A stretch of DNA of 64,000 nt from an uncultured Anaerolineaceae bacterium (GTDB lineage: Bacteria; Chloroflexota; Limnocylindria; Limnocylindrales; CSP1-4), in contig CAZFGT010000003.1 of assembly GCA_964518505.1 (NCBI GenBank), forward strand, positions 26,589-90,588, read 5' to 3'. Below are positions 1 through 64,000 of the stretch, in pieces; position 1 is the stretch's first letter; each line of letters opens with the position of its first letter. Under the pieces are notes generated by a model that did no database searches, was not told the DNA's origin, and saw only the letters and a program-made list of their open reading frames with translations. The position numbers and the translations under genes are program-made.

Positions 1-437
1 TGACGCCGGTGTGGCAGGCGCTGGGCGCCCATCCCGGCGCCATCGACTTGAGCGGTTTGGGCGTGGGCCTGCTGATCGCCGTCCTCGTCGTGCCGCCCAT
101 CCTGACCGTGCTGCTGGCCCTGCCGTTCTGGATGCTCTTCACGAAGCTGCGCTTCTGGCAGGCCCTCGTGATCGGCTTCCTCTGCTTCAACGCCCTGGTC
201 GGCGCGGCGGTCCTCATCTGGGCCGCCTTCAGCTTCGACGCGGTGATGGGCCTGCTCTGGTTCCTGGGCAAGACCTACGTCTTCGTCGTGATCTTCGTGT
301 GGATGCGCGCCACCCTGCCGCGCGTGCGCATCGACCAGCTGATGGGCTTCGCCTGGAAGTGGCTCCTGCCGGCCTCGCTGGCCAACCTGTTCGTGACCGC
401 CCTGGCCATCCTGATCATCGCCCAGGTGCGCGGATGA
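1..437 (+). CDS. nuoH: NADH-quinone oxidoreductase subunit H (C-terminal part; 5' end lies outside the window)
   Basis: ORF 9..437 carries the NuoH/ND1 C-terminal motifs ([19 protein letters not shown]) and several TM helices. Its TGA stop overlaps the next ATG (ATGA at 434-437). Confidence 0.88.
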
Positions 438-1267
438 GCTTCGTGCCCGGGCTGGGGATCCTCAAGGGGATGGCCCTCACCTTCCGCAACATGCTGCGCC
501 TCAAGCCCACGGTGCAGTACCCCGAGGAGGTGTACCCAGTCGCGCCGCGCCACCGCGGCCGCCTCCTGCTGCTCTATGACGAGGCCGGGGCGCTGAAATG
601 CGAGACCTGCTTCCAGTGCGCCCAGGCGTGCCCCATCGAGTGCATCGACATGGGCGGAGTGGACACGCGCGACCGCTACCACGTCCACTGGGGCCCCGCC
701 GAGCAGTACGGCGAACGCCGCGAGGAGTCGGCCCTGCGCCGCTCCGGCCGGCCGGTCCCCGATCCCACCGCGACGCCCTTCGAGCCCATCGACACGGCCG
801 CCCTCGACGCCATCCTGGCCGACGAGGGCTACGACCCGCGCCACATGTTGGCCATCCTGGGCCGCACCCAGGACGCCTACGGCCACCTGTCGGTCGCGGC
901 GCTCAAGCACATCAGCCATGCCACCGGCGCGTGGTACGCCGAGGTATACGGCACGGCCACCTTCTACGACCAGCTGCGCATGGCCCCGGCCGGCGGCCAT
1001 GTGCTGGCCATCTGCCGCTGCCCCAGCTGTACCTTCCGCGGCGCGGGCCGCGTGCTCGCTGCCGCGGAGGCGGCGGCCTCGACGACCCTCGGCGGCAGCA
1101 GCCCCGAGGGCGCCGTGCGGCTCGAAGCGGCGGCCTGCCACGGCGGCTCGCCGGGGGCCGCCTACGTGACGCTCGACGGCGCCGTCCAGGCCGAGCCGAC
1201 GGCCAGGGGCATCACCGATCTGCTGACCCGCCTGCGGGCCGGCCATGCGCCGGCGGGACGGGCCTGA
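434..1267 (+). CDS. NuoI-like (single [4Fe-4S] motif) fused to a NuoE-like thioredoxin-fold [2Fe-2S] domain
   Basis: The N-terminus aligns by eye to NuoI/Nqo9 ([33 protein letters not shown]). Only the first CxxCxxCxxxCP motif is present; the second is absent. The C-terminal half matches NuoE/Nqo2 ([29 protein letters not shown]). Start ATG 434 overlaps the nuoH stop; stop 1265-1267 lies 1 nt before the nuoF ATG. Confidence 0.75.
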
Positions 1268-1268
1268 G

Positions 1269-2597
1269 ATGACCGCCCCCATCCTGCGCCAGCCGGCCGG
1301 CTGGCCGTCGGTGCTCCTCGCCCGAGCCGCCAAGCTCGACGCCCGGGCCGATCTGGCCGAGGCGGAGAAGCTGGGCGCCTGGGCCGCCTGGAAGGCGGCC
1401 GTCCGACAGGGCCCGGAGGCGGTGGTGCGGGCCGTCAGCGACGCCGGCCTGCGGGGCCGTGGCGGGGCCGGCTATCCCACGGCCGACAAGTGGCGCGCCG
1501 TGCGTGCGCAGCCCGCCCTGGTCCGCTACGCCGTGGCCAACGGCTACGAGGCCGATCCGGGTGTCGTCGTCGACCGCACGCTGATGGAAGCTGACCCCCA
1601 CGCCGTGCTGGAGGGCCTGGCCCTCGCCGCCTTTGCCGTCGGCGCCCAGGAGGCCTTCCTCGTCGTGCGCGCCGACGCGAGTGCCGCCATCGAGCGGCTC
1701 ACGGCGGCGCTCGAGGCGGCCGTGGCGGCGGGCTACCTGGGCGACGACGTGCTCGGCAGCGGCGTGACCGTGGAGATCCAGATCCGGCCGCTGGAGGGCG
1801 GCTTCGTGCTCGGCGAGGAGACCGTCCTGCTGAAGGCGCTGGAGGGCAAGCGGGGCGTGCCGGAGCAGCGGCCGCCGTACCCCTCTGAGCGTGGCCTTTT
1901 CGGGGCCCCCACCGCGGTCAACAACGTGGCCACCCTGGCGAGCGTGCCCTGGCTGCTCATCAACGGGCCGGCCACGTTCCGGGCCATCGGCGATCCGGAC
2001 TACCCGGGCACCGTCCTCGTGCAGCTCAGTGGCGCCGTCCATCGGCCGGGCGTGGCCGAGGTGCCCACCGGCACGCCCCTCGCCGTGGTCATCGACAAGG
2101 CCGGCGGCGGCGCGACCGGGCAGCTCAAGGCGGCCCTCGTGGGTGGCCCCTCGGGCGGCTTCCTGCCCCCCGACGCCCTGGCCACGCCCCTCGCGCCCGA
2201 CGCGCTCGAAGCGGCGGGGGCGATCATGGGCTCGGGCTCCCTGCTCGTGCTCGACGAGCACGCCTGCATCGTCGAGCTGGCGACGCTCATGGAGCGCTTC
2301 ATGAACGACGAGTCGTGCGGCAAATGCATCCCCTGCCGCATCGGCACGCGCCGCCTCACGGAGATCGGCGAGCGCTTCATGAGCGGCCGTCCGCGGCCCA
2401 CCGACACGGGCCTCCTGCTGGACCTGGCGGCCGATGTCCGGGATGGCTCGCTGTGCGGCCACGGCATCACGGCCCCCAATCCGCTCACATCCGGGATGCG
2501 ATACTTCGGCCAGGAATTCGACGACCACATCGTGCGCGGCCGGTGCGCCGCCGGGGTGTGCAAGCCCCTGCGCGTCGCCGCCGGAGCCGCCCGATGA
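1269..2597 (+). CDS. nuoF: NADH-quinone oxidoreductase subunit F (51 kDa, FMN/NADH-binding)
   Basis: GLRGRGGAGYPT FMN/NADH-site motif and ESCGKCIPCRIG [4Fe-4S] (N3) motif. The ORF frame holds a conserved length of about 440 aa. Start chosen at MTAPIL (ATG 1269), immediately after the upstream stop. Confidence 0.9.
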   Translation: MTAPILRQPAGWPSVLLARAAKLDARADLAEAEKLGAWAAWKAAVRQGPEAVVRAVSDAGLRGRGGAGYPTADKWRAVRAQPALVRYAVANGYEADPGVVVDRTLMEADPHAVLEGLALAAFAVGAQEAFLVVRADASAAIERLTAALEAAVAAGYLGDDVLGSGVTVEIQIRPLEGGFVLGEETVLLKALEGKRGVPEQRPPYPSERGLFGAPTAVNNVATLASVPWLLINGPATFRAIGDPDYPGTVLVQLSGAVHRPGVAEVPTGTPLAVVIDKAGGGATGQLKAALVGGPSGGFLPPDALATPLAPDALEAAGAIMGSGSLLVLDEHACIVELATLMERFMNDESCGKCIPCRIGTRRLTEIGERFMSGRPRPTDTGLLLDLAADVRDGSLCGHGITAPNPLTSGMRYFGQEFDDHIVRGRCAAGVCKPLRVAAGAAR

Positions 2598-2631
2598 GCC
2601 CGTCCCTCGCCAGCCAAGGACCTGTCCGCGC

Positions 2632-5199
2632 ATGACCGACCTGCTGCCTGCGCCGACCGCCGCCCAGGACTCGCTCGCCGACCGCCTGCTCGAGACGCAG
2701 GCGCCGCAGCGCCCCCAGGTCAGCCCCGCCATCACCATCGAGGTGGACGGCCGGCAGATCACCGGTCGCGAGGGCCAGACGATCCTGGAGCTGTGCCGCG
2801 ACAACGGCATCGAGATCCCCACCCTCTGCTACGAGCCCAAGCTGCCGGGCTTCGGGGCCTGCCGCATGTGCGTCGTGGACCTGGCCGGGGAGGATCAGCC
2901 GCCCATCAGCTGCTCGCGCGCCGCCGAGGCGGGCATGGTCGTGCAGACACAGACCGCGCGGATCCGCCAGCTGCGCAAGACCAACCTGGAGCTGATCTTC
3001 AGCGACCACAACGCCTACTGCCTGCCGCCGTGCCAGAACAAGTGCCCCAGCCACATCGACATCCCGGGCTTCCTGAAGGCCAACACGGAAGGCAACTTCG
3101 TCGAGTCGGCGCGCATCTTCAAGCGCACCATCCCCTTCCCCAGCATCCTGGGGCGGGTCTGCCCCGCGCCGTGCGAGGAGCACTGCCGCCGCGACGAGGT
3201 GGACGAGGCGATCGCCATCCGCGACAGCCACCGCTACGCCGGCGACCAGGTCCTCAAGGCGCTGGGCCGGGGCCAGAAGGCGCCCGTGCCGTTCGAGGTG
3301 CAGGCACCGTCGGGCAAGCGGGTGGCGGTCATCGGCTCGGGCCCGGCGGGCGCCTCGGCCGCCTACTACCTGGCCATCGCCGGCCACGAGGTGACGATCT
3401 TCGAGCGTGACCCGGCGCCCGGCGGCATGCTGCGCTACGGCATCCCGCAGTACCGCCTGCCCAAGGACGAGGTGCTGGCCGGGGAGTACGAGAGCCTCAC
3501 CGACCTGGGCATCCGCATGGTCTGCGACCGCGCCCTGGGCCGCGACTTCACCGTCGACGACCTGCAGAACCAGGGCTTCGATGCGGTCTGCGTGGCCATC
3601 GGCTGCTACGACACGAACAAGCTCGGCGTGCCCGGCGAGGACGCCCCCGACGTGCTCGACGGCCTGGAGTACCTGCGCATCGCCACGCTCGGTCTGCCCT
3701 ACCCCGGCCACAAGGGCAAGCGGGTGGTCGTCATCGGCGGCGGTTTCACCTCCATGGACTGCACCCGCACGTCGCTGCGGCAGGGCGCCAGTGAGGTCAC
3801 GCTCGTCTACCGCCGCGACATGAAGGAGATGTCGGCCGCCAACGAGGTCCACGAGGCCATCGAGGAGGGCGCGCGGGCCATCTTCCAGGCGGCCCCCACG
3901 CGCGTCCTGTCCGACGCCAAGGGCAAGGTCACGGGGGTGGAGTTCATCCGCATGCGGCTCGGCGCCCCGGACGAGAAGGGCCGCCGCCGACCGGAGCCGG
4001 TCGAGGGCACCGAGTTCACCATCCCCTGCGACCGCGTCCTGCTGGCCATCGGCCAGGGCCCCGACCTCACCTGGCTCGACCACGGCTCCGACGGCCTGGC
4101 CGCCTCCAAGCAGCGACGCCTGCAGGCCGACGCCGTCACCTTCGCCACCGGGCGGGCCGGCGTCTTCGCCACGGGCGACGTGCGCGTCGGCGCCACCACG
4201 GTCGTCCAGGCCGTGGGCGAGGGCCGCCGCTCGGCGTACGCCATCGATGCGTACCTCAAGGGCCACGACCTGGAGGCGATCCGGACGCGCCAGACGCTGG
4301 CCGAGCCGCAGCCCGAGTTCCTCTCCATCGTGCCCTACACCGACGAGCGCAAGGAACCGCGCCTGCGGCTGAAGTCGATGGCGCCCGAGGTGCGCAAGCA
4401 GAGCTACATCGAATACGAGATCCCTTACACGCAGCAGGAGGCGATGAGCGAGTCGGGGCGCTGCCTGCAGTGCACCTGCGAAGCGATCGGCTTCTGCGAT
4501 CTGCGCCGTCAGGGCATCGAGTACGGCACGACGCTGCCGACCCTGGAGCCGGCGCGGACGGGCCTGTCCTTCCGCTCGGTGACCGAGAACCGCTTCACCG
4601 GTCACAACCACGACTACATCCGCGACGACAGCCACGCCTTCATCCTGCGGGAGCCGTCGCGCTGCATCGACTGCGGCCGCTGCGCCAACGTGTGCAAGGA
4701 GGTCGTGGGGGCGGCCTGCTACGACTTCATGCGTACGGGCTTCGACACGCTCGTCACGACGCCCCTCGACATGAGCCTCAACACGACCCCCTGCGTGAGT
4801 TGCGGGCGGTGCGCCGAGACGTGCCCGACGGGCGCGCTGATGCCCAAGCCGCGGGTGCTGGAGCGCTACGACGTCGACGAGAGCCGCTGCATCCTGTGTG
4901 GCATCTGTGTCGATGCGTGCCCCTATGACGCGCTGCGCTGCGGGCCCGACTTCGAGCTCTCCCACGAGAGCCGGGCCGAGCCCCTGATCGACCTGCTGGC
5001 CATCAGCGCCATCGAGCACACCAGCGAGGTCACCTACATCCAGCGCGAACGCGACTGGCTGACGCGGGCCCAGGCGGCGGGCCGGTCGGTCGACGCCGGG
5101 CGCCTCCTGCCGGTCCTGCCGGCCAGCGTGCGCGGCAACGGCCACGGTAACGGGCTGGGCAACGGCCACGGCGACGGCCACGCGTCCGACGCCTCCTAG
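2632..5199 (+). CDS. NuoG-position subunit: NuoG-type [2Fe-2S] N-domain + GltD-like FAD/NAD(P)H flavoprotein + 2x[4Fe-4S] ferredoxin; lacks the molybdopterin-like domain
   Basis: The N-terminus (ITIEVDGRQI..LCYEPKL..GACRMCVV) matches the NuoG/Nqo3 ferredoxin domain. The middle matches the glutamate synthase small subunit (CLPPCQNKCP, GRVCPAPCEEHC, KRVAVIGSGPAG, KRVVVIGGGFTSMDC, GRRRPEP). The C-terminus has CIDCGRCANVC, CVSCGRCAETCP and CILCGICVDACP motifs and a His/Gly tail (GNGHGNGLGNGHGDGH). Start ATG 2632 is the first in-frame ATG after the nuoF stop at 2597. Confidence 0.8.
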   Translation: MTDLLPAPTAAQDSLADRLLETQAPQRPQVSPAITIEVDGRQITGREGQTILELCRDNGIEIPTLCYEPKLPGFGACRMCVVDLAGEDQPPISCSRAAEAGMVVQTQTARIRQLRKTNLELIFSDHNAYCLPPCQNKCPSHIDIPGFLKANTEGNFVESARIFKRTIPFPSILGRVCPAPCEEHCRRDEVDEAIAIRDSHRYAGDQVLKALGRGQKAPVPFEVQAPSGKRVAVIGSGPAGASAAYYLAIAGHEVTIFERDPAPGGMLRYGIPQYRLPKDEVLAGEYESLTDLGIRMVCDRALGRDFTVDDLQNQGFDAVCVAIGCYDTNKLGVPGEDAPDVLDGLEYLRIATLGLPYPGHKGKRVVVIGGGFTSMDCTRTSLRQGASEVTLVYRRDMKEMSAANEVHEAIEEGARAIFQAAPTRVLSDAKGKVTGVEFIRMRLGAPDEKGRRRPEPVEGTEFTIPCDRVLLAIGQGPDLTWLDHGSDGLAASKQRRLQADAVTFATGRAGVFATGDVRVGATTVVQAVGEGRRSAYAIDAYLKGHDLEAIRTRQTLAEPQPEFLSIVPYTDERKEPRLRLKSMAPEVRKQSYIEYEIPYTQQEAMSESGRCLQCTCEAIGFCDLRRQGIEYGTTLPTLEPARTGLSFRSVTENRFTGHNHDYIRDDSHAFILREPSRCIDCGRCANVCKEVVGAACYDFMRTGFDTLVTTPLDMSLNTTPCVSCGRCAETCPTGALMPKPRVLERYDVDESRCILCGICVDACPYDALRCGPDFELSHESRAEPLIDLLAISAIEHTSEVTYIQRERDWLTRAQAAGRSVDAGRLLPVLPASVRGNGHGNGLGNGHGDGHASDAS

Positions 5200-5205
5200 G
5201 TCGCC

Positions 5206-5760
5206 ATGCTGAGCATCCCCTCCACGATCCCGCTGCTCGGCTGGACCTGGAACGACCTGCTGTTCCTGATCCTGGCCGGCGGCCTCCTGGGCTCGGCCCT
5301 CATGGTCGTCCTGGGGCGGGACATCATCCGCTGCGGCCTGTGGATGATCGTCTGCTTCCTGTTCCTGGCCGGCCTCTACGTGCTGCTGGGCAATCCGCTC
5401 GTGGCCGGCGCGCAGGTGCTGGTCTACATCGGCGCCATCAGCGTGCTGATCCTCTTCGCCGTCATGCTCACCCAGTCCAAGGCCGGCCCGGCGCGCCTGG
5501 TCTTCCACCACCAGGCGTGGGCCGCCGCCCTGGCCGCGATCGGCCTGGCCGTGGTGCTGGTGATCGTCGACGGGGCCACCAGCTGGCCGCTGGCCCAGCC
5601 GGACCGCACCGCGACGGCGACCACCGACGTCGCCTCGAAGCTCTTCAGTGACTTTGTGCTGCCGTTCGAGGTGGTCAGCGTGCTCCTGCTGGCGGCCGTC
5701 ATCGGCGGCGTCTTCCTGGCCAAGAAAGATGACGCGCCTCGCTCCGACAGCGACATATGA
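5206..5760 (+). CDS. nuoJ: NADH-quinone oxidoreductase subunit J
   Basis: 184-aa polytopic protein with a NuoJ/ND6-like profile (…[16 protein letters not shown]…), positioned before nuoK with an ATGA overlap. Confidence 0.8.
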
Positions 5761-6068
5761 GCCAGAACCTCGACGCCTACCTCGTCCTCTCGGCGCTCCT
5801 CTTCTGTATCGGCGTCTTCGGCTTCCTGGCCCGGCGCAACGCGATCTCCATGCTCATGTGCATCGAGCTGATGCTCAACGCGGTGAACCTGGCCATCCTG
5901 GCCTTCGGCGCGTTCGTGCCGTCGCTGCACGGCAACGCCGCGGTCATCGCCCTCATCGTCATGGCCGTGGCGGCCGGCGAGGCGACCGTGGGCCTGGCCA
6001 TCGTCATCGCCATCTACCGCAACCGGCGCACGCCGCTGGTCGATGAGTACGCCCAGATGCGTGACTGA
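5757..6068 (+). CDS. nuoK: NADH-quinone oxidoreductase subunit K
   Basis: 103 aa with three TM helices and conserved NuoK/ND4L motifs ([12 protein letters not shown]…ELMLNAVNL…EATVGLAIV). Confidence 0.9.
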
Positions 6069-6071
6069 GCG

Positions 6072-8036
6072 GTGACCCAGCTGACGGTCCTGCTCCTGCT
6101 CCTGCCGGTGGCCGGCTTCGCCATCACGGCACTCGTCGGGCGACGCCTTGGGGCGAGCTCGTGGGTGCCTGCCGTGGCGGCCATCGTGGCCACCTGGGCC
6201 GTGGCCATGGTCGTCGTCTACGGCCAGCTGAGCGGCGGCAACGGCGACACGGGCCTGCAGGTCACGCTCTACCGCTGGATCCCGGCCGGCGCCTTCACCA
6301 TCGACTTCAACCTGGCGGTGGACAACCTGACCGCGGCGCTGCTCATCGTGGTCACCACGGTAGGCATGCTGGTCCACGTCTACTCGATCGGCTACATGGC
6401 CCACGACCCGGGCCGGTGGCGCTTCTTCGCCTACCTCAACTTCTTCATGTTCAGCATGCTGCTGCTGGTCCTGGCGGGCAACTTCCTGCTGCTGTTCGCG
6501 GCGTGGGAGCTGGTCGGCCTGTCGAGCTACCTGCTCATCGGCTTCTGGTACCGGCGGCACAGCGCGGCCCTGGCAGCCAAGAAGGCCTTCCTGGTCAACC
6601 GCGTCGGCGACGTCGGCTTCGCCCTCGGCATCATGGCCGTCTGGTCGACCGTGGGGACGCTCAACTTCACCGATGTGTTCAACCTCCTGCCGGCCAAGCT
6701 GGCCAGCGGCGCCATCCAGCCCTGGGAGATGACCGGCATCGCCCTGCTGCTCTTCTGCGGGGCGGTCGGCAAGAGCGCCCAGTTCCCCCTCCACGTCTGG
6801 CTGCCCGACGCGATGGAGGGCCCCACGCCCGTGAGCGCCCTGATCCATGCGGCGACCATGGTCAACGCCGGCGTCTACTTCGTGGCCCGGGCCAACCCCA
6901 TCTTCAGCCAGAGCGGGTCGGCCATGGTCATCGTCGCCGCGATCGGCATCTTCACGGCCCTGCTGGCCGCCTCGATCGCCCTGACCCAGACCGACATCAA
7001 GCGCGTCCTGGCCTACTCCACGCTGAGCCAGCTGGGCTACATGTTCGCGGCCCTCGGCGTGGGCGCCTACGTGGCCGCCATCTTCCATCTCATGGCCCAC
7101 GGCTTCTTCAAGGGCCTGCTGTTCCTCGATTCGGGCTCGGTCATCCACGGCGTGCACGACGAGCAGGACATGAACCGCATGGGCGGCCTGTGGCGGAAGC
7201 TGCCGGTGACCCACGCCACGATGCTCGTGGGCACCCTGGCCATCGCCGGCATCCCGCCGCTGGCAGGCTTCTTCAGCAAGGATGAGATCCTGGGCCAGAG
7301 CTTCAAGGCCGGCTTCCTGTGGGTCTGGATCGTGGGCATCGGGGTGGCCGGCCTGACCGCCTTCTACATGTTCCGGCTCATGGGCAAGACGTTCTACGGG
7401 CCCAGCCACGTCGACCCGGCCGTGGAACCGCAGGTCCACGAGTCGCCGCGCTCGATGACGGTGCCGCTCGTCCTGCTGGCCATCCCGTCGGCCCTGCTCG
7501 GCCTGGGTCTGGGCCTGCCGTTCGGCGCCGGCGCGATCTCCAGCTGGCTCGATCCGGTCTTCGCCCACGCGGAGCAGACCCTGGGCCGCAGCCCCGAGTC
7601 GTTCAGCCTCTTCGGCCTCGACGGCGCCCTGATCCTCATCAGCGTCACCGTGGCGGCCGTGGGCACGATCGCCGGCATGCGGCTGTTCGGCTTCCACTGG
7701 CCGTTCACGGCGCGCGAGACGGCGCCTCTGCCCGATCGGGTGGCGGCCATCACCGCCCGCCTGCGGCCGCTCTACACGGCGTCGTTCCACAAGTGGTGGT
7801 TCGACGACCTCAACGACCTGATCTTCGTGCGCTTCGGCAGCCGCCTGGCCAACGGGGCGTGGTGGTTCGACCGCACGGTCGTCGACGGCACCGTCAACGG
7901 CACCGGGCGCTTCATCCAGCGCACCGGTCGCGAGGTGCGCCAGATCCAGACCGGCCACGTCCAGAACTACGCCCTGGGCATCGCCCTCGGCCTGCTCGTG
8001 GTGGCCGGCGGCTACCTGCTCCTGGCGGGCCGCTGA
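6072..8036 (+). CDS. nuoL: NADH-quinone oxidoreductase subunit L
   Basis: 654-aa antiporter-like subunit (WEL/GLSSYLLIGFW, long C-terminal extension). GTG start 4 nt after the nuoK stop. Confidence 0.9.
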   Translation: MTQLTVLLLLLPVAGFAITALVGRRLGASSWVPAVAAIVATWAVAMVVVYGQLSGGNGDTGLQVTLYRWIPAGAFTIDFNLAVDNLTAALLIVVTTVGMLVHVYSIGYMAHDPGRWRFFAYLNFFMFSMLLLVLAGNFLLLFAAWELVGLSSYLLIGFWYRRHSAALAAKKAFLVNRVGDVGFALGIMAVWSTVGTLNFTDVFNLLPAKLASGAIQPWEMTGIALLLFCGAVGKSAQFPLHVWLPDAMEGPTPVSALIHAATMVNAGVYFVARANPIFSQSGSAMVIVAAIGIFTALLAASIALTQTDIKRVLAYSTLSQLGYMFAALGVGAYVAAIFHLMAHGFFKGLLFLDSGSVIHGVHDEQDMNRMGGLWRKLPVTHATMLVGTLAIAGIPPLAGFFSKDEILGQSFKAGFLWVWIVGIGVAGLTAFYMFRLMGKTFYGPSHVDPAVEPQVHESPRSMTVPLVLLAIPSALLGLGLGLPFGAGAISSWLDPVFAHAEQTLGRSPESFSLFGLDGALILISVTVAAVGTIAGMRLFGFHWPFTARETAPLPDRVAAITARLRPLYTASFHKWWFDDLNDLIFVRFGSRLANGAWWFDRTVVDGTVNGTGRFIQRTGREVRQIQTGHVQNYALGIALGLLVVAGGYLLLAGR

Positions 8037-9574
8037 TGGCCGGCCTGCCCCTCCTCGCGCTGGTCGTCTTCAGCCCGCTCGTCGGCGCGCTGCTCATCGC
8101 CTTCATGCCGCGCGACCGCGTGGTGCTCATCCGCCGGCTGGCCCTGGCCACGGCCCTTGTCAGCTTCGGCTTCTCGCTGCTCCTGCTGATCGGCTTCAAC
8201 GGCGCCGCGTCGGATGCCGGGGGCTTCCGCTTCGTCGAGACGGCGACGTGGGTACCCGCCTTCGGCATCCAGTTCAAGCTGGGCGTGGACGGCATCAGCC
8301 TGCTGCTGGTGGTGCTCACCACGCTGCTCACGTGGATCAGCATCCTGGCCAGCTTCGGCCCCATCCGGGAGCGGGTGAAGGAGTACATGATCTCCTTCCT
8401 CATCCTCGAGGTGGGCATGCTGGGCGTCTTCCTGGCGCTCGACCTCTTCCTCTTCTACGTCTTCTGGGAAGTGGTCCTCGTGCCGATGTACCTCATCATC
8501 GGCATCTGGGGCGGGCCCAACCGCATCTACGCCACGATCAAGTTCGTCCTCTACACGCTGGTCGGCTCGCTGCTCATGCTGGTGGCCATCCTGGCCACCG
8601 CGTTCGCCTTCGCCTCCGCCCACGGCGGCGACTTCACGGGCGCCTTCGACTACGAGCAGCTGCGCGGCTTCCCCTTCACCGACGTGCTCCAGACCGGCGC
8701 CTTCCTGGCCTTCTTCCTGGCCTTCGCCATCAAGGTGCCGATGGTGCCCTTCCACACATGGCTGCCCGACGCGCACGTGGAGGCGCCCACCGCCGGCTCG
8801 GTGATCCTGGCCGGCGTCCTGCTCAAGCTCGGCGCCTATGGCTTCATCCGCTTCTCGCTGCCCCTCTTCCCGCACGCGGCGCAGTCGTTCGCGGTGCCCA
8901 TCGTGGTGCTGTCGCTGATCGCCATCATCTATGGCGCGATCGTGGCCCTGGTCCAGACCGACCTGAAGAAGCTCATCGCTTACTCGTCGGTGAGCCACAT
9001 GGGCTTCGTGACCCTGGGCATCTTCATCTTCCAGCAGCAGGGCCTCCAGGGCGCGGTGCTCCAGATGGTCAACCACGGGCTCATCACGGGCGCCCTCTTC
9101 CTGCTGGTCGGCGTCATCTACGAGCGCGGCCATGACCGCACCATCGCGCGGATGGGTGGCCTGGCCGGTGCGACACCGGTGTACGCCGTGGCCTTCGGCT
9201 TCTTCATGCTGGCCAGCGTCGGCCTGCCCGGCCTGGCCGGCTTCGTGGGTGAGTTCCTGGTCTTCCAGGGCTCGTTCGTGGCCTGGCCCCTGTACGCGGC
9301 CATCGCCGTGCTGGTCATGACGCTGGGGGCGGCCTACCTGCTGTGGCTGTACCAGCGGATGTTCACCGGCGAGCTGTCCGACTTCTTCCGCGGCCTGGGC
9401 GACCACCTGACCGACCTGAGCCCGGTGGAGGTCATGACGCTCGTGCCCCTGGGCACGCTGGTGCTCCTGCTGGGCCTCTTCCCGGGGCTCGCCCTTGGCG
9501 TCATCCAGGGACCCACGGACAGCGTCCTCAACGCCGTCCATGGCACCGTGACCGCCCTGGCGGGCACCCCGTGA
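8036..9574 (+). CDS. nuoM: NADH-quinone oxidoreductase subunit M
   Basis: 512-aa NuoM/ND4-like antiporter subunit (FFLAFAIKVPMVPFHTWLPDAHVEAPT). ATG overlaps the nuoL TGA. Confidence 0.9.
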   Translation: MAGLPLLALVVFSPLVGALLIAFMPRDRVVLIRRLALATALVSFGFSLLLLIGFNGAASDAGGFRFVETATWVPAFGIQFKLGVDGISLLLVVLTTLLTWISILASFGPIRERVKEYMISFLILEVGMLGVFLALDLFLFYVFWEVVLVPMYLIIGIWGGPNRIYATIKFVLYTLVGSLLMLVAILATAFAFASAHGGDFTGAFDYEQLRGFPFTDVLQTGAFLAFFLAFAIKVPMVPFHTWLPDAHVEAPTAGSVILAGVLLKLGAYGFIRFSLPLFPHAAQSFAVPIVVLSLIAIIYGAIVALVQTDLKKLIAYSSVSHMGFVTLGIFIFQQQGLQGAVLQMVNHGLITGALFLLVGVIYERGHDRTIARMGGLAGATPVYAVAFGFFMLASVGLPGLAGFVGEFLVFQGSFVAWPLYAAIAVLVMTLGAAYLLWLYQRMFTGELSDFFRGLGDHLTDLSPVEVMTLVPLGTLVLLLGLFPGLALGVIQGPTDSVLNAVHGTVTALAGTP

Positions 9575-11058
9575 CCGGGCCCGAGCTGGCGGCCATCGCG
9601 CCGTTCGGCTACGTCGTCGCGCTGGCGGTGCTGGTCATCCTGGCCGACATCGTGCGGCCCGGCGACGAGCGCGTGACGATCGTCATCGGGACGGTGGGGA
9701 CCCTCGTGGGACTCGTCCTCGTGGTGGCCGTCGGGCTCGGCGGGACGGTGCAGCCCGTCTTCGGCGGCGCCTACCAGCTGGATCCGCTGACGACGTTCCT
9801 GGACATGCTCTTCCTGGCCATCGCGTTCCTGACCATCCTCTTCTCGCCCGACTACCTGCGGCCGCGTCACTACCCCCTGCCCGAGTACGTGGCGACCCTC
9901 CTGTTCGCCATCAGCGGCGCCATGCTCATCTCCGCCGCCCGTGACCTGTTGGTCCTGTTCCTTGGCCTGGAGCTCCTGGTACTGCCCGGCTACATGCTCG
10001 TGGCCTACGCCAAGCGGGACGGCCTGGCCACCGAGGGCGCCATCAAGTACTTCCTGCTCGGCTCGTTCTCCTCGGCCATCTTCCTCTTCGGCCTGGCCTT
10101 CACCTGGGGCTACACCGGCACGACGAGCGTGGCCGGCGTGGCGTCACACCTCCAGCAGGTGGTGACCAGCGGGCAGGTGCCGGCCGCCGGGTTGCTGATG
10201 GGCCTCGCGCTGATGACCACCGGGGTGGCCTTCAAGATCGCCGCGGTGCCCTTCCACTACTGGACACCGGATGCGTACCAGGGCTCGCCCACGCCGGTCA
10301 CCGGCTACCTCTCGGTGGGGCCCAAGATCGCCGCCTTCGCCCTCATCCTGCGCCTCTTCGCCGAGGCCCTGGCCCCCATGCGCGCCGACTGGGTCGGCGT
10401 GGTCGTGGTGCTGGCCGCCCTGACCATGACGCTGGGCAACCTGGTGGCCCTGACGCAGGACAACATCAAGCGGATGCTGGCCTACTCGTCGATCGCCCAC
10501 ACCGGCTACATCCTCGTCGGCCTGGCCGCCTTCGCCGGTGCGCCGGCGGGTTCCAGCGCGGCCTCGGCCGGCATCGCCGGCGTGCTCTTCTACAGCGCCG
10601 CCTACACCTTCATGAACCTGGGCGCGTTCGCCGTGGTGGCCGCCCTCCAGGGCCGGCCCGGCGTGACCAGCCAGATCGCCACGTTCGCCGGCCTGGGGCG
10701 CCGCGCCCCGCTGGCCGGCGCGCTGATGCTGCTGTTCCTGCTGTCGCTGACGGGGATCCCGCCCACAGCTGGCTTCTTCGCCAAGGCGTACGTCATCGAG
10801 GCCGCCCTGCAGTCGGGCGGGCTGGTGCCCTGGCTGGCCGTGATCGCCGTCGTCAACGCGGCGATGGCCGCCTTCTACTACCTGCGCGTGGTGGTGGTGA
10901 TGTACATGCAGGAGCCGGCGGCCGACGCCCAGCCGGTCACCGACAGCCGACCGATGCGCCTGGGCCTCCTCATCGCGGCCGTGGCCACAGTGCTCATCGG
11001 CGTGGTCCCCGGCCTGCTCATCCCGATGGCCCAGGCCGCCGCCGCGGCCATCCAGTAG
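9571..11058 (+). CDS. nuoN: NADH-quinone oxidoreductase subunit N
   Basis: 495-aa NuoN/ND2-like subunit (AAVPFHYWTPDAYQGSPTPVT). GTG start overlaps the nuoM stop (GTGA). Confidence 0.9.
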   Translation: MTGPELAAIAPFGYVVALAVLVILADIVRPGDERVTIVIGTVGTLVGLVLVVAVGLGGTVQPVFGGAYQLDPLTTFLDMLFLAIAFLTILFSPDYLRPRHYPLPEYVATLLFAISGAMLISAARDLLVLFLGLELLVLPGYMLVAYAKRDGLATEGAIKYFLLGSFSSAIFLFGLAFTWGYTGTTSVAGVASHLQQVVTSGQVPAAGLLMGLALMTTGVAFKIAAVPFHYWTPDAYQGSPTPVTGYLSVGPKIAAFALILRLFAEALAPMRADWVGVVVVLAALTMTLGNLVALTQDNIKRMLAYSSIAHTGYILVGLAAFAGAPAGSSAASAGIAGVLFYSAAYTFMNLGAFAVVAALQGRPGVTSQIATFAGLGRRAPLAGALMLLFLLSLTGIPPTAGFFAKAYVIEAALQSGGLVPWLAVIAVVNAAMAAFYYLRVVVVMYMQEPAADAQPVTDSRPMRLGLLIAAVATVLIGVVPGLLIPMAQAAAAAIQ

Positions 11059-11905
11059 GCCAGGTCGCCAGCCGCCACAGCAGGCGCGCCGCCTCGGCAG
11101 GGCTGGCGAGGACGGCGTCGGCGGCGGCCATGATCTCGGGCACCTGGTCGGCCCGCCCGTGGACCCCCACAGCAAGGGTCCGCAAACGGCCGCTGTCCCG
11201 GGCGGCATCCAGCACGCGGAAGGCGGCCGCGTCACTGACGTCATCGCCAAGCATCACGGCGAAGCCCGGGCGCACCTCGTCGAGCAGCGTGGCCACCGCC
11301 TGCGCCTTGGTCGTGGCGCCCGGCGGACGCAGCTCCAGCATGCGCATGCCAAGCTGCCGCTCGAAGCGGCCTTCGGGGTCCAGGCGGTCGACGGCGGCCC
11401 GGACGCGGACGGCGGCCGCGGCGAGGTCCGGCGCGCCGCGGAAGTGGAGGGCCAGGGCCGGCGGCTTGCGCTCCACGACCAGCCACGCCTCCGGCAGGAG
11501 CCGTGGGACGCCCATCGCGAGGCCTTCGGCACCCTCGTCGTAGGCCTCGAACCCCGGCCGCCGCACGGTCTGCAGGCGGCGGGAGGCGGCACCACGCGCG
11601 AGGCGGCCGCGCTCCATCCCGTGGTTGCCCAGGTAATCCGCCCCACCGACGCGCACGCGACCGGCCAGGTCTGCGGAGGCGCGCCCGGACAGCAGGACGA
11701 CGGTCGTGGCCGGCCGCGCCACCAGGCGACGCAGCGCCCGTTGCGCCAGCGGCACGATGGTGGCGCCCCACGGATCCATCTGCAGGGGACTCAGCGTGCC
11801 GTCGAAATCGGAGACGACCAGCCAGGGCGTGGCATGGAGGGCGTCCCCGGCGAGCTCGAGCGCGCCATCGACGGAGAGCCGGCGCCCCTCGACGCCGTCG
11901 CTCAC
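11018..11905 (-). CDS. otsB: HAD-superfamily phosphatase, trehalose-6-phosphate phosphatase-like
   Basis: DFDGTLSP motif I, LLSGR, YLGNHGME and GDDVSD motifs typical of OtsB-type HAD phosphatases. Its 3' end overlaps the nuoN 3' end by about 40 nt (convergent). Confidence 0.55.
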   Translation of the reverse strand: MSDGVEGRRLSVDGALELAGDALHATPWLVVSDFDGTLSPLQMDPWGATIVPLAQRALRRLVARPATTVVLLSGRASADLAGRVRVGGADYLGNHGMERGRLARGAASRRLQTVRRPGFEAYDEGAEGLAMGVPRLLPEAWLVVERKPPALALHFRGAPDLAAAAVRVRAAVDRLDPEGRFERQLGMRMLELRPPGATTKAQAVATLLDEVRPGFAVMLGDDVSDAAAFRVLDAARDSGRLRTLAVGVHGRADQVPEIMAAADAVLASPAEAARLLWRLATWPTGWPRRRPGPSG

Positions 11906-12600
11906 GGGGCGAAGCTGGCGGCGCCCGGCAGGATCGACTTGAGCCCGGTGGCGAAGCCGGGGATGGTCCCCTCGCCGAAGAGGACGTAGCGGATGACACC
12001 GCCCTTGTCGATGAAGTAGTGCATCGGCAGCACCAGCGCGTTGAAGGTCTGCTGCGCCGTGCCGTCGGCGTCGATGCCCATGGTGGCCACGAAGCCGGTC
12101 TGGGCCACGAGCGAGGCGGCCGTGGCGGCGTCCTCGCGCACGTCCACGGCGACGATCTGCAGCTGGCTGCCGTACTGGGCCGCCGCCGCATCCATCAGCG
12201 ACATCTCATCGCGGCAGCTGGGGCACCAGCTCGCCGTGAAGGCCAGCCAGACCGGTTTGCCGCGCAGACTCGCGAGGTCGACGGTGCCCCCGCCGACCCG
12301 TGCCACCGTGAGCCCGGGCGCCTGCTGGCCCACCTTGAGGCCGACCGCGATGGTGGGCGTCGGCGCCGTGGTCGGGCCGTTGGAGGAGGGCGTCGGGCCG
12401 CCGCCAGCCGGGGTCGCCGTAGCGCTCGGCGTCGCCGAGGGGCTGGCGTTCACCGACGGGCTCGGCGACGGGGAAGCGAGGGCCAGCGACGCGGGCGGCG
12501 GCTCGAGCTTGGTGGAGCCCAGGTTCATGGCGATGGCGCCGAGCACCAGGGCTCCCACGACGAGGCCCGCGATCAGGCCCACCAGGGTGGGGATACGCAT
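11902..12600 (-). CDS. Membrane-anchored TlpA/ResA-like thiol-disulfide oxidoreductase (thioredoxin fold)
   Basis: N-terminal TM helix, Pro/Ser/Thr/Ala-rich linker, and a WCPSC active site within a thioredoxin-like domain. Confidence 0.7.
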   Translation of the reverse strand: MRIPTLVGLIAGLVVGALVLGAIAMNLGSTKLEPPPASLALASPSPSPSVNASPSATPSATATPAGGGPTPSSNGPTTAPTPTIAVGLKVGQQAPGLTVARVGGGTVDLASLRGKPVWLAFTASWCPSCRDEMSLMDAAAAQYGSQLQIVAVDVREDAATAASLVAQTGFVATMGIDADGTAQQTFNALVLPMHYFIDKGGVIRYVLFGEGTIPGFATGLKSILPGAASFAP

Positions 12601-12676
12601 GCCGGCGCAGTCTACGTCCTCGCCTCGGTCGTCCGTCGCCGGCCCTCGCGCGGAGGCCTGCTAGCATCGCCCGTCG

Positions 12677-13411
12677 ATGCGCCAAGCTCGCCCCCTCGTC
12701 CAGCGCCTCGTCTCCGCCGTCATCACCGCGGCGGGCGTCGTCCTGCTCGCGGCCGGACTGCTGACCGTGGCCGCGCCCGCGACCGGCGCCGGGCCCACCA
12801 GCTCACCGACCGGCCTCGCCGTGGTGTCGCCTTCACCAGGCGGCAGCGGCGTCCATCCCTCGGGCGGCCCGTCAGCCAGTCCGTCCACCGCGCCCGGCCA
12901 CGCGGCGCCGACCCGCATCGTCATCGCCGCCATGAAGATCGACCTGCCGGTCCTCTCGTACCTGTATCCGGGGGGCCAGAACTTCCCGCTCTGCAACGTG
13001 GCCCAGTACTACGATGGCGCGGGCGCCAACTTCGCCGGCACCAACATCGGCCTGCCGGGCAACGATGGTCGGAGTGTCTACATCTACGCCCACGCCAGGA
13101 CGGGCATGTTCCTGCCGTTACTGACCGCCTCGCTCACGGCGAACGGCGACAGCATGCTGGGCGACGAGGTCCAGGTGTACACCGACGACGACCTCGTCTA
13201 CACGTACGACATCTCCACGGTGAAACGCCACAGCGAGGACTTCTCGATCGCCTCGTCCGTGGCCGCCGACGCGCAGCAGCTCGTCCTCCAGACCAGCGAA
13301 GGGCCCAGCCCGACCCTGCCCAAGCTCCAGGTGGCAGCCATCTTCGTGAGCGTGGCCCCGGCCGACCACGCGGCCGCCCATCCGGCGCCCCACCCGGTGA
13401 CCTGCAGCTAG
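12677..13411 (+). CDS. Sortase-family protein (class F-like); the canonical TLxTC Cys appears replaced (LVLQTS)
   Basis: N-terminal TM anchor. A sortase β-barrel signature (RIVIAAMKIDLPV, NVAQY…GLPG, YIYAHAR with the conserved His) is present. LVLQTSEGP sits where LTLxTC is expected. This is a by-eye alignment. Confidence 0.5.
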   Translation: MRQARPLVQRLVSAVITAAGVVLLAAGLLTVAAPATGAGPTSSPTGLAVVSPSPGGSGVHPSGGPSASPSTAPGHAAPTRIVIAAMKIDLPVLSYLYPGGQNFPLCNVAQYYDGAGANFAGTNIGLPGNDGRSVYIYAHARTGMFLPLLTASLTANGDSMLGDEVQVYTDDDLVYTYDISTVKRHSEDFSIASSVAADAQQLVLQTSEGPSPTLPKLQVAAIFVSVAPADHAAAHPAPHPVTCS

Positions 13412-13454
13412 GACGCAGGGCCGGCCACGTTCCGAGCGTTACCGAGGCGCCCGA

Positions 13455-13595
13455 TGAACCCAAAAGGTGGCTAAGGGCGGCGATAAGGGCCTTCCTTCAC
13501 CAGGATGAACCTCATAGGTTCGAGTCGACCCCGGAAACGCCCGAATCGGGGTCAACTGCGGCCGCAGGTTCGTCGCTGGCCACCCTTTGGGTTCA
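13455..13595. repeat. Long-range inverted repeat (17-bp arms, 107-nt spacer) enclosing an internal GC hairpin; candidate structured RNA or MITE-like element between convergent genes
   Basis: Arms TGAACCCAAAAGGTGGC (13455-13471) and GCCACCCTTTGGGTTCA (13579-13595), with one mismatch that is a G-U pair on the minus-strand transcript. The internal hairpin is GACCCCG…CGGGGTC (13525-13551). Confidence 0.3.
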
Positions 13596-13750
13596 CGCTG
13601 ACGCGTGGGATGTCGGGACGGCTGCAGTGACGCTCGCAGGGGAGCGTGACGATGCCACTTGTCGCAACGACGATCACGGCCGACGGATCCGCCGCGCCCA
13701 CGCAGCGACCCGCGCTATCACGACTGAGCGACACCCGGGCTCGCTGGCCG

Positions 13751-15331
13751 TCAGGCCGCGGGATCAGGCCGCCGCGCCGCGAGCCAGAGGGTCGGCAGGA
13801 GCGCGGCGAGCATGACGGCCGCGGCCACGATGAACAGGCCTTCCAGGATGCCGGCGGCCTGACCGGCGGCCCACCGTTCCAGGGCGTCCACCACGAACGG
13901 GTCGTCGAGCGGCCGCCCACGAAGGGTCGCCGGCAGGACGGCGTCGCGCGCGGCCGCGTCGGTCAGGACGATCGAGAGGGACTGGATGCGGTTCGAGCCG
14001 AGGGCCGTCAGGATGGCCACGCCCACGCCCATGCCGGCGAAGCGCGCCTGGGTCACCAGGCCCGAGGCGAGGCCGTAGGCGTCCCGGCCCAGGGCCTCGA
14101 CAGCCGTGACGGCGTACGGCGTGACCGTCAGGCCGAAACCCAGCCCGAAAAGGCCCAGCGCGAGCGCCACCATCGTCGTCGCGGAGGTCGCGTCCTCGCG
14201 GCCCACCAACACCAGCCCGGCTGCCCCGATGACGATCCCGACCGCGGCCACGACCCGCCCCCCGACGCGGCGCACGATGAGGCCCGACGCCAGCGCCCCG
14301 ATGGCCATGGTCAGCGCCAGCGAGCCAAGCACGAGCTGCTGGTCGGAAGGACCGCCGTAGCGGACCCGGTCGACGAAGACGGCCCCGCCGACGAGAGCGG
14401 TCGCCAGCGCGTATCCGGTGAGACCACTCACCAGGACGGCGCCGCGCAGGCGCACATCCCGCAGGAGGCCGCGAGGCAGGAACGGCTCAGCCGCGCGCCG
14501 CTCGACGACGATCCCCAGCACGAGGGCCGCGCAGGCCACCGCGGCCGGGACGACCGCCCCGCCCGGTCCACCGGGCGCGTCCGACCAGCCCAGCCAGGTG
14601 AGGGCGAGGAGGCCTGCCGCGAAGGCCACCGTGAGGGCCACGCCACCGACCATGTCGAAACGCATCGACCTCCGGTCCACCGTCGGCCAGGCGGCGCCAG
14701 CGGCCCACACGTACAACGCGGCCAGGCCGGCCACCGGCGCGGCCAGGTAGAAGATCCAGCGCCACGCCGGCACGAGCAGATGAGGCGCGGCCGTCCCCTG
14801 CAGGCCTGACGCAGCCACCTGGGCCCCGAGATCCAGGTGCTGCAGCACCCAGGCGCCAAGGAAGGGGCCGGCGGCCATGCCCAGGAACGTCGCGCCCCCG
14901 ACCACCCCGAGGGCCCGGGCGCGCGCCGGGCCGTCGAACAGCCGGCTTGCCCCGAATGTCGCCAGCGGCACGATGGCGCCCGCGCCGAGGCCCTGCACGA
15001 GACGCGCCCCGATGAGGACGGCCAGGGTCGGGGCGGCGCCGGCGACCAGCGAGGCGACCGCGAACAGGCCGAGCGCCAGCGTCAGCGGCGGCACCAGCCC
15101 GTAGCGGTCGGCGGCCCGTCCGGCGATGGGCATGACGGCGATGCTCGTGACGAAGAAGCCGTCGACGATCCACGACGCCTGGCGCAGCTCCTGCCAGCTC
15201 GCCAGGTCCTGCACGATCGAGGGCAGCGCTGTGGCCGTCACCAGCAGCTCGGCCCCGGCCAGGCCGGCGGCGACGCTCAGGATGGCCAGCAGCGACCAGG
15301 CGGCGCGACGACTCACGGCCCGGGCCCTCAC
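13751..15331 (-). CDS. MFS transporter (DHA2-like, ~14 TMS drug/metabolite:H+ antiporter)
   Basis: About 14 hydrophobic segments and MFS motifs (GRAADRYG, LVQGLGAGAIVP). A GTG start at 15331 is assumed. The ORF extension beyond it is antisense to arsR. Confidence 0.75.
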   Translation of the reverse strand: MRARAVSRRAAWSLLAILSVAAGLAGAELLVTATALPSIVQDLASWQELRQASWIVDGFFVTSIAVMPIAGRAADRYGLVPPLTLALGLFAVASLVAGAAPTLAVLIGARLVQGLGAGAIVPLATFGASRLFDGPARARALGVVGGATFLGMAAGPFLGAWVLQHLDLGAQVAASGLQGTAAPHLLVPAWRWIFYLAAPVAGLAALYVWAAGAAWPTVDRRSMRFDMVGGVALTVAFAAGLLALTWLGWSDAPGGPGGAVVPAAVACAALVLGIVVERRAAEPFLPRGLLRDVRLRGAVLVSGLTGYALATALVGGAVFVDRVRYGGPSDQQLVLGSLALTMAIGALASGLIVRRVGGRVVAAVGIVIGAAGLVLVGREDATSATTMVALALGLFGLGFGLTVTPYAVTAVEALGRDAYGLASGLVTQARFAGMGVGVAILTALGSNRIQSLSIVLTDAAARDAVLPATLRGRPLDDPFVVDALERWAAGQAAGILEGLFIVAAAVMLAALLPTLWLAARRPDPAA

Positions 15332-15359
15332 GGCCGGCAGTGTACGCGGCGGCTCCCCG

Positions 15360-15406
15360 TTGACACCGCCCCGGTCGCGGCCTAGTATCAATGTGTCTTT
15401 ATCAAT
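15360..15406 (+). promoter_or_regulatory. Sigma70-like promoter (TTGACA-17-TAGTAT) with two TATCAAT direct repeats; a putative ArsR operator in the divergent arsR/MFS intergenic region
   Basis: TTGACA at 15360-15365, a 17-nt spacer, and TAGTAT at 15383-15388. TATCAAT occurs at 15386-15392 and again at 15400-15406. The region is an AT-rich island in a 70% GC context. Confidence 0.4.
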
Positions 15407-15427
15407 CACGAGAGCGCACCCGCCCTG

Positions 15428-15760
15428 ATGGCCAGCCCGGCCCGCATCCGCGCCACGATCGCCTCCGTCACCACGGCTCCCGACGAGCTGCGCGAACTGC
15501 GCGCGTTCCACAAGGCCCTCGCCGACGTCAACCGCCTGCGGCTGGTCCGCCGCCTGGCCGACGGGCCGGCGACCGTGGCCGAGCTGACCGAGCATGTCGG
15601 CCTGTCGCAGCCCCTGGTCAGCTGGCACCTCGGCCGCCTCCGCGCCGCCGGGCTCGTGGCCATGCGTCGCAGCGGCCGGGAGACGGTGTGTAGCCTCGAA
15701 CCCGCGGCGCTCCTGGCCGCCGAGCAGCGCGAGCGCGCGTGGCTGGGCCTGGCGGGATGA
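15428..15760 (+). CDS. ArsR/SmtB-family transcriptional regulator
   Basis: Winged-HTH signature LADVNRLRLVRRLADGPATVAELTEHVGLSQPLVSWHL. It is divergent from the MFS pump, and its stop overlaps the next ATG (ATGA). Confidence 0.85.
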   Translation: MASPARIRATIASVTTAPDELRELRAFHKALADVNRLRLVRRLADGPATVAELTEHVGLSQPLVSWHLGRLRAAGLVAMRRSGRETVCSLEPAALLAAEQRERAWLGLAG

Positions 15761-16392
15761 ACCTCAAGGAGGGCTCGCTGCTGTCGGTCGCCGCGCGCGA
15801 TCGCTTCCGCCACCGCGTGGAGCCGTACGCCGCCAACCTCGCCCGGGTCGGCCTGACGCCCAACGCGCTGACGCTGATCGGCTTCGGCATCTCCGTCGCG
15901 GCGGCCGCCCTGGGCGGCCTGCAGCTGTGGCTGGCCTGCGGGCTGGTGGCCACGTTCGGGGCCGCCTTCGACATGTTCGACGGCGCCGTGGCCCGCGCCA
16001 CCGGCACGGCCAGCCCGTTCGGCGCGTTCATGGACAGCACCTTCGACCGCTGGGGCGAGGGCATCGTCTACGCCGGCATCGCCACCGGGGCGGCCCTGGC
16101 GGGCCAGTCGGTGACCGTCCTGCTGGCGGCGCTGGCGATGGGCGCCGCCTTCATGGTCAGCTACAGCCGGGCCAAGGCGGAGAGCCTTGGCTGGCATGGC
16201 GAGACGGGCATCGCCCCGCGCCCCGAGCGCGTCGTGCTCCTGGGCCTGGGCCTCGTGGCGGCTGGCCTGGGGGGTGGACCGGCCGGCGGCCCGTGGCTCC
16301 AGCTGGCCCTTGCCGCCATCGCCGTCCTCGGCACCGTCACGGTCATCCAACGCATCGTCTACGTCCAGCATCAGGCAGAAGGGACCAGGTAG
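15757..16392 (+). CDS. CDP-alcohol phosphatidyltransferase (phosphatidylinositol-phosphate synthase-like, PgsA1 type)
   Basis: D-x2-DG-x2-AR…G-x3-D-x3-D motif (FDMFDGAVARATG…FMDSTFDRWGE) and multiple TM helices. Confidence 0.85.
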   Translation: MNLKEGSLLSVAARDRFRHRVEPYAANLARVGLTPNALTLIGFGISVAAAALGGLQLWLACGLVATFGAAFDMFDGAVARATGTASPFGAFMDSTFDRWGEGIVYAGIATGAALAGQSVTVLLAALAMGAAFMVSYSRAKAESLGWHGETGIAPRPERVVLLGLGLVAAGLGGGPAGGPWLQLALAAIAVLGTVTVIQRIVYVQHQAEGTR

Positions 16393-16398
16393 GAGCAC

Positions 16399-17631
16399 AT
16401 GGAGCAGCACGTGAGCAAGAACGGGCAGGAGAAGGAAGCGCCGGCGAAGGGCAGCGGCAAGCGCGGCGACGGCAAGATCCGCGTCGCCATCGTGGGCGTC
16501 GGCAACTGTGCCAGCAGCCTGGTGCAGGGCCGCTACTACTACGAGAACGCCAAGGACGACGAGTTCGTGCCGGGCCTCATGCACGTCAACCTGGGCGGGT
16601 ACCACATCCGCGACATCGAGTTCGTGGCCGCCTTCGACATCGACAAGAACAAGGTCGGCAAGGACCTGTCCGAGGCGATCTACACCAAGCCCAACAACAC
16701 CTACGTCTTCAAGCAGGTCCCCCACATCGGGGTCAAGGTCGAGCGCGGGATGACCCACGACGGCCTGGGCAAGTACCTCAGCCAGATCATCGAGAAGGCG
16801 CCCGGCCCGACGGCCGATGTGGTGGGCATCCTCAAGTCGCGCAAGGTCGACGTCGTCGTCTCCTACCTGCCGGTCGGCTCGGAGGAGGCCACCAAGTGGT
16901 ACGTCGAGCAGGCCCTGGCGGCCGGCGTCGGCTTCGTCAACGCCATCCCCGTCTTCATCGGCCGCGAGCCGTACTGGCAGCGCCGCTTCGCCGAGAAGGG
17001 CCTGCCGGTCATCGGCGACGACATCAAGAGCCAGGTCGGGGCCACCATCACGCACCGCGTCCTGACCCGCCTCTTCATGGATCGCGGCGTGCGCCTGGAC
17101 CGCACGTACCAGCTCAACTTCGGCGGCAACACCGACTTCCTGAACATGCTCGAGCGCGAGCGCCTGGAGTCCAAGAAGATCAGCAAGACCAACGCCGTCA
17201 CGTCGATGCTCGACTACGACATCGACCCCGACGACATCCATGTCGGCCCGTCCGACCACGTGCCGTGGCTGCTCGACCGTAAGTGGTGCTACATCCGCAT
17301 GGAGGGCACGACCTACGGCGACGTGCCCCTCAACGCCGAGCTCAAGCTCGAGGTCTGGGACAGCCCCAACAGCGCCGGCGTCATCACCGACGCGGTCCGC
17401 TGCCTGAAGCTGGGCCTGGATCGCGGCCTGAAGGGCACGCTCGTGGCGCCGTCCTCGTACTTCATGAAGAGCCCGCCGATCCAGATCCACGACGACATCG
17501 CCTTCGAGCGGGTCGAGGCCTTCATCCGGGGCGAGGACAACGAGACCCTGGTGGGCACCGAGGCAGCCCCGGCGCGTCGCATGCGCCGGATGGCCCCGGC
17601 GCGCGCCAAGGCGAGCGTGGCGGCACGCTGA
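16399..17631 (+). CDS. ino1: myo-inositol-1-phosphate synthase
   Basis: Conserved MIPS motifs ([39 protein letters not shown]). 410 aa. Confidence 0.9.
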
Positions 17632-17735
17632 AGCGCCGCACGCCCGGATCGGGAGCCGCACCCCCAGCGCCTCCCGCGCCGGTGGCCTCCACGACCGTAC
17701 CCGCGCCGCATCGCCCGCCCGCCCGCGGCGGACGG

Positions 17736-18734
17736 GTGCGGCGCACCCTGCTGCGCGCCAACGAGAAGGCGACCGTGACCGCCTACCGGGCCACCTCGGC
17801 CGTGATGGGCCACGTCCCCGTGGGCGTGGCCTGGCCGGTGGCGCGCGCCGGGTTCCTCGCCGGCTACGCGGCGTGGCCGGCCAAGCGACGCATCATCCAG
17901 GCCAATGCGGGCCACATCCTGGGCGTGCCGCCGGACGATCCCGCCGCGCGGCGGCTCGCCCGGCGCGTCTACCAGACGTACGCGCGGTACGTCGTGGAGC
18001 TGATGCGGCTGCCCTCGCGGCCGCTCGACGAGCCTGGGCGCCTGTTCGAGACCGGGGGCCCGGGTGGCTACGACTCGTTCCGGGCGCTCTACGAACGGAC
18101 CGCCGCGGAGGGCCGCTCGCTCATCGCCGTGAGCTGCCACATCGGCAGCATCGAGACCCTCGTGGCCGCCTTCGCGACACGCGGCATGCCCGTCTACGGC
18201 CTGGCCGACGACAGCGCCTATCCCGAGCTCTACGAACTCCTCCAGGCGCAGCGGCGCCGCTGGGGTGTGGAGGTCGTCCCCTGGCGCAACCTCCGGTCGC
18301 TCTTCCGCATCCTCCGCCAGCCGGTCGTGCTGGGCCTGCTCGTCGACTGGGGCTATCGCGCCGAGGACGTGCCGGTCCGCCTCTTCGGGGCCTGGACCAC
18401 GCTGCCGGCCGGCCCGGCGGTGCTCGCCGCGCGGACGGGGGCACGCCTCGTACCGGTCGCCTGCCGCCGGCTGCCCGATGGGCACTACGAGGCGCAGCAC
18501 CTGGATCCGATCGAGGTCCGCGACGGCTCCCCGGCCGGCGTGGCCCGGGCGACCCAGGCCATCGCCGACGCCGTGGAGACCATGGTCCGCGTCGCGCCCG
18601 CCCAGTGGTACACGTTCAAGCGCATGTGGCCGGCGACGGACGCCGAGGCGCAGACGCTGGCCGCGCGAGCCGCCGGCATGCTGGCCGACAAGGCGCCGGT
18701 CGAAGCGGCGGCGGCTGAGCCGGCCCCGGCATGA
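17736..18734 (+). CDS. Lysophospholipid acyltransferase (LpxL/HtrB family, PatA-like), copy 1
   Basis: LPLAT-family pattern (N-terminal amphipathic segment, HIGSIE, LVDWGYRAED…RLFG, PAGPAVLAARTGARLVPV). GTG start at 17736 is assumed; upstream ORF sequence overlaps ino1 in another frame. Confidence 0.7.
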   Translation: MRRTLLRANEKATVTAYRATSAVMGHVPVGVAWPVARAGFLAGYAAWPAKRRIIQANAGHILGVPPDDPAARRLARRVYQTYARYVVELMRLPSRPLDEPGRLFETGGPGGYDSFRALYERTAAEGRSLIAVSCHIGSIETLVAAFATRGMPVYGLADDSAYPELYELLQAQRRRWGVEVVPWRNLRSLFRILRQPVVLGLLVDWGYRAEDVPVRLFGAWTTLPAGPAVLAARTGARLVPVACRRLPDGHYEAQHLDPIEVRDGSPAGVARATQAIADAVETMVRVAPAQWYTFKRMWPATDAEAQTLAARAAGMLADKAPVEAAAAEPAPA

Positions 18735-19711
18735 GCGAACCGCCGACCGGCACGCCGCGCCAGCGCCTCACGGCACGCCTCGTGGCGGCCGGCTCCGCCC
18801 TCGCCTGCCGGCTGCCGGGCGGCCCCCTTGAGCGCCTGGCCGACGCCCTTGGCGGGGCCCGCTACCTCCTCGCCCGGGCGCCGCAGCGGGACCTCGTGCG
18901 GGCCAACATGCGGCGGGTCTGTGAGGGCCTGGTGGCGGCCGGGCTGGCCACCCCGCGCGTCACGGCGGCCACGAGCGACCCGCGCGTCCTTGACGACCTG
19001 GTCCGCGGCGTCTACCGCCATCACGCCCGATACCTGGTGGAGTTGATGCGCGGGCCGACCATGACGGCCGCCTGGCTGGCGTCCCACCTCGTGATCGAGA
19101 CGCCGGAGACGATCGACGCCGCCTACGCGCGCGTCGCCGCCGGCGGTGCCCTGCTCGCCCTCGGCCTGCATTTCGGGCCCGTCGAGATGCCCGCCATCTA
19201 CAGCGCGGTGCGCAGCGGACGACGCGTCGCCGGCCCCATGGAGATCATCGACAATCCGCCGCTCCAGGCGTGGTTCACGGCCCAGCGGGAACGCCTGGGG
19301 GTGCAGGCCGTCATGCCGCCCGAGACGGCCGGGCCGGAGCTCCGGCGCACCCTCCGCGAGGGCGGCCTGGTGGGCATCGTGGCCGACCGCGACATCGCCG
19401 GCAGCGGCCGGCCGACCCGGCTGTTCGGCGCGCCGGCGCCCCTGTCGGCCGGCCCGGCCCTGCTGGCCCTGGAGAGCGGCGTGCCCACGTACGCCGTGGC
19501 CATCCGGCGGGTGGGGTGGAGTCGCTACGCGGGTCGCATGGTGCCGCTCGACCTGCCCAGCGGCGGCTCGCTGCGCCAGCGCGTCGAGGCCTTCATGGAA
19601 GGCGAGGCGCGCGCCTTCGAACGCCTCGTGGCCGCCGCGCCGGAGCAATGGTGGGCCCTCCTGTTCCCCATCTGGCCCGACCTCGTGCCCTCCACTGCGG
19701 CCGGCGCATGA
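18731..19711 (+). CDS. Lysophospholipid acyltransferase (LpxL/HtrB family), copy 2
   Basis: A paralogous LPLAT (HFGPVE, IVADRDIAGSGRPTRLFG, PAGPALLALESGVPTYAV). Start overlaps the copy 1 stop (ATGA). Confidence 0.7.
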   Translation: MSEPPTGTPRQRLTARLVAAGSALACRLPGGPLERLADALGGARYLLARAPQRDLVRANMRRVCEGLVAAGLATPRVTAATSDPRVLDDLVRGVYRHHARYLVELMRGPTMTAAWLASHLVIETPETIDAAYARVAAGGALLALGLHFGPVEMPAIYSAVRSGRRVAGPMEIIDNPPLQAWFTAQRERLGVQAVMPPETAGPELRRTLREGGLVGIVADRDIAGSGRPTRLFGAPAPLSAGPALLALESGVPTYAVAIRRVGWSRYAGRMVPLDLPSGGSLRQRVEAFMEGEARAFERLVAAAPEQWWALLFPIWPDLVPSTAAGA

Positions 19712-20544
19712 GCGCCGTCGATCCCGCCGACGTGACGCGCCCCGGGCGGGCCGACCTGCACATCCACACCGCGGCCTCGGACGGCACGGCGCCCGTGACC
19801 GACGTCCTCGAGCGCGTGGCGGCGCGGGGCGACCTGGACGTCATCGCCATCGCCGATCACGACCGCCTGGATGCCGCACTCGCGGCGCAGGCCATGGCCC
19901 GCAGCCGGGCGTACCCCTTCCAGGTGGTCGTGGGCGAGGAGGTCAGTACTCGCGGGGGGCACCTGCTCGGGCTATTCCTGACCAGCCGCGTCCGGCCCTG
20001 GCGCTCGATGCGGGCCACGATCGCTGAGGTCCATGCCCAGGGGGGCCTGGCGGTGCCTGCCCATCCGTTCATCCCCTACCCGCTGTGCGTCAGCCGCCGC
20101 ACGCTGCTGCGACTGCTGGCCGACCCCGACCCGAACGTGCATCCGGACGCCCTCGAGGTCTTCAACCCGACCACCATCGGCCGCCGCTGGCACCCCCAGG
20201 TGGTGGCCTTCGCCGCCCAGCACGGACTGCCGGGCATCGGCGACAGCGACGCCCACGAGCTGGACCAGATCGGCCAGGGCTGGACCGGCTTCCCGGGCCG
20301 CACCGCGGATGACCTGCGCCAAGCCATCCTGGCCGGCACGACGACCTGGCACGGCGACTTCTACCCGCGGTTCGCCCAGGTGGGCATGGTCGGCCGCCAG
20401 TACCGCAAGAAGGCCCTGGACCTCTCGGCCGACCTGGGCGGCCGCCTGCTGCGGCGAGGCACTGGCCGCGACCTGGGCTACCCGGGCGGACGCGAGCGGC
20501 CTGCTCGCTACGGAGCGGACACCGAGGAGGCCGGCCGGCCGTGA
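19708..20544 (+). CDS. PHP-domain metal-dependent phosphoesterase
   Basis: DLHIHTAASDG, IAIADHD and His-rich PHP signatures. ATGA overlap with the upstream gene; GTGA overlap with the downstream GT4. Confidence 0.75.
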   Translation: MSAVDPADVTRPGRADLHIHTAASDGTAPVTDVLERVAARGDLDVIAIADHDRLDAALAAQAMARSRAYPFQVVVGEEVSTRGGHLLGLFLTSRVRPWRSMRATIAEVHAQGGLAVPAHPFIPYPLCVSRRTLLRLLADPDPNVHPDALEVFNPTTIGRRWHPQVVAFAAQHGLPGIGDSDAHELDQIGQGWTGFPGRTADDLRQAILAGTTTWHGDFYPRFAQVGMVGRQYRKKALDLSADLGGRLLRRGTGRDLGYPGGRERPARYGADTEEAGRP

Positions 20545-21725
20545 AGATCGGCCTCGTCACGCCCTACGTCTACCCCCTGCCGGGGGGCGTCAACGAGCAC
20601 GTCCGGCACCTCTACGAGAACCTCCTGACGCGCGGCCATGACGTGCGCATCATCTCCAGCACGCACGGCCTGCAGAAGGCCAGCGAGGGCGACGTGATCC
20701 GCCTGGGCCGCGGCTTCAGCGTGCCCACCAACGGCTCCGTCGGCACGCTGACCCTCTCGCCGCGCTACCTGGCCCAGGCACGCGACCTGATCGCCGCGGA
20801 GCGCTTCGATCTGCTGCACTTCCACGAACCGCTGGTGCCGTTCCTGTCCCCCATCCTGCTGCGCGAATCCGATTGCGTGAACGTGGCGACCTTCCACGCC
20901 TATGCCGGCTGGAGCCCGGCCTACCAGGTCATCGGGCGGGCGGTGCGGGGGTCGGTGGCGCGGCTGCACGGCCGGATCGCGGTCAGCGCGGCGGCGCGCC
21001 ACTTCATCGATCACTACTTCCCGGGCGACTACAAGGTCATCCCCAACGGGGTGGACCTGTGGCGCTACGAATCGGCGCGGCCCATCGCCAAGTGGCGCGA
21101 CGGGACGCCCAACATCCTGTTCGTCGGCCGTTTCGAGGCCCGCAAGGGCCTGCCCGTGCTGCTCAAGGCGTACCGCACGCTGCGCCGCTCAGGACGGCCC
21201 TGCCGACTCCTCGTCGTGGGCTCCGGGCCGCTGGAGCGGGAGGTCCGGCGATACGTCCAGACGCGGCGCCTCCAGGGCGTCGAACTCCTGGGTCGCGTCA
21301 GCGATGAGGAGAAGGCCCGCTACTTCGCCACGGCGGACGTCTTCGTCGCCCCGGCCACCGGTCAGGAGTCGTTCGGCATCGTGCTGCTGGAGGCGATGGC
21401 CGCCGGGACGCCGATCGTGGCCAGTGACATCCATGGCTACAAGGGCGTCGTGCGGCGGGACGTGGAGGCGCTCCTCGTCGAGCCACGCGACCCGCACGAG
21501 CTGGCGGTGGCGCTGGCGACGCTCCTGGACGACCCCGCCGGCCGGGAGCGCCTGGCGGATGCCGGCCGACGCCGCGCCGAACAGTTCGGCTGGCCGCGCA
21601 TCACGGCCAAGGTGGACGACTACTACGGCTTCGTCATCCGGCGCCTGGCCGCCCAGGGGCGGCTGCCCTCAGGCTTCCGCGCGGCGATCCCCGAACCGAC
21701 CGACCGGGCCGAACGACCAGCCTAG
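20541..21725 (+). CDS. GT4 glycosyltransferase, PimA-like (phosphatidylinositol alpha-mannosyltransferase candidate)
   Basis: GT-B fold and GT4 motifs (EPLVP, FVGRFEARKG, E-x7-E: FGIVLLEAMAAGTPIVA). It sits beside pgsA-like and acyltransferase genes, as in the mycobacterial pgsA1-patA-pimA cluster. Confidence 0.75.
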   Translation: MKIGLVTPYVYPLPGGVNEHVRHLYENLLTRGHDVRIISSTHGLQKASEGDVIRLGRGFSVPTNGSVGTLTLSPRYLAQARDLIAAERFDLLHFHEPLVPFLSPILLRESDCVNVATFHAYAGWSPAYQVIGRAVRGSVARLHGRIAVSAAARHFIDHYFPGDYKVIPNGVDLWRYESARPIAKWRDGTPNILFVGRFEARKGLPVLLKAYRTLRRSGRPCRLLVVGSGPLEREVRRYVQTRRLQGVELLGRVSDEEKARYFATADVFVAPATGQESFGIVLLEAMAAGTPIVASDIHGYKGVVRRDVEALLVEPRDPHELAVALATLLDDPAGRERLADAGRRRAEQFGWPRITAKVDDYYGFVIRRLAAQGRLPSGFRAAIPEPTDRAERPA

Positions 21726-23221
21726 GGCCAGGGCAGGCCGGCGGCGAGATGGAGGGCGATGTCGGCGGCGTCGGACACGCCACTCGGGCCACCCAGGACG
21801 ACCATGGAGGGTGGTGCCAGCAGGTGCACCTCGTCGAGGACCTCCTGGGGCACGATGTCGCCACTCGGCACCAGCAGCAGCGGTCCGCCCAGCGGCGCGC
21901 CGGCCAGGGCGTCGGGGAAGTTCTCGCCGTTCGCCACGTAGAGGGTGTCGCCGGGGCTGTAGGTGGCCTGCGCGATGGCGACCGCCGTGCCGTACCGATC
22001 GGTGCCGCCCAGCCGCGTCACGCTCGTCGGCGCGCGGCTGGCGGTGTACTGCGCGAGGGCCGTCTGGATCGAGGCGGAGATCGAGGCCGTGCCGCCCAGG
22101 ACGTAGATGTGCGTGGGCACGAGGCGCTTGAGTTCGGTGGCCGTACTGGCGGGGATGCCGCCGCTGACGAGGAGCACGGGCGCCCCGACGTGGGCCGCGG
22201 CGGCCGCGCCGGCCAGCGCGTCGGGGAAGTTGAGGCCGCTGGCGATGTAGACGGCGGCCGGATGCGCCGCGAACGTGGCCCTGGAGACCGCTGCCGCGGT
22301 GGCGTAGCGATCGCTCCCGGCGAGGCGGGTCACGGAACCGCTGGTGTAGCCCTGCAGCAGGCTCATGACCGGCCCGTCAACAGCACTCGTGCTGCCCAGC
22401 AGGACGATCCGGCCCGGTTGGAGCCGGGCCAGCTCCTGGGCGGTGCTCATGGGCAGCAGGCCGTTCTGGACCAGCAGCACCGGTCCGCCGTTCTTGCCGG
22501 CGGCCGAGGCCCCCGAGAGGGCGTCGGGGAAGGCCTGGCCGCTGCCGACGTAGACCACGCTGACGCCGGGCGCGAAGTTGGAGGCGGAGGTCTCCGCCGA
22601 GGTCGCGTAGCGGTCGATCCCGGAGATGCGGTCGGGGTCCACCGGCGGCGGCGGGGGCGGAGGCGGGGGCGGGCCCTTGATGAAGACGCCCGTCCAGTAG
22701 GTCCGACCGCTCGTCGCGTCATACGCGACGCCGATGCCGGCCGCCGTGTACGCCGCCGTGGTGATGATGGCGTAGTGGGGCGGTGAGGCATGCCAGTCGG
22801 TGGCGGCCTCGTCGGCCGACGGGCCCCAGCTGCCGTAGCCCGCGTTCCACTCGATGATCTCGCCCATGGCCGACCACTGGATGCCCGAGTCCTCGATCAT
22901 GGAAAGGGCTGTCCGGCCGTCCGGCTGGGTGTGGGAGAAGTAGTGCAGCGTGGCCATGTTCATGGAGCGCTGCTCGGCGATCGCCTGGAGCCGGGGATCC
23001 ATGATCACCGGGGCCAGGCCGACGGCGCTGCGCTGCCCATTCAGCAGGTCCAGCTCGTGAGCCTCTGCCGCGATCGGCGTCATCGATCCGCTGCTGGCGG
23101 AGGCATGCCGGGCGCCGCCCGCCGGCGCGACCACGCAGGCCAGCGCGAATACGAAGGCGACGGCGGTGCTGAGGGTGGGGCGTCGAGCGATGGTCAAGAT
23201 CCGATCGTGTCCGGGGCACAC
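21722..23221 (-). CDS. Secreted CAP/SCP (PR-1-like) domain protein with a poly-Pro linker and 3x CWB2 (cell-wall-binding repeat 2) modules
   Basis: Signal peptide, then a CAP-domain block (HYFSHTQPDG…EIIEWN…HYAIITT), then PPPPPPPPPPP. Three repeats follow with the R-x-G-x-DRY-x-TA…FPDAL-GA……PVLLV pattern typical of CWB2. Confidence 0.65.
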   Translation of the reverse strand: MCPGHDRILTIARRPTLSTAVAFVFALACVVAPAGGARHASASSGSMTPIAAEAHELDLLNGQRSAVGLAPVIMDPRLQAIAEQRSMNMATLHYFSHTQPDGRTALSMIEDSGIQWSAMGEIIEWNAGYGSWGPSADEAATDWHASPPHYAIITTAAYTAAGIGVAYDATSGRTYWTGVFIKGPPPPPPPPPPVDPDRISGIDRYATSAETSASNFAPGVSVVYVGSGQAFPDALSGASAAGKNGGPVLLVQNGLLPMSTAQELARLQPGRIVLLGSTSAVDGPVMSLLQGYTSGSVTRLAGSDRYATAAAVSRATFAAHPAAVYIASGLNFPDALAGAAAAAHVGAPVLLVSGGIPASTATELKRLVPTHIYVLGGTASISASIQTALAQYTASRAPTSVTRLGGTDRYGTAVAIAQATYSPGDTLYVANGENFPDALAGAPLGGPLLLVPSGDIVPQEVLDEVHLLAPPSMVVLGGPSGVSDAADIALHLAAGLPWP

Positions 23222-23365
23222 GCGTGATGGACGGCGACATGGAGCGCCGTGCTACCCCGCCAGTCTGGGCGCCCTCACCGCCACGACCATAGCGCACGGG
23301 TCCCGCCTGCGGACTCGTCGATGGTACGGGCGGCGTGCTCAGACCCGGTCAGGCGGTGCCCGCTG

Positions 23366-26300
23366 TCAACGCGTTACCGGCTCGTCGGGGTCCGGCCCGG
23401 GGCCACGGAGGAGTTCCAGGCGCTGGGCGCGGCGCGTCCACGCGGCGTACATCACGGCCAGGGCCAGGGCCGCGGTGACCAGCACGAGCGACCCGGACTG
23501 GAGGCCCAGCACCTGCAGCGTCTGCGGCGGGTCGGTGTTGACGGCGAACTGGAAGTCGTACACGTAGGTCGGCAGAGGCAGGACCTGGAAGATGTTCTTG
23601 AGGCCGGTCGGGATGGGCAGGCCGGCGATGTCGGCGTAGAAGATGACGAACCACAGGGCGGCGGCACCCAGGATGCCGATCACGAAGCGATGCGGGTCGC
23701 GCATCGTGAGCACGAACCAGGCGGCGACCGCCAGCGGCACGGTGCCGATGATGGCGAACGCGTAGGGCCCCAGCGCGCCGAGCGGGGCGGAGATCAGGGA
23801 CTGGTCCCCGAACCGCGACTGGGCCAGGGCCAGGGCGGCCAGCAGGGCCGCCGCGGTGAGCACGAGCCACGGCGCGCCTGAGTGGAGCAGGCCGCCCCCG
23901 CCGGGGCGTTGGCGGCCGGCCGTGAAAGCCCGCTCGGCGAGCACCAGGCGCAGCTGCCAGAGCAGGATGGCGCCGCCGACGATGAGGACCACGGCGGAGG
24001 CAGCGACCCGCTCGGTGAGCACGAACGGCATGCTCACGAAGCCGCAGACCTGCGAGTTGGGCGCCACCCGGGAGGTCCCGGCCAGCGCACACAGCGGCAC
24101 GCGGGCCAGCCACAGGAGCGGCGCCGCCACCAGGGCACCCGCGGCGGCCAGGCGGGCCAGCAGCCAGGTGCGCGGCGAGGGACCGTGCCATAGCTCGGCC
24201 AGCCAGTAGGCCACGGCGGCGAAGAGGAACGGCAGCGCCGTGTAGTAGTGGTACTGGAAGCTCGCCCGGTCGATGCGTGACCAGGAGAGCCACTGGCAGA
24301 CGAAGCCGATGACCAGGATCGTCAGGGCCAGGCTCCGCCGCGCCCAGGCCTGCCAGGCGGCCCAGGCCATGACCGGCACGCCGAGCCAGAAGATCACCAG
24401 GTTGCCGGCGTCGTACGTGATGCCGGTCGTGTCGTTGGCGTAACCCTGCTGGAAGAACCACACCGGCTTGAAGTCGAAGGGCCAGGCCCACCACGGCGAC
24501 GACGCAGGATGGGAGGCGCGCAGGTCGTTGTGGTAGTTGTACATCTGGATCTGGAGGTCCAGCAGCGTCTGGCCCGTGTGGCCGGCCGGGTAACCGGTGA
24601 ACCACTGGTTGCCCAGGGCGATCCACGGCGCGTAGCTGATGACGTAGACGACGAGCGGGACGAGCGTGAAGCAGGCCAGGGCGAGCAGCCATGGCGCGCC
24701 CAGGAACGCGCCGGGGATGAGCCATCCCTGGTCGGGGGCCTCGGCGGGCGGGGGGTCGGCGGGTCCGGCACGCACGCGGGCCAGGGGGCCCAGGCCGCTC
24801 CGGCCGGCCAGCGAGAAGGCGACCAGGACCGCGGCCGCGAGGACGAGGAAGGCGGCCCCCACCAGGACGAGGTTGCCGGGCGTGGCCGAGGCACCGGTCG
24901 CCGGCGCCCGCCCGCCGAGCACGATGCCCGCCAGGAGCGCCAGCCCGCCGGCCGCGGCCGGGGCACCGACCGCGAAGCGCACCTCGTCGAGCGTCCAGCG
25001 GATGGGGCGCACGACGATGGCCGCCGCCAGGACCCCGGTGAGGATGACCATCAGGACGAGGAAGCTCGCATCGCCGATCGGCGCGCCGGCGGAGGTGGCG
25101 CCGATGGCCAGCCAGCCCAGCACGCCCGTCAGGCCCACCATGGCCGCGAGGGCCAGGAGGCGGCCCAGCGCTGAGCGCAGCAGCACGAGCAGGACGATGC
25201 CGCCGATGGCGTAGGCGCCGACCCACTTGGAGGCGAGGGCCAGGCCCAGCAGGACGCCGATGGCCGGGATGGCCAGGGCCACCACCCAGCGGCGACGCCA
25301 CAGCCCCATGTAGATCGGCACGAAGAGCATGTAGGCGGCCACGATGAAGAGGGCCACGTACGTGTCGTTCATGGCGATCCGCGACTGGGCGAAGAACATG
25401 CCGTCGACCAGCACCAGGCCCGCGGTGAGGAGGGCCACGGAGCGCCGGCGGAAGAGCATGCGCACGAGGAGGTAGAGGCAGCCCAGCAGGAGGGCGCCGG
25501 CGATGACGCCCATGATCCGCCAGGCGTAGGCGTGGTTGCCGATGTCCACCACGGCCAGCTGGCCGGCTGAGTCCACGGCCAGGAGCTGCTGGCGATCCTG
25601 GGCCGGGCGCTGGGGCTGCGTGTCCAGGGTCATGGCGATGGTCGAGAACGGCAGGCGGGCGTCGGCGAAGACGGCGTTGCCGTGCGGCTCCACGACGTAC
25701 ACCGTGTCGCTGCTGCCGTCGGCCGTGCGGCCCAGGACGTGGATGATGTTGGACGACTCGTCCCACGCCACCGCCCGGACCGGGCCGGGCATCTTGAGGG
25801 TGCCGCCCAGCGTGGTCCCGCCCGAGGCCGGCACCGCCACCCAGCTGAGCGACGACTCGCCGGCGGCGTAGATCGTGGGCTGGTCGAGCCCGTTCATCAG
25901 CACCAGCCCGGTGGCTGCCTCGGGCAGCGTCAGCTGGCTCGTCGAGACCAGCGTCGCCGCGTCCCGCAGGTCCAGCGTGTCGCCCTCGGCGACCGCCACC
26001 GCGCCGGCCCCGGAGTCCGTGGGCACGGCGACCAGGGCGGCCGCCGACGGATCGGCCACCGAGGCGGACTGGCTGCCGTCGGCCGTGGCCAGGCTGACCA
26101 GCTGGTGGGCCGTCGTGATGGCCTCGACGTGGGCGCCGTCGGACGACACGATGACGGTCGCGACCGGGCCGCCGAACGTGCCGAGGCGCGTCGCCACGGG
26201 CGCCGCCGCGGAGGTGGCGAGGCGCATGGCGTCGAGGTCGGCCGTCTGGATGGTCCATAGCCCGCCCGCGTCGTCGGCCACGTACAGCACGTGGTTGCCC

Positions 26301-28462
26301 TCATCGACGGCCAGATGGACGGCCACCCGCCCCTGGCCAAGGGCCACGGTCGCCACGACCTGCCGCGTGGCCAGGTCGTAGGCCACGACGCCGCTCGGGG
26401 TGGCCGTGTAGAGGCGGTCGCCATCACGCTGGTCCGGTTGGTCGGGCGGGCTCCAGCGCGTCTCGGTCACGGCGTCGGTGACCGGCCCGCCCAGATCGGC
26501 CGTGCCCGTCACGTTGTCGTCGCCGAAGGCCACGAGGCCGACGGCGATGAGGTACTTGGCCAGGTGGGGGTGGGTGAACTCGTAGATGTCGTGGGGCTCG
26601 CCGTAGCGCCAGTCCTGCAGGAACTCGGTCGCCGTGCGGGCGTGGTAGACCTCGTCGAAGATCATGCCGAAGGGCTGGCCAAGGTCCCACGTCCGCAGGA
26701 CCATGGCGGCCACGATCAGGATGAGCACCACGAGCCCGTCCAGCCGGTCGGGCAGCCCGAACGGCTCGCGCCGCAGCTCGCCGCTGCGGTCACGCCGCAG
26801 CGAGCGGGCCATCAGTCCGCGCAGCAGGCCCGATCGCCGGGGAGCCTGGAGACCCGGTGACGCCAGCGGCGCCGGGGCCGGAGCCCGTGGTGCCGGCGGC
26901 GGCCGGTCGTAGGGGTCGACCTCCGGCGGCCGCGCCCCGAGGCCCGCCAGGCGGCGCAGCGGCCCGGCGACGAGGTCGCTGATGGGCCGCAGCGACCAGG
27001 CCACGACGAGGAACCCGCCCGTCTGGAGGATGACGCTCAGGAGCACCCCGCCAAAGCTCCGCATGTCGGCCCCGAAGGGCAGGCCGCTGACGTTGGCCGT
27101 GCCGTAGTTGCCGACCGTGAGGATGCCGTGCAGGTTGATGAACGAGCCGATGGCGAGGACCAGCGTCAGGACCCGGAAGCGCCGCGAGTTGACCGCCAGC
27201 AGCGGCAGGAAGACGAAGACGGGGAAGAGGTAGCGCTCGTGCACGCGCGTGGGCAGGATGAAGAAGGCGAGCGACAGGAAGACGGCGGTCAGCAGGATCG
27301 AGCGGCGTGAATCGCGCCACGCGAGCTGGATGGCCCCCACGGCGAAGCCCAGGCCCAGCAGCAGGGCCCCGATCGTGAAGCCGTTGAGCCCAGCCAGCAG
27401 GGGCACCTGGTCGGACGACCAGCCCCCGCCGGCGGCCAGCGAGGCCTGCCCGCCGGAGCCGATGAGCGCCCATGGGTCATAGGCATTGACGCTCAGGTAG
27501 GGATAGCCGGCGGCCGTGTCGCCCATGCGCGAGATCAGCGTGGGCACGTCCAGGCCGAACGGGGTGATGAGGACGAAGAGGACCACCGCCCCCACCGCCG
27601 CACAGCTGACGAGGCGCCAGATGCCCTGTTCCTCCACGACCCACGAACGGAGCGCCCGGGGTACCGCTGTCGCCCGCGGTCCCGATCCGATGAGGAAGAG
27701 GTGGCGGCGCAGGAGCGTCACGCCGATGAGCGGCGCGAGGACGATGCCGAACTGCGGCTTGACCAGCGCCGCCACGACGGCGAAGCCGACGGCGGCCTCG
27801 GAGAAGCCGTCGATCAGGAAGGCGATGGCGACGAGCATGACCAGCGCGCCGACGGCGTCGATCTGGCCCCACAGCGCCGAGTCGTACCAGGTGACCGGGT
27901 TGAAGAGGTAGAGCGCGGCGGCCCCCAGCGCCGCGCCGCGGGCGTCCGATCGCGTCCCCAGCCAGCGGCGGACGAGGCGGTACAGGAGGTAGGCGATGCC
28001 CAGGTCGGCGGCGATCGCCGGCAGCTTGATGAGCCCGCCCACGATCGTGTCGGGCAGCGGCAGGACGATCCCACCGAAGGTGATCGTGCCGCCGCCCAGC
28101 AGGTCGGCCACGCCGCTGCCGATCGAGCCCAGGATCCACAGCACGTAGAGGTAGCCGGGCGGGTAGTCGGCGAAGCCGGCGTTGGCGTAGAAGCCGCCGG
28201 GGCCGCCGTGGGCGAGCGTCAGGGCCCACGAGGTGAAGCTGCCGATGTCGCTCTGGAAGCCAGAGCCCGGGAAGAGGACGTATGCGATGATGAGTCGCAA
28301 CGCCAGCCCGACCAGGAGCAGGATGGCGATGGCGGGGATGGCCGAGGGCGACCCGTCCGAGCGTCTCGGCGCCGTGCGCCCCGGTGCGGCCTCACCCGGC
28401 CGAGGCGCTGTCGAGTCCAACCGGCCTCCTGCACGAGCGACGAGTGGCCCGCAGTATAGCAA
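23366..28462 (-). CDS. Giant (1698 aa) polytopic glycosyltransferase: N-terminal GT-C-like module + β-propeller-like domain + PMT/GT39 mannosyltransferase module
   Basis: The PMT-family DE motif (MIFDEVYHART) and the C-terminal PMT_4TMC-like signature (HPASSPWWAWPFDFKPVWF) are present. A ~300-aa soluble repeat-rich insert replaces the MIR domain. The N-terminal ~550 aa form another ~11-TM GT-C-like domain, possibly DUF2029/GT87-like. The annotated start is TTG and is uncertain. Confidence 0.7.
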   Translation of the reverse strand: MLYCGPLVARAGGRLDSTAPRPGEAAPGRTAPRRSDGSPSAIPAIAILLLVGLALRLIIAYVLFPGSGFQSDIGSFTSWALTLAHGGPGGFYANAGFADYPPGYLYVLWILGSIGSGVADLLGGGTITFGGIVLPLPDTIVGGLIKLPAIAADLGIAYLLYRLVRRWLGTRSDARGAALGAAALYLFNPVTWYDSALWGQIDAVGALVMLVAIAFLIDGFSEAAVGFAVVAALVKPQFGIVLAPLIGVTLLRRHLFLIGSGPRATAVPRALRSWVVEEQGIWRLVSCAAVGAVVLFVLITPFGLDVPTLISRMGDTAAGYPYLSVNAYDPWALIGSGGQASLAAGGGWSSDQVPLLAGLNGFTIGALLLGLGFAVGAIQLAWRDSRRSILLTAVFLSLAFFILPTRVHERYLFPVFVFLPLLAVNSRRFRVLTLVLAIGSFINLHGILTVGNYGTANVSGLPFGADMRSFGGVLLSVILQTGGFLVVAWSLRPISDLVAGPLRRLAGLGARPPEVDPYDRPPPAPRAPAPAPLASPGLQAPRRSGLLRGLMARSLRRDRSGELRREPFGLPDRLDGLVVLILIVAAMVLRTWDLGQPFGMIFDEVYHARTATEFLQDWRYGEPHDIYEFTHPHLAKYLIAVGLVAFGDDNVTGTADLGGPVTDAVTETRWSPPDQPDQRDGDRLYTATPSGVVAYDLATRQVVATVALGQGRVAVHLAVDEGNHVLYVADDAGGLWTIQTADLDAMRLATSAAAPVATRLGTFGGPVATVIVSSDGAHVEAITTAHQLVSLATADGSQSASVADPSAAALVAVPTDSGAGAVAVAEGDTLDLRDAATLVSTSQLTLPEAATGLVLMNGLDQPTIYAAGESSLSWVAVPASGGTTLGGTLKMPGPVRAVAWDESSNIIHVLGRTADGSSDTVYVVEPHGNAVFADARLPFSTIAMTLDTQPQRPAQDRQQLLAVDSAGQLAVVDIGNHAYAWRIMGVIAGALLLGCLYLLVRMLFRRRSVALLTAGLVLVDGMFFAQSRIAMNDTYVALFIVAAYMLFVPIYMGLWRRRWVVALAIPAIGVLLGLALASKWVGAYAIGGIVLLVLLRSALGRLLALAAMVGLTGVLGWLAIGATSAGAPIGDASFLVLMVILTGVLAAAIVVRPIRWTLDEVRFAVGAPAAAGGLALLAGIVLGGRAPATGASATPGNLVLVGAAFLVLAAAVLVAFSLAGRSGLGPLARVRAGPADPPPAEAPDQGWLIPGAFLGAPWLLALACFTLVPLVVYVISYAPWIALGNQWFTGYPAGHTGQTLLDLQIQMYNYHNDLRASHPASSPWWAWPFDFKPVWFFQQGYANDTTGITYDAGNLVIFWLGVPVMAWAAWQAWARRSLALTILVIGFVCQWLSWSRIDRASFQYHYYTALPFLFAAVAYWLAELWHGPSPRTWLLARLAAAGALVAAPLLWLARVPLCALAGTSRVAPNSQVCGFVSMPFVLTERVAASAVVLIVGGAILLWQLRLVLAERAFTAGRQRPGGGGLLHSGAPWLVLTAAALLAALALAQSRFGDQSLISAPLGALGPYAFAIIGTVPLAVAAWFVLTMRDPHRFVIGILGAAALWFVIFYADIAGLPIPTGLKNIFQVLPLPTYVYDFQFAVNTDPPQTLQVLGLQSGSLVLVTAALALAVMYAAWTRRAQRLELLRGPGPDPDEPVTR

Positions 28463-29847
28463 CGGCCCGCCCCGTTCCCCCGCCTCGCCCCAGGTCGGTC
28501 GCCGACCGTCTCCGCGCGCGGCTGGACGGCCTTGACCCGACCTGGATCGGCGTCGCCGTGTTCGTCGCCGCGCTCGTCATCTACATCGCCTCGAATCCGG
28601 CGCGCCAGAACGTCTACGACCACTTCGTGTGGCAGGCCGACGCCTACCTCCACGGCCGCTTCGCCATCACCTGGCCGGTCGTCACGGACGGGTTCCGCAA
28701 CGACTACTTCCAGGACGTCTACCCGCTCCCCTCGGCGCCGGGCTACGCGCTCCTGCCGTTCCCGCCGCTGCCGGCCGTGCTGCTCATCCCGTTCGTGGCC
28801 CTGGGCGGCCTGGGCACCGACGCGGCGCTCCTCGTGGCCTGCCTTGGCGCGGTCAACGTGGCCCTCGCCTGGCGCCTTGCCTCGCACGTCACGGACGACC
28901 GCCTGGCGGCCCTCGTGGCGACCGCCTTCTACGGCTTCGGGACGGTCGCCTGGTACGCGGCGATGCTGGGCAGCACGTGGTTCGCGGCCCACGTGGTGGC
29001 CAGCTTCTTCGTCTTCCTGGCCGTCACCCTCGCCGTCGACGGCGAACAGCGCGACCGGGCACGGGCCGCCGTGCGGCGCCTGCCCTTCGACGGGCGGCAG
29101 TTCGTGGCCGGCCTCGTCTTCGGCGTGGCGGCGCTGGCGCGCCTGACGACCATCCTGGGCCTGCCGTTCTTCGTCGTCGTCGGCAGCGGGGGGAGCATCT
29201 GGCGACGGGGCCTCTCCGCCGCCCTCGGCGCAGCCATCCCCGTCGCCGTCCTCCTGGCCTACAACCTGGCCTCGTCGGGCCAGCTCTTCGAGCCGGGCTA
29301 CGACTACCTGTACCAGACCGAGACGGTACCCATCCCCGGCGGCCTCCTGGCCCAGGTCTTCCCGGCCCTCCAGGCCATCGGCTACCACCCCGGCACGTGG
29401 AGCGCGGAGGACCTGCATTACCTGCCCCAGAACCTGCTGATCATGCTGGCCTGGCTGCCCACGGTCCAGCCGCAGTGCGGGGTCGAGGGGCTCTTCTCCA
29501 CCACCTGCGCGCTGATCCGGCCCGACCCGCTGGGCATGAGCCTGCTGCTCACCAGCCCGGCCTACCTGCTGGCCATCCCGGCGCTCCTGGCCGACTGGCG
29601 CGACCGCCTCGTCATCGGCGCCACGGTGGCAGTAGCCGTGATCGCCGGGGCCGACCTGGTCCATTTCAGCCAGGGCTGGGTCCAGTTCGGCTACCGCTTC
29701 AGCAACGACTTCGCGCCGTTCGCCCTGATCCTGGTCACGCTGGGTATCGCCCGGCTGGGGCTGCGCCGCGCCGTCGTGGGCCTGGTGGCCGCCTCGGTCC
29801 TCATCAACGCCTGGGGCGTCTTCTGGGGCGTGGCCCTGGGCTGGTGA
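28444..29847 (+). CDS. GT-C fold glycosyltransferase (PMT_2/ArnT-like, GT39/GT83 family)
   Basis: Polytopic protein of about 11 TM with a PMT_2-like profile (AWRLASHVTDDRLAALVATAFYGFGTVAWY…). Start could be ATG 28384 or GTG 28444; it is divergent from the giant GT-C gene and overlaps its N-terminus. Confidence 0.65.
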   Translation: MARSIATARPVPPPRPRSVADRLRARLDGLDPTWIGVAVFVAALVIYIASNPARQNVYDHFVWQADAYLHGRFAITWPVVTDGFRNDYFQDVYPLPSAPGYALLPFPPLPAVLLIPFVALGGLGTDAALLVACLGAVNVALAWRLASHVTDDRLAALVATAFYGFGTVAWYAAMLGSTWFAAHVVASFFVFLAVTLAVDGEQRDRARAAVRRLPFDGRQFVAGLVFGVAALARLTTILGLPFFVVVGSGGSIWRRGLSAALGAAIPVAVLLAYNLASSGQLFEPGYDYLYQTETVPIPGGLLAQVFPALQAIGYHPGTWSAEDLHYLPQNLLIMLAWLPTVQPQCGVEGLFSTTCALIRPDPLGMSLLLTSPAYLLAIPALLADWRDRLVIGATVAVAVIAGADLVHFSQGWVQFGYRFSNDFAPFALILVTLGIARLGLRRAVVGLVAASVLINAWGVFWGVALGW

Positions 29848-29868
29848 GGCGCCTCTATACTCGCCGCG

Positions 29869-30675
29869 ATGTCGAACCCTGACGGGGTGGCGGCCGCCCC
29901 GCCAGAGGCGAGCGCGGCCGTCGTGCCCGCCCTCTCCTACTTCTTCCCCGCCCACGACGAGGCCGAGAACATCGAGGCGCTCGTGGCCGAGGCCCTGGCT
30001 GCCCTGCCCGCCCTGGCCCAGCGCTTCGAGATCATCACCGTCGACGACGGCAGCCGCGACGGCACGGGGGCCCTGGCCGACCGCCTGGCCGCCGAGCACC
30101 CCGACGTCGTGCGCGCCGTGCACCACGAGGTCAACCAGGGTTACGGGGCGGCCCTGCGCAGCGGCTTCCGGGCGGCGCGCTACCCGCTGGTGGGCTTCAC
30201 CGACGGCGACCGCCAGTTCCGCGTGGCCGACCTGCGCTTGCTGCTCGACCGTCTCGAGGCGCCCGACGCCCCCGACGTGGTCGTGGGCTACCGCCTGCGG
30301 CGGGCGGACGCCACGGTGCGCCTCCTGTATGCCCGCGTCTACCGCTGGTGCCTGCGCCTCTTCTTCGGCCTGAACGTGCGCGACGTGGACTGCGCCTGCA
30401 AACTCTTCCGGCGCGAGGCCCTCACCGGCGTGCGGCTGGAGTCCGGCGGGGCGTTCCTCTCCGCCGAGCTGCTCATCAAGCTGCGCGCCCGCGGCGCCCG
30501 CCTGGCCCAGGTGGGCGTGCCGCATCACCCGCGCGTGGCAGGCCAGGCCTCGGGCGCCAACCCGCGGGTCGTCCTGCGCGCGGTGCGCGACTTCTGGCGC
30601 CTCCGTATCCGCCTGTGGGTGGCCCGCGACCGCGCCCTGGCGCGCGGGCTGCCGGTCCTCGGCAGCGAGGCCTAG
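29869..30675 (+). CDS. GT2 polyprenyl-phosphate sugar synthase (Ppm1/DPM1/GtrB-like polyprenol monophosphomannose synthase)
   Basis: GT2 DPM1-type motifs (ITVDDGSRDGT, VNQGYGAAL, TDGDRQF, DCACKLFRR). Located 22 nt downstream of the GT-C gene. Confidence 0.8.
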   Translation: MSNPDGVAAAPPEASAAVVPALSYFFPAHDEAENIEALVAEALAALPALAQRFEIITVDDGSRDGTGALADRLAAEHPDVVRAVHHEVNQGYGAALRSGFRAARYPLVGFTDGDRQFRVADLRLLLDRLEAPDAPDVVVGYRLRRADATVRLLYARVYRWCLRLFFGLNVRDVDCACKLFRREALTGVRLESGGAFLSAELLIKLRARGARLAQVGVPHHPRVAGQASGANPRVVLRAVRDFWRLRIRLWVARDRALARGLPVLGSEA

Positions 30676-31175
30676 CTCTCGCCCTCCGGCGGGTCGGGCA
30701 CGTCCAGGGAGTTGACGAACTCGCGGAACACGGAGAGGCGCTCCTCGTCGATCGTGTCGGCCTCCGCCGGCGTCACGCCGGCGCGGTCCAGGACATCATC
30801 CGTGGCGTAGATGACGACGCCCGCCCGGAGGGCCAGGGCGATCGCGTCGCTCGAGCGGGCGTCGACGTCGACCGTCCGGTCGCCCAGCTCCATGATCAGC
30901 CGGGCACGGTAGGTCTCGTCGGCGAGCTCCGAGATGATGACCTGCTTGAGCTGCACACCGAGCTCGTCGAGGGCGGTGGCGAAGAGGTCATGGGTCAGCG
31001 GCCGCTCGGGCACGACGCCCTGGAGCCGCCGGGCGATGGCGTCCGCCTCGTTGGCCCCGACCCAGATGGGCAGGTAGCGGTCCCGGTCGGCTTCCTTGAG
31101 GATCACCACGTGCTGCGACGTCAGCATGTGGATCCGCACGCTCTCGACGACCATCGCGTTCAGCCCTGGCGGCAT
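30672..31175 (-). CDS. Bifunctional nuclease family protein (DUF151/BFN domain)
   Basis: ILKE…DRYLPIWVG..EADAIA…PRPLTHDL signature of BFN/DUF151. 167 aa. Confidence 0.55.
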   Translation of the reverse strand: MPPGLNAMVVESVRIHMLTSQHVVILKEADRDRYLPIWVGANEADAIARRLQGVVPERPLTHDLFATALDELGVQLKQVIISELADETYRARLIMELGDRTVDVDARSSDAIALALRAGVVIYATDDVLDRAGVTPAEADTIDEERLSVFREFVNSLDVPDPPEGES

Positions 31176-31206
31176 GCGAGCGATTCTACGCCCGGTCCGG
31201 CGTGGC

Positions 31207-33450
31207 TCAGCGCTTGGGGGTGGCCTTGGGCTTGGCCGTCGGCTTGGGCGTGATGTGCGGGCTCGGCGAGGGGCTGGCCGAGGGTGACGGCGAGGCGCCC
31301 GGGCCGGTGATGGCGGCCAGCGGGCTGACCATGACCTGGTCGGCGGTGATCCACACCAGCGCCGGCGGCTGGCCCGCCTTGCCCAGCACGACGGCCATGC
31401 CGCGCAGCCCGTCGAAGCCGGTGCCGCCGTCGGCCACGAGGAACTGGCCGACGTAGCTGCCGTCGGTGCGCGAGAACTCGACGATGCGGGCGTGGCTGGA
31501 GTCCCACACCCACAGGCGGTCGGTCGGGGCGGCGCCCGTGGCGTTGAGCAGCCGGTAGTCGTGGCCGGGCCGCATGTCGCCCTGGTCGGGCGGGGTGTCC
31601 AGCGAGAACGAGCTCGCCTGGCCGCTGAAGTAGCGGGTCACACCGTCGCTGGCGAGGGTGAAGACGTAACCGTCCACGATGTCCAGGTCGTGCACGCCCG
31701 ACAGGTCGGTGGGCACCGTCAGGTAGTCGGAACTGGTGACGTAGCCGCCGCCGGCCGCGGTGGGCTGGTAGCGCACGATCTGGCGCCCGGCCGGATCGAC
31801 CGTGTAGAAGTTGTAGAGGCCGGTGTTGAAGTTGCGCAGGTAGGCCGCGATGGCCGACACGTCCGGGGCCAGGGGGGTCGGCGCGGTGATGGAGAGGCGC
31901 GCCAGCGTGCCGTCGCCCTTGGCGTCGGACGGCGCCCAGCGCCACAGGCCCTGCGCGGCATCCACGATCAGGACATCCGGCCCGGCCGTGGTCAGCAACC
32001 GCGGGGCGGCGATGCCCTTCTGGCCCTTCTGGACCACGATCTTGGCCGTCCGCGCCGCGAGGTCGATGCGGATGACCGAGCCGTTGGCCGTGTCGACGAT
32101 GTAGGCGGCGCCGTCGGGCCCGACGATGAGGCCCTGCAGGTCCGGGTTCGCGTCGATCTTGTCGAGGGTCAGGAGCGCCTGCGAGGTCGTGTAGCTGACG
32201 TCGTAGAGCTGGTCCAGCGCGCCCGACACCTGCCCCTTGAGGTCGACCAGGGCCGACGCCGGCGCTCCGAACGCGGTCGCCTGGGTGAGCTGATGCCACG
32301 CGTCCTGGAGGATGGTGTGGGCTCGCGTCGGCTCGTTGACCAGGAGGTTGCCGTTGGTCACCTGGGCCATGTCGTCGGTAGCGGCCTGGATGGCCTGCTG
32401 GGCGTTGCTCACGGCGGCCACGTTGGGACGGCTCAGCCCGCCGATGAACCAGACCACGCCGGCGAGGGCCACCAGCAGCACGAGGAAGCCCAGGAAGGCG
32501 ATGGCCAGGCGCCGTTGCGAAGCGGTCCGGTCGGCCAACGGCACGACGCGGCGGTAGGAGGTGCGGCGACGGGGCAGCAGGTCGGTCAGGTGCTCCATGG
32601 CGTCGGCGGCTGCCCCGGACATCGCCTCGCGGGCGACCCGCGCCCCGCCCTGCACGGCGCTGGCGGCCCCCACGAGCGGGTCGGCCAGGGGGATCGGCGA
32701 CCGGTCGGGCGCGCCCGCCAGCGGTTCGGCGGCCCGCACGGGCACCAGCTTGCGGTCGGTCCGCGTGGCCGGCATCTCGGCCGCCTCCATGACCATGAGG
32801 GCGTCCGATTGCTCGCCGCCGCCGGCCACGAAGAGGTGGTGGAGGTGCTCCGCCGCCGACTGCGGGTGGAGCGTCACGGCGGCGTTCTTGATCTCCTCGA
32901 GGCCGACCGTGGTGGTCACGTTGTGGGCGCTCAGGATCAGCGTGTCGCCGACGACCATGTCGCCGCGCCAGACGTCCACCTCGACCTCGCCGGCGGCCGG
33001 CAGGCCGGCCCCGCGCTCCTCCTCCGGGAGGGTCAGGAGGCGCGCCTGGCGCACCAGGAAGGCGTCCGCATCACCGATGGTCGCCACATACAGCTCGTGA
33101 CCGCGGACGACCGCCACGGCCGCTCCGATGGCCCCCGCCGCCAGGCCGTGGCTCTCGCGGCCATGGCGCAGGCGCTGGTTGGCGCTGCGGACGGCCTTCT
33201 CGAGGCACACGGGGATGCCGGCTGATTCGTCGTAGTAGTACTGCCGCTCGATCGTCTCGGCGACCAGGCGCGTGGCCTCGCCGGCCCGGCTGCCGCTGCC
33301 CGGGCGGCCGGTCACGATGGCGTACAGGTTGCCCTTGGAGCGACTGGTGGAGCCGATCGTCGGCTCCTGCACGACGATCGTGTCGGGCGAGGTCGGCAGG
33401 CGGTCCGCGGCGGCCACGAGGCCCGGCTTGAGGTGCAGTCGGACGGCCAT
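31207..33450 (-). CDS. Membrane protein with an N-terminal PP2C-like (possibly catalytically degenerate) domain and a large extracytoplasmic repeat/β-propeller-like domain
   Basis: The N-terminal ~250 aa align to PstP-type PP2C (AAVAVVRGHELYVATIGDADAFLVR), but DGMGG is replaced by TGRPG. A single TM follows (LAIAFLGFLVLLVALAGVVWFI), then a ~430-aa extracellular region and a Ser/Pro/Lys-rich tail. Confidence 0.45.
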   Translation of the reverse strand: MAVRLHLKPGLVAAADRLPTSPDTIVVQEPTIGSTSRSKGNLYAIVTGRPGSGSRAGEATRLVAETIERQYYYDESAGIPVCLEKAVRSANQRLRHGRESHGLAAGAIGAAVAVVRGHELYVATIGDADAFLVRQARLLTLPEEERGAGLPAAGEVEVDVWRGDMVVGDTLILSAHNVTTTVGLEEIKNAAVTLHPQSAAEHLHHLFVAGGGEQSDALMVMEAAEMPATRTDRKLVPVRAAEPLAGAPDRSPIPLADPLVGAASAVQGGARVAREAMSGAAADAMEHLTDLLPRRRTSYRRVVPLADRTASQRRLAIAFLGFLVLLVALAGVVWFIGGLSRPNVAAVSNAQQAIQAATDDMAQVTNGNLLVNEPTRAHTILQDAWHQLTQATAFGAPASALVDLKGQVSGALDQLYDVSYTTSQALLTLDKIDANPDLQGLIVGPDGAAYIVDTANGSVIRIDLAARTAKIVVQKGQKGIAAPRLLTTAGPDVLIVDAAQGLWRWAPSDAKGDGTLARLSITAPTPLAPDVSAIAAYLRNFNTGLYNFYTVDPAGRQIVRYQPTAAGGGYVTSSDYLTVPTDLSGVHDLDIVDGYVFTLASDGVTRYFSGQASSFSLDTPPDQGDMRPGHDYRLLNATGAAPTDRLWVWDSSHARIVEFSRTDGSYVGQFLVADGGTGFDGLRGMAVVLGKAGQPPALVWITADQVMVSPLAAITGPGASPSPSASPSPSPHITPKPTAKPKATPKR

Positions 33451-33462
33451 GGGGCGCCTAGT

Positions 33463-33837
33463 CTACACGCGCCCGTCCGGCGCTCCGCTGGCGGCTCCCG
33501 GTGGCCGGCCGGGTGGCCGTGGGGGCCGGACGACGACCCGCAGCTCCCGCATGTGGCGGCCGCCGGGCGCCTGGGCGAAGGCCGCCAGCAGCTCGTCCGC
33601 CCGCAGGGCCAGTTCCTGGGCCACGATCGGCGACGGCGCCGCGGCCACGATGGTGCCGTCCTCACGGAGGTCAAGGAGTGTGCTGGCGCCGGCCGCGGCG
33701 GGCACCCGTTCGGCCACCAGCCGGCTCCAGGCCGCCATCGCCCGGCCGCGCATGAGCGGCTCCTCCAGGCCCAGGGCCTGGGCGGCGGGTGGCAGGAGGT
33801 CGCCCAGGCGCCGCATCGGGCGACGACGATTCGTCAT
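33463..33837 (-). CDS. DUF721 (DciA-like) protein in the recF-gyrB position
   Basis: Small basic protein (…AMAAWSRLVAERVPAAAGASTLLDLREDGTIVAAAPSPIVAQELALRADELL) immediately downstream of recF, with an ATGA overlap. This is the conserved origin-region synteny. Confidence 0.65.
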   Translation of the reverse strand: MTNRRRPMRRLGDLLPPAAQALGLEEPLMRGRAMAAWSRLVAERVPAAAGASTLLDLREDGTIVAAAPSPIVAQELALRADELLAAFAQAPGGRHMRELRVVVRPPRPPGRPPGAASGAPDGRV

Positions 33838-34961
33838 GCGGCGGTCCGATCGACACGACCGGCGGTGACGCGCCAGGCGGTCGAGGCGGCCACGAGCTCG
33901 GGGTCCAGGTCGGCCAGGGCGGTCGTGGTGATGAAGGCCTGGGGCAGGGCCTGGATGCGGCGCACCAGGTGGGCCCGCCGCAGCGGATCGAGCTCGCTGA
34001 ACACGTCGTCGAGCAGGAGCAGCGGTGGCTCGCCCTCCGGCGAGGTCAGCAGGTGGACCTCCGCCAGCTTGAGGGCCAGGATCGCCGTCCGTTGCTGGCC
34101 GCGCGAGGCGAACGCGGCCAGCGGCCGGTCGTCCAGCCGGAAGACGATGTCGTCGCGGTGGGGCCCGACCAGGGTGGCCCCGTTCCACAACTCCTTGTCG
34201 GCCGTCTCGGCCAGCCGGCGACGGATGGCGTCGGCCGGCGACTCGGATGCCTCGGCCGGCGCGTTCGTCACGTAGCCCATCGCCAGGCGGCCCTCGCCGG
34301 GTGCGATCTCGGCATGGGCCGCGGCCAGCGGCCCGTCCAGGTCGGCCAGCGTGGCCAGGCGGCCGGCCACGATGGCCCCGCCCTCGTCGACGAGGAGCGC
34401 GTCCCAGTAGGGCAGCTGGTCGCGGGTCGCGGTGCCCTCGCGGATGGCTCGCAGCAGGCTGTTGCGCTGGGCCAGGGCTCGACCGTACGTGGCAAGCGCC
34501 CGGCCGTGGCCCGGCGACCGCGCCGCGGCCAGGGCATCAAGGGCGGCCCGCCGCAGGGCCGGCGAACCGACCACCAGGAGCATCTCCTCCGGCGCGAAGA
34601 GCACGACCCGCAGCGCCTGGCCCAGGGCCGGGGCGCGGCGCGGCACGCCATTGATGCGGATGCGCTTGCGGGCGGCCGTCCCCGCGGCGGGCCGCGGGAT
34701 CACGACCTCCACGACATCGGGCCCGTGGGCCGGGCCGTGGCTCACCCCGGCCTCGAGGCGGGCCATGTCCCCCGACCAGGCCACCAGCTCGGGGTCCGCG
34801 GCCCGGTGCGAGCCGCCGCGGGCCAGGACGACGAGTGACTCGACGAGGTTGGTCTTGCCCGCCGCGTTCGCCCCGTACAGGATCTGCGGTCCGGGCGGCG
34901 GCTCGACGACGAGTTCCTCGTAGCTGCGGAACCCCGTCACGACCAGGCGATCGACGCGCAT
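33834..34961 (-). CDS. recF: DNA replication and repair protein RecF
   Basis: Walker A GANAAGKTNLVES, ABC signature/RecF motifs, and LLLDDVFSELD (D-loop). Start at MRVDRLVVTGFRSY. Confidence 0.9.
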   Translation of the reverse strand: MRVDRLVVTGFRSYEELVVEPPPGPQILYGANAAGKTNLVESLVVLARGGSHRAADPELVAWSGDMARLEAGVSHGPAHGPDVVEVVIPRPAAGTAARKRIRINGVPRRAPALGQALRVVLFAPEEMLLVVGSPALRRAALDALAAARSPGHGRALATYGRALAQRNSLLRAIREGTATRDQLPYWDALLVDEGGAIVAGRLATLADLDGPLAAAHAEIAPGEGRLAMGYVTNAPAEASESPADAIRRRLAETADKELWNGATLVGPHRDDIVFRLDDRPLAAFASRGQQRTAILALKLAEVHLLTSPEGEPPLLLLDDVFSELDPLRRAHLVRRIQALPQAFITTTALADLDPELVAASTAWRVTAGRVDRTAA

Positions 34962-35004
34962 CGCTGCCCTCCGGCGCGTGCGGGCACGGCCGGACCGCTG
35001 GCCG

Positions 35005-36120
35005 TCAGGACGGGGTGCGGACCGGCATGATGACGTGCACATAGCCCGGGTCGCCGACCGGCTTCATGACGCCCGGCGAGAGCGGCCCGCTGAACTCCAG
35101 GGCGACCTGCTCGGCGCGCACGTTCTGGAGCGCCTCCTGCAGGTAGCGGGCGTTGAAGGCGATCGTCATCGGCTCGCCTTCCACGGCCGCCTCGACCTGG
35201 CCCTCCGTGTCGCCCACATCGGCCGCGGCGGCGATGGTCAAGAGCCCGCTGGAGGCCTCCTCCACCCGCACCTTGACGACGTTGGCGGAGTTGCTGGCGA
35301 TGAGCGCGGACACGCGCACGGCCTTCAGCAGAGCCTCGCGATCGACCACCGCCCGGGCGGTGAACGAGCTTGGCATGACCTGCTGGTAGTTGGGGAACTG
35401 GCCGTCGATGAGGCGGCTCACCAGCTCCGTACCTTCGAGGTGGAAGACGACCTGGTTCTTGGCCGGCGCCAGCAGGATGTCGACCGGGTCGTCCGTGTCG
35501 GTCAGCAGCCGCTCCAGCTCCATGTAGGTGCGGGCCGGGACGACCACGCTGGTCTCCTCCACGGGATCCAGGGTCGTCAGGGTCTTGACCGCGATGCGGT
35601 AGTTGTCGGCGGCCGCCAGGGTCACGCGGTCGCCCTCGAAGCGGGTCAGGACGCCGGTCAGGATCGGGCGGGCCTCGTCGGTGGCCGCGGCGAAGGCGAC
35701 CTCGCTGAGCGCCTGGCGCAGGGCGCGCTGGCTGATGCGGGTCGTGGGCCGCTCGCCGGCGGCGGGGATGACCGGGAACTCCTCCGCGTCGATCCCCCGC
35801 AGGGTCGCCTTCTGGCGCCCGCAGTGCAGGCGCATGGTGCCGTCCTCGACCTCCAGGTCGACGCGTTCGGACGGCTGCAGGGAGTTGACCACGTCGGACA
35901 TGAGGCGGGCCGGGACGGTCAGGGCGCCGTCCGTCTCGATGCGGCCGGGCACCCAGACGGTGATGCCGATCTCCAGGTTGGTGGCCGTCAGCTTGAGGCC
36001 GGCGTCCTCTGTTCGCAGCAGGACGTTGGCCAGGACGGGCAACGCGCTGCGGGAACTCACGGCCCGGCTGACGACCTGGAGGCCGCGCGCCAGGTTCTCC
36101 TGCATCACCGAGAGCTTCAC
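35005..36120 (-). CDS. dnaN: DNA polymerase III beta subunit (sliding clamp)
   Basis: 371 aa: MKLSVMQENLARGLQ…, three-domain β-clamp pattern, C-terminal MPVR. Confidence 0.92.
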   Translation of the reverse strand: MKLSVMQENLARGLQVVSRAVSSRSALPVLANVLLRTEDAGLKLTATNLEIGITVWVPGRIETDGALTVPARLMSDVVNSLQPSERVDLEVEDGTMRLHCGRQKATLRGIDAEEFPVIPAAGERPTTRISQRALRQALSEVAFAAATDEARPILTGVLTRFEGDRVTLAAADNYRIAVKTLTTLDPVEETSVVVPARTYMELERLLTDTDDPVDILLAPAKNQVVFHLEGTELVSRLIDGQFPNYQQVMPSSFTARAVVDREALLKAVRVSALIASNSANVVKVRVEEASSGLLTIAAAADVGDTEGQVEAAVEGEPMTIAFNARYLQEALQNVRAEQVALEFSGPLSPGVMKPVGDPGYVHVIMPVRTPS

Positions 36121-36502
36121 GGTCGGGGGTCTCCCTCGAGCCGGGAGGCCGCCATCTTGCGGCTTCCACGGGTCGGTCGTGGTGGGTGGTCCTTCTTCCT
36201 GAATCTTCTCATCTACTCATCACCGTCATATGCCTGTGGACACGGTGGAAGTCCGTGTGTGAGGCCACATCACGGGTCGGTGGATGGACCAGGGGGAGGG
36301 GGTGGAAAGCCGGGCTTCCGGATGGGACGGACGGTGGGAAGTGGCGCCGCTGGGCCGGGCGTGGTCTCCGGTGAAGGGGTCCCCTGGCGGACGGCTTGTC
36401 CACAAGTGACCCGTGTTATCCACAGATTCAGGCGGCTTCTCCACAGGAACAGGTCCGGGAAGGGGTCGCGGCGACCTCTGGCGACGACTGGCGGGCAGGC
36501 CC
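36121..36502. promoter_or_regulatory. Chromosomal origin of replication (oriC): DnaA-box cluster and AT-rich unwinding element in the dnaA-dnaN intergenic region
   Basis: TTGTCCACA (36387-36395), TTATCCACA (36417-36425, perfect consensus), TTCTCCACA (36438-36446), and an inverted GTGTCCACA (36236-36244). AT-richer stretch at 36191-36235. Actinobacteria-type placement between dnaA and dnaN. Confidence 0.75.
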
Positions 36503-37852
36503 TCAGTCGGCGTAGAGCAACTCGCGGACGGCCGCCAGCTCGCGGCGCAATTCGTCGTTCTCGGCCGTCTCGCGGGCGATCTTGTCGCACGCGTACAGGA
36601 CGGTCGAATGGTCGCGTCCACCCAGCTCCGCGCCGATGCGCATGAGCGAGACGTCGGTCTCCGAACGCATCAGGTACATGGCGATCTGGCGCGGCGTCAC
36701 GATGGCCTTGTCGCGCTTCTCCCCGCGCAACGCGTCCAGGTCCACGCCGTAGTAGTCGGAAACGGCCTGGGCCACGCGCTCGGGGGTCACGCTCCGCTTC
36801 TTGGGGTTGTACAGGACGTTGGAGAGGACCGCCTGGGCCAGCTCGATGGTGATCGGCTGGCCGCCCATGCTGGCATAGGCCACGATGCGGTTGAGGGCGC
36901 CCTCCAGCTCGCGGATGTTACTGGCCACCTTGCGGGCGATGAACTCGATGACGTCCGAGCCCACGCCGACCGCCTGATCCTCTGCCTTGGCCCGCAGGAT
37001 GGCGATGCGCGTCTCCAGGTCGGGCGCCGTCAGGTCGGCGATGAGGCCCCATTCGAAGCGGCTCCGCAGACGCTCCTCCAGGGTCAGGATGGCCTTGGGC
37101 GGCCGGTCGCTGGAGAGGACGATCTGTTTGCCGTCCTCGTGGATGGCGTTGAAGGTGTGGAAGAACTCTTCCTGGGTCCGTTCCTTGTCGGCGATGAACT
37201 GGATGTCATCGATCAGGAGCAGGTCGATCTTGCGATAGCGGGCCCGGAACTCGTCGATCTTGCCCTGCTGGATGCTGGTGATGAACTCGTTGGTGAACTT
37301 CTCGCTCGTGGCGTAGACGACGCGCTTGCGGGGCAGCCGCGAGAGCACCTGGTTGCCGATGGCGTGCATGAGGTGCGTCTTGCCCAGGCCCACCCCGCCG
37401 TACAGGAAGAGCGGGTTGTAGGCGTGCCCGGGCCGCTCGGCGACCGACAGGCTGGCGGCGTGGGCGAGCCGGTTGGCCGAGCCGACGATGAAGGTGCCGA
37501 AGGTATACCGGGGGTTGAGGCCGACCGCCGCGCCCTCGCCCCCCACCCGGGTCGGCTCAAGCCGGACCGACCGGTTCTCGTCGTTGCTTTCGCGCACCGG
37601 AGCGGGCGCCTCGCGCACCTCGAACTCGACGGTCACGCTGTAGCCCACGACCCGCGCCAGCGTCTGGCTGATCAGCGAGCGATAGCGGGTCTCCAGCCAG
37701 TCCTTGGCGAAGCCGTTGGGGACCGCCACGCGGAAGCGGCTGTCGTCCACCTCCACGAGCGCGGTGTCGCGCAGCCACGTCTCGTAGTTGGCGGGCGAGA
37801 GGGACACCTGGAGCTCGCCCAACGCGGCGCGCCACACCTGCTTCGCGTCCAT
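36503..37852 (-). CDS. dnaA: Chromosomal replication initiator protein DnaA
   Basis: AAA+ Walker A GGVGLGKTHLMHAIG, Walker B LLIDDIQF, sensor motifs, and a C-terminal DNA-binding HTH (DHSTVLYACDKI). Start at MDAKQVWRAALGEL (ATG 37852); the upstream ORF extension is non-coding. Confidence 0.95.
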   Translation of the reverse strand: MDAKQVWRAALGELQVSLSPANYETWLRDTALVEVDDSRFRVAVPNGFAKDWLETRYRSLISQTLARVVGYSVTVEFEVREAPAPVRESNDENRSVRLEPTRVGGEGAAVGLNPRYTFGTFIVGSANRLAHAASLSVAERPGHAYNPLFLYGGVGLGKTHLMHAIGNQVLSRLPRKRVVYATSEKFTNEFITSIQQGKIDEFRARYRKIDLLLIDDIQFIADKERTQEEFFHTFNAIHEDGKQIVLSSDRPPKAILTLEERLRSRFEWGLIADLTAPDLETRIAILRAKAEDQAVGVGSDVIEFIARKVASNIRELEGALNRIVAYASMGGQPITIELAQAVLSNVLYNPKKRSVTPERVAQAVSDYYGVDLDALRGEKRDKAIVTPRQIAMYLMRSETDVSLMRIGAELGGRDHSTVLYACDKIARETAENDELRRELAAVRELLYAD

Positions 37853-38183
37853 CGATAGCACGACCCCGAGACTGGATGATGACCATGGACTGGGCTGCGG
37901 GACTCGCTGCCGGCCGACCCGACTGGGTTCGCGCGGGCGGCTCGAACAGGCGGCGACGGGCTGTCGGGCTGGGTCCCGGGCGTGACCGGCGGGCCGTCTC
38001 CTGGCGCACCTCCGGCGTCCCGGCGCTGGGGGTCGAAAGAGAGTAGCACCGCCCCGAGCGGCCCTGCAACGATGAAGTTCGGATACTCCCTGGGAGTACT
38101 GACGATCGGCGCCCCGTGGGGCCGGTGACGGGGGATGATGCCACTCCGCGGGGGCGCCTGCAGCGCCGTCGCGCAGCCCCGCG

Positions 38184-38549
38184 TCAGGCCACGGGATCCC
38201 CCGGCGCGGCGCCCTCATCGACGCTCAGGAGGGGGATGCGGCCGTCCTCCGGCAGCGCGCCAAGGACCAGCACCTCGCTGCTGAAGCCGGCGATGCGCTT
38301 GGGGGCGAAGTTGGCGACCACCACCACGAGGCGCCCCACCAGCGCCGCCGGATCGGCGTACGTGCCAGGCAGTTGGGCCGAGCTGCGCCGCAGGCCGCCC
38401 GGGCCCAGGTCGATGGTCAGGCGGTAGGCCGGTCGCCGCGCCTCGGGGAACGCTTCGGCGGCCACGATCCGGCCGACCCGCAGGTCCAGGCGCTCGAAGT
38501 CGGCCCACGACGCCGAGCCGGGCGGCAGGAGGGGACGGGTCGTGCTCAT
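38184..38549 (-). CDS. tRNA-binding domain protein (CsaA/Trbp111-like)
   Basis: 121 aa with an OB-fold tRNA-binding signature (DLRVGRIVAAE…RLVVVVANFAPKRIAGFSSEVLVLGA). Confidence 0.65.
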   Translation of the reverse strand: MSTTRPLLPPGSASWADFERLDLRVGRIVAAEAFPEARRPAYRLTIDLGPGGLRRSSAQLPGTYADPAALVGRLVVVVANFAPKRIAGFSSEVLVLGALPEDGRIPLLSVDEGAAPGDPVA

Positions 38550-38588
38550 CGGCCCGATGGTAGCCTCCAGCGGCGCTAAGCTGCGCCG

Positions 38589-39281
38589 ATGGATCTGGGC
38601 CTTCAGCTCGACCTTGGCCTGCGCATCCTGCTGGCGGCCATCGGCGGCGCGGCCATCGGCCTGGAGCGGGAGATCCACGATCATCCGGCCGGCATGCGCA
38701 CGCACCTGTTGGTGGCCATGGGTGCCGGCCTGTTCGCCGTGCTGAGTGGCACCGGCTACCAGGACGCCTTCCACCAGGGCATCGCGGCCGCGCCCGACCC
38801 GACGCGGATCGCCGCCCAGATCGTCACCGGCGTGGGCTTCCTGGGGGCCGGCGCGATCATCCACCAGGGCAACATCATCCACGGCCTGACGACCGCCGCG
38901 AGCCTGTGGGCCACGGCCGCCGTGGGCCTCGCCGCGGGGACCGGCCAGTACATCCTGGGCTTCGTGGCCGTGGCCATCATGCTCATCAGCCTGGGGCCGC
39001 TGAACGCCATCGCCGCGCGCATCCACCCCACCGGCTCGCACGCCGTGACGATGCGTATCGAGATCGCCGCCCTCGACGTGCTGGGGGCCGTGTCGGCGCG
39101 CATCGCCGCCGCCAACGCCGATCTCCTGTCGATCAACAGCCGCAAGCTGGGCAAGGGCCGCTACGAGATCACGCTGGGGGTGCGCATGCCGCGCCGCACC
39201 TCGGCCAACGAGCTGATCGCCGGCCTGACGAGGGTGGAGGGGGTCGAGAGCGTCGACGCCTCGGACAACGCCGAGACCTGA
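38589..39281 (+). CDS. mgtC: MgtC/SapB family membrane protein
   Basis: GLEREIHDHPAGMRTHLLVAMGAGLF signature, four TM helices, and a C-terminal ACT-like soluble domain. Confidence 0.8.
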   Translation: MDLGLQLDLGLRILLAAIGGAAIGLEREIHDHPAGMRTHLLVAMGAGLFAVLSGTGYQDAFHQGIAAAPDPTRIAAQIVTGVGFLGAGAIIHQGNIIHGLTTAASLWATAAVGLAAGTGQYILGFVAVAIMLISLGPLNAIAARIHPTGSHAVTMRIEIAALDVLGAVSARIAAANADLLSINSRKLGKGRYEITLGVRMPRRTSANELIAGLTRVEGVESVDASDNAET

Positions 39282-39334
39282 GTAGGCTTCGGCCGGCCCG
39301 GGGGGCGACGGACGTGCGGGACCGGTCCGTTCGT

Positions 39335-39364
39335 TTGACACCCGTTCCGAGCGGTTCCTATAAT
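39335..39364 (+). promoter_or_regulatory. Consensus sigma70-type promoter upstream of rpmH (TTGACA-18-TATAAT)
   Basis: TTGACA at 39335-39340 and TATAAT at 39359-39364. About 140-nt leader, then an AAGGAG RBS before the rpmH ATG. Confidence 0.5.
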
Positions 39365-39512
39365 CCCGCGTTGATCGACGCGCCACGGCGGGACGGACCG
39401 AACCCGGTTCCGACACCTCGCAGCGGCGCGTTCGGTGCCTCTCAGGGACCAATGGGGCCCGTCCCGCCCCGTCCGGGTCCGGATCCTCGGCCCAAGGAGT
39501 CCTCCCAGCGCG

Positions 39513-39647
39513 ATGAAGCAGACCTACCAGCCTCGCAAGCGTCACCGCGCCAAGGAGCACGGCTTCCGGGCCCGCATGCGCACCCACGGAGGCCGGCGCG
39601 TGCTGGCCGCCAGGCGCGCCAAGGGGCGGAAGCGCCTGTCCGCCTGA
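39513..39647 (+). CDS. rpmH: 50S ribosomal protein L34
   Basis: [44 protein letters not shown] is near-identical to the universal L34 sequence. Confidence 0.97.
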
Positions 39648-39686
39648 CCTCCGCCCGGATCGAGGCCGCACCGCATCACTCTGCGC

Positions 39687-40025
39687 ATGCTCACCTCGGC
39701 GCATGACTTCGCCGAACTCCAGCGTTCGCGGCGGACCAGGGGTGACACGTACGTCGCCCTCCGCTTCAAGCGCACCGACTTGCCAGAGACACGGTTCGGC
39801 TTCGCCACCGGACGGAAGCTGGGGGGAGCGGTCGTCCGCAACCGGGTGCGGCGGCGGCTACGCTCGATCCTCCGCGGCATGGAGCCGCGGTTGCTCGGCG
39901 GATGGGACGTCCTCATCGCCGTCCGGCCGGCCGGGGCGACGGTGAGCCAGGCCACGCTGGGGTCGTCGGTCGGAGAGGCCCTGCAGGCTGCGGGCGTGCT
40001 CAAGGGAGAAGTGACGAACAGGTGA
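39687..40025 (+). CDS. rnpA: Ribonuclease P protein component
   Basis: Follows rpmH. 112 aa, basic, with the RNR motif region ([14 protein letters not shown]). Confidence 0.85.
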
Positions 40026-40240
40026 GACGAATCGGCGTCGCCCTCGGCGTGGGGCTCATCCGTCTCTACCGCCTCGTCTTCGCCCTGTTCCCCTCGTCCT
40101 GCCGGTACGAACCCAGCTGCTCCCGCTACACGGAGCAGGCGATCGTCCGCTACGGCCTCCTGCGAGGCAGCGTCATGGGGGCCCGGCGCATCGCCCGGTG
40201 CCACCCGTGGGCCCCCGGCGGGTTCGATCCCGTCCCGTGA
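40022..40240 (+). CDS. yidD: Membrane protein insertion efficiency factor YidD
   Basis: [34 protein letters not shown] is a YidD signature. GTG start overlaps the rnpA stop (GTGA). Confidence 0.8.
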
Positions 40241-41568
40241 TGCTCGATCCCCGCCGCGTGAGTCGCTCGCTCCTGATCCGCGCCGGCATGCTGGTGGCGT
40301 TGCTCGGCCTGGCGATCGCCATGTGGCTGCCGGCCGGCCTGGCCTTCGCCGACAGTCCCGCCCCGACCGCCTCCGTCGCGGCCAGCGCGCCGGCCGCGAC
40401 CCCGACCCCGACGCCGGCCGGCCAGACGCCGTTCCTGGAGAACAACGAGCCGCCCTGCCCGAACGTCACGCCTGCCCCCACGGCCAGCCCCACACCGAGC
40501 TCCGCGGCGGCCGGTTCGCCCCTCGCCACCACGACCCCGCGCCCGAGTCCGACGCGGCACCCCAACCTCTGCCCGGCCCAGCTCGCCAGCATCGACCCGC
40601 TGACGATCCTGGCCGTGGCCTTCACGCCGATCTTCCAGACCATCTTCCTGGCCCTGGCCTTCATCTACAGCATCACCGGCGACATCGGCATCGCGATCAT
40701 CCTCGTGACGCTCGTCATCCGGCTCCTGCTGATCCCCCTGTTCCGCCGGCAGATCACCTCGACCCGCCGGATGCAGGCGCTCCAGCCGGAGCTGGCGGAG
40801 ATCCGTCGGCGCTACAAGGGCGACCGCAACAAGCAGAGCGCCGAGCAGATGAAGCTGTACCAGGACCGCGGCATCAACCCAGCCGCCGGCTGCCTGCCGT
40901 CGCTGTCCCAGATGCTCCTGCTGCTACCCATGTACTACGTCTTCAGCGCCGGCCTCCAGGCGCCCAATATCAGCTCGATGCTGACGGTCTTCGGGACGAA
41001 GCTCGTCAACATCCAGTGCCAGGACCCCACCGGCAACGCCCTGGTGCCATGCCTCAATTCCACCATCCACTGGCTGGGCGGCCTGAACGCGGGCCAGCCG
41101 GCCGTCTTCGCGCAGATCCCGCTGGGCATCGCCACCTTCGGCCTGAGCCTCCTGGCCCTGGTCTCGGCCGGCCTCCAGCTGATCCAGACGCGCATGATGA
41201 TGCCGCCCGCGGTCGACTCCCAGTCACGCAGCCAGCAGCAGATCTACGCCTTCATCCCGCTGCTGTCGATCGTCTACGGTTCGTTCCTGCCGGCTGGCCT
41301 GTTCCTCTACTGGATCGTCACCACGGTCTTCTCGATCGTGCAGCAATATCTGACCGTTGGATGGGGCTCGTTGTTCCCGTTCCTCGGTTGGACGCCCGCC
41401 TTCGCCAAGGGCCACGTGCCGCGCTTCGGGATCGCCGATGCGCCGCCGCCGCGGCCCAGGGTGACGGAGACGCCCGCCAGTCAGCGTGATCCCAAGGACG
41501 CTGCCAGCGGCACGGTGCGCCCGGCCAGGAAACGGGCACGGACCAGTCGACGGGGGAGAAGAAGATGA
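40240..41568 (+). CDS. yidC: Membrane protein insertase YidC
   Basis: YidC/Oxa1 core (…GDIGIAIILVTLVIRLLLIPL…QALQPELAEIRRRYKGDRNKQSAEQMKLYQDRGINPAAGCLP…). Start ATG overlaps the yidD stop. Confidence 0.85.
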   Translation: MLDPRRVSRSLLIRAGMLVALLGLAIAMWLPAGLAFADSPAPTASVAASAPAATPTPTPAGQTPFLENNEPPCPNVTPAPTASPTPSSAAAGSPLATTTPRPSPTRHPNLCPAQLASIDPLTILAVAFTPIFQTIFLALAFIYSITGDIGIAIILVTLVIRLLLIPLFRRQITSTRRMQALQPELAEIRRRYKGDRNKQSAEQMKLYQDRGINPAAGCLPSLSQMLLLLPMYYVFSAGLQAPNISSMLTVFGTKLVNIQCQDPTGNALVPCLNSTIHWLGGLNAGQPAVFAQIPLGIATFGLSLLALVSAGLQLIQTRMMMPPAVDSQSRSQQQIYAFIPLLSIVYGSFLPAGLFLYWIVTTVFSIVQQYLTVGWGSLFPFLGWTPAFAKGHVPRFGIADAPPPRPRVTETPASQRDPKDAASGTVRPARKRARTSRRGRRR

Positions 41569-42686
41569 GCGATTACCAGGAGTTCACCGGCAAGAGCGTC
41601 GAAGAGGCGCTCCGGGCCGCCCGCGAAGCCTTTGGCGTCACGGGGCTCGACGATCTCGACTTCGAGATCCTGACGCCCGGCAGCCGGGGGGTCCTGGGCA
41701 TGGGCGCCGAGCCGGCCCGCATCGTGGCCGCGCCGCGGTCCGCGCTCGGCGGCGCCGCACCTCGCCGTGAGGCAGCCGCCGCGACACCGCTGCCGCCACG
41801 CGAACCGCGCCCCGAGGGCGACGCCCGCGAGGGCGGACGCGAAAGCCGCGGACGCGACGACCGCGGCCGTGGTGGGCGACCCGACCGTGGTCCGCGGCCC
41901 CCGGACCGTGCGCGGCCGATGGAGCGCCCCGTCCGATCGGAGGAGCCGCGCGTGGCCGCGCCGGACGTGGAGCCGGCGGGCGCCGAGGTCGCAGCCCAGC
42001 CCGACCAGGTCACGCGCCCGCCGCGTGCCGACCGACCACCCCGCCGCGACCGGCCCGAGCGTGGACCCCGGCCCGAGCGGGCCCCGCGTGTGGACCGTGC
42101 GGACCGCCCCCGTACCGACCACCGTCCGACCGGCCTGACCGATGCCGAGACCGAGCAAGTGGCGGCCGGCCGGGCCTCCCGCACCGTGGAGCGCGAAGAG
42201 ATCCAGGCGGCCGAGGCTTCGCCTGAGGCACTCGCCGCCGGCAAGGCCATCCTGGAGCGCCTGCTGACCCTGATGGGCTACGACGTGCAGGTCAGCATCG
42301 TGACCGGGGAGACGTCCAAGCTCGATGTGAGCGGCGAGGGCGACGAGAGCGAGGCGCTGGGGGCCCTCATCGGCCGCAAGGGAGAGCGCCTGTCGGCGCT
42401 GCAGCATCTGCTCAACCTGATGCTCTCCCGGGAGATCGGCGCCTGGACCCGCGTCCTCGTCGACGTGGAGGACTACCGTGGGCGCCGCGAGCGGCAGCTC
42501 GTGGAGCTCGCCAACCGGGCCGCCGACCACGTCATCGAGACGGGCAAGATGCTCCAGCTGGAGCCCATGCCGCCGCTCGAGCGCCGCTGGATCCACATCG
42601 CGCTCAAGGGGCGTGAGGGGATCGGCACGCAGTCCATCGGCGAGGAGCCCAACCGTCGCGTGGTGGTCCTCCGCCGGGACGCCTAG
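41565..42686 (+). CDS. jag: Jag/KhpB (EloR) RNA-binding protein with Jag_N, KH and R3H domains and a long Arg/Pro/Asp/Glu-rich linker
   Basis: N-terminal Jag_N (FTGKSVEEALRAAREAFGV), KH (LLTLMGYDVQVSIV…ALIGRKGERLSALQHLLN) and R3H (MPPLERRWIHIALKGREGI) domains. Confidence 0.8.
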   Translation: MSDYQEFTGKSVEEALRAAREAFGVTGLDDLDFEILTPGSRGVLGMGAEPARIVAAPRSALGGAAPRREAAAATPLPPREPRPEGDAREGGRESRGRDDRGRGGRPDRGPRPPDRARPMERPVRSEEPRVAAPDVEPAGAEVAAQPDQVTRPPRADRPPRRDRPERGPRPERAPRVDRADRPRTDHRPTGLTDAETEQVAAGRASRTVEREEIQAAEASPEALAAGKAILERLLTLMGYDVQVSIVTGETSKLDVSGEGDESEALGALIGRKGERLSALQHLLNLMLSREIGAWTRVLVDVEDYRGRRERQLVELANRAADHVIETGKMLQLEPMPPLERRWIHIALKGREGIGTQSIGEEPNRRVVVLRRDA

Positions 42687-42699
42687 GCGTCTGTCCGGC

Positions 42700-43596
42700 G
42701 TGCCCGCCCTGCGGCTCGCCCGCTTCGCCCGCGCCGACGACCTGCTGGCCCTGGCCGGGGACTTCCTGGCCGGGCGCGAGGCTGAGCACAACCTGCTGCT
42801 GGGCATCCTTGGCGGTCTCCGATCGCCCGCTCCGGGCGCGGTCGGCGAGGCGCCGTACCTGGCCGCGGTCGTGCGCGGCGACACGGTCGTCGCGGTGGCT
42901 CTCCGGACGCCGCCGTGGAACCTGGTGCTGTCCGAGATCGACGACCGGGCGGCCCTGCCGTTCATCGCCCGGGATGTGGCGATCGACCTCGTCGAGCGCG
43001 GCCCGGATGCGACGATCCGCGGCGTCCTTGGCCCGACGGCGCACGCGGAGGCCTTCGCGCGGTCGTGGGTCCGCCGTCGCTCGGGGCAGCGCATGCGGCT
43101 GGCGCGCACGGAACGGATCTTCCGCCTGGACCACGTCCGACCGCCGCGACCGGCGACGGGCACGTCGCGCCTGGCCACCATGGCCGACCGCGACCTGCTC
43201 GTGGCGTGGCTTCATGCGTTCAATGACGAGGCACTCGAGGGCGACGAGCCGGCGGACATGGCGGTGATCGCCGACCGGATGCTGGCCGGCGGCGGGCGCG
43301 CGGCCTACCTGTGGGACGACGAGGGGCCCGTCTCGCTGACCGCCATCGGCGGGCGCACGCCGCATGGCGTGCGCGTGGGGCCGGTCTACACGCCGCCCGA
43401 ACGTCGGGGACGCGGTTACGCCAGCAGCCTCGTGGCGGCCATCAGCCAGAGCCAGCTGGACGCCGGCTGCCGCTCGCTCTTCCTCTTCACCGACGTGGCC
43501 AACCCCACCTCCAACCACGTGTACCGGGCCATCGGCTACGAGCCGGTCTGCGATGTGGCCGACTGGCGCTTCGAGGCGGCCAGCGGGCCGACCTAG
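42700..43596 (+). CDS. GNAT-family N-acetyltransferase (two-domain)
   Basis: C-terminal GNAT motif A (VGPVYTPPERRGRGYASSLVAAI). GTG start at 42700 is assumed. Confidence 0.55.
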   Translation: MPALRLARFARADDLLALAGDFLAGREAEHNLLLGILGGLRSPAPGAVGEAPYLAAVVRGDTVVAVALRTPPWNLVLSEIDDRAALPFIARDVAIDLVERGPDATIRGVLGPTAHAEAFARSWVRRRSGQRMRLARTERIFRLDHVRPPRPATGTSRLATMADRDLLVAWLHAFNDEALEGDEPADMAVIADRMLAGGGRAAYLWDDEGPVSLTAIGGRTPHGVRVGPVYTPPERRGRGYASSLVAAISQSQLDAGCRSLFLFTDVANPTSNHVYRAIGYEPVCDVADWRFEAASGPT

Positions 43597-43885
43597 CGGC
43601 GCAGGAGGCGATCGAGCAGGCTGCGGCGGGGCTCGGCCGGCGGCGTCGGGGTCGTGCCCGCGTCGTAGTAGTCCGCCTGGTCCGTCTCGTGGAGATCGGC
43701 CTCATCGAGGAGAGCTTGGGCTTGCTCCGCGTCATGGTGGAGCGCGGTGGCCTGGTTCGAGTCGAGACCGCTGACGATCGCCGCCCCGACGATGGCGGGA
43801 TTCGGGCTCTGCATGCGCTGCACGCTGCGCCTCGCCGGTCGAGGTGTCAAGCGAACCGGGTGCGCAGCGACACGCGAATCGAAAC

Positions 43886-43912
43886 GGCGCCCCTCCGGGG
43901 TGGAGGAGCGCC
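43886..43912 (-). terminator. GC-rich hairpin immediately 3' of tmRNA (possible ssrA terminator or processing stem)
   Basis: GGCGCCCCTCCGGGGTGGAGGAGCGCC is an imperfect palindrome 15 nt downstream of the tmRNA CCA end. No clear U-tract. Confidence 0.3.
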
Positions 43913-43926
43913 GATCGCATGAGTGC

Positions 43927-44300
43927 TGGTGGAGATGGGGGAGGGTCGAACTCCCCGTCCAGAACCCTCAGCCGGAGACCACTACGAGCGTGTCCGATGG
44001 TTTGTCGTCGACCGCTCAGCCGGCCATCGGCAGTCTGCTGGGCAGTCCAGTCGCGTGTCCCTGGATCGGGCCTGGTCTCCGGGTACGCCACACTGGCCGG
44101 AGCTGCATCCCCGCTGAGTGACGCTTCCACAGCCCACGGGGAGGAGGCTGCTTCCACGCTCACCTTACCGCGTTAAGCGGCGAGGGCGAGAGCAGGCTGG
44201 CGGTTGCCAGTTACTTCGTTTTGCCGCCTGTTTAACGAGGCCTGACGGCACCTCGGCTCGCGTTCCCCGGGGATCCGGCCCTGTCGAAACCACACATCCC
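43927..44300 (-). ncRNA. ssrA: tmRNA (SsrA), ~374 nt; predicted tag peptide GNRQPALALAA
   Basis: Minus-strand 5' end GGGGAUGUGUGGUUUCGACAGGG and 3' end GGACGGGGAGUUCGACCCUCCCCCAUCUCCACCA. The acceptor stem carries a G3-U pair (Ala identity) and the T-loop is UUCGACC. Tag ORF: …AGUAACU GGC AAC CGC CAG CCU GCU CUC GCC CUC GCC GCU UAA. Confidence 0.85.
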
Positions 44301-44332
44301 CGTAGCCGGTCGCTCTCGCGTCCGGACCACCG

Positions 44333-44361
44333 ATTCTACGCTCGAACACCCGTTCGGACAA
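44333..44361 (-). promoter_or_regulatory. Putative ssrA promoter (TTGTCC-17-TAGAAT on the minus strand)
   Basis: Minus-strand reading cTTGTCCgaacgggtgttcgagcgTAGAAT, about 35 nt upstream of the mature tmRNA 5' end. Confidence 0.35.
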
Positions 44362-44919
44362 GAGCCCCCGTGACCGACGGCGACTCCTGGGGTCCCGAGC
44401 CCGCCGTCGACCCTCCTCTCACCAGCCGTCGTGGTGGTACGTGCCTGTCCGACTCTCCCGCGCTCCGGGACACCCTCTCGGGCCCCTCCATCCACGCTGC
44501 GGGGCGGGTCCCTCCATGGGGTCTGCCGCCGCCGATCGCCGTCGGATGCACATAGCACCAAGCCCACTGGTGCGCGAGGGGGCCGCCGGCACGGAGAGCC
44601 TTGATGTGGCGCACCCCATCGAGAGGACAGGGCGTAGCGCCTGCAGTGCTGCTCTGAGCACAGGGTCACGGCGCAACGGGCCCCCGCGCCGACGCGCATC
44701 GCCCGTGGATCGATGTAGCGCGCCCATGCCTGGATCGGGCCCAGCAGGCCCAGTAGCCGTTCCGAACCCCAGCCGACGGAGGACGCTCGACTCCTTGTGG
44801 GGGCGGCTTGTGCGGGGAGCAGCACTGGACGCGATATCGGCCAGCGCTAGGCGATCAAACGGGCCTGGCCTTGTGGCGCCGCGCCCCGAGGGATCGGGCC
44901 GTCCGGCATGGTCCTCGGC

Positions 44920-45384
44920 CTAGCGCCCGCGGGCGACGTCGGCCATCTGGCGCTCCAGGTCCCGCCGTGCATCGCGCTCGGCGATGGCCCGACGGCGATC
45001 GTGGAGCTGCTTGCCGCGGGCCAGGCCCAGCTCGACCTTGGCCCGGCCGTGGTCGTCCAGATAGAGCCGCAGAGGCACGACCGTGAGGCCCTTGGCCGAG
45101 GCCTTGCCCATCAGCTCATCGATCTGGCGGCGGTGCAGGAGCAGCTTGCGCACGCGCTTCGCCTCGTGGTTCCAGCGGTTGCCGCTGGTCCACGGCGCGA
45201 TGTCGGCGCCGATGAGCCACGCCTCACCGTGTTCGACGCGCGCGTAGGCATCCCGCAGGTTCACCTTGCGGGCGCGGATGCTCTTGATCTCGGTGCCGGT
45301 CAGGACGAGGCCGGCCTCGAAATGCTCCTCGATGAGGTATTCGTGATGGGCCCGGCGGTTCAGCGCCACCGTGGTCTCGCCCAT
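44920..45384 (-). CDS. smpB: SsrA-binding protein SmpB
   Basis: VALNRRAHHEYLIEE…GTEIKSIRARKVNLRDAYA…KLLLHRRQI…KGLTVVPLRLYL is the canonical SmpB sequence. Confidence 0.92.
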   Translation of the reverse strand: MGETTVALNRRAHHEYLIEEHFEAGLVLTGTEIKSIRARKVNLRDAYARVEHGEAWLIGADIAPWTSGNRWNHEAKRVRKLLLHRRQIDELMGKASAKGLTVVPLRLYLDDHGRAKVELGLARGKQLHDRRRAIAERDARRDLERQMADVARGR

Positions 45385-45426
45385 GGGATGGATCCTTCAG
45401 GCGCGGACGGGAGCCCGCGGGGTTCC

Positions 45427-45452
45427 TAGACGCACGAATGCCGGCCCGAAAT
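45427..45452. terminator. Perfect 8-bp GC hairpin (ATGCCGGC-N10-GCCGGCAT) between ctpA and smpB
   Basis: Palindrome seen directly in the sequence. No adjacent U-run, so rho-independent terminator function is uncertain. Confidence 0.2.
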
Positions 45453-45649
45453 CGAGCCGGCATCCGGTTGCTGGACCACCTGCGGGTCTTGGCTTAGGCA
45501 GCTGCCTCCCGCGAGGTGGTGCAGCTAGGCGTAGGGTCGATCACTGCACATCACCTCCTTTCGTTAGGCGGCACGATACCGGAAGGCCCGGCGGGGCGCA
45601 AGGACCCGCCTCGAGCGCGGCGGCCCCTGGTCGCGGGCCCGTGGAACCC

Positions 45650-46969
45650 CTAGCCCATGAGCCAGAGCGGCACCAGGCTGGAGCCGCCGGCGGGCGAGCC
45701 CATCAGCGCCTGGATGGCGGCGTCGAGCACCGGATCGTCGCCGGCCGGCGGGTTGGCCGGCGGCGTGACCACCACATCGGGCGTCAGGCCCTTGCCCTGG
45801 ATCCACGTCTTGCTGTCAGGCGTGAGCCACTTGGCGATGGTCAGGCGGAAGCCGCCCATGTCGTCGCTGAGGGTCTGGAACTGCTGGATCACGCCCTTGC
45901 CGAAGGTGACCTGGCCCACCAGTCGCGCGCGCTTGGTGTCCTGCAGCGCCCCGGCGACGATCTCGCTGGCACTGGCCGAGCCCTTGTCCACGAGCACGAC
46001 CAGGGAGACGCGCGGATCGGTGGCGACGCCGCCGGGCTGAGCGTCCTGGGCCACCTGGCGCCCATCGGCGTACTCCTGCCAGTAGATGGGCCCCGAGCCG
46101 ATGAACTGGCTGGCGATCTTCTGGGCGGCATCCACGAAGCCTCCTGGATCACCGCGCAGGTCGAAGGCGATGTGCGTCACGCCCTGGGCCAACAGGGCGG
46201 CGAGCTGGTCCTTGAAGTCGGCAGGGGCCGTGTCACTGAACTGCGCCAGGTGGATGTAGCCGACCTGGCCGGCGTCCACCAGCCGGCTGTCCACCTGTGG
46301 CTCGGTGACCACCTGGCGGGTGATCGACAGGTCGAAGGGGCTTCCTCCGTTGCGCGCCAGGCGCAGGATCACGGCCGTGTTCGCCGGGCCGCGGACCTCC
46401 GCCGTGATGGCGCCGACCGTCTGCCCGTCGACCGCCTTGCCGCCCACGGCGACGATGACGTCGTTGGCCAGCAAGCCGGCCGCCTCGGCCGGTGCGCCGG
46501 GGACGGTGCGCACGACGACGAGCGAGCAGGCCGCGCCGAGGGGCGTGCAGCCCTCCGTCCCGTCGGGTGCGCGACTCGTCATGACGGCCCCGATGCCCTC
46601 GAACTGGCCCGCCAGGCCCGAGAGGGTCGAGGTCAGGGCGGCCGGCGCCAGGTATTGGCTGTAGGGATCGTTGAGCGAGGAGAACATGCCACCGAGCGCG
46701 CCCTCGATGAGTGCCCGCTGGTCCACCGGGCCCTCCGCGAAGTCACTCGTGATGGCATGGTACGCGTCCCAGAACGCCTGGAACGCGGCCTCGTCGGACG
46801 CCTGCGTGCCCGGTGTCTCGGCCTGCAGGTGCCCCAGGGAATAGCCCGACGCGAAGAGGGCCGAACCGGCCAGCACCGCGGCCACGACGAGCGCCAGGCG
46901 CGAACCAGGTACGTGGACGGGCCGGCGGCCTGCCGGCTCGGGATCGGGGGAGGCGAGCGGCAGGGACAT
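45650..46969 (-). CDS. ctpA: Carboxyl-terminal processing protease (S41, PDZ domain)
   Basis: S41 motifs (GGxxFDLSITRQ…, VLVDKGSASASEIVAGALQD, GKGxIQ) and a PDZ region. N-terminal signal/TM. Confidence 0.8.
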   Translation of the reverse strand: MSLPLASPDPEPAGRRPVHVPGSRLALVVAAVLAGSALFASGYSLGHLQAETPGTQASDEAAFQAFWDAYHAITSDFAEGPVDQRALIEGALGGMFSSLNDPYSQYLAPAALTSTLSGLAGQFEGIGAVMTSRAPDGTEGCTPLGAACSLVVVRTVPGAPAEAAGLLANDVIVAVGGKAVDGQTVGAITAEVRGPANTAVILRLARNGGSPFDLSITRQVVTEPQVDSRLVDAGQVGYIHLAQFSDTAPADFKDQLAALLAQGVTHIAFDLRGDPGGFVDAAQKIASQFIGSGPIYWQEYADGRQVAQDAQPGGVATDPRVSLVVLVDKGSASASEIVAGALQDTKRARLVGQVTFGKGVIQQFQTLSDDMGGFRLTIAKWLTPDSKTWIQGKGLTPDVVVTPPANPPAGDDPVLDAAIQALMGSPAGGSSLVPLWLMG

Positions 46970-47070
46970 GAGACGCCTCGGAGGGGATCGGTGCGGGTCC
47001 GGACCTTGTGGGGCGTCAGTCTACTCAAGGCCGGCGAGCCTGCAAGGGACCCGTCGGCCGGGCCGCGCGG

Positions 47071-47961
47071 CTAGCGGATGAGGTAGCTGCGGACGGAGAT
47101 CCAGGCGCCCATGCCGCCCATCAGCGCTCCCGCCCCCACCACCAGGCCGACCAGCTCCAGGCCCAGCTGCTGGTCGAAGCCGACCGGGACCTGGGCCACG
47201 ATGGCGGTCGTGAACTGGCTGATGGGACCCGCCGCGAGGCCCAGCAGGACCAGCGTGAGAGCCGCCCCGATGAGGCCGACGAACAGGCCCTCGAAGATGA
47301 AGGGCCAGCGGATGAACGCGTCGGACGCCCCGACCAGCCGCATGATCTCGATCTCGTCGGCCCGCGCCATGACCGCCATGCGGATCGTGTTGACGACGAT
47401 GAAGAGGACGGTCAGGCCGACCATGACGAGCATGATCAGGCCGATCGTGCGCAGGACGTTGGTGATCGTGATGAGGGCGTCGACGACCTGCTGCGTCTCG
47501 TCGACGCGCTGGACCACGCCGGTGGACGCCTTGAGCACGTCGACGACCGTCCCGTAGACGCCCGGCTCACGCAGCTTGACGTTGATGCTGGCAGGGATGG
47601 GGTTGGTCCCGGTGACGGCCGTGAAGTCCTGCTGGCCGCGCGCGCGGAGCGTGGCCTGCCAATCGGCCAGCGCCTGGTCCTTGGTCGTGTAGGTGACCGC
47701 CGAGACCTCCGGCAGCGCCTGCACCTGCCCGATGAGGGCCTGGACGCGGTCGGGCGGCACCCCGTCGTAGAGGTAGGCCTGCACATCGACCTTCTGTTCC
47801 ACGAACGACAGGCCCGCCTGGAGGCCCGACAGCACGATCAGCAGGCCGGCCAGGAGCAGCAGCATCAGGACCATGGTCACGGTCGCGGCGAGGCTCATCA
47901 CGCGGTTGCGCCAGAGGCCCTGGAGGGCGCGGCGCACGGAGAAGGCGGTGAAGGTCAGCAC
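47071..47961 (-). CDS. ftsX: Cell-division ABC transporter permease FtsX
   Basis: 296 aa with one N-terminal TM, a periplasmic loop, and three C-terminal TM (FtsX topology). Located downstream of ftsE. Confidence 0.85.
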   Translation of the reverse strand: MLTFTAFSVRRALQGLWRNRVMSLAATVTMVLMLLLLAGLLIVLSGLQAGLSFVEQKVDVQAYLYDGVPPDRVQALIGQVQALPEVSAVTYTTKDQALADWQATLRARGQQDFTAVTGTNPIPASINVKLREPGVYGTVVDVLKASTGVVQRVDETQQVVDALITITNVLRTIGLIMLVMVGLTVLFIVVNTIRMAVMARADEIEIMRLVGASDAFIRWPFIFEGLFVGLIGAALTLVLLGLAAGPISQFTTAIVAQVPVGFDQQLGLELVGLVVGAGALMGGMGAWISVRSYLIR

Positions 47962-47988
47962 GGCCTGCGCCCGTCGCCCACGTGCAGC

Positions 47989-48738
47989 TCAGTACTCGCG
48001 GTGATAGCCGCCCACCTCATCGCGTACGACGCGGCCCTCCTCCAGGGCCACCACGCGGCGTCGCAGCGCGGTCACCACCTCCGCGTTGTGGGTGGCCATG
48101 AGGACGGTCGTGCCCAGCTCGTTGATGCGCAGCAGGAGCTGCAGGATCTCCCAGCTGATGAGGGGATCCAGGTTTCCGGTGGGCTCGTCGGCGATGATGA
48201 TCTCGGGGTCGTGGACCATGGCCCGGGCGATGGCCGTGCGCTGCTGCTCACCACCAGACAGCTGGGCCGGTCGCTGCGCGGCCTGGCCGGTCAGGCCGAC
48301 CAGGGCGAGGACCCGCTCCACCACCGGCGCGGCCTGCTGGCGCGGGGTGCCCGTGACCTCCAGGGCGAAGGCCACGTTCTCGCGCACGGTCTTGCTGGGC
48401 AGCAGCTTGAAGTCCTGGAAGACGATGCCGATGCGCCGCCGCATGAGCGGCACCTGGCGCCGCGGCAGGTGGGCCAGGTCCTGGCCCGCCAGCAGCACCG
48501 CGCCGGTCGTCGCCACCTCGTCGCGGATCAGCAGCTTGATGAGCGTCGTCTTGCCCGCTCCGGAGGGGCCGACGAGGAAGACGAAGTCGCCGCGGGGCAC
48601 CACCAGGTCCACGTCCACCAGGGCGCGTTTCCCATTGGGGTACACCATGCTCACGTCGTGCAGCACGAGCGAGGCACGGAGGGCGTCCGGTTCCGGCGGT
48701 CGCGGCGTGACGGCCGGCGGCTCGAGCGTTGCGGTCAC
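47989..48738 (-). CDS. ftsE: Cell-division ATP-binding protein FtsE
   Basis: Walker [11 protein letters not shown], signature [14 protein letters not shown], Walker [13 protein letters not shown]. The true start may be a few codons downstream. Confidence 0.9.
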
Positions 48739-48802
48739 GGCGGCGCGAGGGTAGCACAGGCGCCTGCCGGGCCGGCCCGCCAGGGACGGCCGAGCGACGC
48801 GG

Positions 48803-49780
48803 TCAGCCCTCGCCCGAGGCGGCCACCTCCGCCAGGGCCCGCTCGAAGCGCGGTTCGGCGGCGTGGCCCAGGAGCCGCTCGAAGTGGTGCGCGGCGTAGG
48901 CGTGGAAGTCCACGTCCAAGGTGCTGATGGCCTGCTGGAGGACGCCCCAGGTGGCCTCGCGGAAGTCGGACACGACGCGCATGAGGGTCAGGCGGCCGAG
49001 GCGCTCGGGACGCACCGACCCCTCGTAGGCCGCCAGCAGGACCTCGTCCTCATCGATATCCAGGCCATGGTTGACGCTGAAATTGCCGAGGTCGAAGAAC
49101 GGGTCGCCCATGCCCGCGTACTCCCAGTCGACGATCCGGACCCGGGCCCCGTCGTCGATGAAGTTGCCGTTGAGCAGGTCGTTGTGGCAGGGCTGCATGG
49201 GCAGCGGCGCGGCGACGCAGGCCCGTTCCACGCGTCGCACCACCGCCTCTGCCCGCGCGTAGGCGTCGGGGATGGCCACGCCGCGTGACGCGGCCAGGGC
49301 GCGATAGGCCTCGCCGATGCGATAAGGCACGAAGATGCCCGGGATGGCCGGCCCGTCGTGGATGCGGCGGATCGAGTCGGCGACGCGCCGGATGGTGGCC
49401 GGCTCGTGGACGGCCTCGTCGGTGATGGGCCCACCGACGATGAAGCGGGTCACGAGGTAGCCCTCGGGTCTGATGTAGGCGGCCACCTCCGGACCCACGC
49501 CGACGCCGGCAGCCATCACGGTCGCCGCGTGCTCCACCTCCCGGCTGATGCCAAGGAGGTGGGTGTCGTTGCCGCCCAGGCGCAGGACGACCGTGTCGCC
49601 CCCCGGCACGTCAAGGCCGCCGTCCGCATCGACGCGGTAGTTGCGGTTGGTGATGCCGCCTGAGAGGGTCGTCAGGACCAGGTCGCGGCCGGCCAGTTCG
49701 GGGACGCGTTGGAGCGCACTCACCATGGCCGCGCGGAGCTCCCCCGTGAGGAGCTCCCCGCTGACCGGCCCCCCGGTCAT
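48803..49780 (-). CDS. Choline/ethanolamine kinase-family phosphotransferase (APH fold)
   Basis: LSGGITNRNYRV, Brenner motif CHNDLLNGNFI, and IDWEYAGMGDPFFDLG. Confidence 0.7.
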   Translation of the reverse strand: MTGGPVSGELLTGELRAAMVSALQRVPELAGRDLVLTTLSGGITNRNYRVDADGGLDVPGGDTVVLRLGGNDTHLLGISREVEHAATVMAAGVGVGPEVAAYIRPEGYLVTRFIVGGPITDEAVHEPATIRRVADSIRRIHDGPAIPGIFVPYRIGEAYRALAASRGVAIPDAYARAEAVVRRVERACVAAPLPMQPCHNDLLNGNFIDDGARVRIVDWEYAGMGDPFFDLGNFSVNHGLDIDEDEVLLAAYEGSVRPERLGRLTLMRVVSDFREATWGVLQQAISTLDVDFHAYAAHHFERLLGHAAEPRFERALAEVAASGEG

Positions 49781-49799
49781 ACCGCGCTCGCCACGCCGC

Positions 49800-51431
49800 C
49801 TAGGCGATGGCCGTCTCGCCGGTCGCCGTGTCGGCCGCCACGTGCACCACGTCCACCTTGCCGCGCAGGGCGACGAGGTAGTAGATGACCCCCAGGACGA
49901 CGATGACGCCCAGCGTGGCTTCGAAGACGGGGATCGCCGGCAGGTCGGTCAGGGGGTTGCCAAAGAACTTGAGGAACGTGTTGACGAACGGGTTCGTCCA
50001 TGTGTTGCGCAGGTCGCTGCCGTAGATGCCGAAGATGTCGGGGGCCGTCCACAGCCCGATGTTGATGATCATCACGCCGCCCCAGATGAGGGCGATGATG
50101 TTGATGATCGTGCCGTAGCTGCGCAGCGAGAACGGCGCCGTCTGGTGCGGCCAGCCGCGCCGCCGGGCGAACAGCACGCCCAGGTTGCACATGAAGTAGG
50201 CAAGGTAGATCAAGCCGGTGGCGGAGATGGCCAGGACGGCCGCGCCGCCGGCGCCGGTGACCAGGACGGGGACGGCGGCCAGGACGCCCACCGCGATGCC
50301 GGCGTTGGCCGGCGTCTTGAGCGTCGAGTTGACGTGGGCCCAGACGCCGCCCAGCGGCACCCGCCCGTCGCGGCCCATGGAGAAGAGCAGGCGCACCGTT
50401 GCGCCCTGGATGGCCAGGGTGCACACGAAGACCGCGATGAGGATCACCACGAGGTACAGCTGCCCGAAGGTGAAGCCGTTGAAGATGTTGAAGGTCAGGT
50501 TCTGGGTCAGCGTGTCGGCGATGGGGAAGCCGAAGTTCTGAGCGCTGGTGGTGGCCGCGCCGAGGTCCTGGAACGAGAGGGTCACGGCCAGGAGGAACAC
50601 GGCCCCCACGATGCCGCTGAGCCAGATCGCGGCCAGGACGCCGCGCGGGGCGCGGCGGCTGGCGTCGACGGTCTCTTCGCCGAAGGTGCCGGCGGTGTCG
50701 AAGCCATAGACCACGAAGAGGGGCATCAGCATGCCCACCAGGAACACGGCCAGGAAGTTGCCGCCGGCCAGGCCGCTGGTGGTCGACGTGTCGAACAGGA
50801 TCGACGGTGACTGGTGGTTGGCAAAGAAGAGCAGGATCAGGGCGAAGACGAGCATGCCCACGATCTCCGCCGCCACGCCGATGTTGTTCAGCACGGCCAG
50901 GATGCGCACCCCGGCCACGTTGATGATCGTGGAGATCAGCAGCGTGATGAGGCCCAGGAACTGCTGGTTGTCCAGGCCCGGCACGGCCGACGGATCGCCC
51001 AGCTTGATGTTCATGATCGTGGAGAGCACGAGCGGCACCGTCACGGCCACGGCCGTGACGGTGACCACGCCGGCCCAGAAGTAGATCCAGCCGGTGAACC
51101 AGCCGAGGGTGCGATTGGAGAGCCGCTTGGACCACTGGTAGATGGACCCCGCGACCGGGAAGTGGCTGGACAGCTCGGCGAAGTTGAGGGCCACGAAGGA
51201 CTGGCCGATGATCACCAGGAACCAGGCCCAGAAGACCGTCACGGGCCCGCCCACGCCGTACCCGACGGCCTGGTTGGTGAAGGTCCCGGTGGACACCGAG
51301 ATGTAGCTGAAGGCGACCGCGAAGACGGAGAGGAAGCCCAGCGTGCGGCGCAGCTCCGGCTTGATGCCCAGCGATCGAAGGTGGGCGTCGTCCTGGGCGG
51401 CCTGATCGGCCGGCGCGGCGCCCGGTTGCAT
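49800..51431 (-). CDS. APC-superfamily amino acid/amine permease
   Basis: About 12 TM with an APC profile (…FSYISVSTGTF…GSIYQWSKRL…). Start assumed at MQPGAAPADQ. An alternative-frame ORF 49777..51888 was rejected as spurious. Confidence 0.8.
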   Translation of the reverse strand: MQPGAAPADQAAQDDAHLRSLGIKPELRRTLGFLSVFAVAFSYISVSTGTFTNQAVGYGVGGPVTVFWAWFLVIIGQSFVALNFAELSSHFPVAGSIYQWSKRLSNRTLGWFTGWIYFWAGVVTVTAVAVTVPLVLSTIMNIKLGDPSAVPGLDNQQFLGLITLLISTIINVAGVRILAVLNNIGVAAEIVGMLVFALILLFFANHQSPSILFDTSTTSGLAGGNFLAVFLVGMLMPLFVVYGFDTAGTFGEETVDASRRAPRGVLAAIWLSGIVGAVFLLAVTLSFQDLGAATTSAQNFGFPIADTLTQNLTFNIFNGFTFGQLYLVVILIAVFVCTLAIQGATVRLLFSMGRDGRVPLGGVWAHVNSTLKTPANAGIAVGVLAAVPVLVTGAGGAAVLAISATGLIYLAYFMCNLGVLFARRRGWPHQTAPFSLRSYGTIINIIALIWGGVMIINIGLWTAPDIFGIYGSDLRNTWTNPFVNTFLKFFGNPLTDLPAIPVFEATLGVIVVLGVIYYLVALRGKVDVVHVAADTATGETAIA

Positions 51432-51685
51432 CGTCACGATCACCCTCCTGTGCCTCGTCGCATGCCGCGGCCCCACCTGCCGTCACGCGGACGAGCTCCG
51501 ACCCGCGCCCCCTCCGGGCGGCGGGAATGGCAGCGGAGTCTACGGACGGTGGTGCACCGACGCAAGGGGTGAATTTCACGGATGTCGTGCCGTCCGGGGC
51601 CTTTTCGCACGATTCCCGCAGCTCCAGCCCGGTCGTGCGGTCGGTCGAGCCAGCGGTGCGCCGTATGCTGCCCGGCGTGAAGTCG

Positions 51686-53218
51686 ATGGCGCGGCGCCGA
51701 TCCTGGTCCCGGCTGGCGGCCGTGCCCGTCATCCTGGCCGTCATCGCGGGGTGCGCCAGTCCCGCCCCGCCACCCACCCTGCAGCCCTCGGCCGTCGCGG
51801 GCAGCCCGTCGGCGAGCGGGGCGACACCGGGACCCTCGAGCGTCCCCCTGGCGTGGACCGACTGCGGCGCCCCGTTCGAGTGCGCCACCCTCAGCGTGCC
51901 CCTCGACTACGCCACGGGCGGGGCAGCCGTCGCGCACATCAGCCTGATCCGCCTGCCGGCCTCGGACCACGCCCGCCGGATCGGCTCACTCGTGACCAAC
52001 CCGGGCGGGCCCGGCGGATCGGGCGTCGACTTCGTGCGCGCCGACGCGACCCAGATCTTCCCGGCCGCGGTGCGCGAGCGCTTCGACATCGTCGGCTTCG
52101 ACCCGCGCGGGGTCGGCCTCAGCACGCCGGTCCGCTGTGACGCCGATCTGGAGGCGTACCTCTCGGCCGATCCGGATCCCGTGACCGCGGCCCAGTGGAC
52201 GGCCCTCGCCACTGCGGATCGGGCCTTCGCCACTGCCTGCGGCGCGAACGCCGGTCCGCTGCTCGGCGATGTCTCGACCGTCGCCGCGGCGCGCGACCTG
52301 GACCGCCTGCGGGCGGCGCTCGGCGACGCGAAGCTGACCTACGTCGGCTACTCGTACGGCACGTTCCTTGGCGCGACGTACGCCGGGCTCTTCCCCGACC
52401 ACGTGCGGGCCCTGGTGCTCGACGCGGCGGTCGATCCGGCGCTCGACCTGCTGGGCCGTCTGCGCGGCCAGGCGGCCAGTTTCGAGGGAGCCCTGGACCG
52501 CTTCCTGGCCTCGTGCGCGGCGAACCCGGGCTGCGACTTCTACGAGGGCGGCGCGTCGGGCCGCGCCTTCGACCGCCTCATCGCCGGCCTCGTGCGGAAG
52601 CCGCTCCCGGCGCCGCTGGTGGGCGGTGGCCGCGCGGCGACCGCCGGCATGGCCTGGAACGCCATCCTTGGCGCGCTCTACAGCCCCGGCTTCGGCTGGC
52701 CGTACCTGGCCAGGGCCCTGGGGCTCGCCGCGCAGGGCGACGGCTCACTGCTGCTGGCCACCGCCGATGCGCTCAATGGCCGCAAGCCCGACGGCGAGTA
52801 CAGCAACGAGGTCGAGGCCAACAGCGCCATCAACTGCGTGGACGAGCCGGCCCCGACCGACCCGGCCGCCTACATGACGCTGGCCCAGCAGCTGGTCAGG
52901 ACCGCTCCACGCGTGGGTCGCGTCCTGGCCGCTACCGGGCTCACCTGCGCGTTCTGGCCCGTCCATCCCACCGCGGCGCCCGCTTCGATCAAGGCCGCCG
53001 GAGCCCCGCCGATCGTCGTCATCGGGGGCACCGGCGATCCGGCCACGCCGTACGCCTGGTCGGTGGCCCTGGCCCAGGAACTGAGCTCGGGCGTCCTGCT
53101 GACGCGGACGGGCGAGGGCCACGGCTCGTACGGCTTCGGCACGCCGTGCATCGACACGCCGGTGGATGCCTACCTGCTGGACCTCACCGCACCGGTCAAG
53201 GGCACGGTCTGCAAGTGA
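51686..53218 (+). CDS. Secreted α/β-hydrolase lipoprotein, S33 tripeptidyl-aminopeptidase (Tap)-like
   Basis: Lipobox (VILAVIAGCASP), a GYSYGT nucleophile elbow, and the α/β-hydrolase S33 pattern. Start at MARRRSW. Confidence 0.7.
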   Translation: MARRRSWSRLAAVPVILAVIAGCASPAPPPTLQPSAVAGSPSASGATPGPSSVPLAWTDCGAPFECATLSVPLDYATGGAAVAHISLIRLPASDHARRIGSLVTNPGGPGGSGVDFVRADATQIFPAAVRERFDIVGFDPRGVGLSTPVRCDADLEAYLSADPDPVTAAQWTALATADRAFATACGANAGPLLGDVSTVAAARDLDRLRAALGDAKLTYVGYSYGTFLGATYAGLFPDHVRALVLDAAVDPALDLLGRLRGQAASFEGALDRFLASCAANPGCDFYEGGASGRAFDRLIAGLVRKPLPAPLVGGGRAATAGMAWNAILGALYSPGFGWPYLARALGLAAQGDGSLLLATADALNGRKPDGEYSNEVEANSAINCVDEPAPTDPAAYMTLAQQLVRTAPRVGRVLAATGLTCAFWPVHPTAAPASIKAAGAPPIVVIGGTGDPATPYAWSVALAQELSSGVLLTRTGEGHGSYGFGTPCIDTPVDAYLLDLTAPVKGTVCK

Positions 53219-53230
53219 CCCGGCCCGGCC

Positions 53231-54064
53231 TCAGGGGCGGAGGCCGGCCAGCAGCTCGTCGTGCAGGAGGCCGTTGGAGGCGAGCATCGTGGACCCGTCG
53301 ATGGTGCGCCGGCCGTCGAAGTCGGTGACGCGCGCGCCGGCCTCCTCCAGGACCACCAGCGGGCCGGCCAGGTCCCAGGCGTGCATGCCCACCTCGATCA
53401 TGGCTTCGGCCGCCCCTTCCGCCACCAGCGAGTAGCCCCAGAAGTCGCCGAAGCCGCGGTCCCGCCAGGCGCGGCTGACCAGCGAGCGGAAGCCCGGTGC
53501 CTCGGGCTCGATGTCGGTCGGCGAGCTGTAGACCAGCTGGGCATCCTCCAGCCGCGCCACGGCCGACACGTGGATCCGCCGCGGACCCGGGGCGACCGCG
53601 CCGGGCGACCCGGTGACCCAGGCGCCGCCGCCCCGCCAGGCGTACCAGCGCTGCCGCAGGGCCGGGGCGGAGACCACGCCCACCTGCATCTCGCCGTCGC
53701 GGCTGATGCCCAGGAGCGTGCCGAAGAGCGGCACGCCGCGGATGAAGTTGTGGGTCCCGTCGATGGGGTCCACGTACCAGCGCACGGCGGCGTCGGGATG
53801 CGTCTCGCCTTCCTCTTCGCCGATGAGCCCGTGCTCGGGGTAGGCGCCCAGGATGCGCTCCCGCAGGTGGCGTTCGATGGCCTGGTCGACCTGGGTGACC
53901 AGGCTGCGGTCAGGTTTGGTGCTGATCTGCAGCTCGCGGCGGAAGCCCGCCAGGGCCATCCCGTCGGCCTCGTCGCACATGGCCAGGGCCAGGTCGAGCC
54001 ACCCGCGCAGCTCGGCCGCGCTGCCGCGTCGCAGGCCCGCGCTCCACGCCTCGCCGAACGTCAT
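53231..54064 (-). CDS. Inositol monophosphatase family protein (IMPase/SuhB/HisN-like)
   Basis: WYVDPIDGTHNF and EEGE…D metal-binding motifs. ATG overlaps the stop of the upstream flavoenzyme gene (ATGA). Confidence 0.75.
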   Translation of the reverse strand: MTFGEAWSAGLRRGSAAELRGWLDLALAMCDEADGMALAGFRRELQISTKPDRSLVTQVDQAIERHLRERILGAYPEHGLIGEEEGETHPDAAVRWYVDPIDGTHNFIRGVPLFGTLLGISRDGEMQVGVVSAPALRQRWYAWRGGGAWVTGSPGAVAPGPRRIHVSAVARLEDAQLVYSSPTDIEPEAPGFRSLVSRAWRDRGFGDFWGYSLVAEGAAEAMIEVGMHAWDLAGPLVVLEEAGARVTDFDGRRTIDGSTMLASNGLLHDELLAGLRP

Positions 54065-56511
54065 GCCCGGATCCGTTCGTTGGCCGGGTCGTACAGCGGC
54101 TCGCGGGTCACGATCCCGCCGACCCACGTGCCGAAGACGTCCACCTCCACGCGCGTCCCAAGCGCGGCGTGGGCGGCGGGCAGATAGGCGTAGGCGATGC
54201 TGCGCTCGACGGCATAGCCAAAACCGCCGGACGTGACCCGCCCGACCACCCGCCCGTCCACGCGCACGGGCTCGTTGCCCAGGGCGATCGAGCGTGGATC
54301 GTCGAGCACGAGGCACCGCAGCCGGCGCGCCGGCGGTCCCGCCTCGCGCGCGGCCCGCAGCGCAGCCTGGCCGATGAACTCCGCCGCCTTGTCCAGCCGC
54401 ACGGCGAAGCCCAGGCCGGCCATGTCGGGCGTCTCCTCGGGCGTGATGTCGCTTGACCAGACCCGGTAGCCCTTCTCCAGGCGCAGCGCGTCGATGGCCC
54501 GGTAGCCGCCGGCCACGAGCCCCTGCGGCTGGCCCTGGGCCCAGATCGTGCGCCACAGCGTCCGCCCGTACTCGCTCGGCGGGTACAGCTCCCAGCCCAG
54601 CTCGCCGACGTAGGTCACGCGGAGGGCCAGGACCGGGACGCTGCCGATGGTGATCTCGCGGGCGGTGAGGTAGGGGAAGGCGGCGTCGCTCAGGTCGTCA
54701 CGGGTGAGGGGCGCCAGGATCTCCCGCGCCAGTGGTCCCCACAGCCCCAGGCAGGCCCTGGCCGCGGTGATGTCGCGCAGCAGGACCGAGCCGTCGTCCG
54801 GGGCATGCTGGCGGATCCACCCCAGGTCGTGGTTGCCGAAGGCGGTGCCGGTCACGATCAGGAAGCGATCCTCGGCCCAGTGCGTGACCGTGAAATCGCT
54901 CTCGATGCCGCCGCGCCGGTTGAGGAGCTGGGTGTAGACGATGCTGCCGACCGGGCGGTCGACGTCGTTGGCGCAGAGGTTCTGCAGGAAGGCGCAGGCG
55001 CCGGGGCCGGCCACCTCGATCTTGGCGAAGCTGCTCTCGTCGAAGAGGACCGCCCGCCGCCGGCAGGCCAGCGCCTCGGCGCCGATGGCCGTCGACCAGT
55101 GTTCGCCGGCCCAGCCGCGCGGCCGCTGAGCCTCCAGCTCGGCCCGCGTCGCCACGCCGGCCCCATCCTCGTTGCCGGCGAACCAGTTGGGTCGCTCCCA
55201 GCCGGACTTCTCGCCGAAGACCGCGCCGAGCGCGGCGAGCTCCTCATAGGCCGGCGAGAGGCGCAGCGGCCGGCCCGCCTGGCGCTCCTCGTTGGGGTAG
55301 TGGATGTCGTAGTAGGTGGCGTAGTTCTCATACGTCCGGGCGAGCGTGTACGCCTGGCTGCGGTACTGCGGTCCGAAGCGCCGGATGTCCATCTTCCACA
55401 GGTCCAGCTCCGGCTCGCCGTCGACGATCCAGCGGGCCACCTGCTGGCCGATGCCGCCGGCGCCGGCGATGCCGTGGGCGCAGAAGCCGGCGGCGACGAA
55501 GAAGCCGCGCACGGCCGACTCGCCCAGGATGAACTCGTTGTCCGGCGTGAACGCCTCCGGGCCGTTGATGAGCCGCGTCACCTCCGCGTCGGCCATCGAC
55601 GGGACGCGGCGCACGGCGCCCTGCATGATCGCCTCGAAGCGGGGCCAATCGGGTGGCAGCAGCCGGCCGTTGAAGTCGGGCGGCACCCCGTCAAGCGCCC
55701 ACGGGGCCGGGTCCCGCTCGTAGCCGCCCATGCACAGGCCGCCGACCTCCTCACGGAAGTAGACGAGGTTGTCAGGGTCGCGCATGGTGGGCATGTCAGC
55801 GGTGACCCCGGCCAGGGGTCTTGTCAGCAGGTACTGGTGCGCCATGGGGATGATCGGCACGTCCACCCCGGCCAGGCGCCCGATCTCCGGCGCGCACATA
55901 CCGGCCGCGTCGACCACCACGTCGGCCACGATCTCGCCGCGGTCGGTGGTCACGCCACGGACGCGCCCCTGTTCGACGCGGATGGCCGTGACGCGGTGCT
56001 CGGTCAGGATGCGAGCGCCACGTGCCCGCGCCCCGGCGGCCAGGGCGAGGGCGAGGTTGGAGGGGTCGAGCCATCCGTCGGTCGGCAGGTAGACCGCCCC
56101 GAGCACACCGGTCGGGTCCATGAGCGGGAAGCGCGCCTGCGTCTGAGCCGTCGTCAGCAGCTCAAGCGGCAGGCCGAAGGTGCGCGCCCAGCCCACCTGG
56201 CGCTGCAGCTCCTCGAAGCGCGCCGGCGTGCTGGCCAGGCGCAACGAGCCCACCTCGTGCCACGAGACGTCCACCCCCGTCTCGGCGCCCAGGCGCCGGT
56301 ACAGCGCCGCGCCGTACATCATCATGCGGGTCAGGGTCGTGGTGCTGCGGAGCTGGCCCACCAGGCCGGCCGAATGGAACGTCGAGCCGCTGGTGAGACC
56401 CGCCCGATCGACCAGGACCACGTCCCGCCAACCGAGCTCGGTCAGGTGGTAGGCGATGCTCGTGCCGCCGACGCCGCCGCCGATGATGACTGCCTGGGCG
56501 TGCTCGACCAT
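54061..56511 (-). CDS. FAD-dependent oxidoreductase fused to an aminomethyltransferase (GcvT) domain; dimethylglycine/sarcosine dehydrogenase family
   Basis: N-terminal DAO Rossmann motif (AQAVIIGGGVGGTSIAYHL) and a C-terminal GcvT-like folate-binding domain (…GYRAIDALRLEKGYR…). Start at MVEHAQ; the first ~246 codons of the ORF are not coding. Confidence 0.8.
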   Translation of the reverse strand: MVEHAQAVIIGGGVGGTSIAYHLTELGWRDVVLVDRAGLTSGSTFHSAGLVGQLRSTTTLTRMMMYGAALYRRLGAETGVDVSWHEVGSLRLASTPARFEELQRQVGWARTFGLPLELLTTAQTQARFPLMDPTGVLGAVYLPTDGWLDPSNLALALAAGARARGARILTEHRVTAIRVEQGRVRGVTTDRGEIVADVVVDAAGMCAPEIGRLAGVDVPIIPMAHQYLLTRPLAGVTADMPTMRDPDNLVYFREEVGGLCMGGYERDPAPWALDGVPPDFNGRLLPPDWPRFEAIMQGAVRRVPSMADAEVTRLINGPEAFTPDNEFILGESAVRGFFVAAGFCAHGIAGAGGIGQQVARWIVDGEPELDLWKMDIRRFGPQYRSQAYTLARTYENYATYYDIHYPNEERQAGRPLRLSPAYEELAALGAVFGEKSGWERPNWFAGNEDGAGVATRAELEAQRPRGWAGEHWSTAIGAEALACRRRAVLFDESSFAKIEVAGPGACAFLQNLCANDVDRPVGSIVYTQLLNRRGGIESDFTVTHWAEDRFLIVTGTAFGNHDLGWIRQHAPDDGSVLLRDITAARACLGLWGPLAREILAPLTRDDLSDAAFPYLTAREITIGSVPVLALRVTYVGELGWELYPPSEYGRTLWRTIWAQGQPQGLVAGGYRAIDALRLEKGYRVWSSDITPEETPDMAGLGFAVRLDKAAEFIGQAALRAAREAGPPARRLRCLVLDDPRSIALGNEPVRVDGRVVGRVTSGGFGYAVERSIAYAYLPAAHAALGTRVEVDVFGTWVGGIVTREPLYDPANERIRA

Positions 56512-56519
56512 CGCGCGGC

Positions 56520-57494
56520 CTACAGCAGGCCGAACGAGGCGGGCAGGTAGCCGTCCCAGGCCGGACCCTCGCGGTTGCCGGACCACAGGGCGGGGTTGCC
56601 GTTGATGCGCATACCCCCCTCGATGAGGGGCACCAGGCTGGTCGAGTGGCCCGGGACGTAGACGCGCCATGCGCCGCCCGGTTCGAGCCGGCCCAGCAGG
56701 TCGCCCGTCACGGCCGGCAGGAGCGCCGCATCGCGCACGGCGATGGGGCCGGCGCGTCCGCTGGCGTGGACGTAGCCGTAGCCCAGCGGCCCCCCGTCGC
56801 GTCCCCGGTAGCGCACCAGCAGGCGGCCGTCGGCCATGAAACCCAGGTGATCGTGCCGGCGCCGCCAGCCCAGCACCCGGCGGTCGGTGGCGTCGAGCTC
56901 GGCCAGCAGGTCGGTGGGCAGCGAGGCCGGGTCGACCGGCTCGCTGGCGGTCATCTTGGTGTGGCCCGGTCGGGCGTGGAAGGGGACGGCCACGACCCCG
57001 TCCGGCAGGGGGGCCAGCGCCCCGGGACGCGGCCGGCCAAGGACCTCGTAGATGGGCACTCGCGGCAGCAGGCCGAACGTGGCGTAGAGGCCGGCCGAGA
57101 TGGGCTGAAGGGCGTCGATGCAGGTGTGGTGGAGCGCGCCCGGCGCCGCGGCCGGGCTGCCCGGACCGGGGACCAGGCGCCGCAGGATGCCGCGGCCCAC
57201 GCCCGCGGTCTGGATGCCCGGCTCGACGAAGAGGAACGACAGGAACCACGTCGCCTCTCGTTCGATGGCGATCCCGAAACCGGCCGGTCGCCCGTCGGGT
57301 TTCGCCGCGACCCAGGCGCGGCCGCCCTCCCCGAAGGCCAGGTCAGCGAAGAAGGACGCCAGGCCGTCGCCTTCGTCGGGCGGCAGCGAGGGCTGGTTCC
57401 AGCGGGCGAACAGCTCGTTGATGGAGCTGAAGAAGACCTCCAGGCAGGCGCTCACGTCGGCGCGGGTCATGGGCCGCTCGACGAGCTCGGTCAC
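56520..57494 (-). CDS. GNAT-fold acetyltransferase-like protein
   Basis: GNAT motif A (FLSFLFVEPGIQTAGVGRGIL) in the N-terminal domain. About 320 aa. Confidence 0.45.
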   Translation of the reverse strand: MTELVERPMTRADVSACLEVFFSSINELFARWNQPSLPPDEGDGLASFFADLAFGEGGRAWVAAKPDGRPAGFGIAIEREATWFLSFLFVEPGIQTAGVGRGILRRLVPGPGSPAAAPGALHHTCIDALQPISAGLYATFGLLPRVPIYEVLGRPRPGALAPLPDGVVAVPFHARPGHTKMTASEPVDPASLPTDLLAELDATDRRVLGWRRRHDHLGFMADGRLLVRYRGRDGGPLGYGYVHASGRAGPIAVRDAALLPAVTGDLLGRLEPGGAWRVYVPGHSTSLVPLIEGGMRINGNPALWSGNREGPAWDGYLPASFGLL

Positions 57495-58595
57495 GCGCCG
57501 CCGCCGGTCTGGTCGGTCGCTTCGCGTTCCAGCTCGGCGGTCATGAAGGCGTCCAGGTCGCCGTCCAGGACCGAGCCCGTGTTGCTGGTCTCGACCTGCG
57601 TGCGCAGGTCCTTGACCATCTGGTAGGGGTGCAGCACGTAGGAACGGATCTGGTTGCCCCAGCCGGCCTCCACGTGCTCGCCGCGGATGGCCCGCATCTC
57701 GGCCTCCTTCTCCTCCAGGCGCCGTTCCAGGAGGCGCGCCTTGAGGACCTTGATGGCCGTCTCGCGGTTCTGGATCTGCGACCGCTCGTTCTGGCTCTGG
57801 GCCACGATGCCCGTGGGCAGGTGGGTCAGGCGAACGGCCGAGTCGGTCTTGTTGACGTGCTGGCCGCCGGCGCCCTGGGAGCGGTACGTATCGACCCGGA
57901 TCTCATCCCAGTCGAGCTCGATCTCCGCATCGTCCTCCACCTCGGGGACCACCTCGATGAGGGCGAAGGTCGTCTGACGGCGCTTCTGGGCATCGAAGGG
58001 GCTGATGCGCACGAGGCGGTGGACGCCGCGCTCCGCCCGCAGCCAGCCGTAGGCCATGCGCCCGTGGACCCCCACGGTGACGCTCTTGAGGCCGGCCTGC
58101 TCACCCTCCAGCTGGTCCACGATCTCGCTGGCGAAGCGGTGTCGCTCCGCCCACCGCAGGTACGTCCGCAGCAGCATCTCGGCCCAGTCGGTGGCCTCGG
58201 TGCCGCCGGCCCCGGCGCTGATGGTCAGGAGGGCGTCCCGTTCGTCGTAGGGGCCGCCGAACAGCAGGTCGGTGCGCTGCCGCTCGTAGTCAGCCAGCAG
58301 CCCCTCGTACTCCGCGTCGACGCTGGCGGCGAAGTCGGGGTCCTGCTGCGCCATCTCGGTCAGCTCCAGGAGGTCGCCCGCCCGTGCCTGCAGGCCGCTC
58401 CACAACTCGATCTCCTCGCGCAGCCGCTCGGCGCGCCTGAGGGTGCGCTGGGCTGCCCGGGGGTCGTCCCACAGGTCCGGCCGCGCGGCGACCTCGTCGA
58501 GGCCGGCCAGGGTCAGGGTCTTGGCGTCGAGGTCAAAGCCGCCCCGAGGTCGCTCGGACGCGGTCGACCAGGTCACGGACGGCAGATGCGTCCAC
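57491..58595 (-). CDS. prfB: Peptide chain release factor 2, with the programmed +1 frameshift site
   Basis: SPF and GGQ motifs (SQGAGGQHVNKTDSAVRLTHLPTGIV). The main frame runs 57491..58576. A 0-frame N-terminus (GTG 58595: VDASAVRDLVDRVRATSGRL) ends at CUU UGA C (58538..58532) and is preceded by GGGG. The protein aligns to E. coli RF2 across the shift. Confidence 0.8.
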
Positions 58596-58822
58596 TACTG
58601 GCGGTTCCGCAGGTCCTGGAGCAGGACGGGGCGCAACTCGATGATGCGCAGCGCAGTCTTGCTTCGAGCGACGACGGGGTTCACGCAGGGGCAGTACGAG
58701 TTATGAGGGCAGACGCCGCAGTTGCCGTCGCAATCCAGCCACGCGGCGTAACTGCACGACCGGCAGTCACGCTCGCAGGCGATCAGATCGACGAATTCGT
58801 CGTCGACGGCGCCTGACTTCAC
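58595..58822 (-). CDS. Candidate small Cys-rich protein (75 aa, 9 Cys, two C-x3-C-x2-C motifs) immediately upstream of prfB
   Basis: GTG start at 58822 is preceded by the purine-rich GGGAGAGGGAGCGAGGGA. GC3 is about 85% (coding-like). Its stop TAG overlaps the prfB GTG (TAGTG). It has no recognised family. Confidence 0.35.
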   Translation of the reverse strand: MKSGAVDDEFVDLIACERDCRSCSYAAWLDCDGNCGVCPHNSYCPCVNPVVARSKTALRIIELRPVLLQDLRNRQ

Positions 58823-58984
58823 CCGATCCCTCGCTCCCTCTCCCGGCCGCGTCTGGGCAATGACTCACGTCGCGGAGTGCCGGGCCTGGCAGATCGAACG
58901 CCGTCGGGCTGGGCCGCCGGCGTGTTTTCGGAAGTATACGGAGGGGATCGTCCCGACTCAAGGGGTCAGGCCAGGAAGAACGGC

Positions 58985-59571
58985 CTAATGGCTGAAGAAG
59001 TACAGGGCGAGGCCGCCCAACTCGTGGACCATGGCGTCGGCCAGGCTCGAGGGGTCGGCGTCGGTCGGGCTGTCGGTGGCCGGCGAGCCGTACGCCGTCA
59101 GGCCCAGGTCGGTGGCCATGCGGAGGACCCGCAGCATGTGGGTCCGGTCGCTGACGAAGATGGCGCTCGTCAGGCCGTTCTGGCGAAAGACGGCGGCCAC
59201 GTTGGTCAGCGACTCCAGGGTGTCGCGGCCCGTTTGCTCGTCGAGGATGCGATCGTCGGGCACGCCATGCGCCACGGCGTAGGCGCGTGCCGTCTGGGCC
59301 TCCGTGAAGTGGTCGCCGGGGGCCCGGCCACCAGTGACCACGAGGTACCGCACTGAGCCGCGCCGGAAGACGGCCAGGGCGTGATCGAGACGCGCCCGGA
59401 AGACGGGCGACGGGACCCCGTTGTATTGCGCCGCCCCCAGCACCACGACGGCGTCGGCCGGGCGGTCGCCCTCATCCACCTGTCCCTGCTGCCAGATGCG
59501 GAAGGCCGTGTACCCCGTGACACCGACCGTGCCGACCACGACCGCCAGGCCCACCCGGGCCAGGGACCCGG

Positions 59572-59587
<16 letters not shown>
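58985..59587 (-). CDS. DUF218 (YdcF/SanA/ElyC-like) membrane-anchored protein
   Basis: N-terminal TM (RVGLAVVVGTVGVTGYTAF) followed by a DUF218 core (AVVVLGAAQYNG…YLVVTGG…IFVSDRTHMLR). GTG start overlaps the secA 3' end by about 16 nt. Confidence 0.6.
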
Positions 59588-62490
<2,903 letters not shown>

Positions 62491-62896
62491 GGGAAGCGAA
62501 AGTATAGGGCGGGTCGTTCGTTTGGCCGTGCTCGCCGTTCAGGGTCGGAGTCGTCGGCCGGCCACATGGCCACGTGGCGGAGGCGGCTGCGTTCACGGTG
62601 GGTGGACGATCCTGCCCCGAGGAGCCCGGCCGTCGGCTCCGAGGTCGGCCTGCGCGGCTTTTGGTCACTCGGGGTGAACATCTGGGGCCGATAGCGCCTG
62701 CCGGCTACCCGCGATGGCTCCTTGGGCGGCGTTTCGTTCACTGGCTGTGACGGAATGCCGCCGAGCGCGGCCCTTCGGGCCCGCGGCGCGCCTTGGACGC
62801 GAGAACGTTCACTCTGAGTGACGCCCGAGCCTGGATGGTGTGTCGACGTCGCAGCCAGGCCGCGACGGCCGCCGCGCCCTCGGGCGCTGCGGTGCG

Positions 62897-63124
62897 TCAG
62901 TGCCAGAAGCCGGTCAGGTAGCCCAGCAGCAGGAGGACGAGGGTCAAGCCGGCCAGGCCGCCGAAGAGGAGCACGCCCTGGAGCGGGCCGGCGGTCTCTG
63001 ATTCGGGATTGGCGAGCCGCGAAGGGGCCCAGCGGGCAGTCCGCAGGCGCGTGCGCCAGTCGCGCGGCTGGACCGGCCGCGGCTCGAGGCCCCCCTCGAC
63101 GGGTCGGTAGAGCTTGAGGCTCAC
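62897..63124 (-). CDS. Hypothetical small tail-anchored membrane protein (75 aa), translationally coupled to prs
   Basis: GTG start overlaps the prs TGA (GTGA). C-terminal TM (VLLFGGLAGLTLVLLLLGYL). No family recognised. Confidence 0.3.
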   Translation of the reverse strand: MSLKLYRPVEGGLEPRPVQPRDWRTRLRTARWAPSRLANPESETAGPLQGVLLFGGLAGLTLVLLLLGYLTGFWH

Positions 63125-64000
63125 CGAGCGGCCGCCGGCTCGAGGGGCCCGTCGCCCGGCTGCGCGATCGGCTCGTTGCCCTCCCAGAGGAGCATCTCCT
63201 CCACCAGCTGGAGTTCGCTGGAGAAGAGCGCCCCGACCGACTCGCCATCGTGGATGCGCCGGATGGCCTCGCCGATCAAGGGGGCCACCGACAGCTGCCG
63301 GATCTTGGCGATGCGCTTGGCCGGGGTCAGCGGCACGGTGTCGGTGACGACCACCTCCAGGAGCGCCGACTCGCGGATGCGGTCGATGGCCGGATCACTC
63401 AGGACGCCGTGCGTGGCGCATGCGTAGATCTCCGTGACGCCCTCCTTCTCGAGGGCGCGGACCGTCTCCATGAGCGTGCCCGCCGTGTCGATCTCGTCGT
63501 CGACGATGATGGCCCGCCGCCCGGCCACCTCACCGATGACGTTCAGCAGCTCCGCCCGGTCCAGGTTGCCCTGGCGCCGCTTCTCGATGATGGCCAGCGG
63601 GGCATCCAGCAGCTCGGCGAAGGCGCGGGCCCGCTTGGCGAAGCCCAGGTCGGTCACCACGACCAGGTCCTCCAGCTGCTTGCGCCGGAAGTAGTTGCTG
63701 AGGAGGTGGACGGCGGTCAGTTCGTCGACGGGGATGCTGAAGAAGCCCTGGATCTGGCCCTGGTGGAGGTCCATGGTGAGCATCCGGTCGGCGCCCGCCA
63801 CCTGCAGCATGTCGGCGATGAGGCGCGCCGTGATCGGTACCCGCGGCTGGTCCTTCTTGTCTGACCGGCCGTAGGCATAGAACGGCACCACGGCCGTGAT
63901 CCGCCCGGCGCTGGCCCGCTTGAACGCGTCGATCATGATCAGGAGTTCCATGATCGACTTGTTGACGGGCGCGCAGGTGGGCTGGATCAGGTAGACGTCG
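63121..64000 (-). CDS. prs: Ribose-phosphate pyrophosphokinase (N-terminus beyond the window end)
   Basis: DVYLIQPTCAPVNKSIMELLIMIDAFKRASA…VVTDLGFAKRA…IVDDEIDTAGT (PRPP-binding loop). The reading frame is open to position 64000. Confidence 0.9.
   Translation of the reverse strand, partial: DVYLIQPTCAPVNKSIMELLIMIDAFKRASAGRITAVVPFYAYGRSDKKDQPRVPITARLIADMLQVAGADRMLTMDLHQGQIQGFFSIPVDELTAVHLLSNYFRRKQLEDLVVVTDLGFAKRARAFAELLDAPLAIIEKRRQGNLDRAELLNVIGEVAGRRAIIVDDEIDTAGTLMETVRALEKEGVTEIYACATHGVLSDPAIDRIRESALLEVVVTDTVPLTPAKRIAKIRQLSVAPLIGEAIRRIHDGESVGALFSSELQLVEEMLLWEGNEPIAQPGDGPLEPAAAR

Follow-up and report, generated by a model that had tools for sequence, protein, structure and literature searches.

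Predicted fusion of an ALG6-like GT-C module, a seven-bladed beta-propeller and a GT39 protein O-mannosyltransferase in one conserved gene of Limnocylindria

Analysis of the window (the whole 64,000-nucleotide stretch of DNA that was analysed) revealed a gene whose product, as one predicted chain, combines an ALG6-like GT-C module, a seven-bladed beta-propeller and a protein O-mannosyltransferase (PMT, GT39). Pfam matches, predicted folds and a single reading frame bear out the preliminary description in that two GT-C modules and a beta-propeller are fused in one continuous gene; its count of about 25 transmembrane helices was too low, as prediction gives about 32. The AF2 structure predictions had a pLDDT of 89.8 for both models. 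Since the residues characteristic of the two active sites are retained in both modules, two glycosyl transfers by this one polypeptide appear plausible; the processive addition of two different sugars that the preliminary description proposed would be a hypothetical form of this. The parts of the gene are given below, with residues numbered from the upstream TTG at 28462 (1698 aa; the corrected protein has 1684 aa):

23366..28420, minus strand: corrected fusion gene, 1684 codons plus stop (GC3 frame plot, homologue N-termini, in-frame orthologous loci)
28425..28430, minus strand: AGGAGG, Shine-Dalgarno-like hexamer, 6 nt upstream of TTG 28420 (codon listing)
26990..28345, minus strand: N-module, aa 40-491, predicted GT-C fold, ALG6/ALG8-like, about 12-13 membrane helices
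26747..26989, minus strand: linker, aa 492-572, Pro/Arg-rich, poorly conserved, gapped (pLDDT about 50)
26513..26746, minus strand: PMT TM1 and first part of extracytoplasmic loop 1, aa 573-650, with DE motif and HPHLAK helix (alignment to fungal PMT structures 9i5k and 9e61; invariant columns)
26651-26656, minus strand: catalytic-type DE motif, D603-E604
25544..26512, minus strand: seven-bladed beta-propeller, aa 651-973, inserted in extracytoplasmic loop 1
24080..25543, minus strand: PMT (GT39) membrane core from TM2 on, aa 974-1461
24188-24568, minus strand: PMT_4TMC region, aa 1299-1425, with SSPWWAWPF
23369..24079, minus strand: C-terminal extension after PMT_4TMC, aa 1462-1698, about 235 aa (AF2 secondary structure, conservation)

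The fusion reading frame is a real, conserved gene. In the GC3 frame plot, the open reading frame 23366..28462 (minus strand) kept a single frame with a GC3 of 0.9-1.0 (about 0.95) along its entire length; the sole dip fell in the Pro/Arg-rich linker (aa ~500-550), and no frameshift signature was seen over the full length. We found more than 100 full-length homologues (1640-1950 aa), and the whole fusion lies in one frame in 58 of 64 complete orthologous loci, each from a distinct GTDB species-level genome and all from MAGs of Limnocylindria (Chloroflexota). Counts of fusion integrity are over these 64 complete loci, counts of synteny are over 86 loci, and conservation is over 121 sequences (~120 sequences at 45-95% identity for the invariant residues of the N-module). 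In two of the 64 loci (L071 and L086, with MFD isolate names) the gene is split into two ORFs, possibly by an assembly frameshift, as would be seen if a sequencing or assembly error had joined two adjacent genes in the window, or if the gene were a pseudogene. We reject such an artefact as vanishingly improbable, given the uniform coding GC3 in one frame, the single frame kept in 58 of 64 independent species-level assemblies and the conservation of both modules and of the linker end; the proposal of one continuous ORF, unbroken by a frameshift, therefore stands.

The start codon was placed with help from the homologues. The 1698-aa ORF of the preliminary description does exist, but the protein most likely starts at the second TTG (28420, aa 15) and has 1684 aa, because the gene calls of all homologues begin at that position and the AGGAGG hexamer lies 6 nt upstream of it. 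This settles the start that had been called uncertain, and the overlap with the divergent gene that had been described along with it is probably not real, since the divergent gene's own start is uncertain (GTG 28384, 28444 or 28558). A scan of 22900-28900 found no sigma-70 promoters or intrinsic terminators.

The N-terminal module had been called glycosyltransferase-like, and our results support this. Its predicted structure (pLDDT 89.8) has an ALG6-type GT-C fold, with ALG6, GPI-MT-I, ALG3 and PimE as the closest structural relatives, and Pfam Alg6_Alg8 (PF03155; cut-off 25) scored 30.0 bits with the module alone and 24.9 bits with the full protein, matching 15 of 16 family members (best E 4.2e-10). 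The Pfam PIG-U model was barely over its cut-off (25.3 versus 24.5 bits), and the GT87 model (PF09594; PimE, DUF2029) matched one of the 16 members, below cut-off. HMMER searches of PDB sequences gave no match with the N-module at E up to 10 and nothing relevant with a 16-sequence profile. Source databases call the family 'Gpi18-like mannosyltransferase'. Complete standalone homologues of 465-495 aa are found elsewhere as independent genes, suggesting that the N-module family can work on its own.

Four sites, D72, D99-Y-P-P, K235-P-Q and H408-E-R-Y, are invariant in the N-module. In a profile alignment to ALG6 by hhalign (weak overall, E 0.012 for a single comparison; ALG6 sequence checked against 6snh), D99-Y-P-P pairs with D99-Y-P-P and V-H408-E with V-H378-E. 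D72 falls two residues off ALG6 D69 in this weak alignment and is tentatively its counterpart; D69 is the loop-1 Asp of ALG6, with a role reportedly described by Bloch et al. 2020. ALG6 Asp99 and His378 are essential (review PMC10859629). These matches bear on whether the PMT module might be the sole catalytic part, with the N-module as a scaffold or substrate-binding partner like Rv0051 or PIG-U in the GPI transamidase. Rv0051, a partner of mycobacterial Pmt, is reported to lack catalytic residues (bioRxiv 10.64898/2026.07.15.738315), and by analogy the same could apply here; we nevertheless hold such a role to be quite improbable in view of the invariant sites, two of which align with the essential residues of ALG6, and of the standalone homologues.

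For the second module, the proposal of a PMT/GT39 core with a DE motif and a PMT 4-TM domain (SSPWWAWPF) was confirmed by scores above gathering for both Pfam families (PMT, PF02366: 52.6 bits versus 22.7; PMT_4TMC, PF16192: 40.4 versus 32.4), which are also precomputed for the listed homologues. A whole-family profile run against PDB sequences (HMMER) matched only PMTs, and the predicted GT-C fold can be superposed on solved PMTs. The core also contains the EL2 motif R1028-x4-D1033, as well as R1399-x2-F1402. D74, D176 in Rx4-6D and R441-x2-Y444 are essential in the M. tuberculosis PMT (PMC12331936), where they belong to loop 1, loop 2 and the last large loop, and their counterparts D603, R1028-x4-D1033 and R1399-x2-F1402 are each at least 95% conserved among the 121 sequences; the first two sites (D603-E604 and R1028-x4-D1033) align to fungal PMT structures and the third is matched by motif only. 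The NCBIfam equivalog for actinobacterial Pmt (NF058602) scored 33.2 bits, where the cut-off is 800. Judging from sequence, the module is a distant GT39 member and not an orthologue of Rv1002c, and its acceptor need not be a protein.

The central domain had been described as YVTN/beta-propeller-like and as replacing the MIR domain. The first part was upheld and refined: the predicted structure shows seven four-stranded blades that can be superposed on YncE, while propeller sequence models were not matched (TIGR02276, 12.9 bits versus 27.85; NF052280, 11.2 versus 400). The second was not, as the MIR of eukaryotic PMTs lies between TM7 and TM8, where this protein has no MIR domain and a loop of about 40 aa, and the propeller sits in loop 1. 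Nor are PMTs of bacteria known to carry a MIR domain. When aligned with fungal PMT structures, the sequence places the propeller between the HPHLAK helix and TM2, after the DE motif, and so corrects the earlier order, in which the soluble domain came ahead of a PMT core carrying that motif. By analogy, the propeller may be a functional counterpart of MIR. The linker between the two GT-C modules is probably cytoplasmic, judging from its sequence (16 K/R in 84 aa), and ends in a conserved RRDRS...E..GGR.DRLD segment.

We then compared the fusion with known systems. The mycobacterial complex consists of Pmt/Rv1002c (GT39), Rv0051 (a GT87-like GT-C), Rv3212 (a periplasmic beta-propeller) and Rv1209; a pull-down supports it, and Rv3212 is modelled over the DE-motif active site (bioRxiv 10.64898/2026.07.15.738315). 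Set beside Rv0051 and Rv3212 by description, the fusion has the same kinds of part, namely a GT39 PMT, a second GT-C and an extracytoplasmic propeller, here rooted in the DE-motif loop itself. The mycobacterial parts are separate proteins of Actinomycetota and the propeller is a separate, eight-bladed one, whereas here all parts form one polypeptide of a Chloroflexota class and the propeller has seven blades and is inserted in loop 1; a covalent cytoplasmic linker takes the place of the DivIVA-like bridging subunit, of which there is none here. Rv0051 is GT87-like and reported inactive, whereas the N-module is ALG6/GT57-like with catalytic-type residues, so that its match to Rv0051 or PimE would be one of role rather than of demonstrated homology. 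A PMT naturally joined to a second GT-C is also described from Paenibacillus, where GT39 and GT87 enzymes form one translational fusion (UniProt V9WAU2; bioRxiv 10.64898/2026.07.15.738315); the partner there is given as GT87, whereas the one here is ALG6-like. In comparison to eukaryotic Pmt1-Pmt2 and Pmt4 (GT39; PDB 6p25, 6p2r, 9e61), the fusion has no MIR beta-trefoil between TM7 and TM8 and would be capped by the loop-1 propeller, its partner is covalently joined and belongs to another GT-C family, and it carries extra C-terminal helices. Unlike ALG6/ALG8 (GT57; PDB 6snh/6sni), with 16% identity, the N-module is bacterial and fused to a PMT, and the eukaryotic Dol-PP-GlcNAc2Man9 acceptor of ALG6 cannot be its acceptor; from PimE (GT87; PDB 9dm5) it differs in not being GT87 by Pfam and in being structurally closer to ALG6, GPI-MT-I and ALG3. 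Literature searches on glycosyltransferase fusions or PIMs in Limnocylindria or Chloroflexi yielded nothing relevant.

Three neighbouring features bear on donor and acceptor:

29869..30675, plus strand: soluble GT2 of the polyprenyl-phosphate-sugar synthase type (Pfam Glycos_transf_2; in 73 of 86 loci)
28384..29847, plus strand: divergent polytopic membrane protein (start at 28384, 28444 or 28558; in 79 of 86 loci)
15739..21725, plus strand: operon with PIP synthase, Ino1, two PatA-like acyltransferases, a PHP phosphoesterase and a PimA-like GT4 (Pfam, NCBIfam, synteny)

The GT2 protein is likely the maker of a lipid-linked donor, with ArnC, an archaeal Dol-P-Man synthase and GtrB as its best PDB relatives and, besides PgaC, PpgS, ArnC-type and Dol-P-hexose transferase models among its best NCBIfam matches. 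As in three-component Gtr-type systems (GT2 polyprenyl-P-sugar synthase, flippase and GT-C; PMC11127046), the gene for a GT2 donor synthase adjoins genes for GT-C enzymes that would draw on its product on the extracytoplasmic side. The arrangement differs from those systems in that we identified no GtrA-type flippase, that there is one GT2 for several GT-C genes, and that the likely acceptor, by analogy, is a protein rather than a polysaccharide. The divergent membrane protein had no Pfam match and no PDB match, and its assignment as a GT-C is unproven, the only hint being a weak match to LA_3751/LA_3752 putative glycosyltransferases (21.6 bits). Local hhalign among the profiles of this protein, a TMEM260-like neighbour, the N-module, the PMT core and the C-terminal extension gave probabilities below 13% throughout. 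The GT4 of the operon matches PimA (2gej/4n9w) over its full length (E 4e-53, 184 bits), and the operon would encode a pathway of the PI to acyl-PIM type. Its adjacency to the fusion gene is conserved across loci; inside a single class, part of this may be due to common descent of a region close to the replication origin. A CAP+CWB2 neighbour was rejected as a dedicated substrate: it is confined to the subclade of the window, with 13 of 86 loci, and so does not belong to the conserved system.

The reading that we favour, at roughly even odds, is that of a cytoplasmic-membrane glycosyltransferase with two active sites in a single chain and polyprenol-phosphate-sugar donors, for which we infer topology, donor sugar, acceptors, module packing and all activities. 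By analogy, it would be a single-chain version of the mycobacterial complex of Pmt, GT-C partner and propeller, initiating protein O-mannosylation, with the second site probably elongating. The GT2 neighbour would charge polyprenyl phosphate with a hexose, most likely mannose, at the cytoplasmic face; after flipping of this donor, the GT39 module would put the first mannose on Ser/Thr of exported proteins, with D603 of the DE motif acting as the base and R1028/D1033 and R1399/F1402 holding the donor phosphate and the acceptor. MIR domains of eukaryotic PMTs cap the active site and select or present acceptors, and a like role has been proposed for the separate propeller Rv3212 of mycobacteria. 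The propeller of the fusion, rooted in the DE-motif loop, would likewise cap the active site and select or present acceptor proteins. The N-module would be a partner already built into the chain, taking the place that Pmt2 has in Pmt1-Pmt2 or Rv0051 in the mycobacterial complex; since its set of active-site residues is complete, unlike that of Rv0051, it would most likely add the next hexose, the role that PimE, a GT-C that elongates protein O-mannose, has in mycobacteria (review PMC12757957). Like PimE, it may also act on PIM-type glycolipids from the adjacent operon.

The operon also invites a different reading, lipoglycan assembly, in which both modules would extend PI-anchored glycolipids (PIM or lipomannan-like) that the PimA/PatA operon starts, on the outward-facing side of the membrane from polyprenol-P-sugar donors; the GT39-like module would have been co-opted for an acceptor other than protein, and the growing glycan or the cell wall would be bound by the propeller. 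We consider this unlikely, even though conserved adjacency to PIP synthase, Ino1, PatA-like acyltransferase and PimA genes, the family name used by source databases and the distance of the PMT module from the actinobacterial Pmt equivalog (33 bits versus 800) all point towards it, and the operon's synteny is compatible equally well with a glycolipid acceptor. The closest structural relatives of the N-module, as predicted, also speak against a protein acceptor, all acting on or binding lipid-linked glycans (two of them PI-anchored) and not glycoproteins. On the other side, all residues that bind peptide and donor in MtPMT are kept, PMT plus partner GT-C plus propeller is the exact composition of the mycobacterial protein-mannosylation complex, and the fusion gene is convergent with the operon and not a member of it. 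Every characterised GT39 enzyme is, to our knowledge, a protein O-mannosyltransferase.

Returning to protein O-mannosylation, a bolder version is possible though doubtful: an entire holoenzyme in one natural chain, with an initiating GT39, an acceptor-gating propeller and an active elongating GT-C, would be wired to a PimA-type pathway in Limnocylindria, its N-module, like PimE, acting on glycoproteins as well as on PIM-like glycolipids. If the holoenzyme reading is true, the assembly of PMT, partner GT-C and propeller would be ancient and extend beyond Actinomycetota. The multi-subunit model of bacterial O-mannosylation is very recent and rests on structure prediction and one pull-down; that a PMT, a second GT-C and a propeller are naturally fused in one frame in dozens of species of another phylum gives independent evolutionary support, of the Rosetta-stone type, for these parts working together. 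A single polypeptide would be easier for cryo-EM and biochemistry, and, with catalytic residues kept in its partner module, the protein could reveal how O-mannose chains are both started and elongated in a coupled way. Limnocylindria are an abundant, uncultured class of soil and freshwater Chloroflexota, and the PimA-type phosphatidylinositol-mannoside pathway has so far been seen as a hallmark of Actinobacteria. Judging from the PimA/PatA/Ino1/PIP-synthase operon next to the fusion gene, Limnocylindria may make PIM-type glycolipids, which, if confirmed, would change the view of where such lipids occur.

Finally, the C-terminal extension is a further part of the protein that the preliminary description did not contain. 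It had no Pfam or NCBIfam match, and local hhalign found nothing significant. AF2 secondary structure shows five long helices, a LPT..YDFQF.VN motif is conserved, and a pair of cysteines at its start (C1458 and C1473) is invariant.

The open reading frame stated in the preliminary description (23366..28462, minus strand) does exist, and it is one continuous frame, as was claimed. In a window of 68–76% G+C, plotting GC3 by frame gave values of 0.9–1.0 in the frame of the ORF between about codon 25 and its stop, and G+C across its three phases was high, middle and low, as expected for the sense strand; no sign of a frameshift was seen over the whole length. The sole dip in GC3 (aa ~500–550) falls in a Pro/Arg-rich stretch, because Pro and Arg codons increase G+C at the other positions. 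Among the 64 loci in which the ORF ends within the fetched DNA, 58 carry the N-module, loop 1, propeller, PMT core and C-terminal extension all in one frame (1609–1946 codons), three have long ORFs with one part failing the frame check, and one is a standalone N-module paralogue. That the fusion is an artefact is thus a reading to which we attach almost no weight. The last two loci (L071; L086, 7977–14189), both from long-read-style MAGs, are split into two ORFs with the break within or before the propeller, which is probably an assembly frameshift, though a pseudogene could also explain it.

The doubt raised earlier over the annotated TTG start (28462) was well placed: gene calls of the closest homologues start at the residue matching the second TTG, 28420, which AGGAGG precedes at proper spacing, suggesting that the first TTG is probably not the true start. 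The protein from TTG 28420 is 1684 aa long; residue numbers here are counted from TTG 28462. Upstream, the G+C pattern is antisense, so the neighbouring gene is divergent (plus strand); its own start is ambiguous (GTG 28384, 28444 or 28558).

Pfam models for PMT (52.6 bits) and PMT_4TMC (40.4 bits) matched above their cut-offs, bearing out the proposed PMT core and C-terminal 4-TM domain. The proposed GT-C-like N-module (aa 40–491) was likewise recovered: Alg6_Alg8 scored 24.9 bits (cut-off 25; aa 144–441) when the full protein was scanned and 30.0 bits when the module was scanned alone, with 15 of 16 family members matching. PIG-U was the second Pfam family, and GT87, one of the families first proposed for HMM searches, touched only one of the 16. 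AlphaFold2, run on two separate pieces with alignments of 100 homologues, gave confident models (aa 15–560: pLDDT 89.8, pTM 0.88; aa 561–1698: pLDDT 89.8, pTM 0.91), in which we counted about 32 hydrophobic membrane helices instead of the ~25 first estimated. Upon alignment with fungal PMT structures, TM1, the FDEV segment and the HPxLxK helix lie N-terminal to the propeller and fungal TM2 corresponds to aa ~979 onward, leaving ~339 residues where fungal PMTs have ~29. This alignment places the propeller as an insertion within extracytoplasmic loop 1, which bears the catalytic Asp-Glu; it does not take the place of the MIR domain in the chain, as had been proposed, and the eukaryotic MIR position holds a short loop only. 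Past PMT_4TMC lies a further domain of ~235 residues:

23369–24079, minus strand: C-terminal extension (aa 1462–1698), five long helices, an invariant Cys pair at its start and a conserved LPT..YDFQF.VN motif

This extension is absent from solved PMTs and had no detectable family match in Pfam, NCBIfam or local hhalign. The inter-module linker (84 residues, 16 Lys/Arg; poorly conserved, low model confidence) is probably cytoplasmic by the positive-inside rule, so that both active-site loops would face outward in the predicted topology.

Across 121 aligned sequences, which share 45–94% identity with the window protein, at least 95% conservation is seen at 308 positions spread over both modules. 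Those in the PMT module include D603-E604, R1028-x4-D1033 and R1399-x2-F1402, counterparts of D74, D176 (Rx4-6D motif) and R441-x2-Y444, which mutagenesis found essential in the M. tuberculosis PMT (PMC12331936); the fungal PMT alignment backs the first two correspondences, and the third is by motif only. Invariant N-module positions include D72, D99-Y-P-P, K235-P-Q and H408-E-R-Y. When yeast ALG6 (sequence checked against PDB 6snh) was aligned to the N-module profile, D99-Y-P-P matched ALG6 D99-Y-P-P, V-H408-E matched V-H378-E and K-P-Q matched K-Q, with D72 two residues off ALG6 D69.

A search of 5.8 billion proteins gave 1069 matches at E ≤1e-5. The best 120 of these are 1560–1946 aa long with PMT and PMT_4TMC, come, where a source is named, from Candidatus Limnocylindria or Chloroflexota MAGs, and bear the name 'phospholipid carrier-dependent glycosyltransferase' or that of 'Gpi18-like mannosyltransferase'. 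Scanning one genome per GTDB species revealed 528 stretches encoding an N-module relative (closest: L007, 97% identical), the best 80 all from uncultured Chloroflexota MAGs. Exhaustive HMMER comparison of the N-module with 1.84 billion representatives gave 3725 matches (2017 at ≤1e-10, 186 at ≤1e-30) in two length classes, one fused (1500–2400 aa) and one of 440–520 aa, whose members are complete mid-contig genes with no adjoining PMT gene; in other fused variants the insert between the two modules is longer or shorter. The length classes and standalone genes argue that the N-module is an autonomous GT-C family since joined to PMTs. Given these standalone homologues and the invariant ALG6-type residues, a non-catalytic N-module appears quite improbable. 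The standalone locus among our 64 is:

L013, 7908–9386, plus strand: 492-aa paralogue, 63% identity to the N-module

Its MAG (MFD05502.bin.1.37) also bears a fused copy (L010, 96% identity), so the organism of the window may have a standalone paralogue too; bin contamination could also account for the co-occurrence.

Three mycobacterial Pmt partners, all recovered by Pmt pull-down, are described in a preprint of July 2026 (bioRxiv 10.64898/2026.07.15.738315): Rv0051, a GT87-like GT-C that lacks catalytic residues and whose modelled role is that of a Pmt2-like partner; Rv3212, a periplasmic propeller with eight blades, which the model puts right over the Pmt active site as a MIR analogue; and Rv1209, a small bridging protein. 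The window protein holds PMT, second GT-C and propeller in one chain, the likeness being in the kinds of parts; its propeller is rooted in the catalytic loop, whereas Rv3212 is a separate protein. The same preprint notes a GT39 fused to a GT87 enzyme in Paenibacillus. Mycobacterial Pmt adds the first mannose and the GT-C enzyme PimE, which also builds higher PIMs, then extends the chain (2025 review, PMC12757957).

Gene order common to the window and five contigs with called genes
1: dnaA, dnaN, recF, DciA
2: ~750-aa protein
3: BFN-domain protein
4, opposite strand: GT2, often a TMEM260_N (GT-C) gene, polytopic membrane protein
5: fusion gene
6, convergent with the fusion gene: GT4, PHP, two Lip_A_acyltrans, Ino1, CDP-OH_P_transf, ArsR-type regulator

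Neighbouring features
15428–21725, plus strand: compact operon whose genes overlap or lie close together (ArsR-type regulator, PIP synthase, Ino1, two PatA-like acyltransferases, PHP phosphoesterase, PimA homologue)
21722–23221, minus strand: secreted CAP (SCP/YkwD-like) protein with an 11-proline linker and three CWB2 wall-binding repeats
33834–38218, minus strand: recF and dnaN (Pfam), DciA and dnaA (by synteny)
L003, 6953–8482, minus strand: example of the TMEM260_N gene

By tblastn on all 86 loci, this order is upheld nearly everywhere the fetched DNA reaches, and in every relative the glycosylation region adjoins the presumed origin of replication, with DciA and dnaA placed by synteny. 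Synteny within a single class carries less weight than synteny that spans phyla. The GT2 neighbour has zero membrane helices, as read from its sequence, and comes closest among PDB proteins to ArnC, archaeal dolichol-phosphate-mannose synthase and GtrB, all of which load sugar onto polyprenyl phosphate. In 56 of the 86 loci (L002–L005 included), GT2 and the divergent membrane protein are separated by the TMEM260_N-family gene, which belongs to a further family of O-mannosyltransferase type. The window and its closest relatives have instead the CAP+CWB2 gene, which shares the strand of the fusion gene and lies 145 bp downstream of it; only 13 of the 86 loci have this gene, and the TMEM260-like gene is absent from all 13.

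In the operon, the GT4 matched PimA of M. smegmatis along its entire length with 184 bits (E 4e-53), against 84 bits for the next-best match. A PIM acyltransferase was the best NCBIfam model for both acyltransferases, and the CDP-alcohol transferase reached 144 bits where the PIP synthase model has its cut-off at 170. To judge from these matches, the operon resembles a pathway from PI to acyl-PIM, here in a class of Chloroflexota; our literature search found no paper joining PIMs with Chloroflexota. The PHP-domain metal phosphoesterase (~19708–20544, plus strand) lies within the operon in all loci examined, and from its position we speculate that it is a candidate phosphatase converting PIP to PI.

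The joining of PMT, second GT-C and loop-rooted propeller in one chain, next to a donor synthase and the PimA operon, suggests a single-chain protein O-mannosylation holoenzyme, in which the second module would probably be active and elongating and may also act on PIM-type glycolipids; we give this reading an even chance. Synteny favours a role for both modules on glycolipids or lipoglycans alone, and so do the acceptors of the N-module's close structural relatives, all of them lipid-linked; this reading seems unlikely to us. The component families are known, and family members already stand in public databases under generic names. In the searchable literature we found no account of this architecture, in which an ALG6-like partner with intact active-site residues is combined with a loop 1 propeller and an additional membrane domain at the C-terminus, all conserved across a Chloroflexota class; one preprint has another PMT and GT-C fusion.

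We also observed, in nearly all related loci, a conserved 747-aa protein (31207–33450, minus strand). Its N-terminal domain weakly resembles PP2C, a single membrane helix lies near aa 317–337, the outer domain is large, and the tail, ASPSPSASPSPSPHITPKPTAKPKATPKR, is rich in Ser and Pro; tails of this kind are often O-glycosylated.
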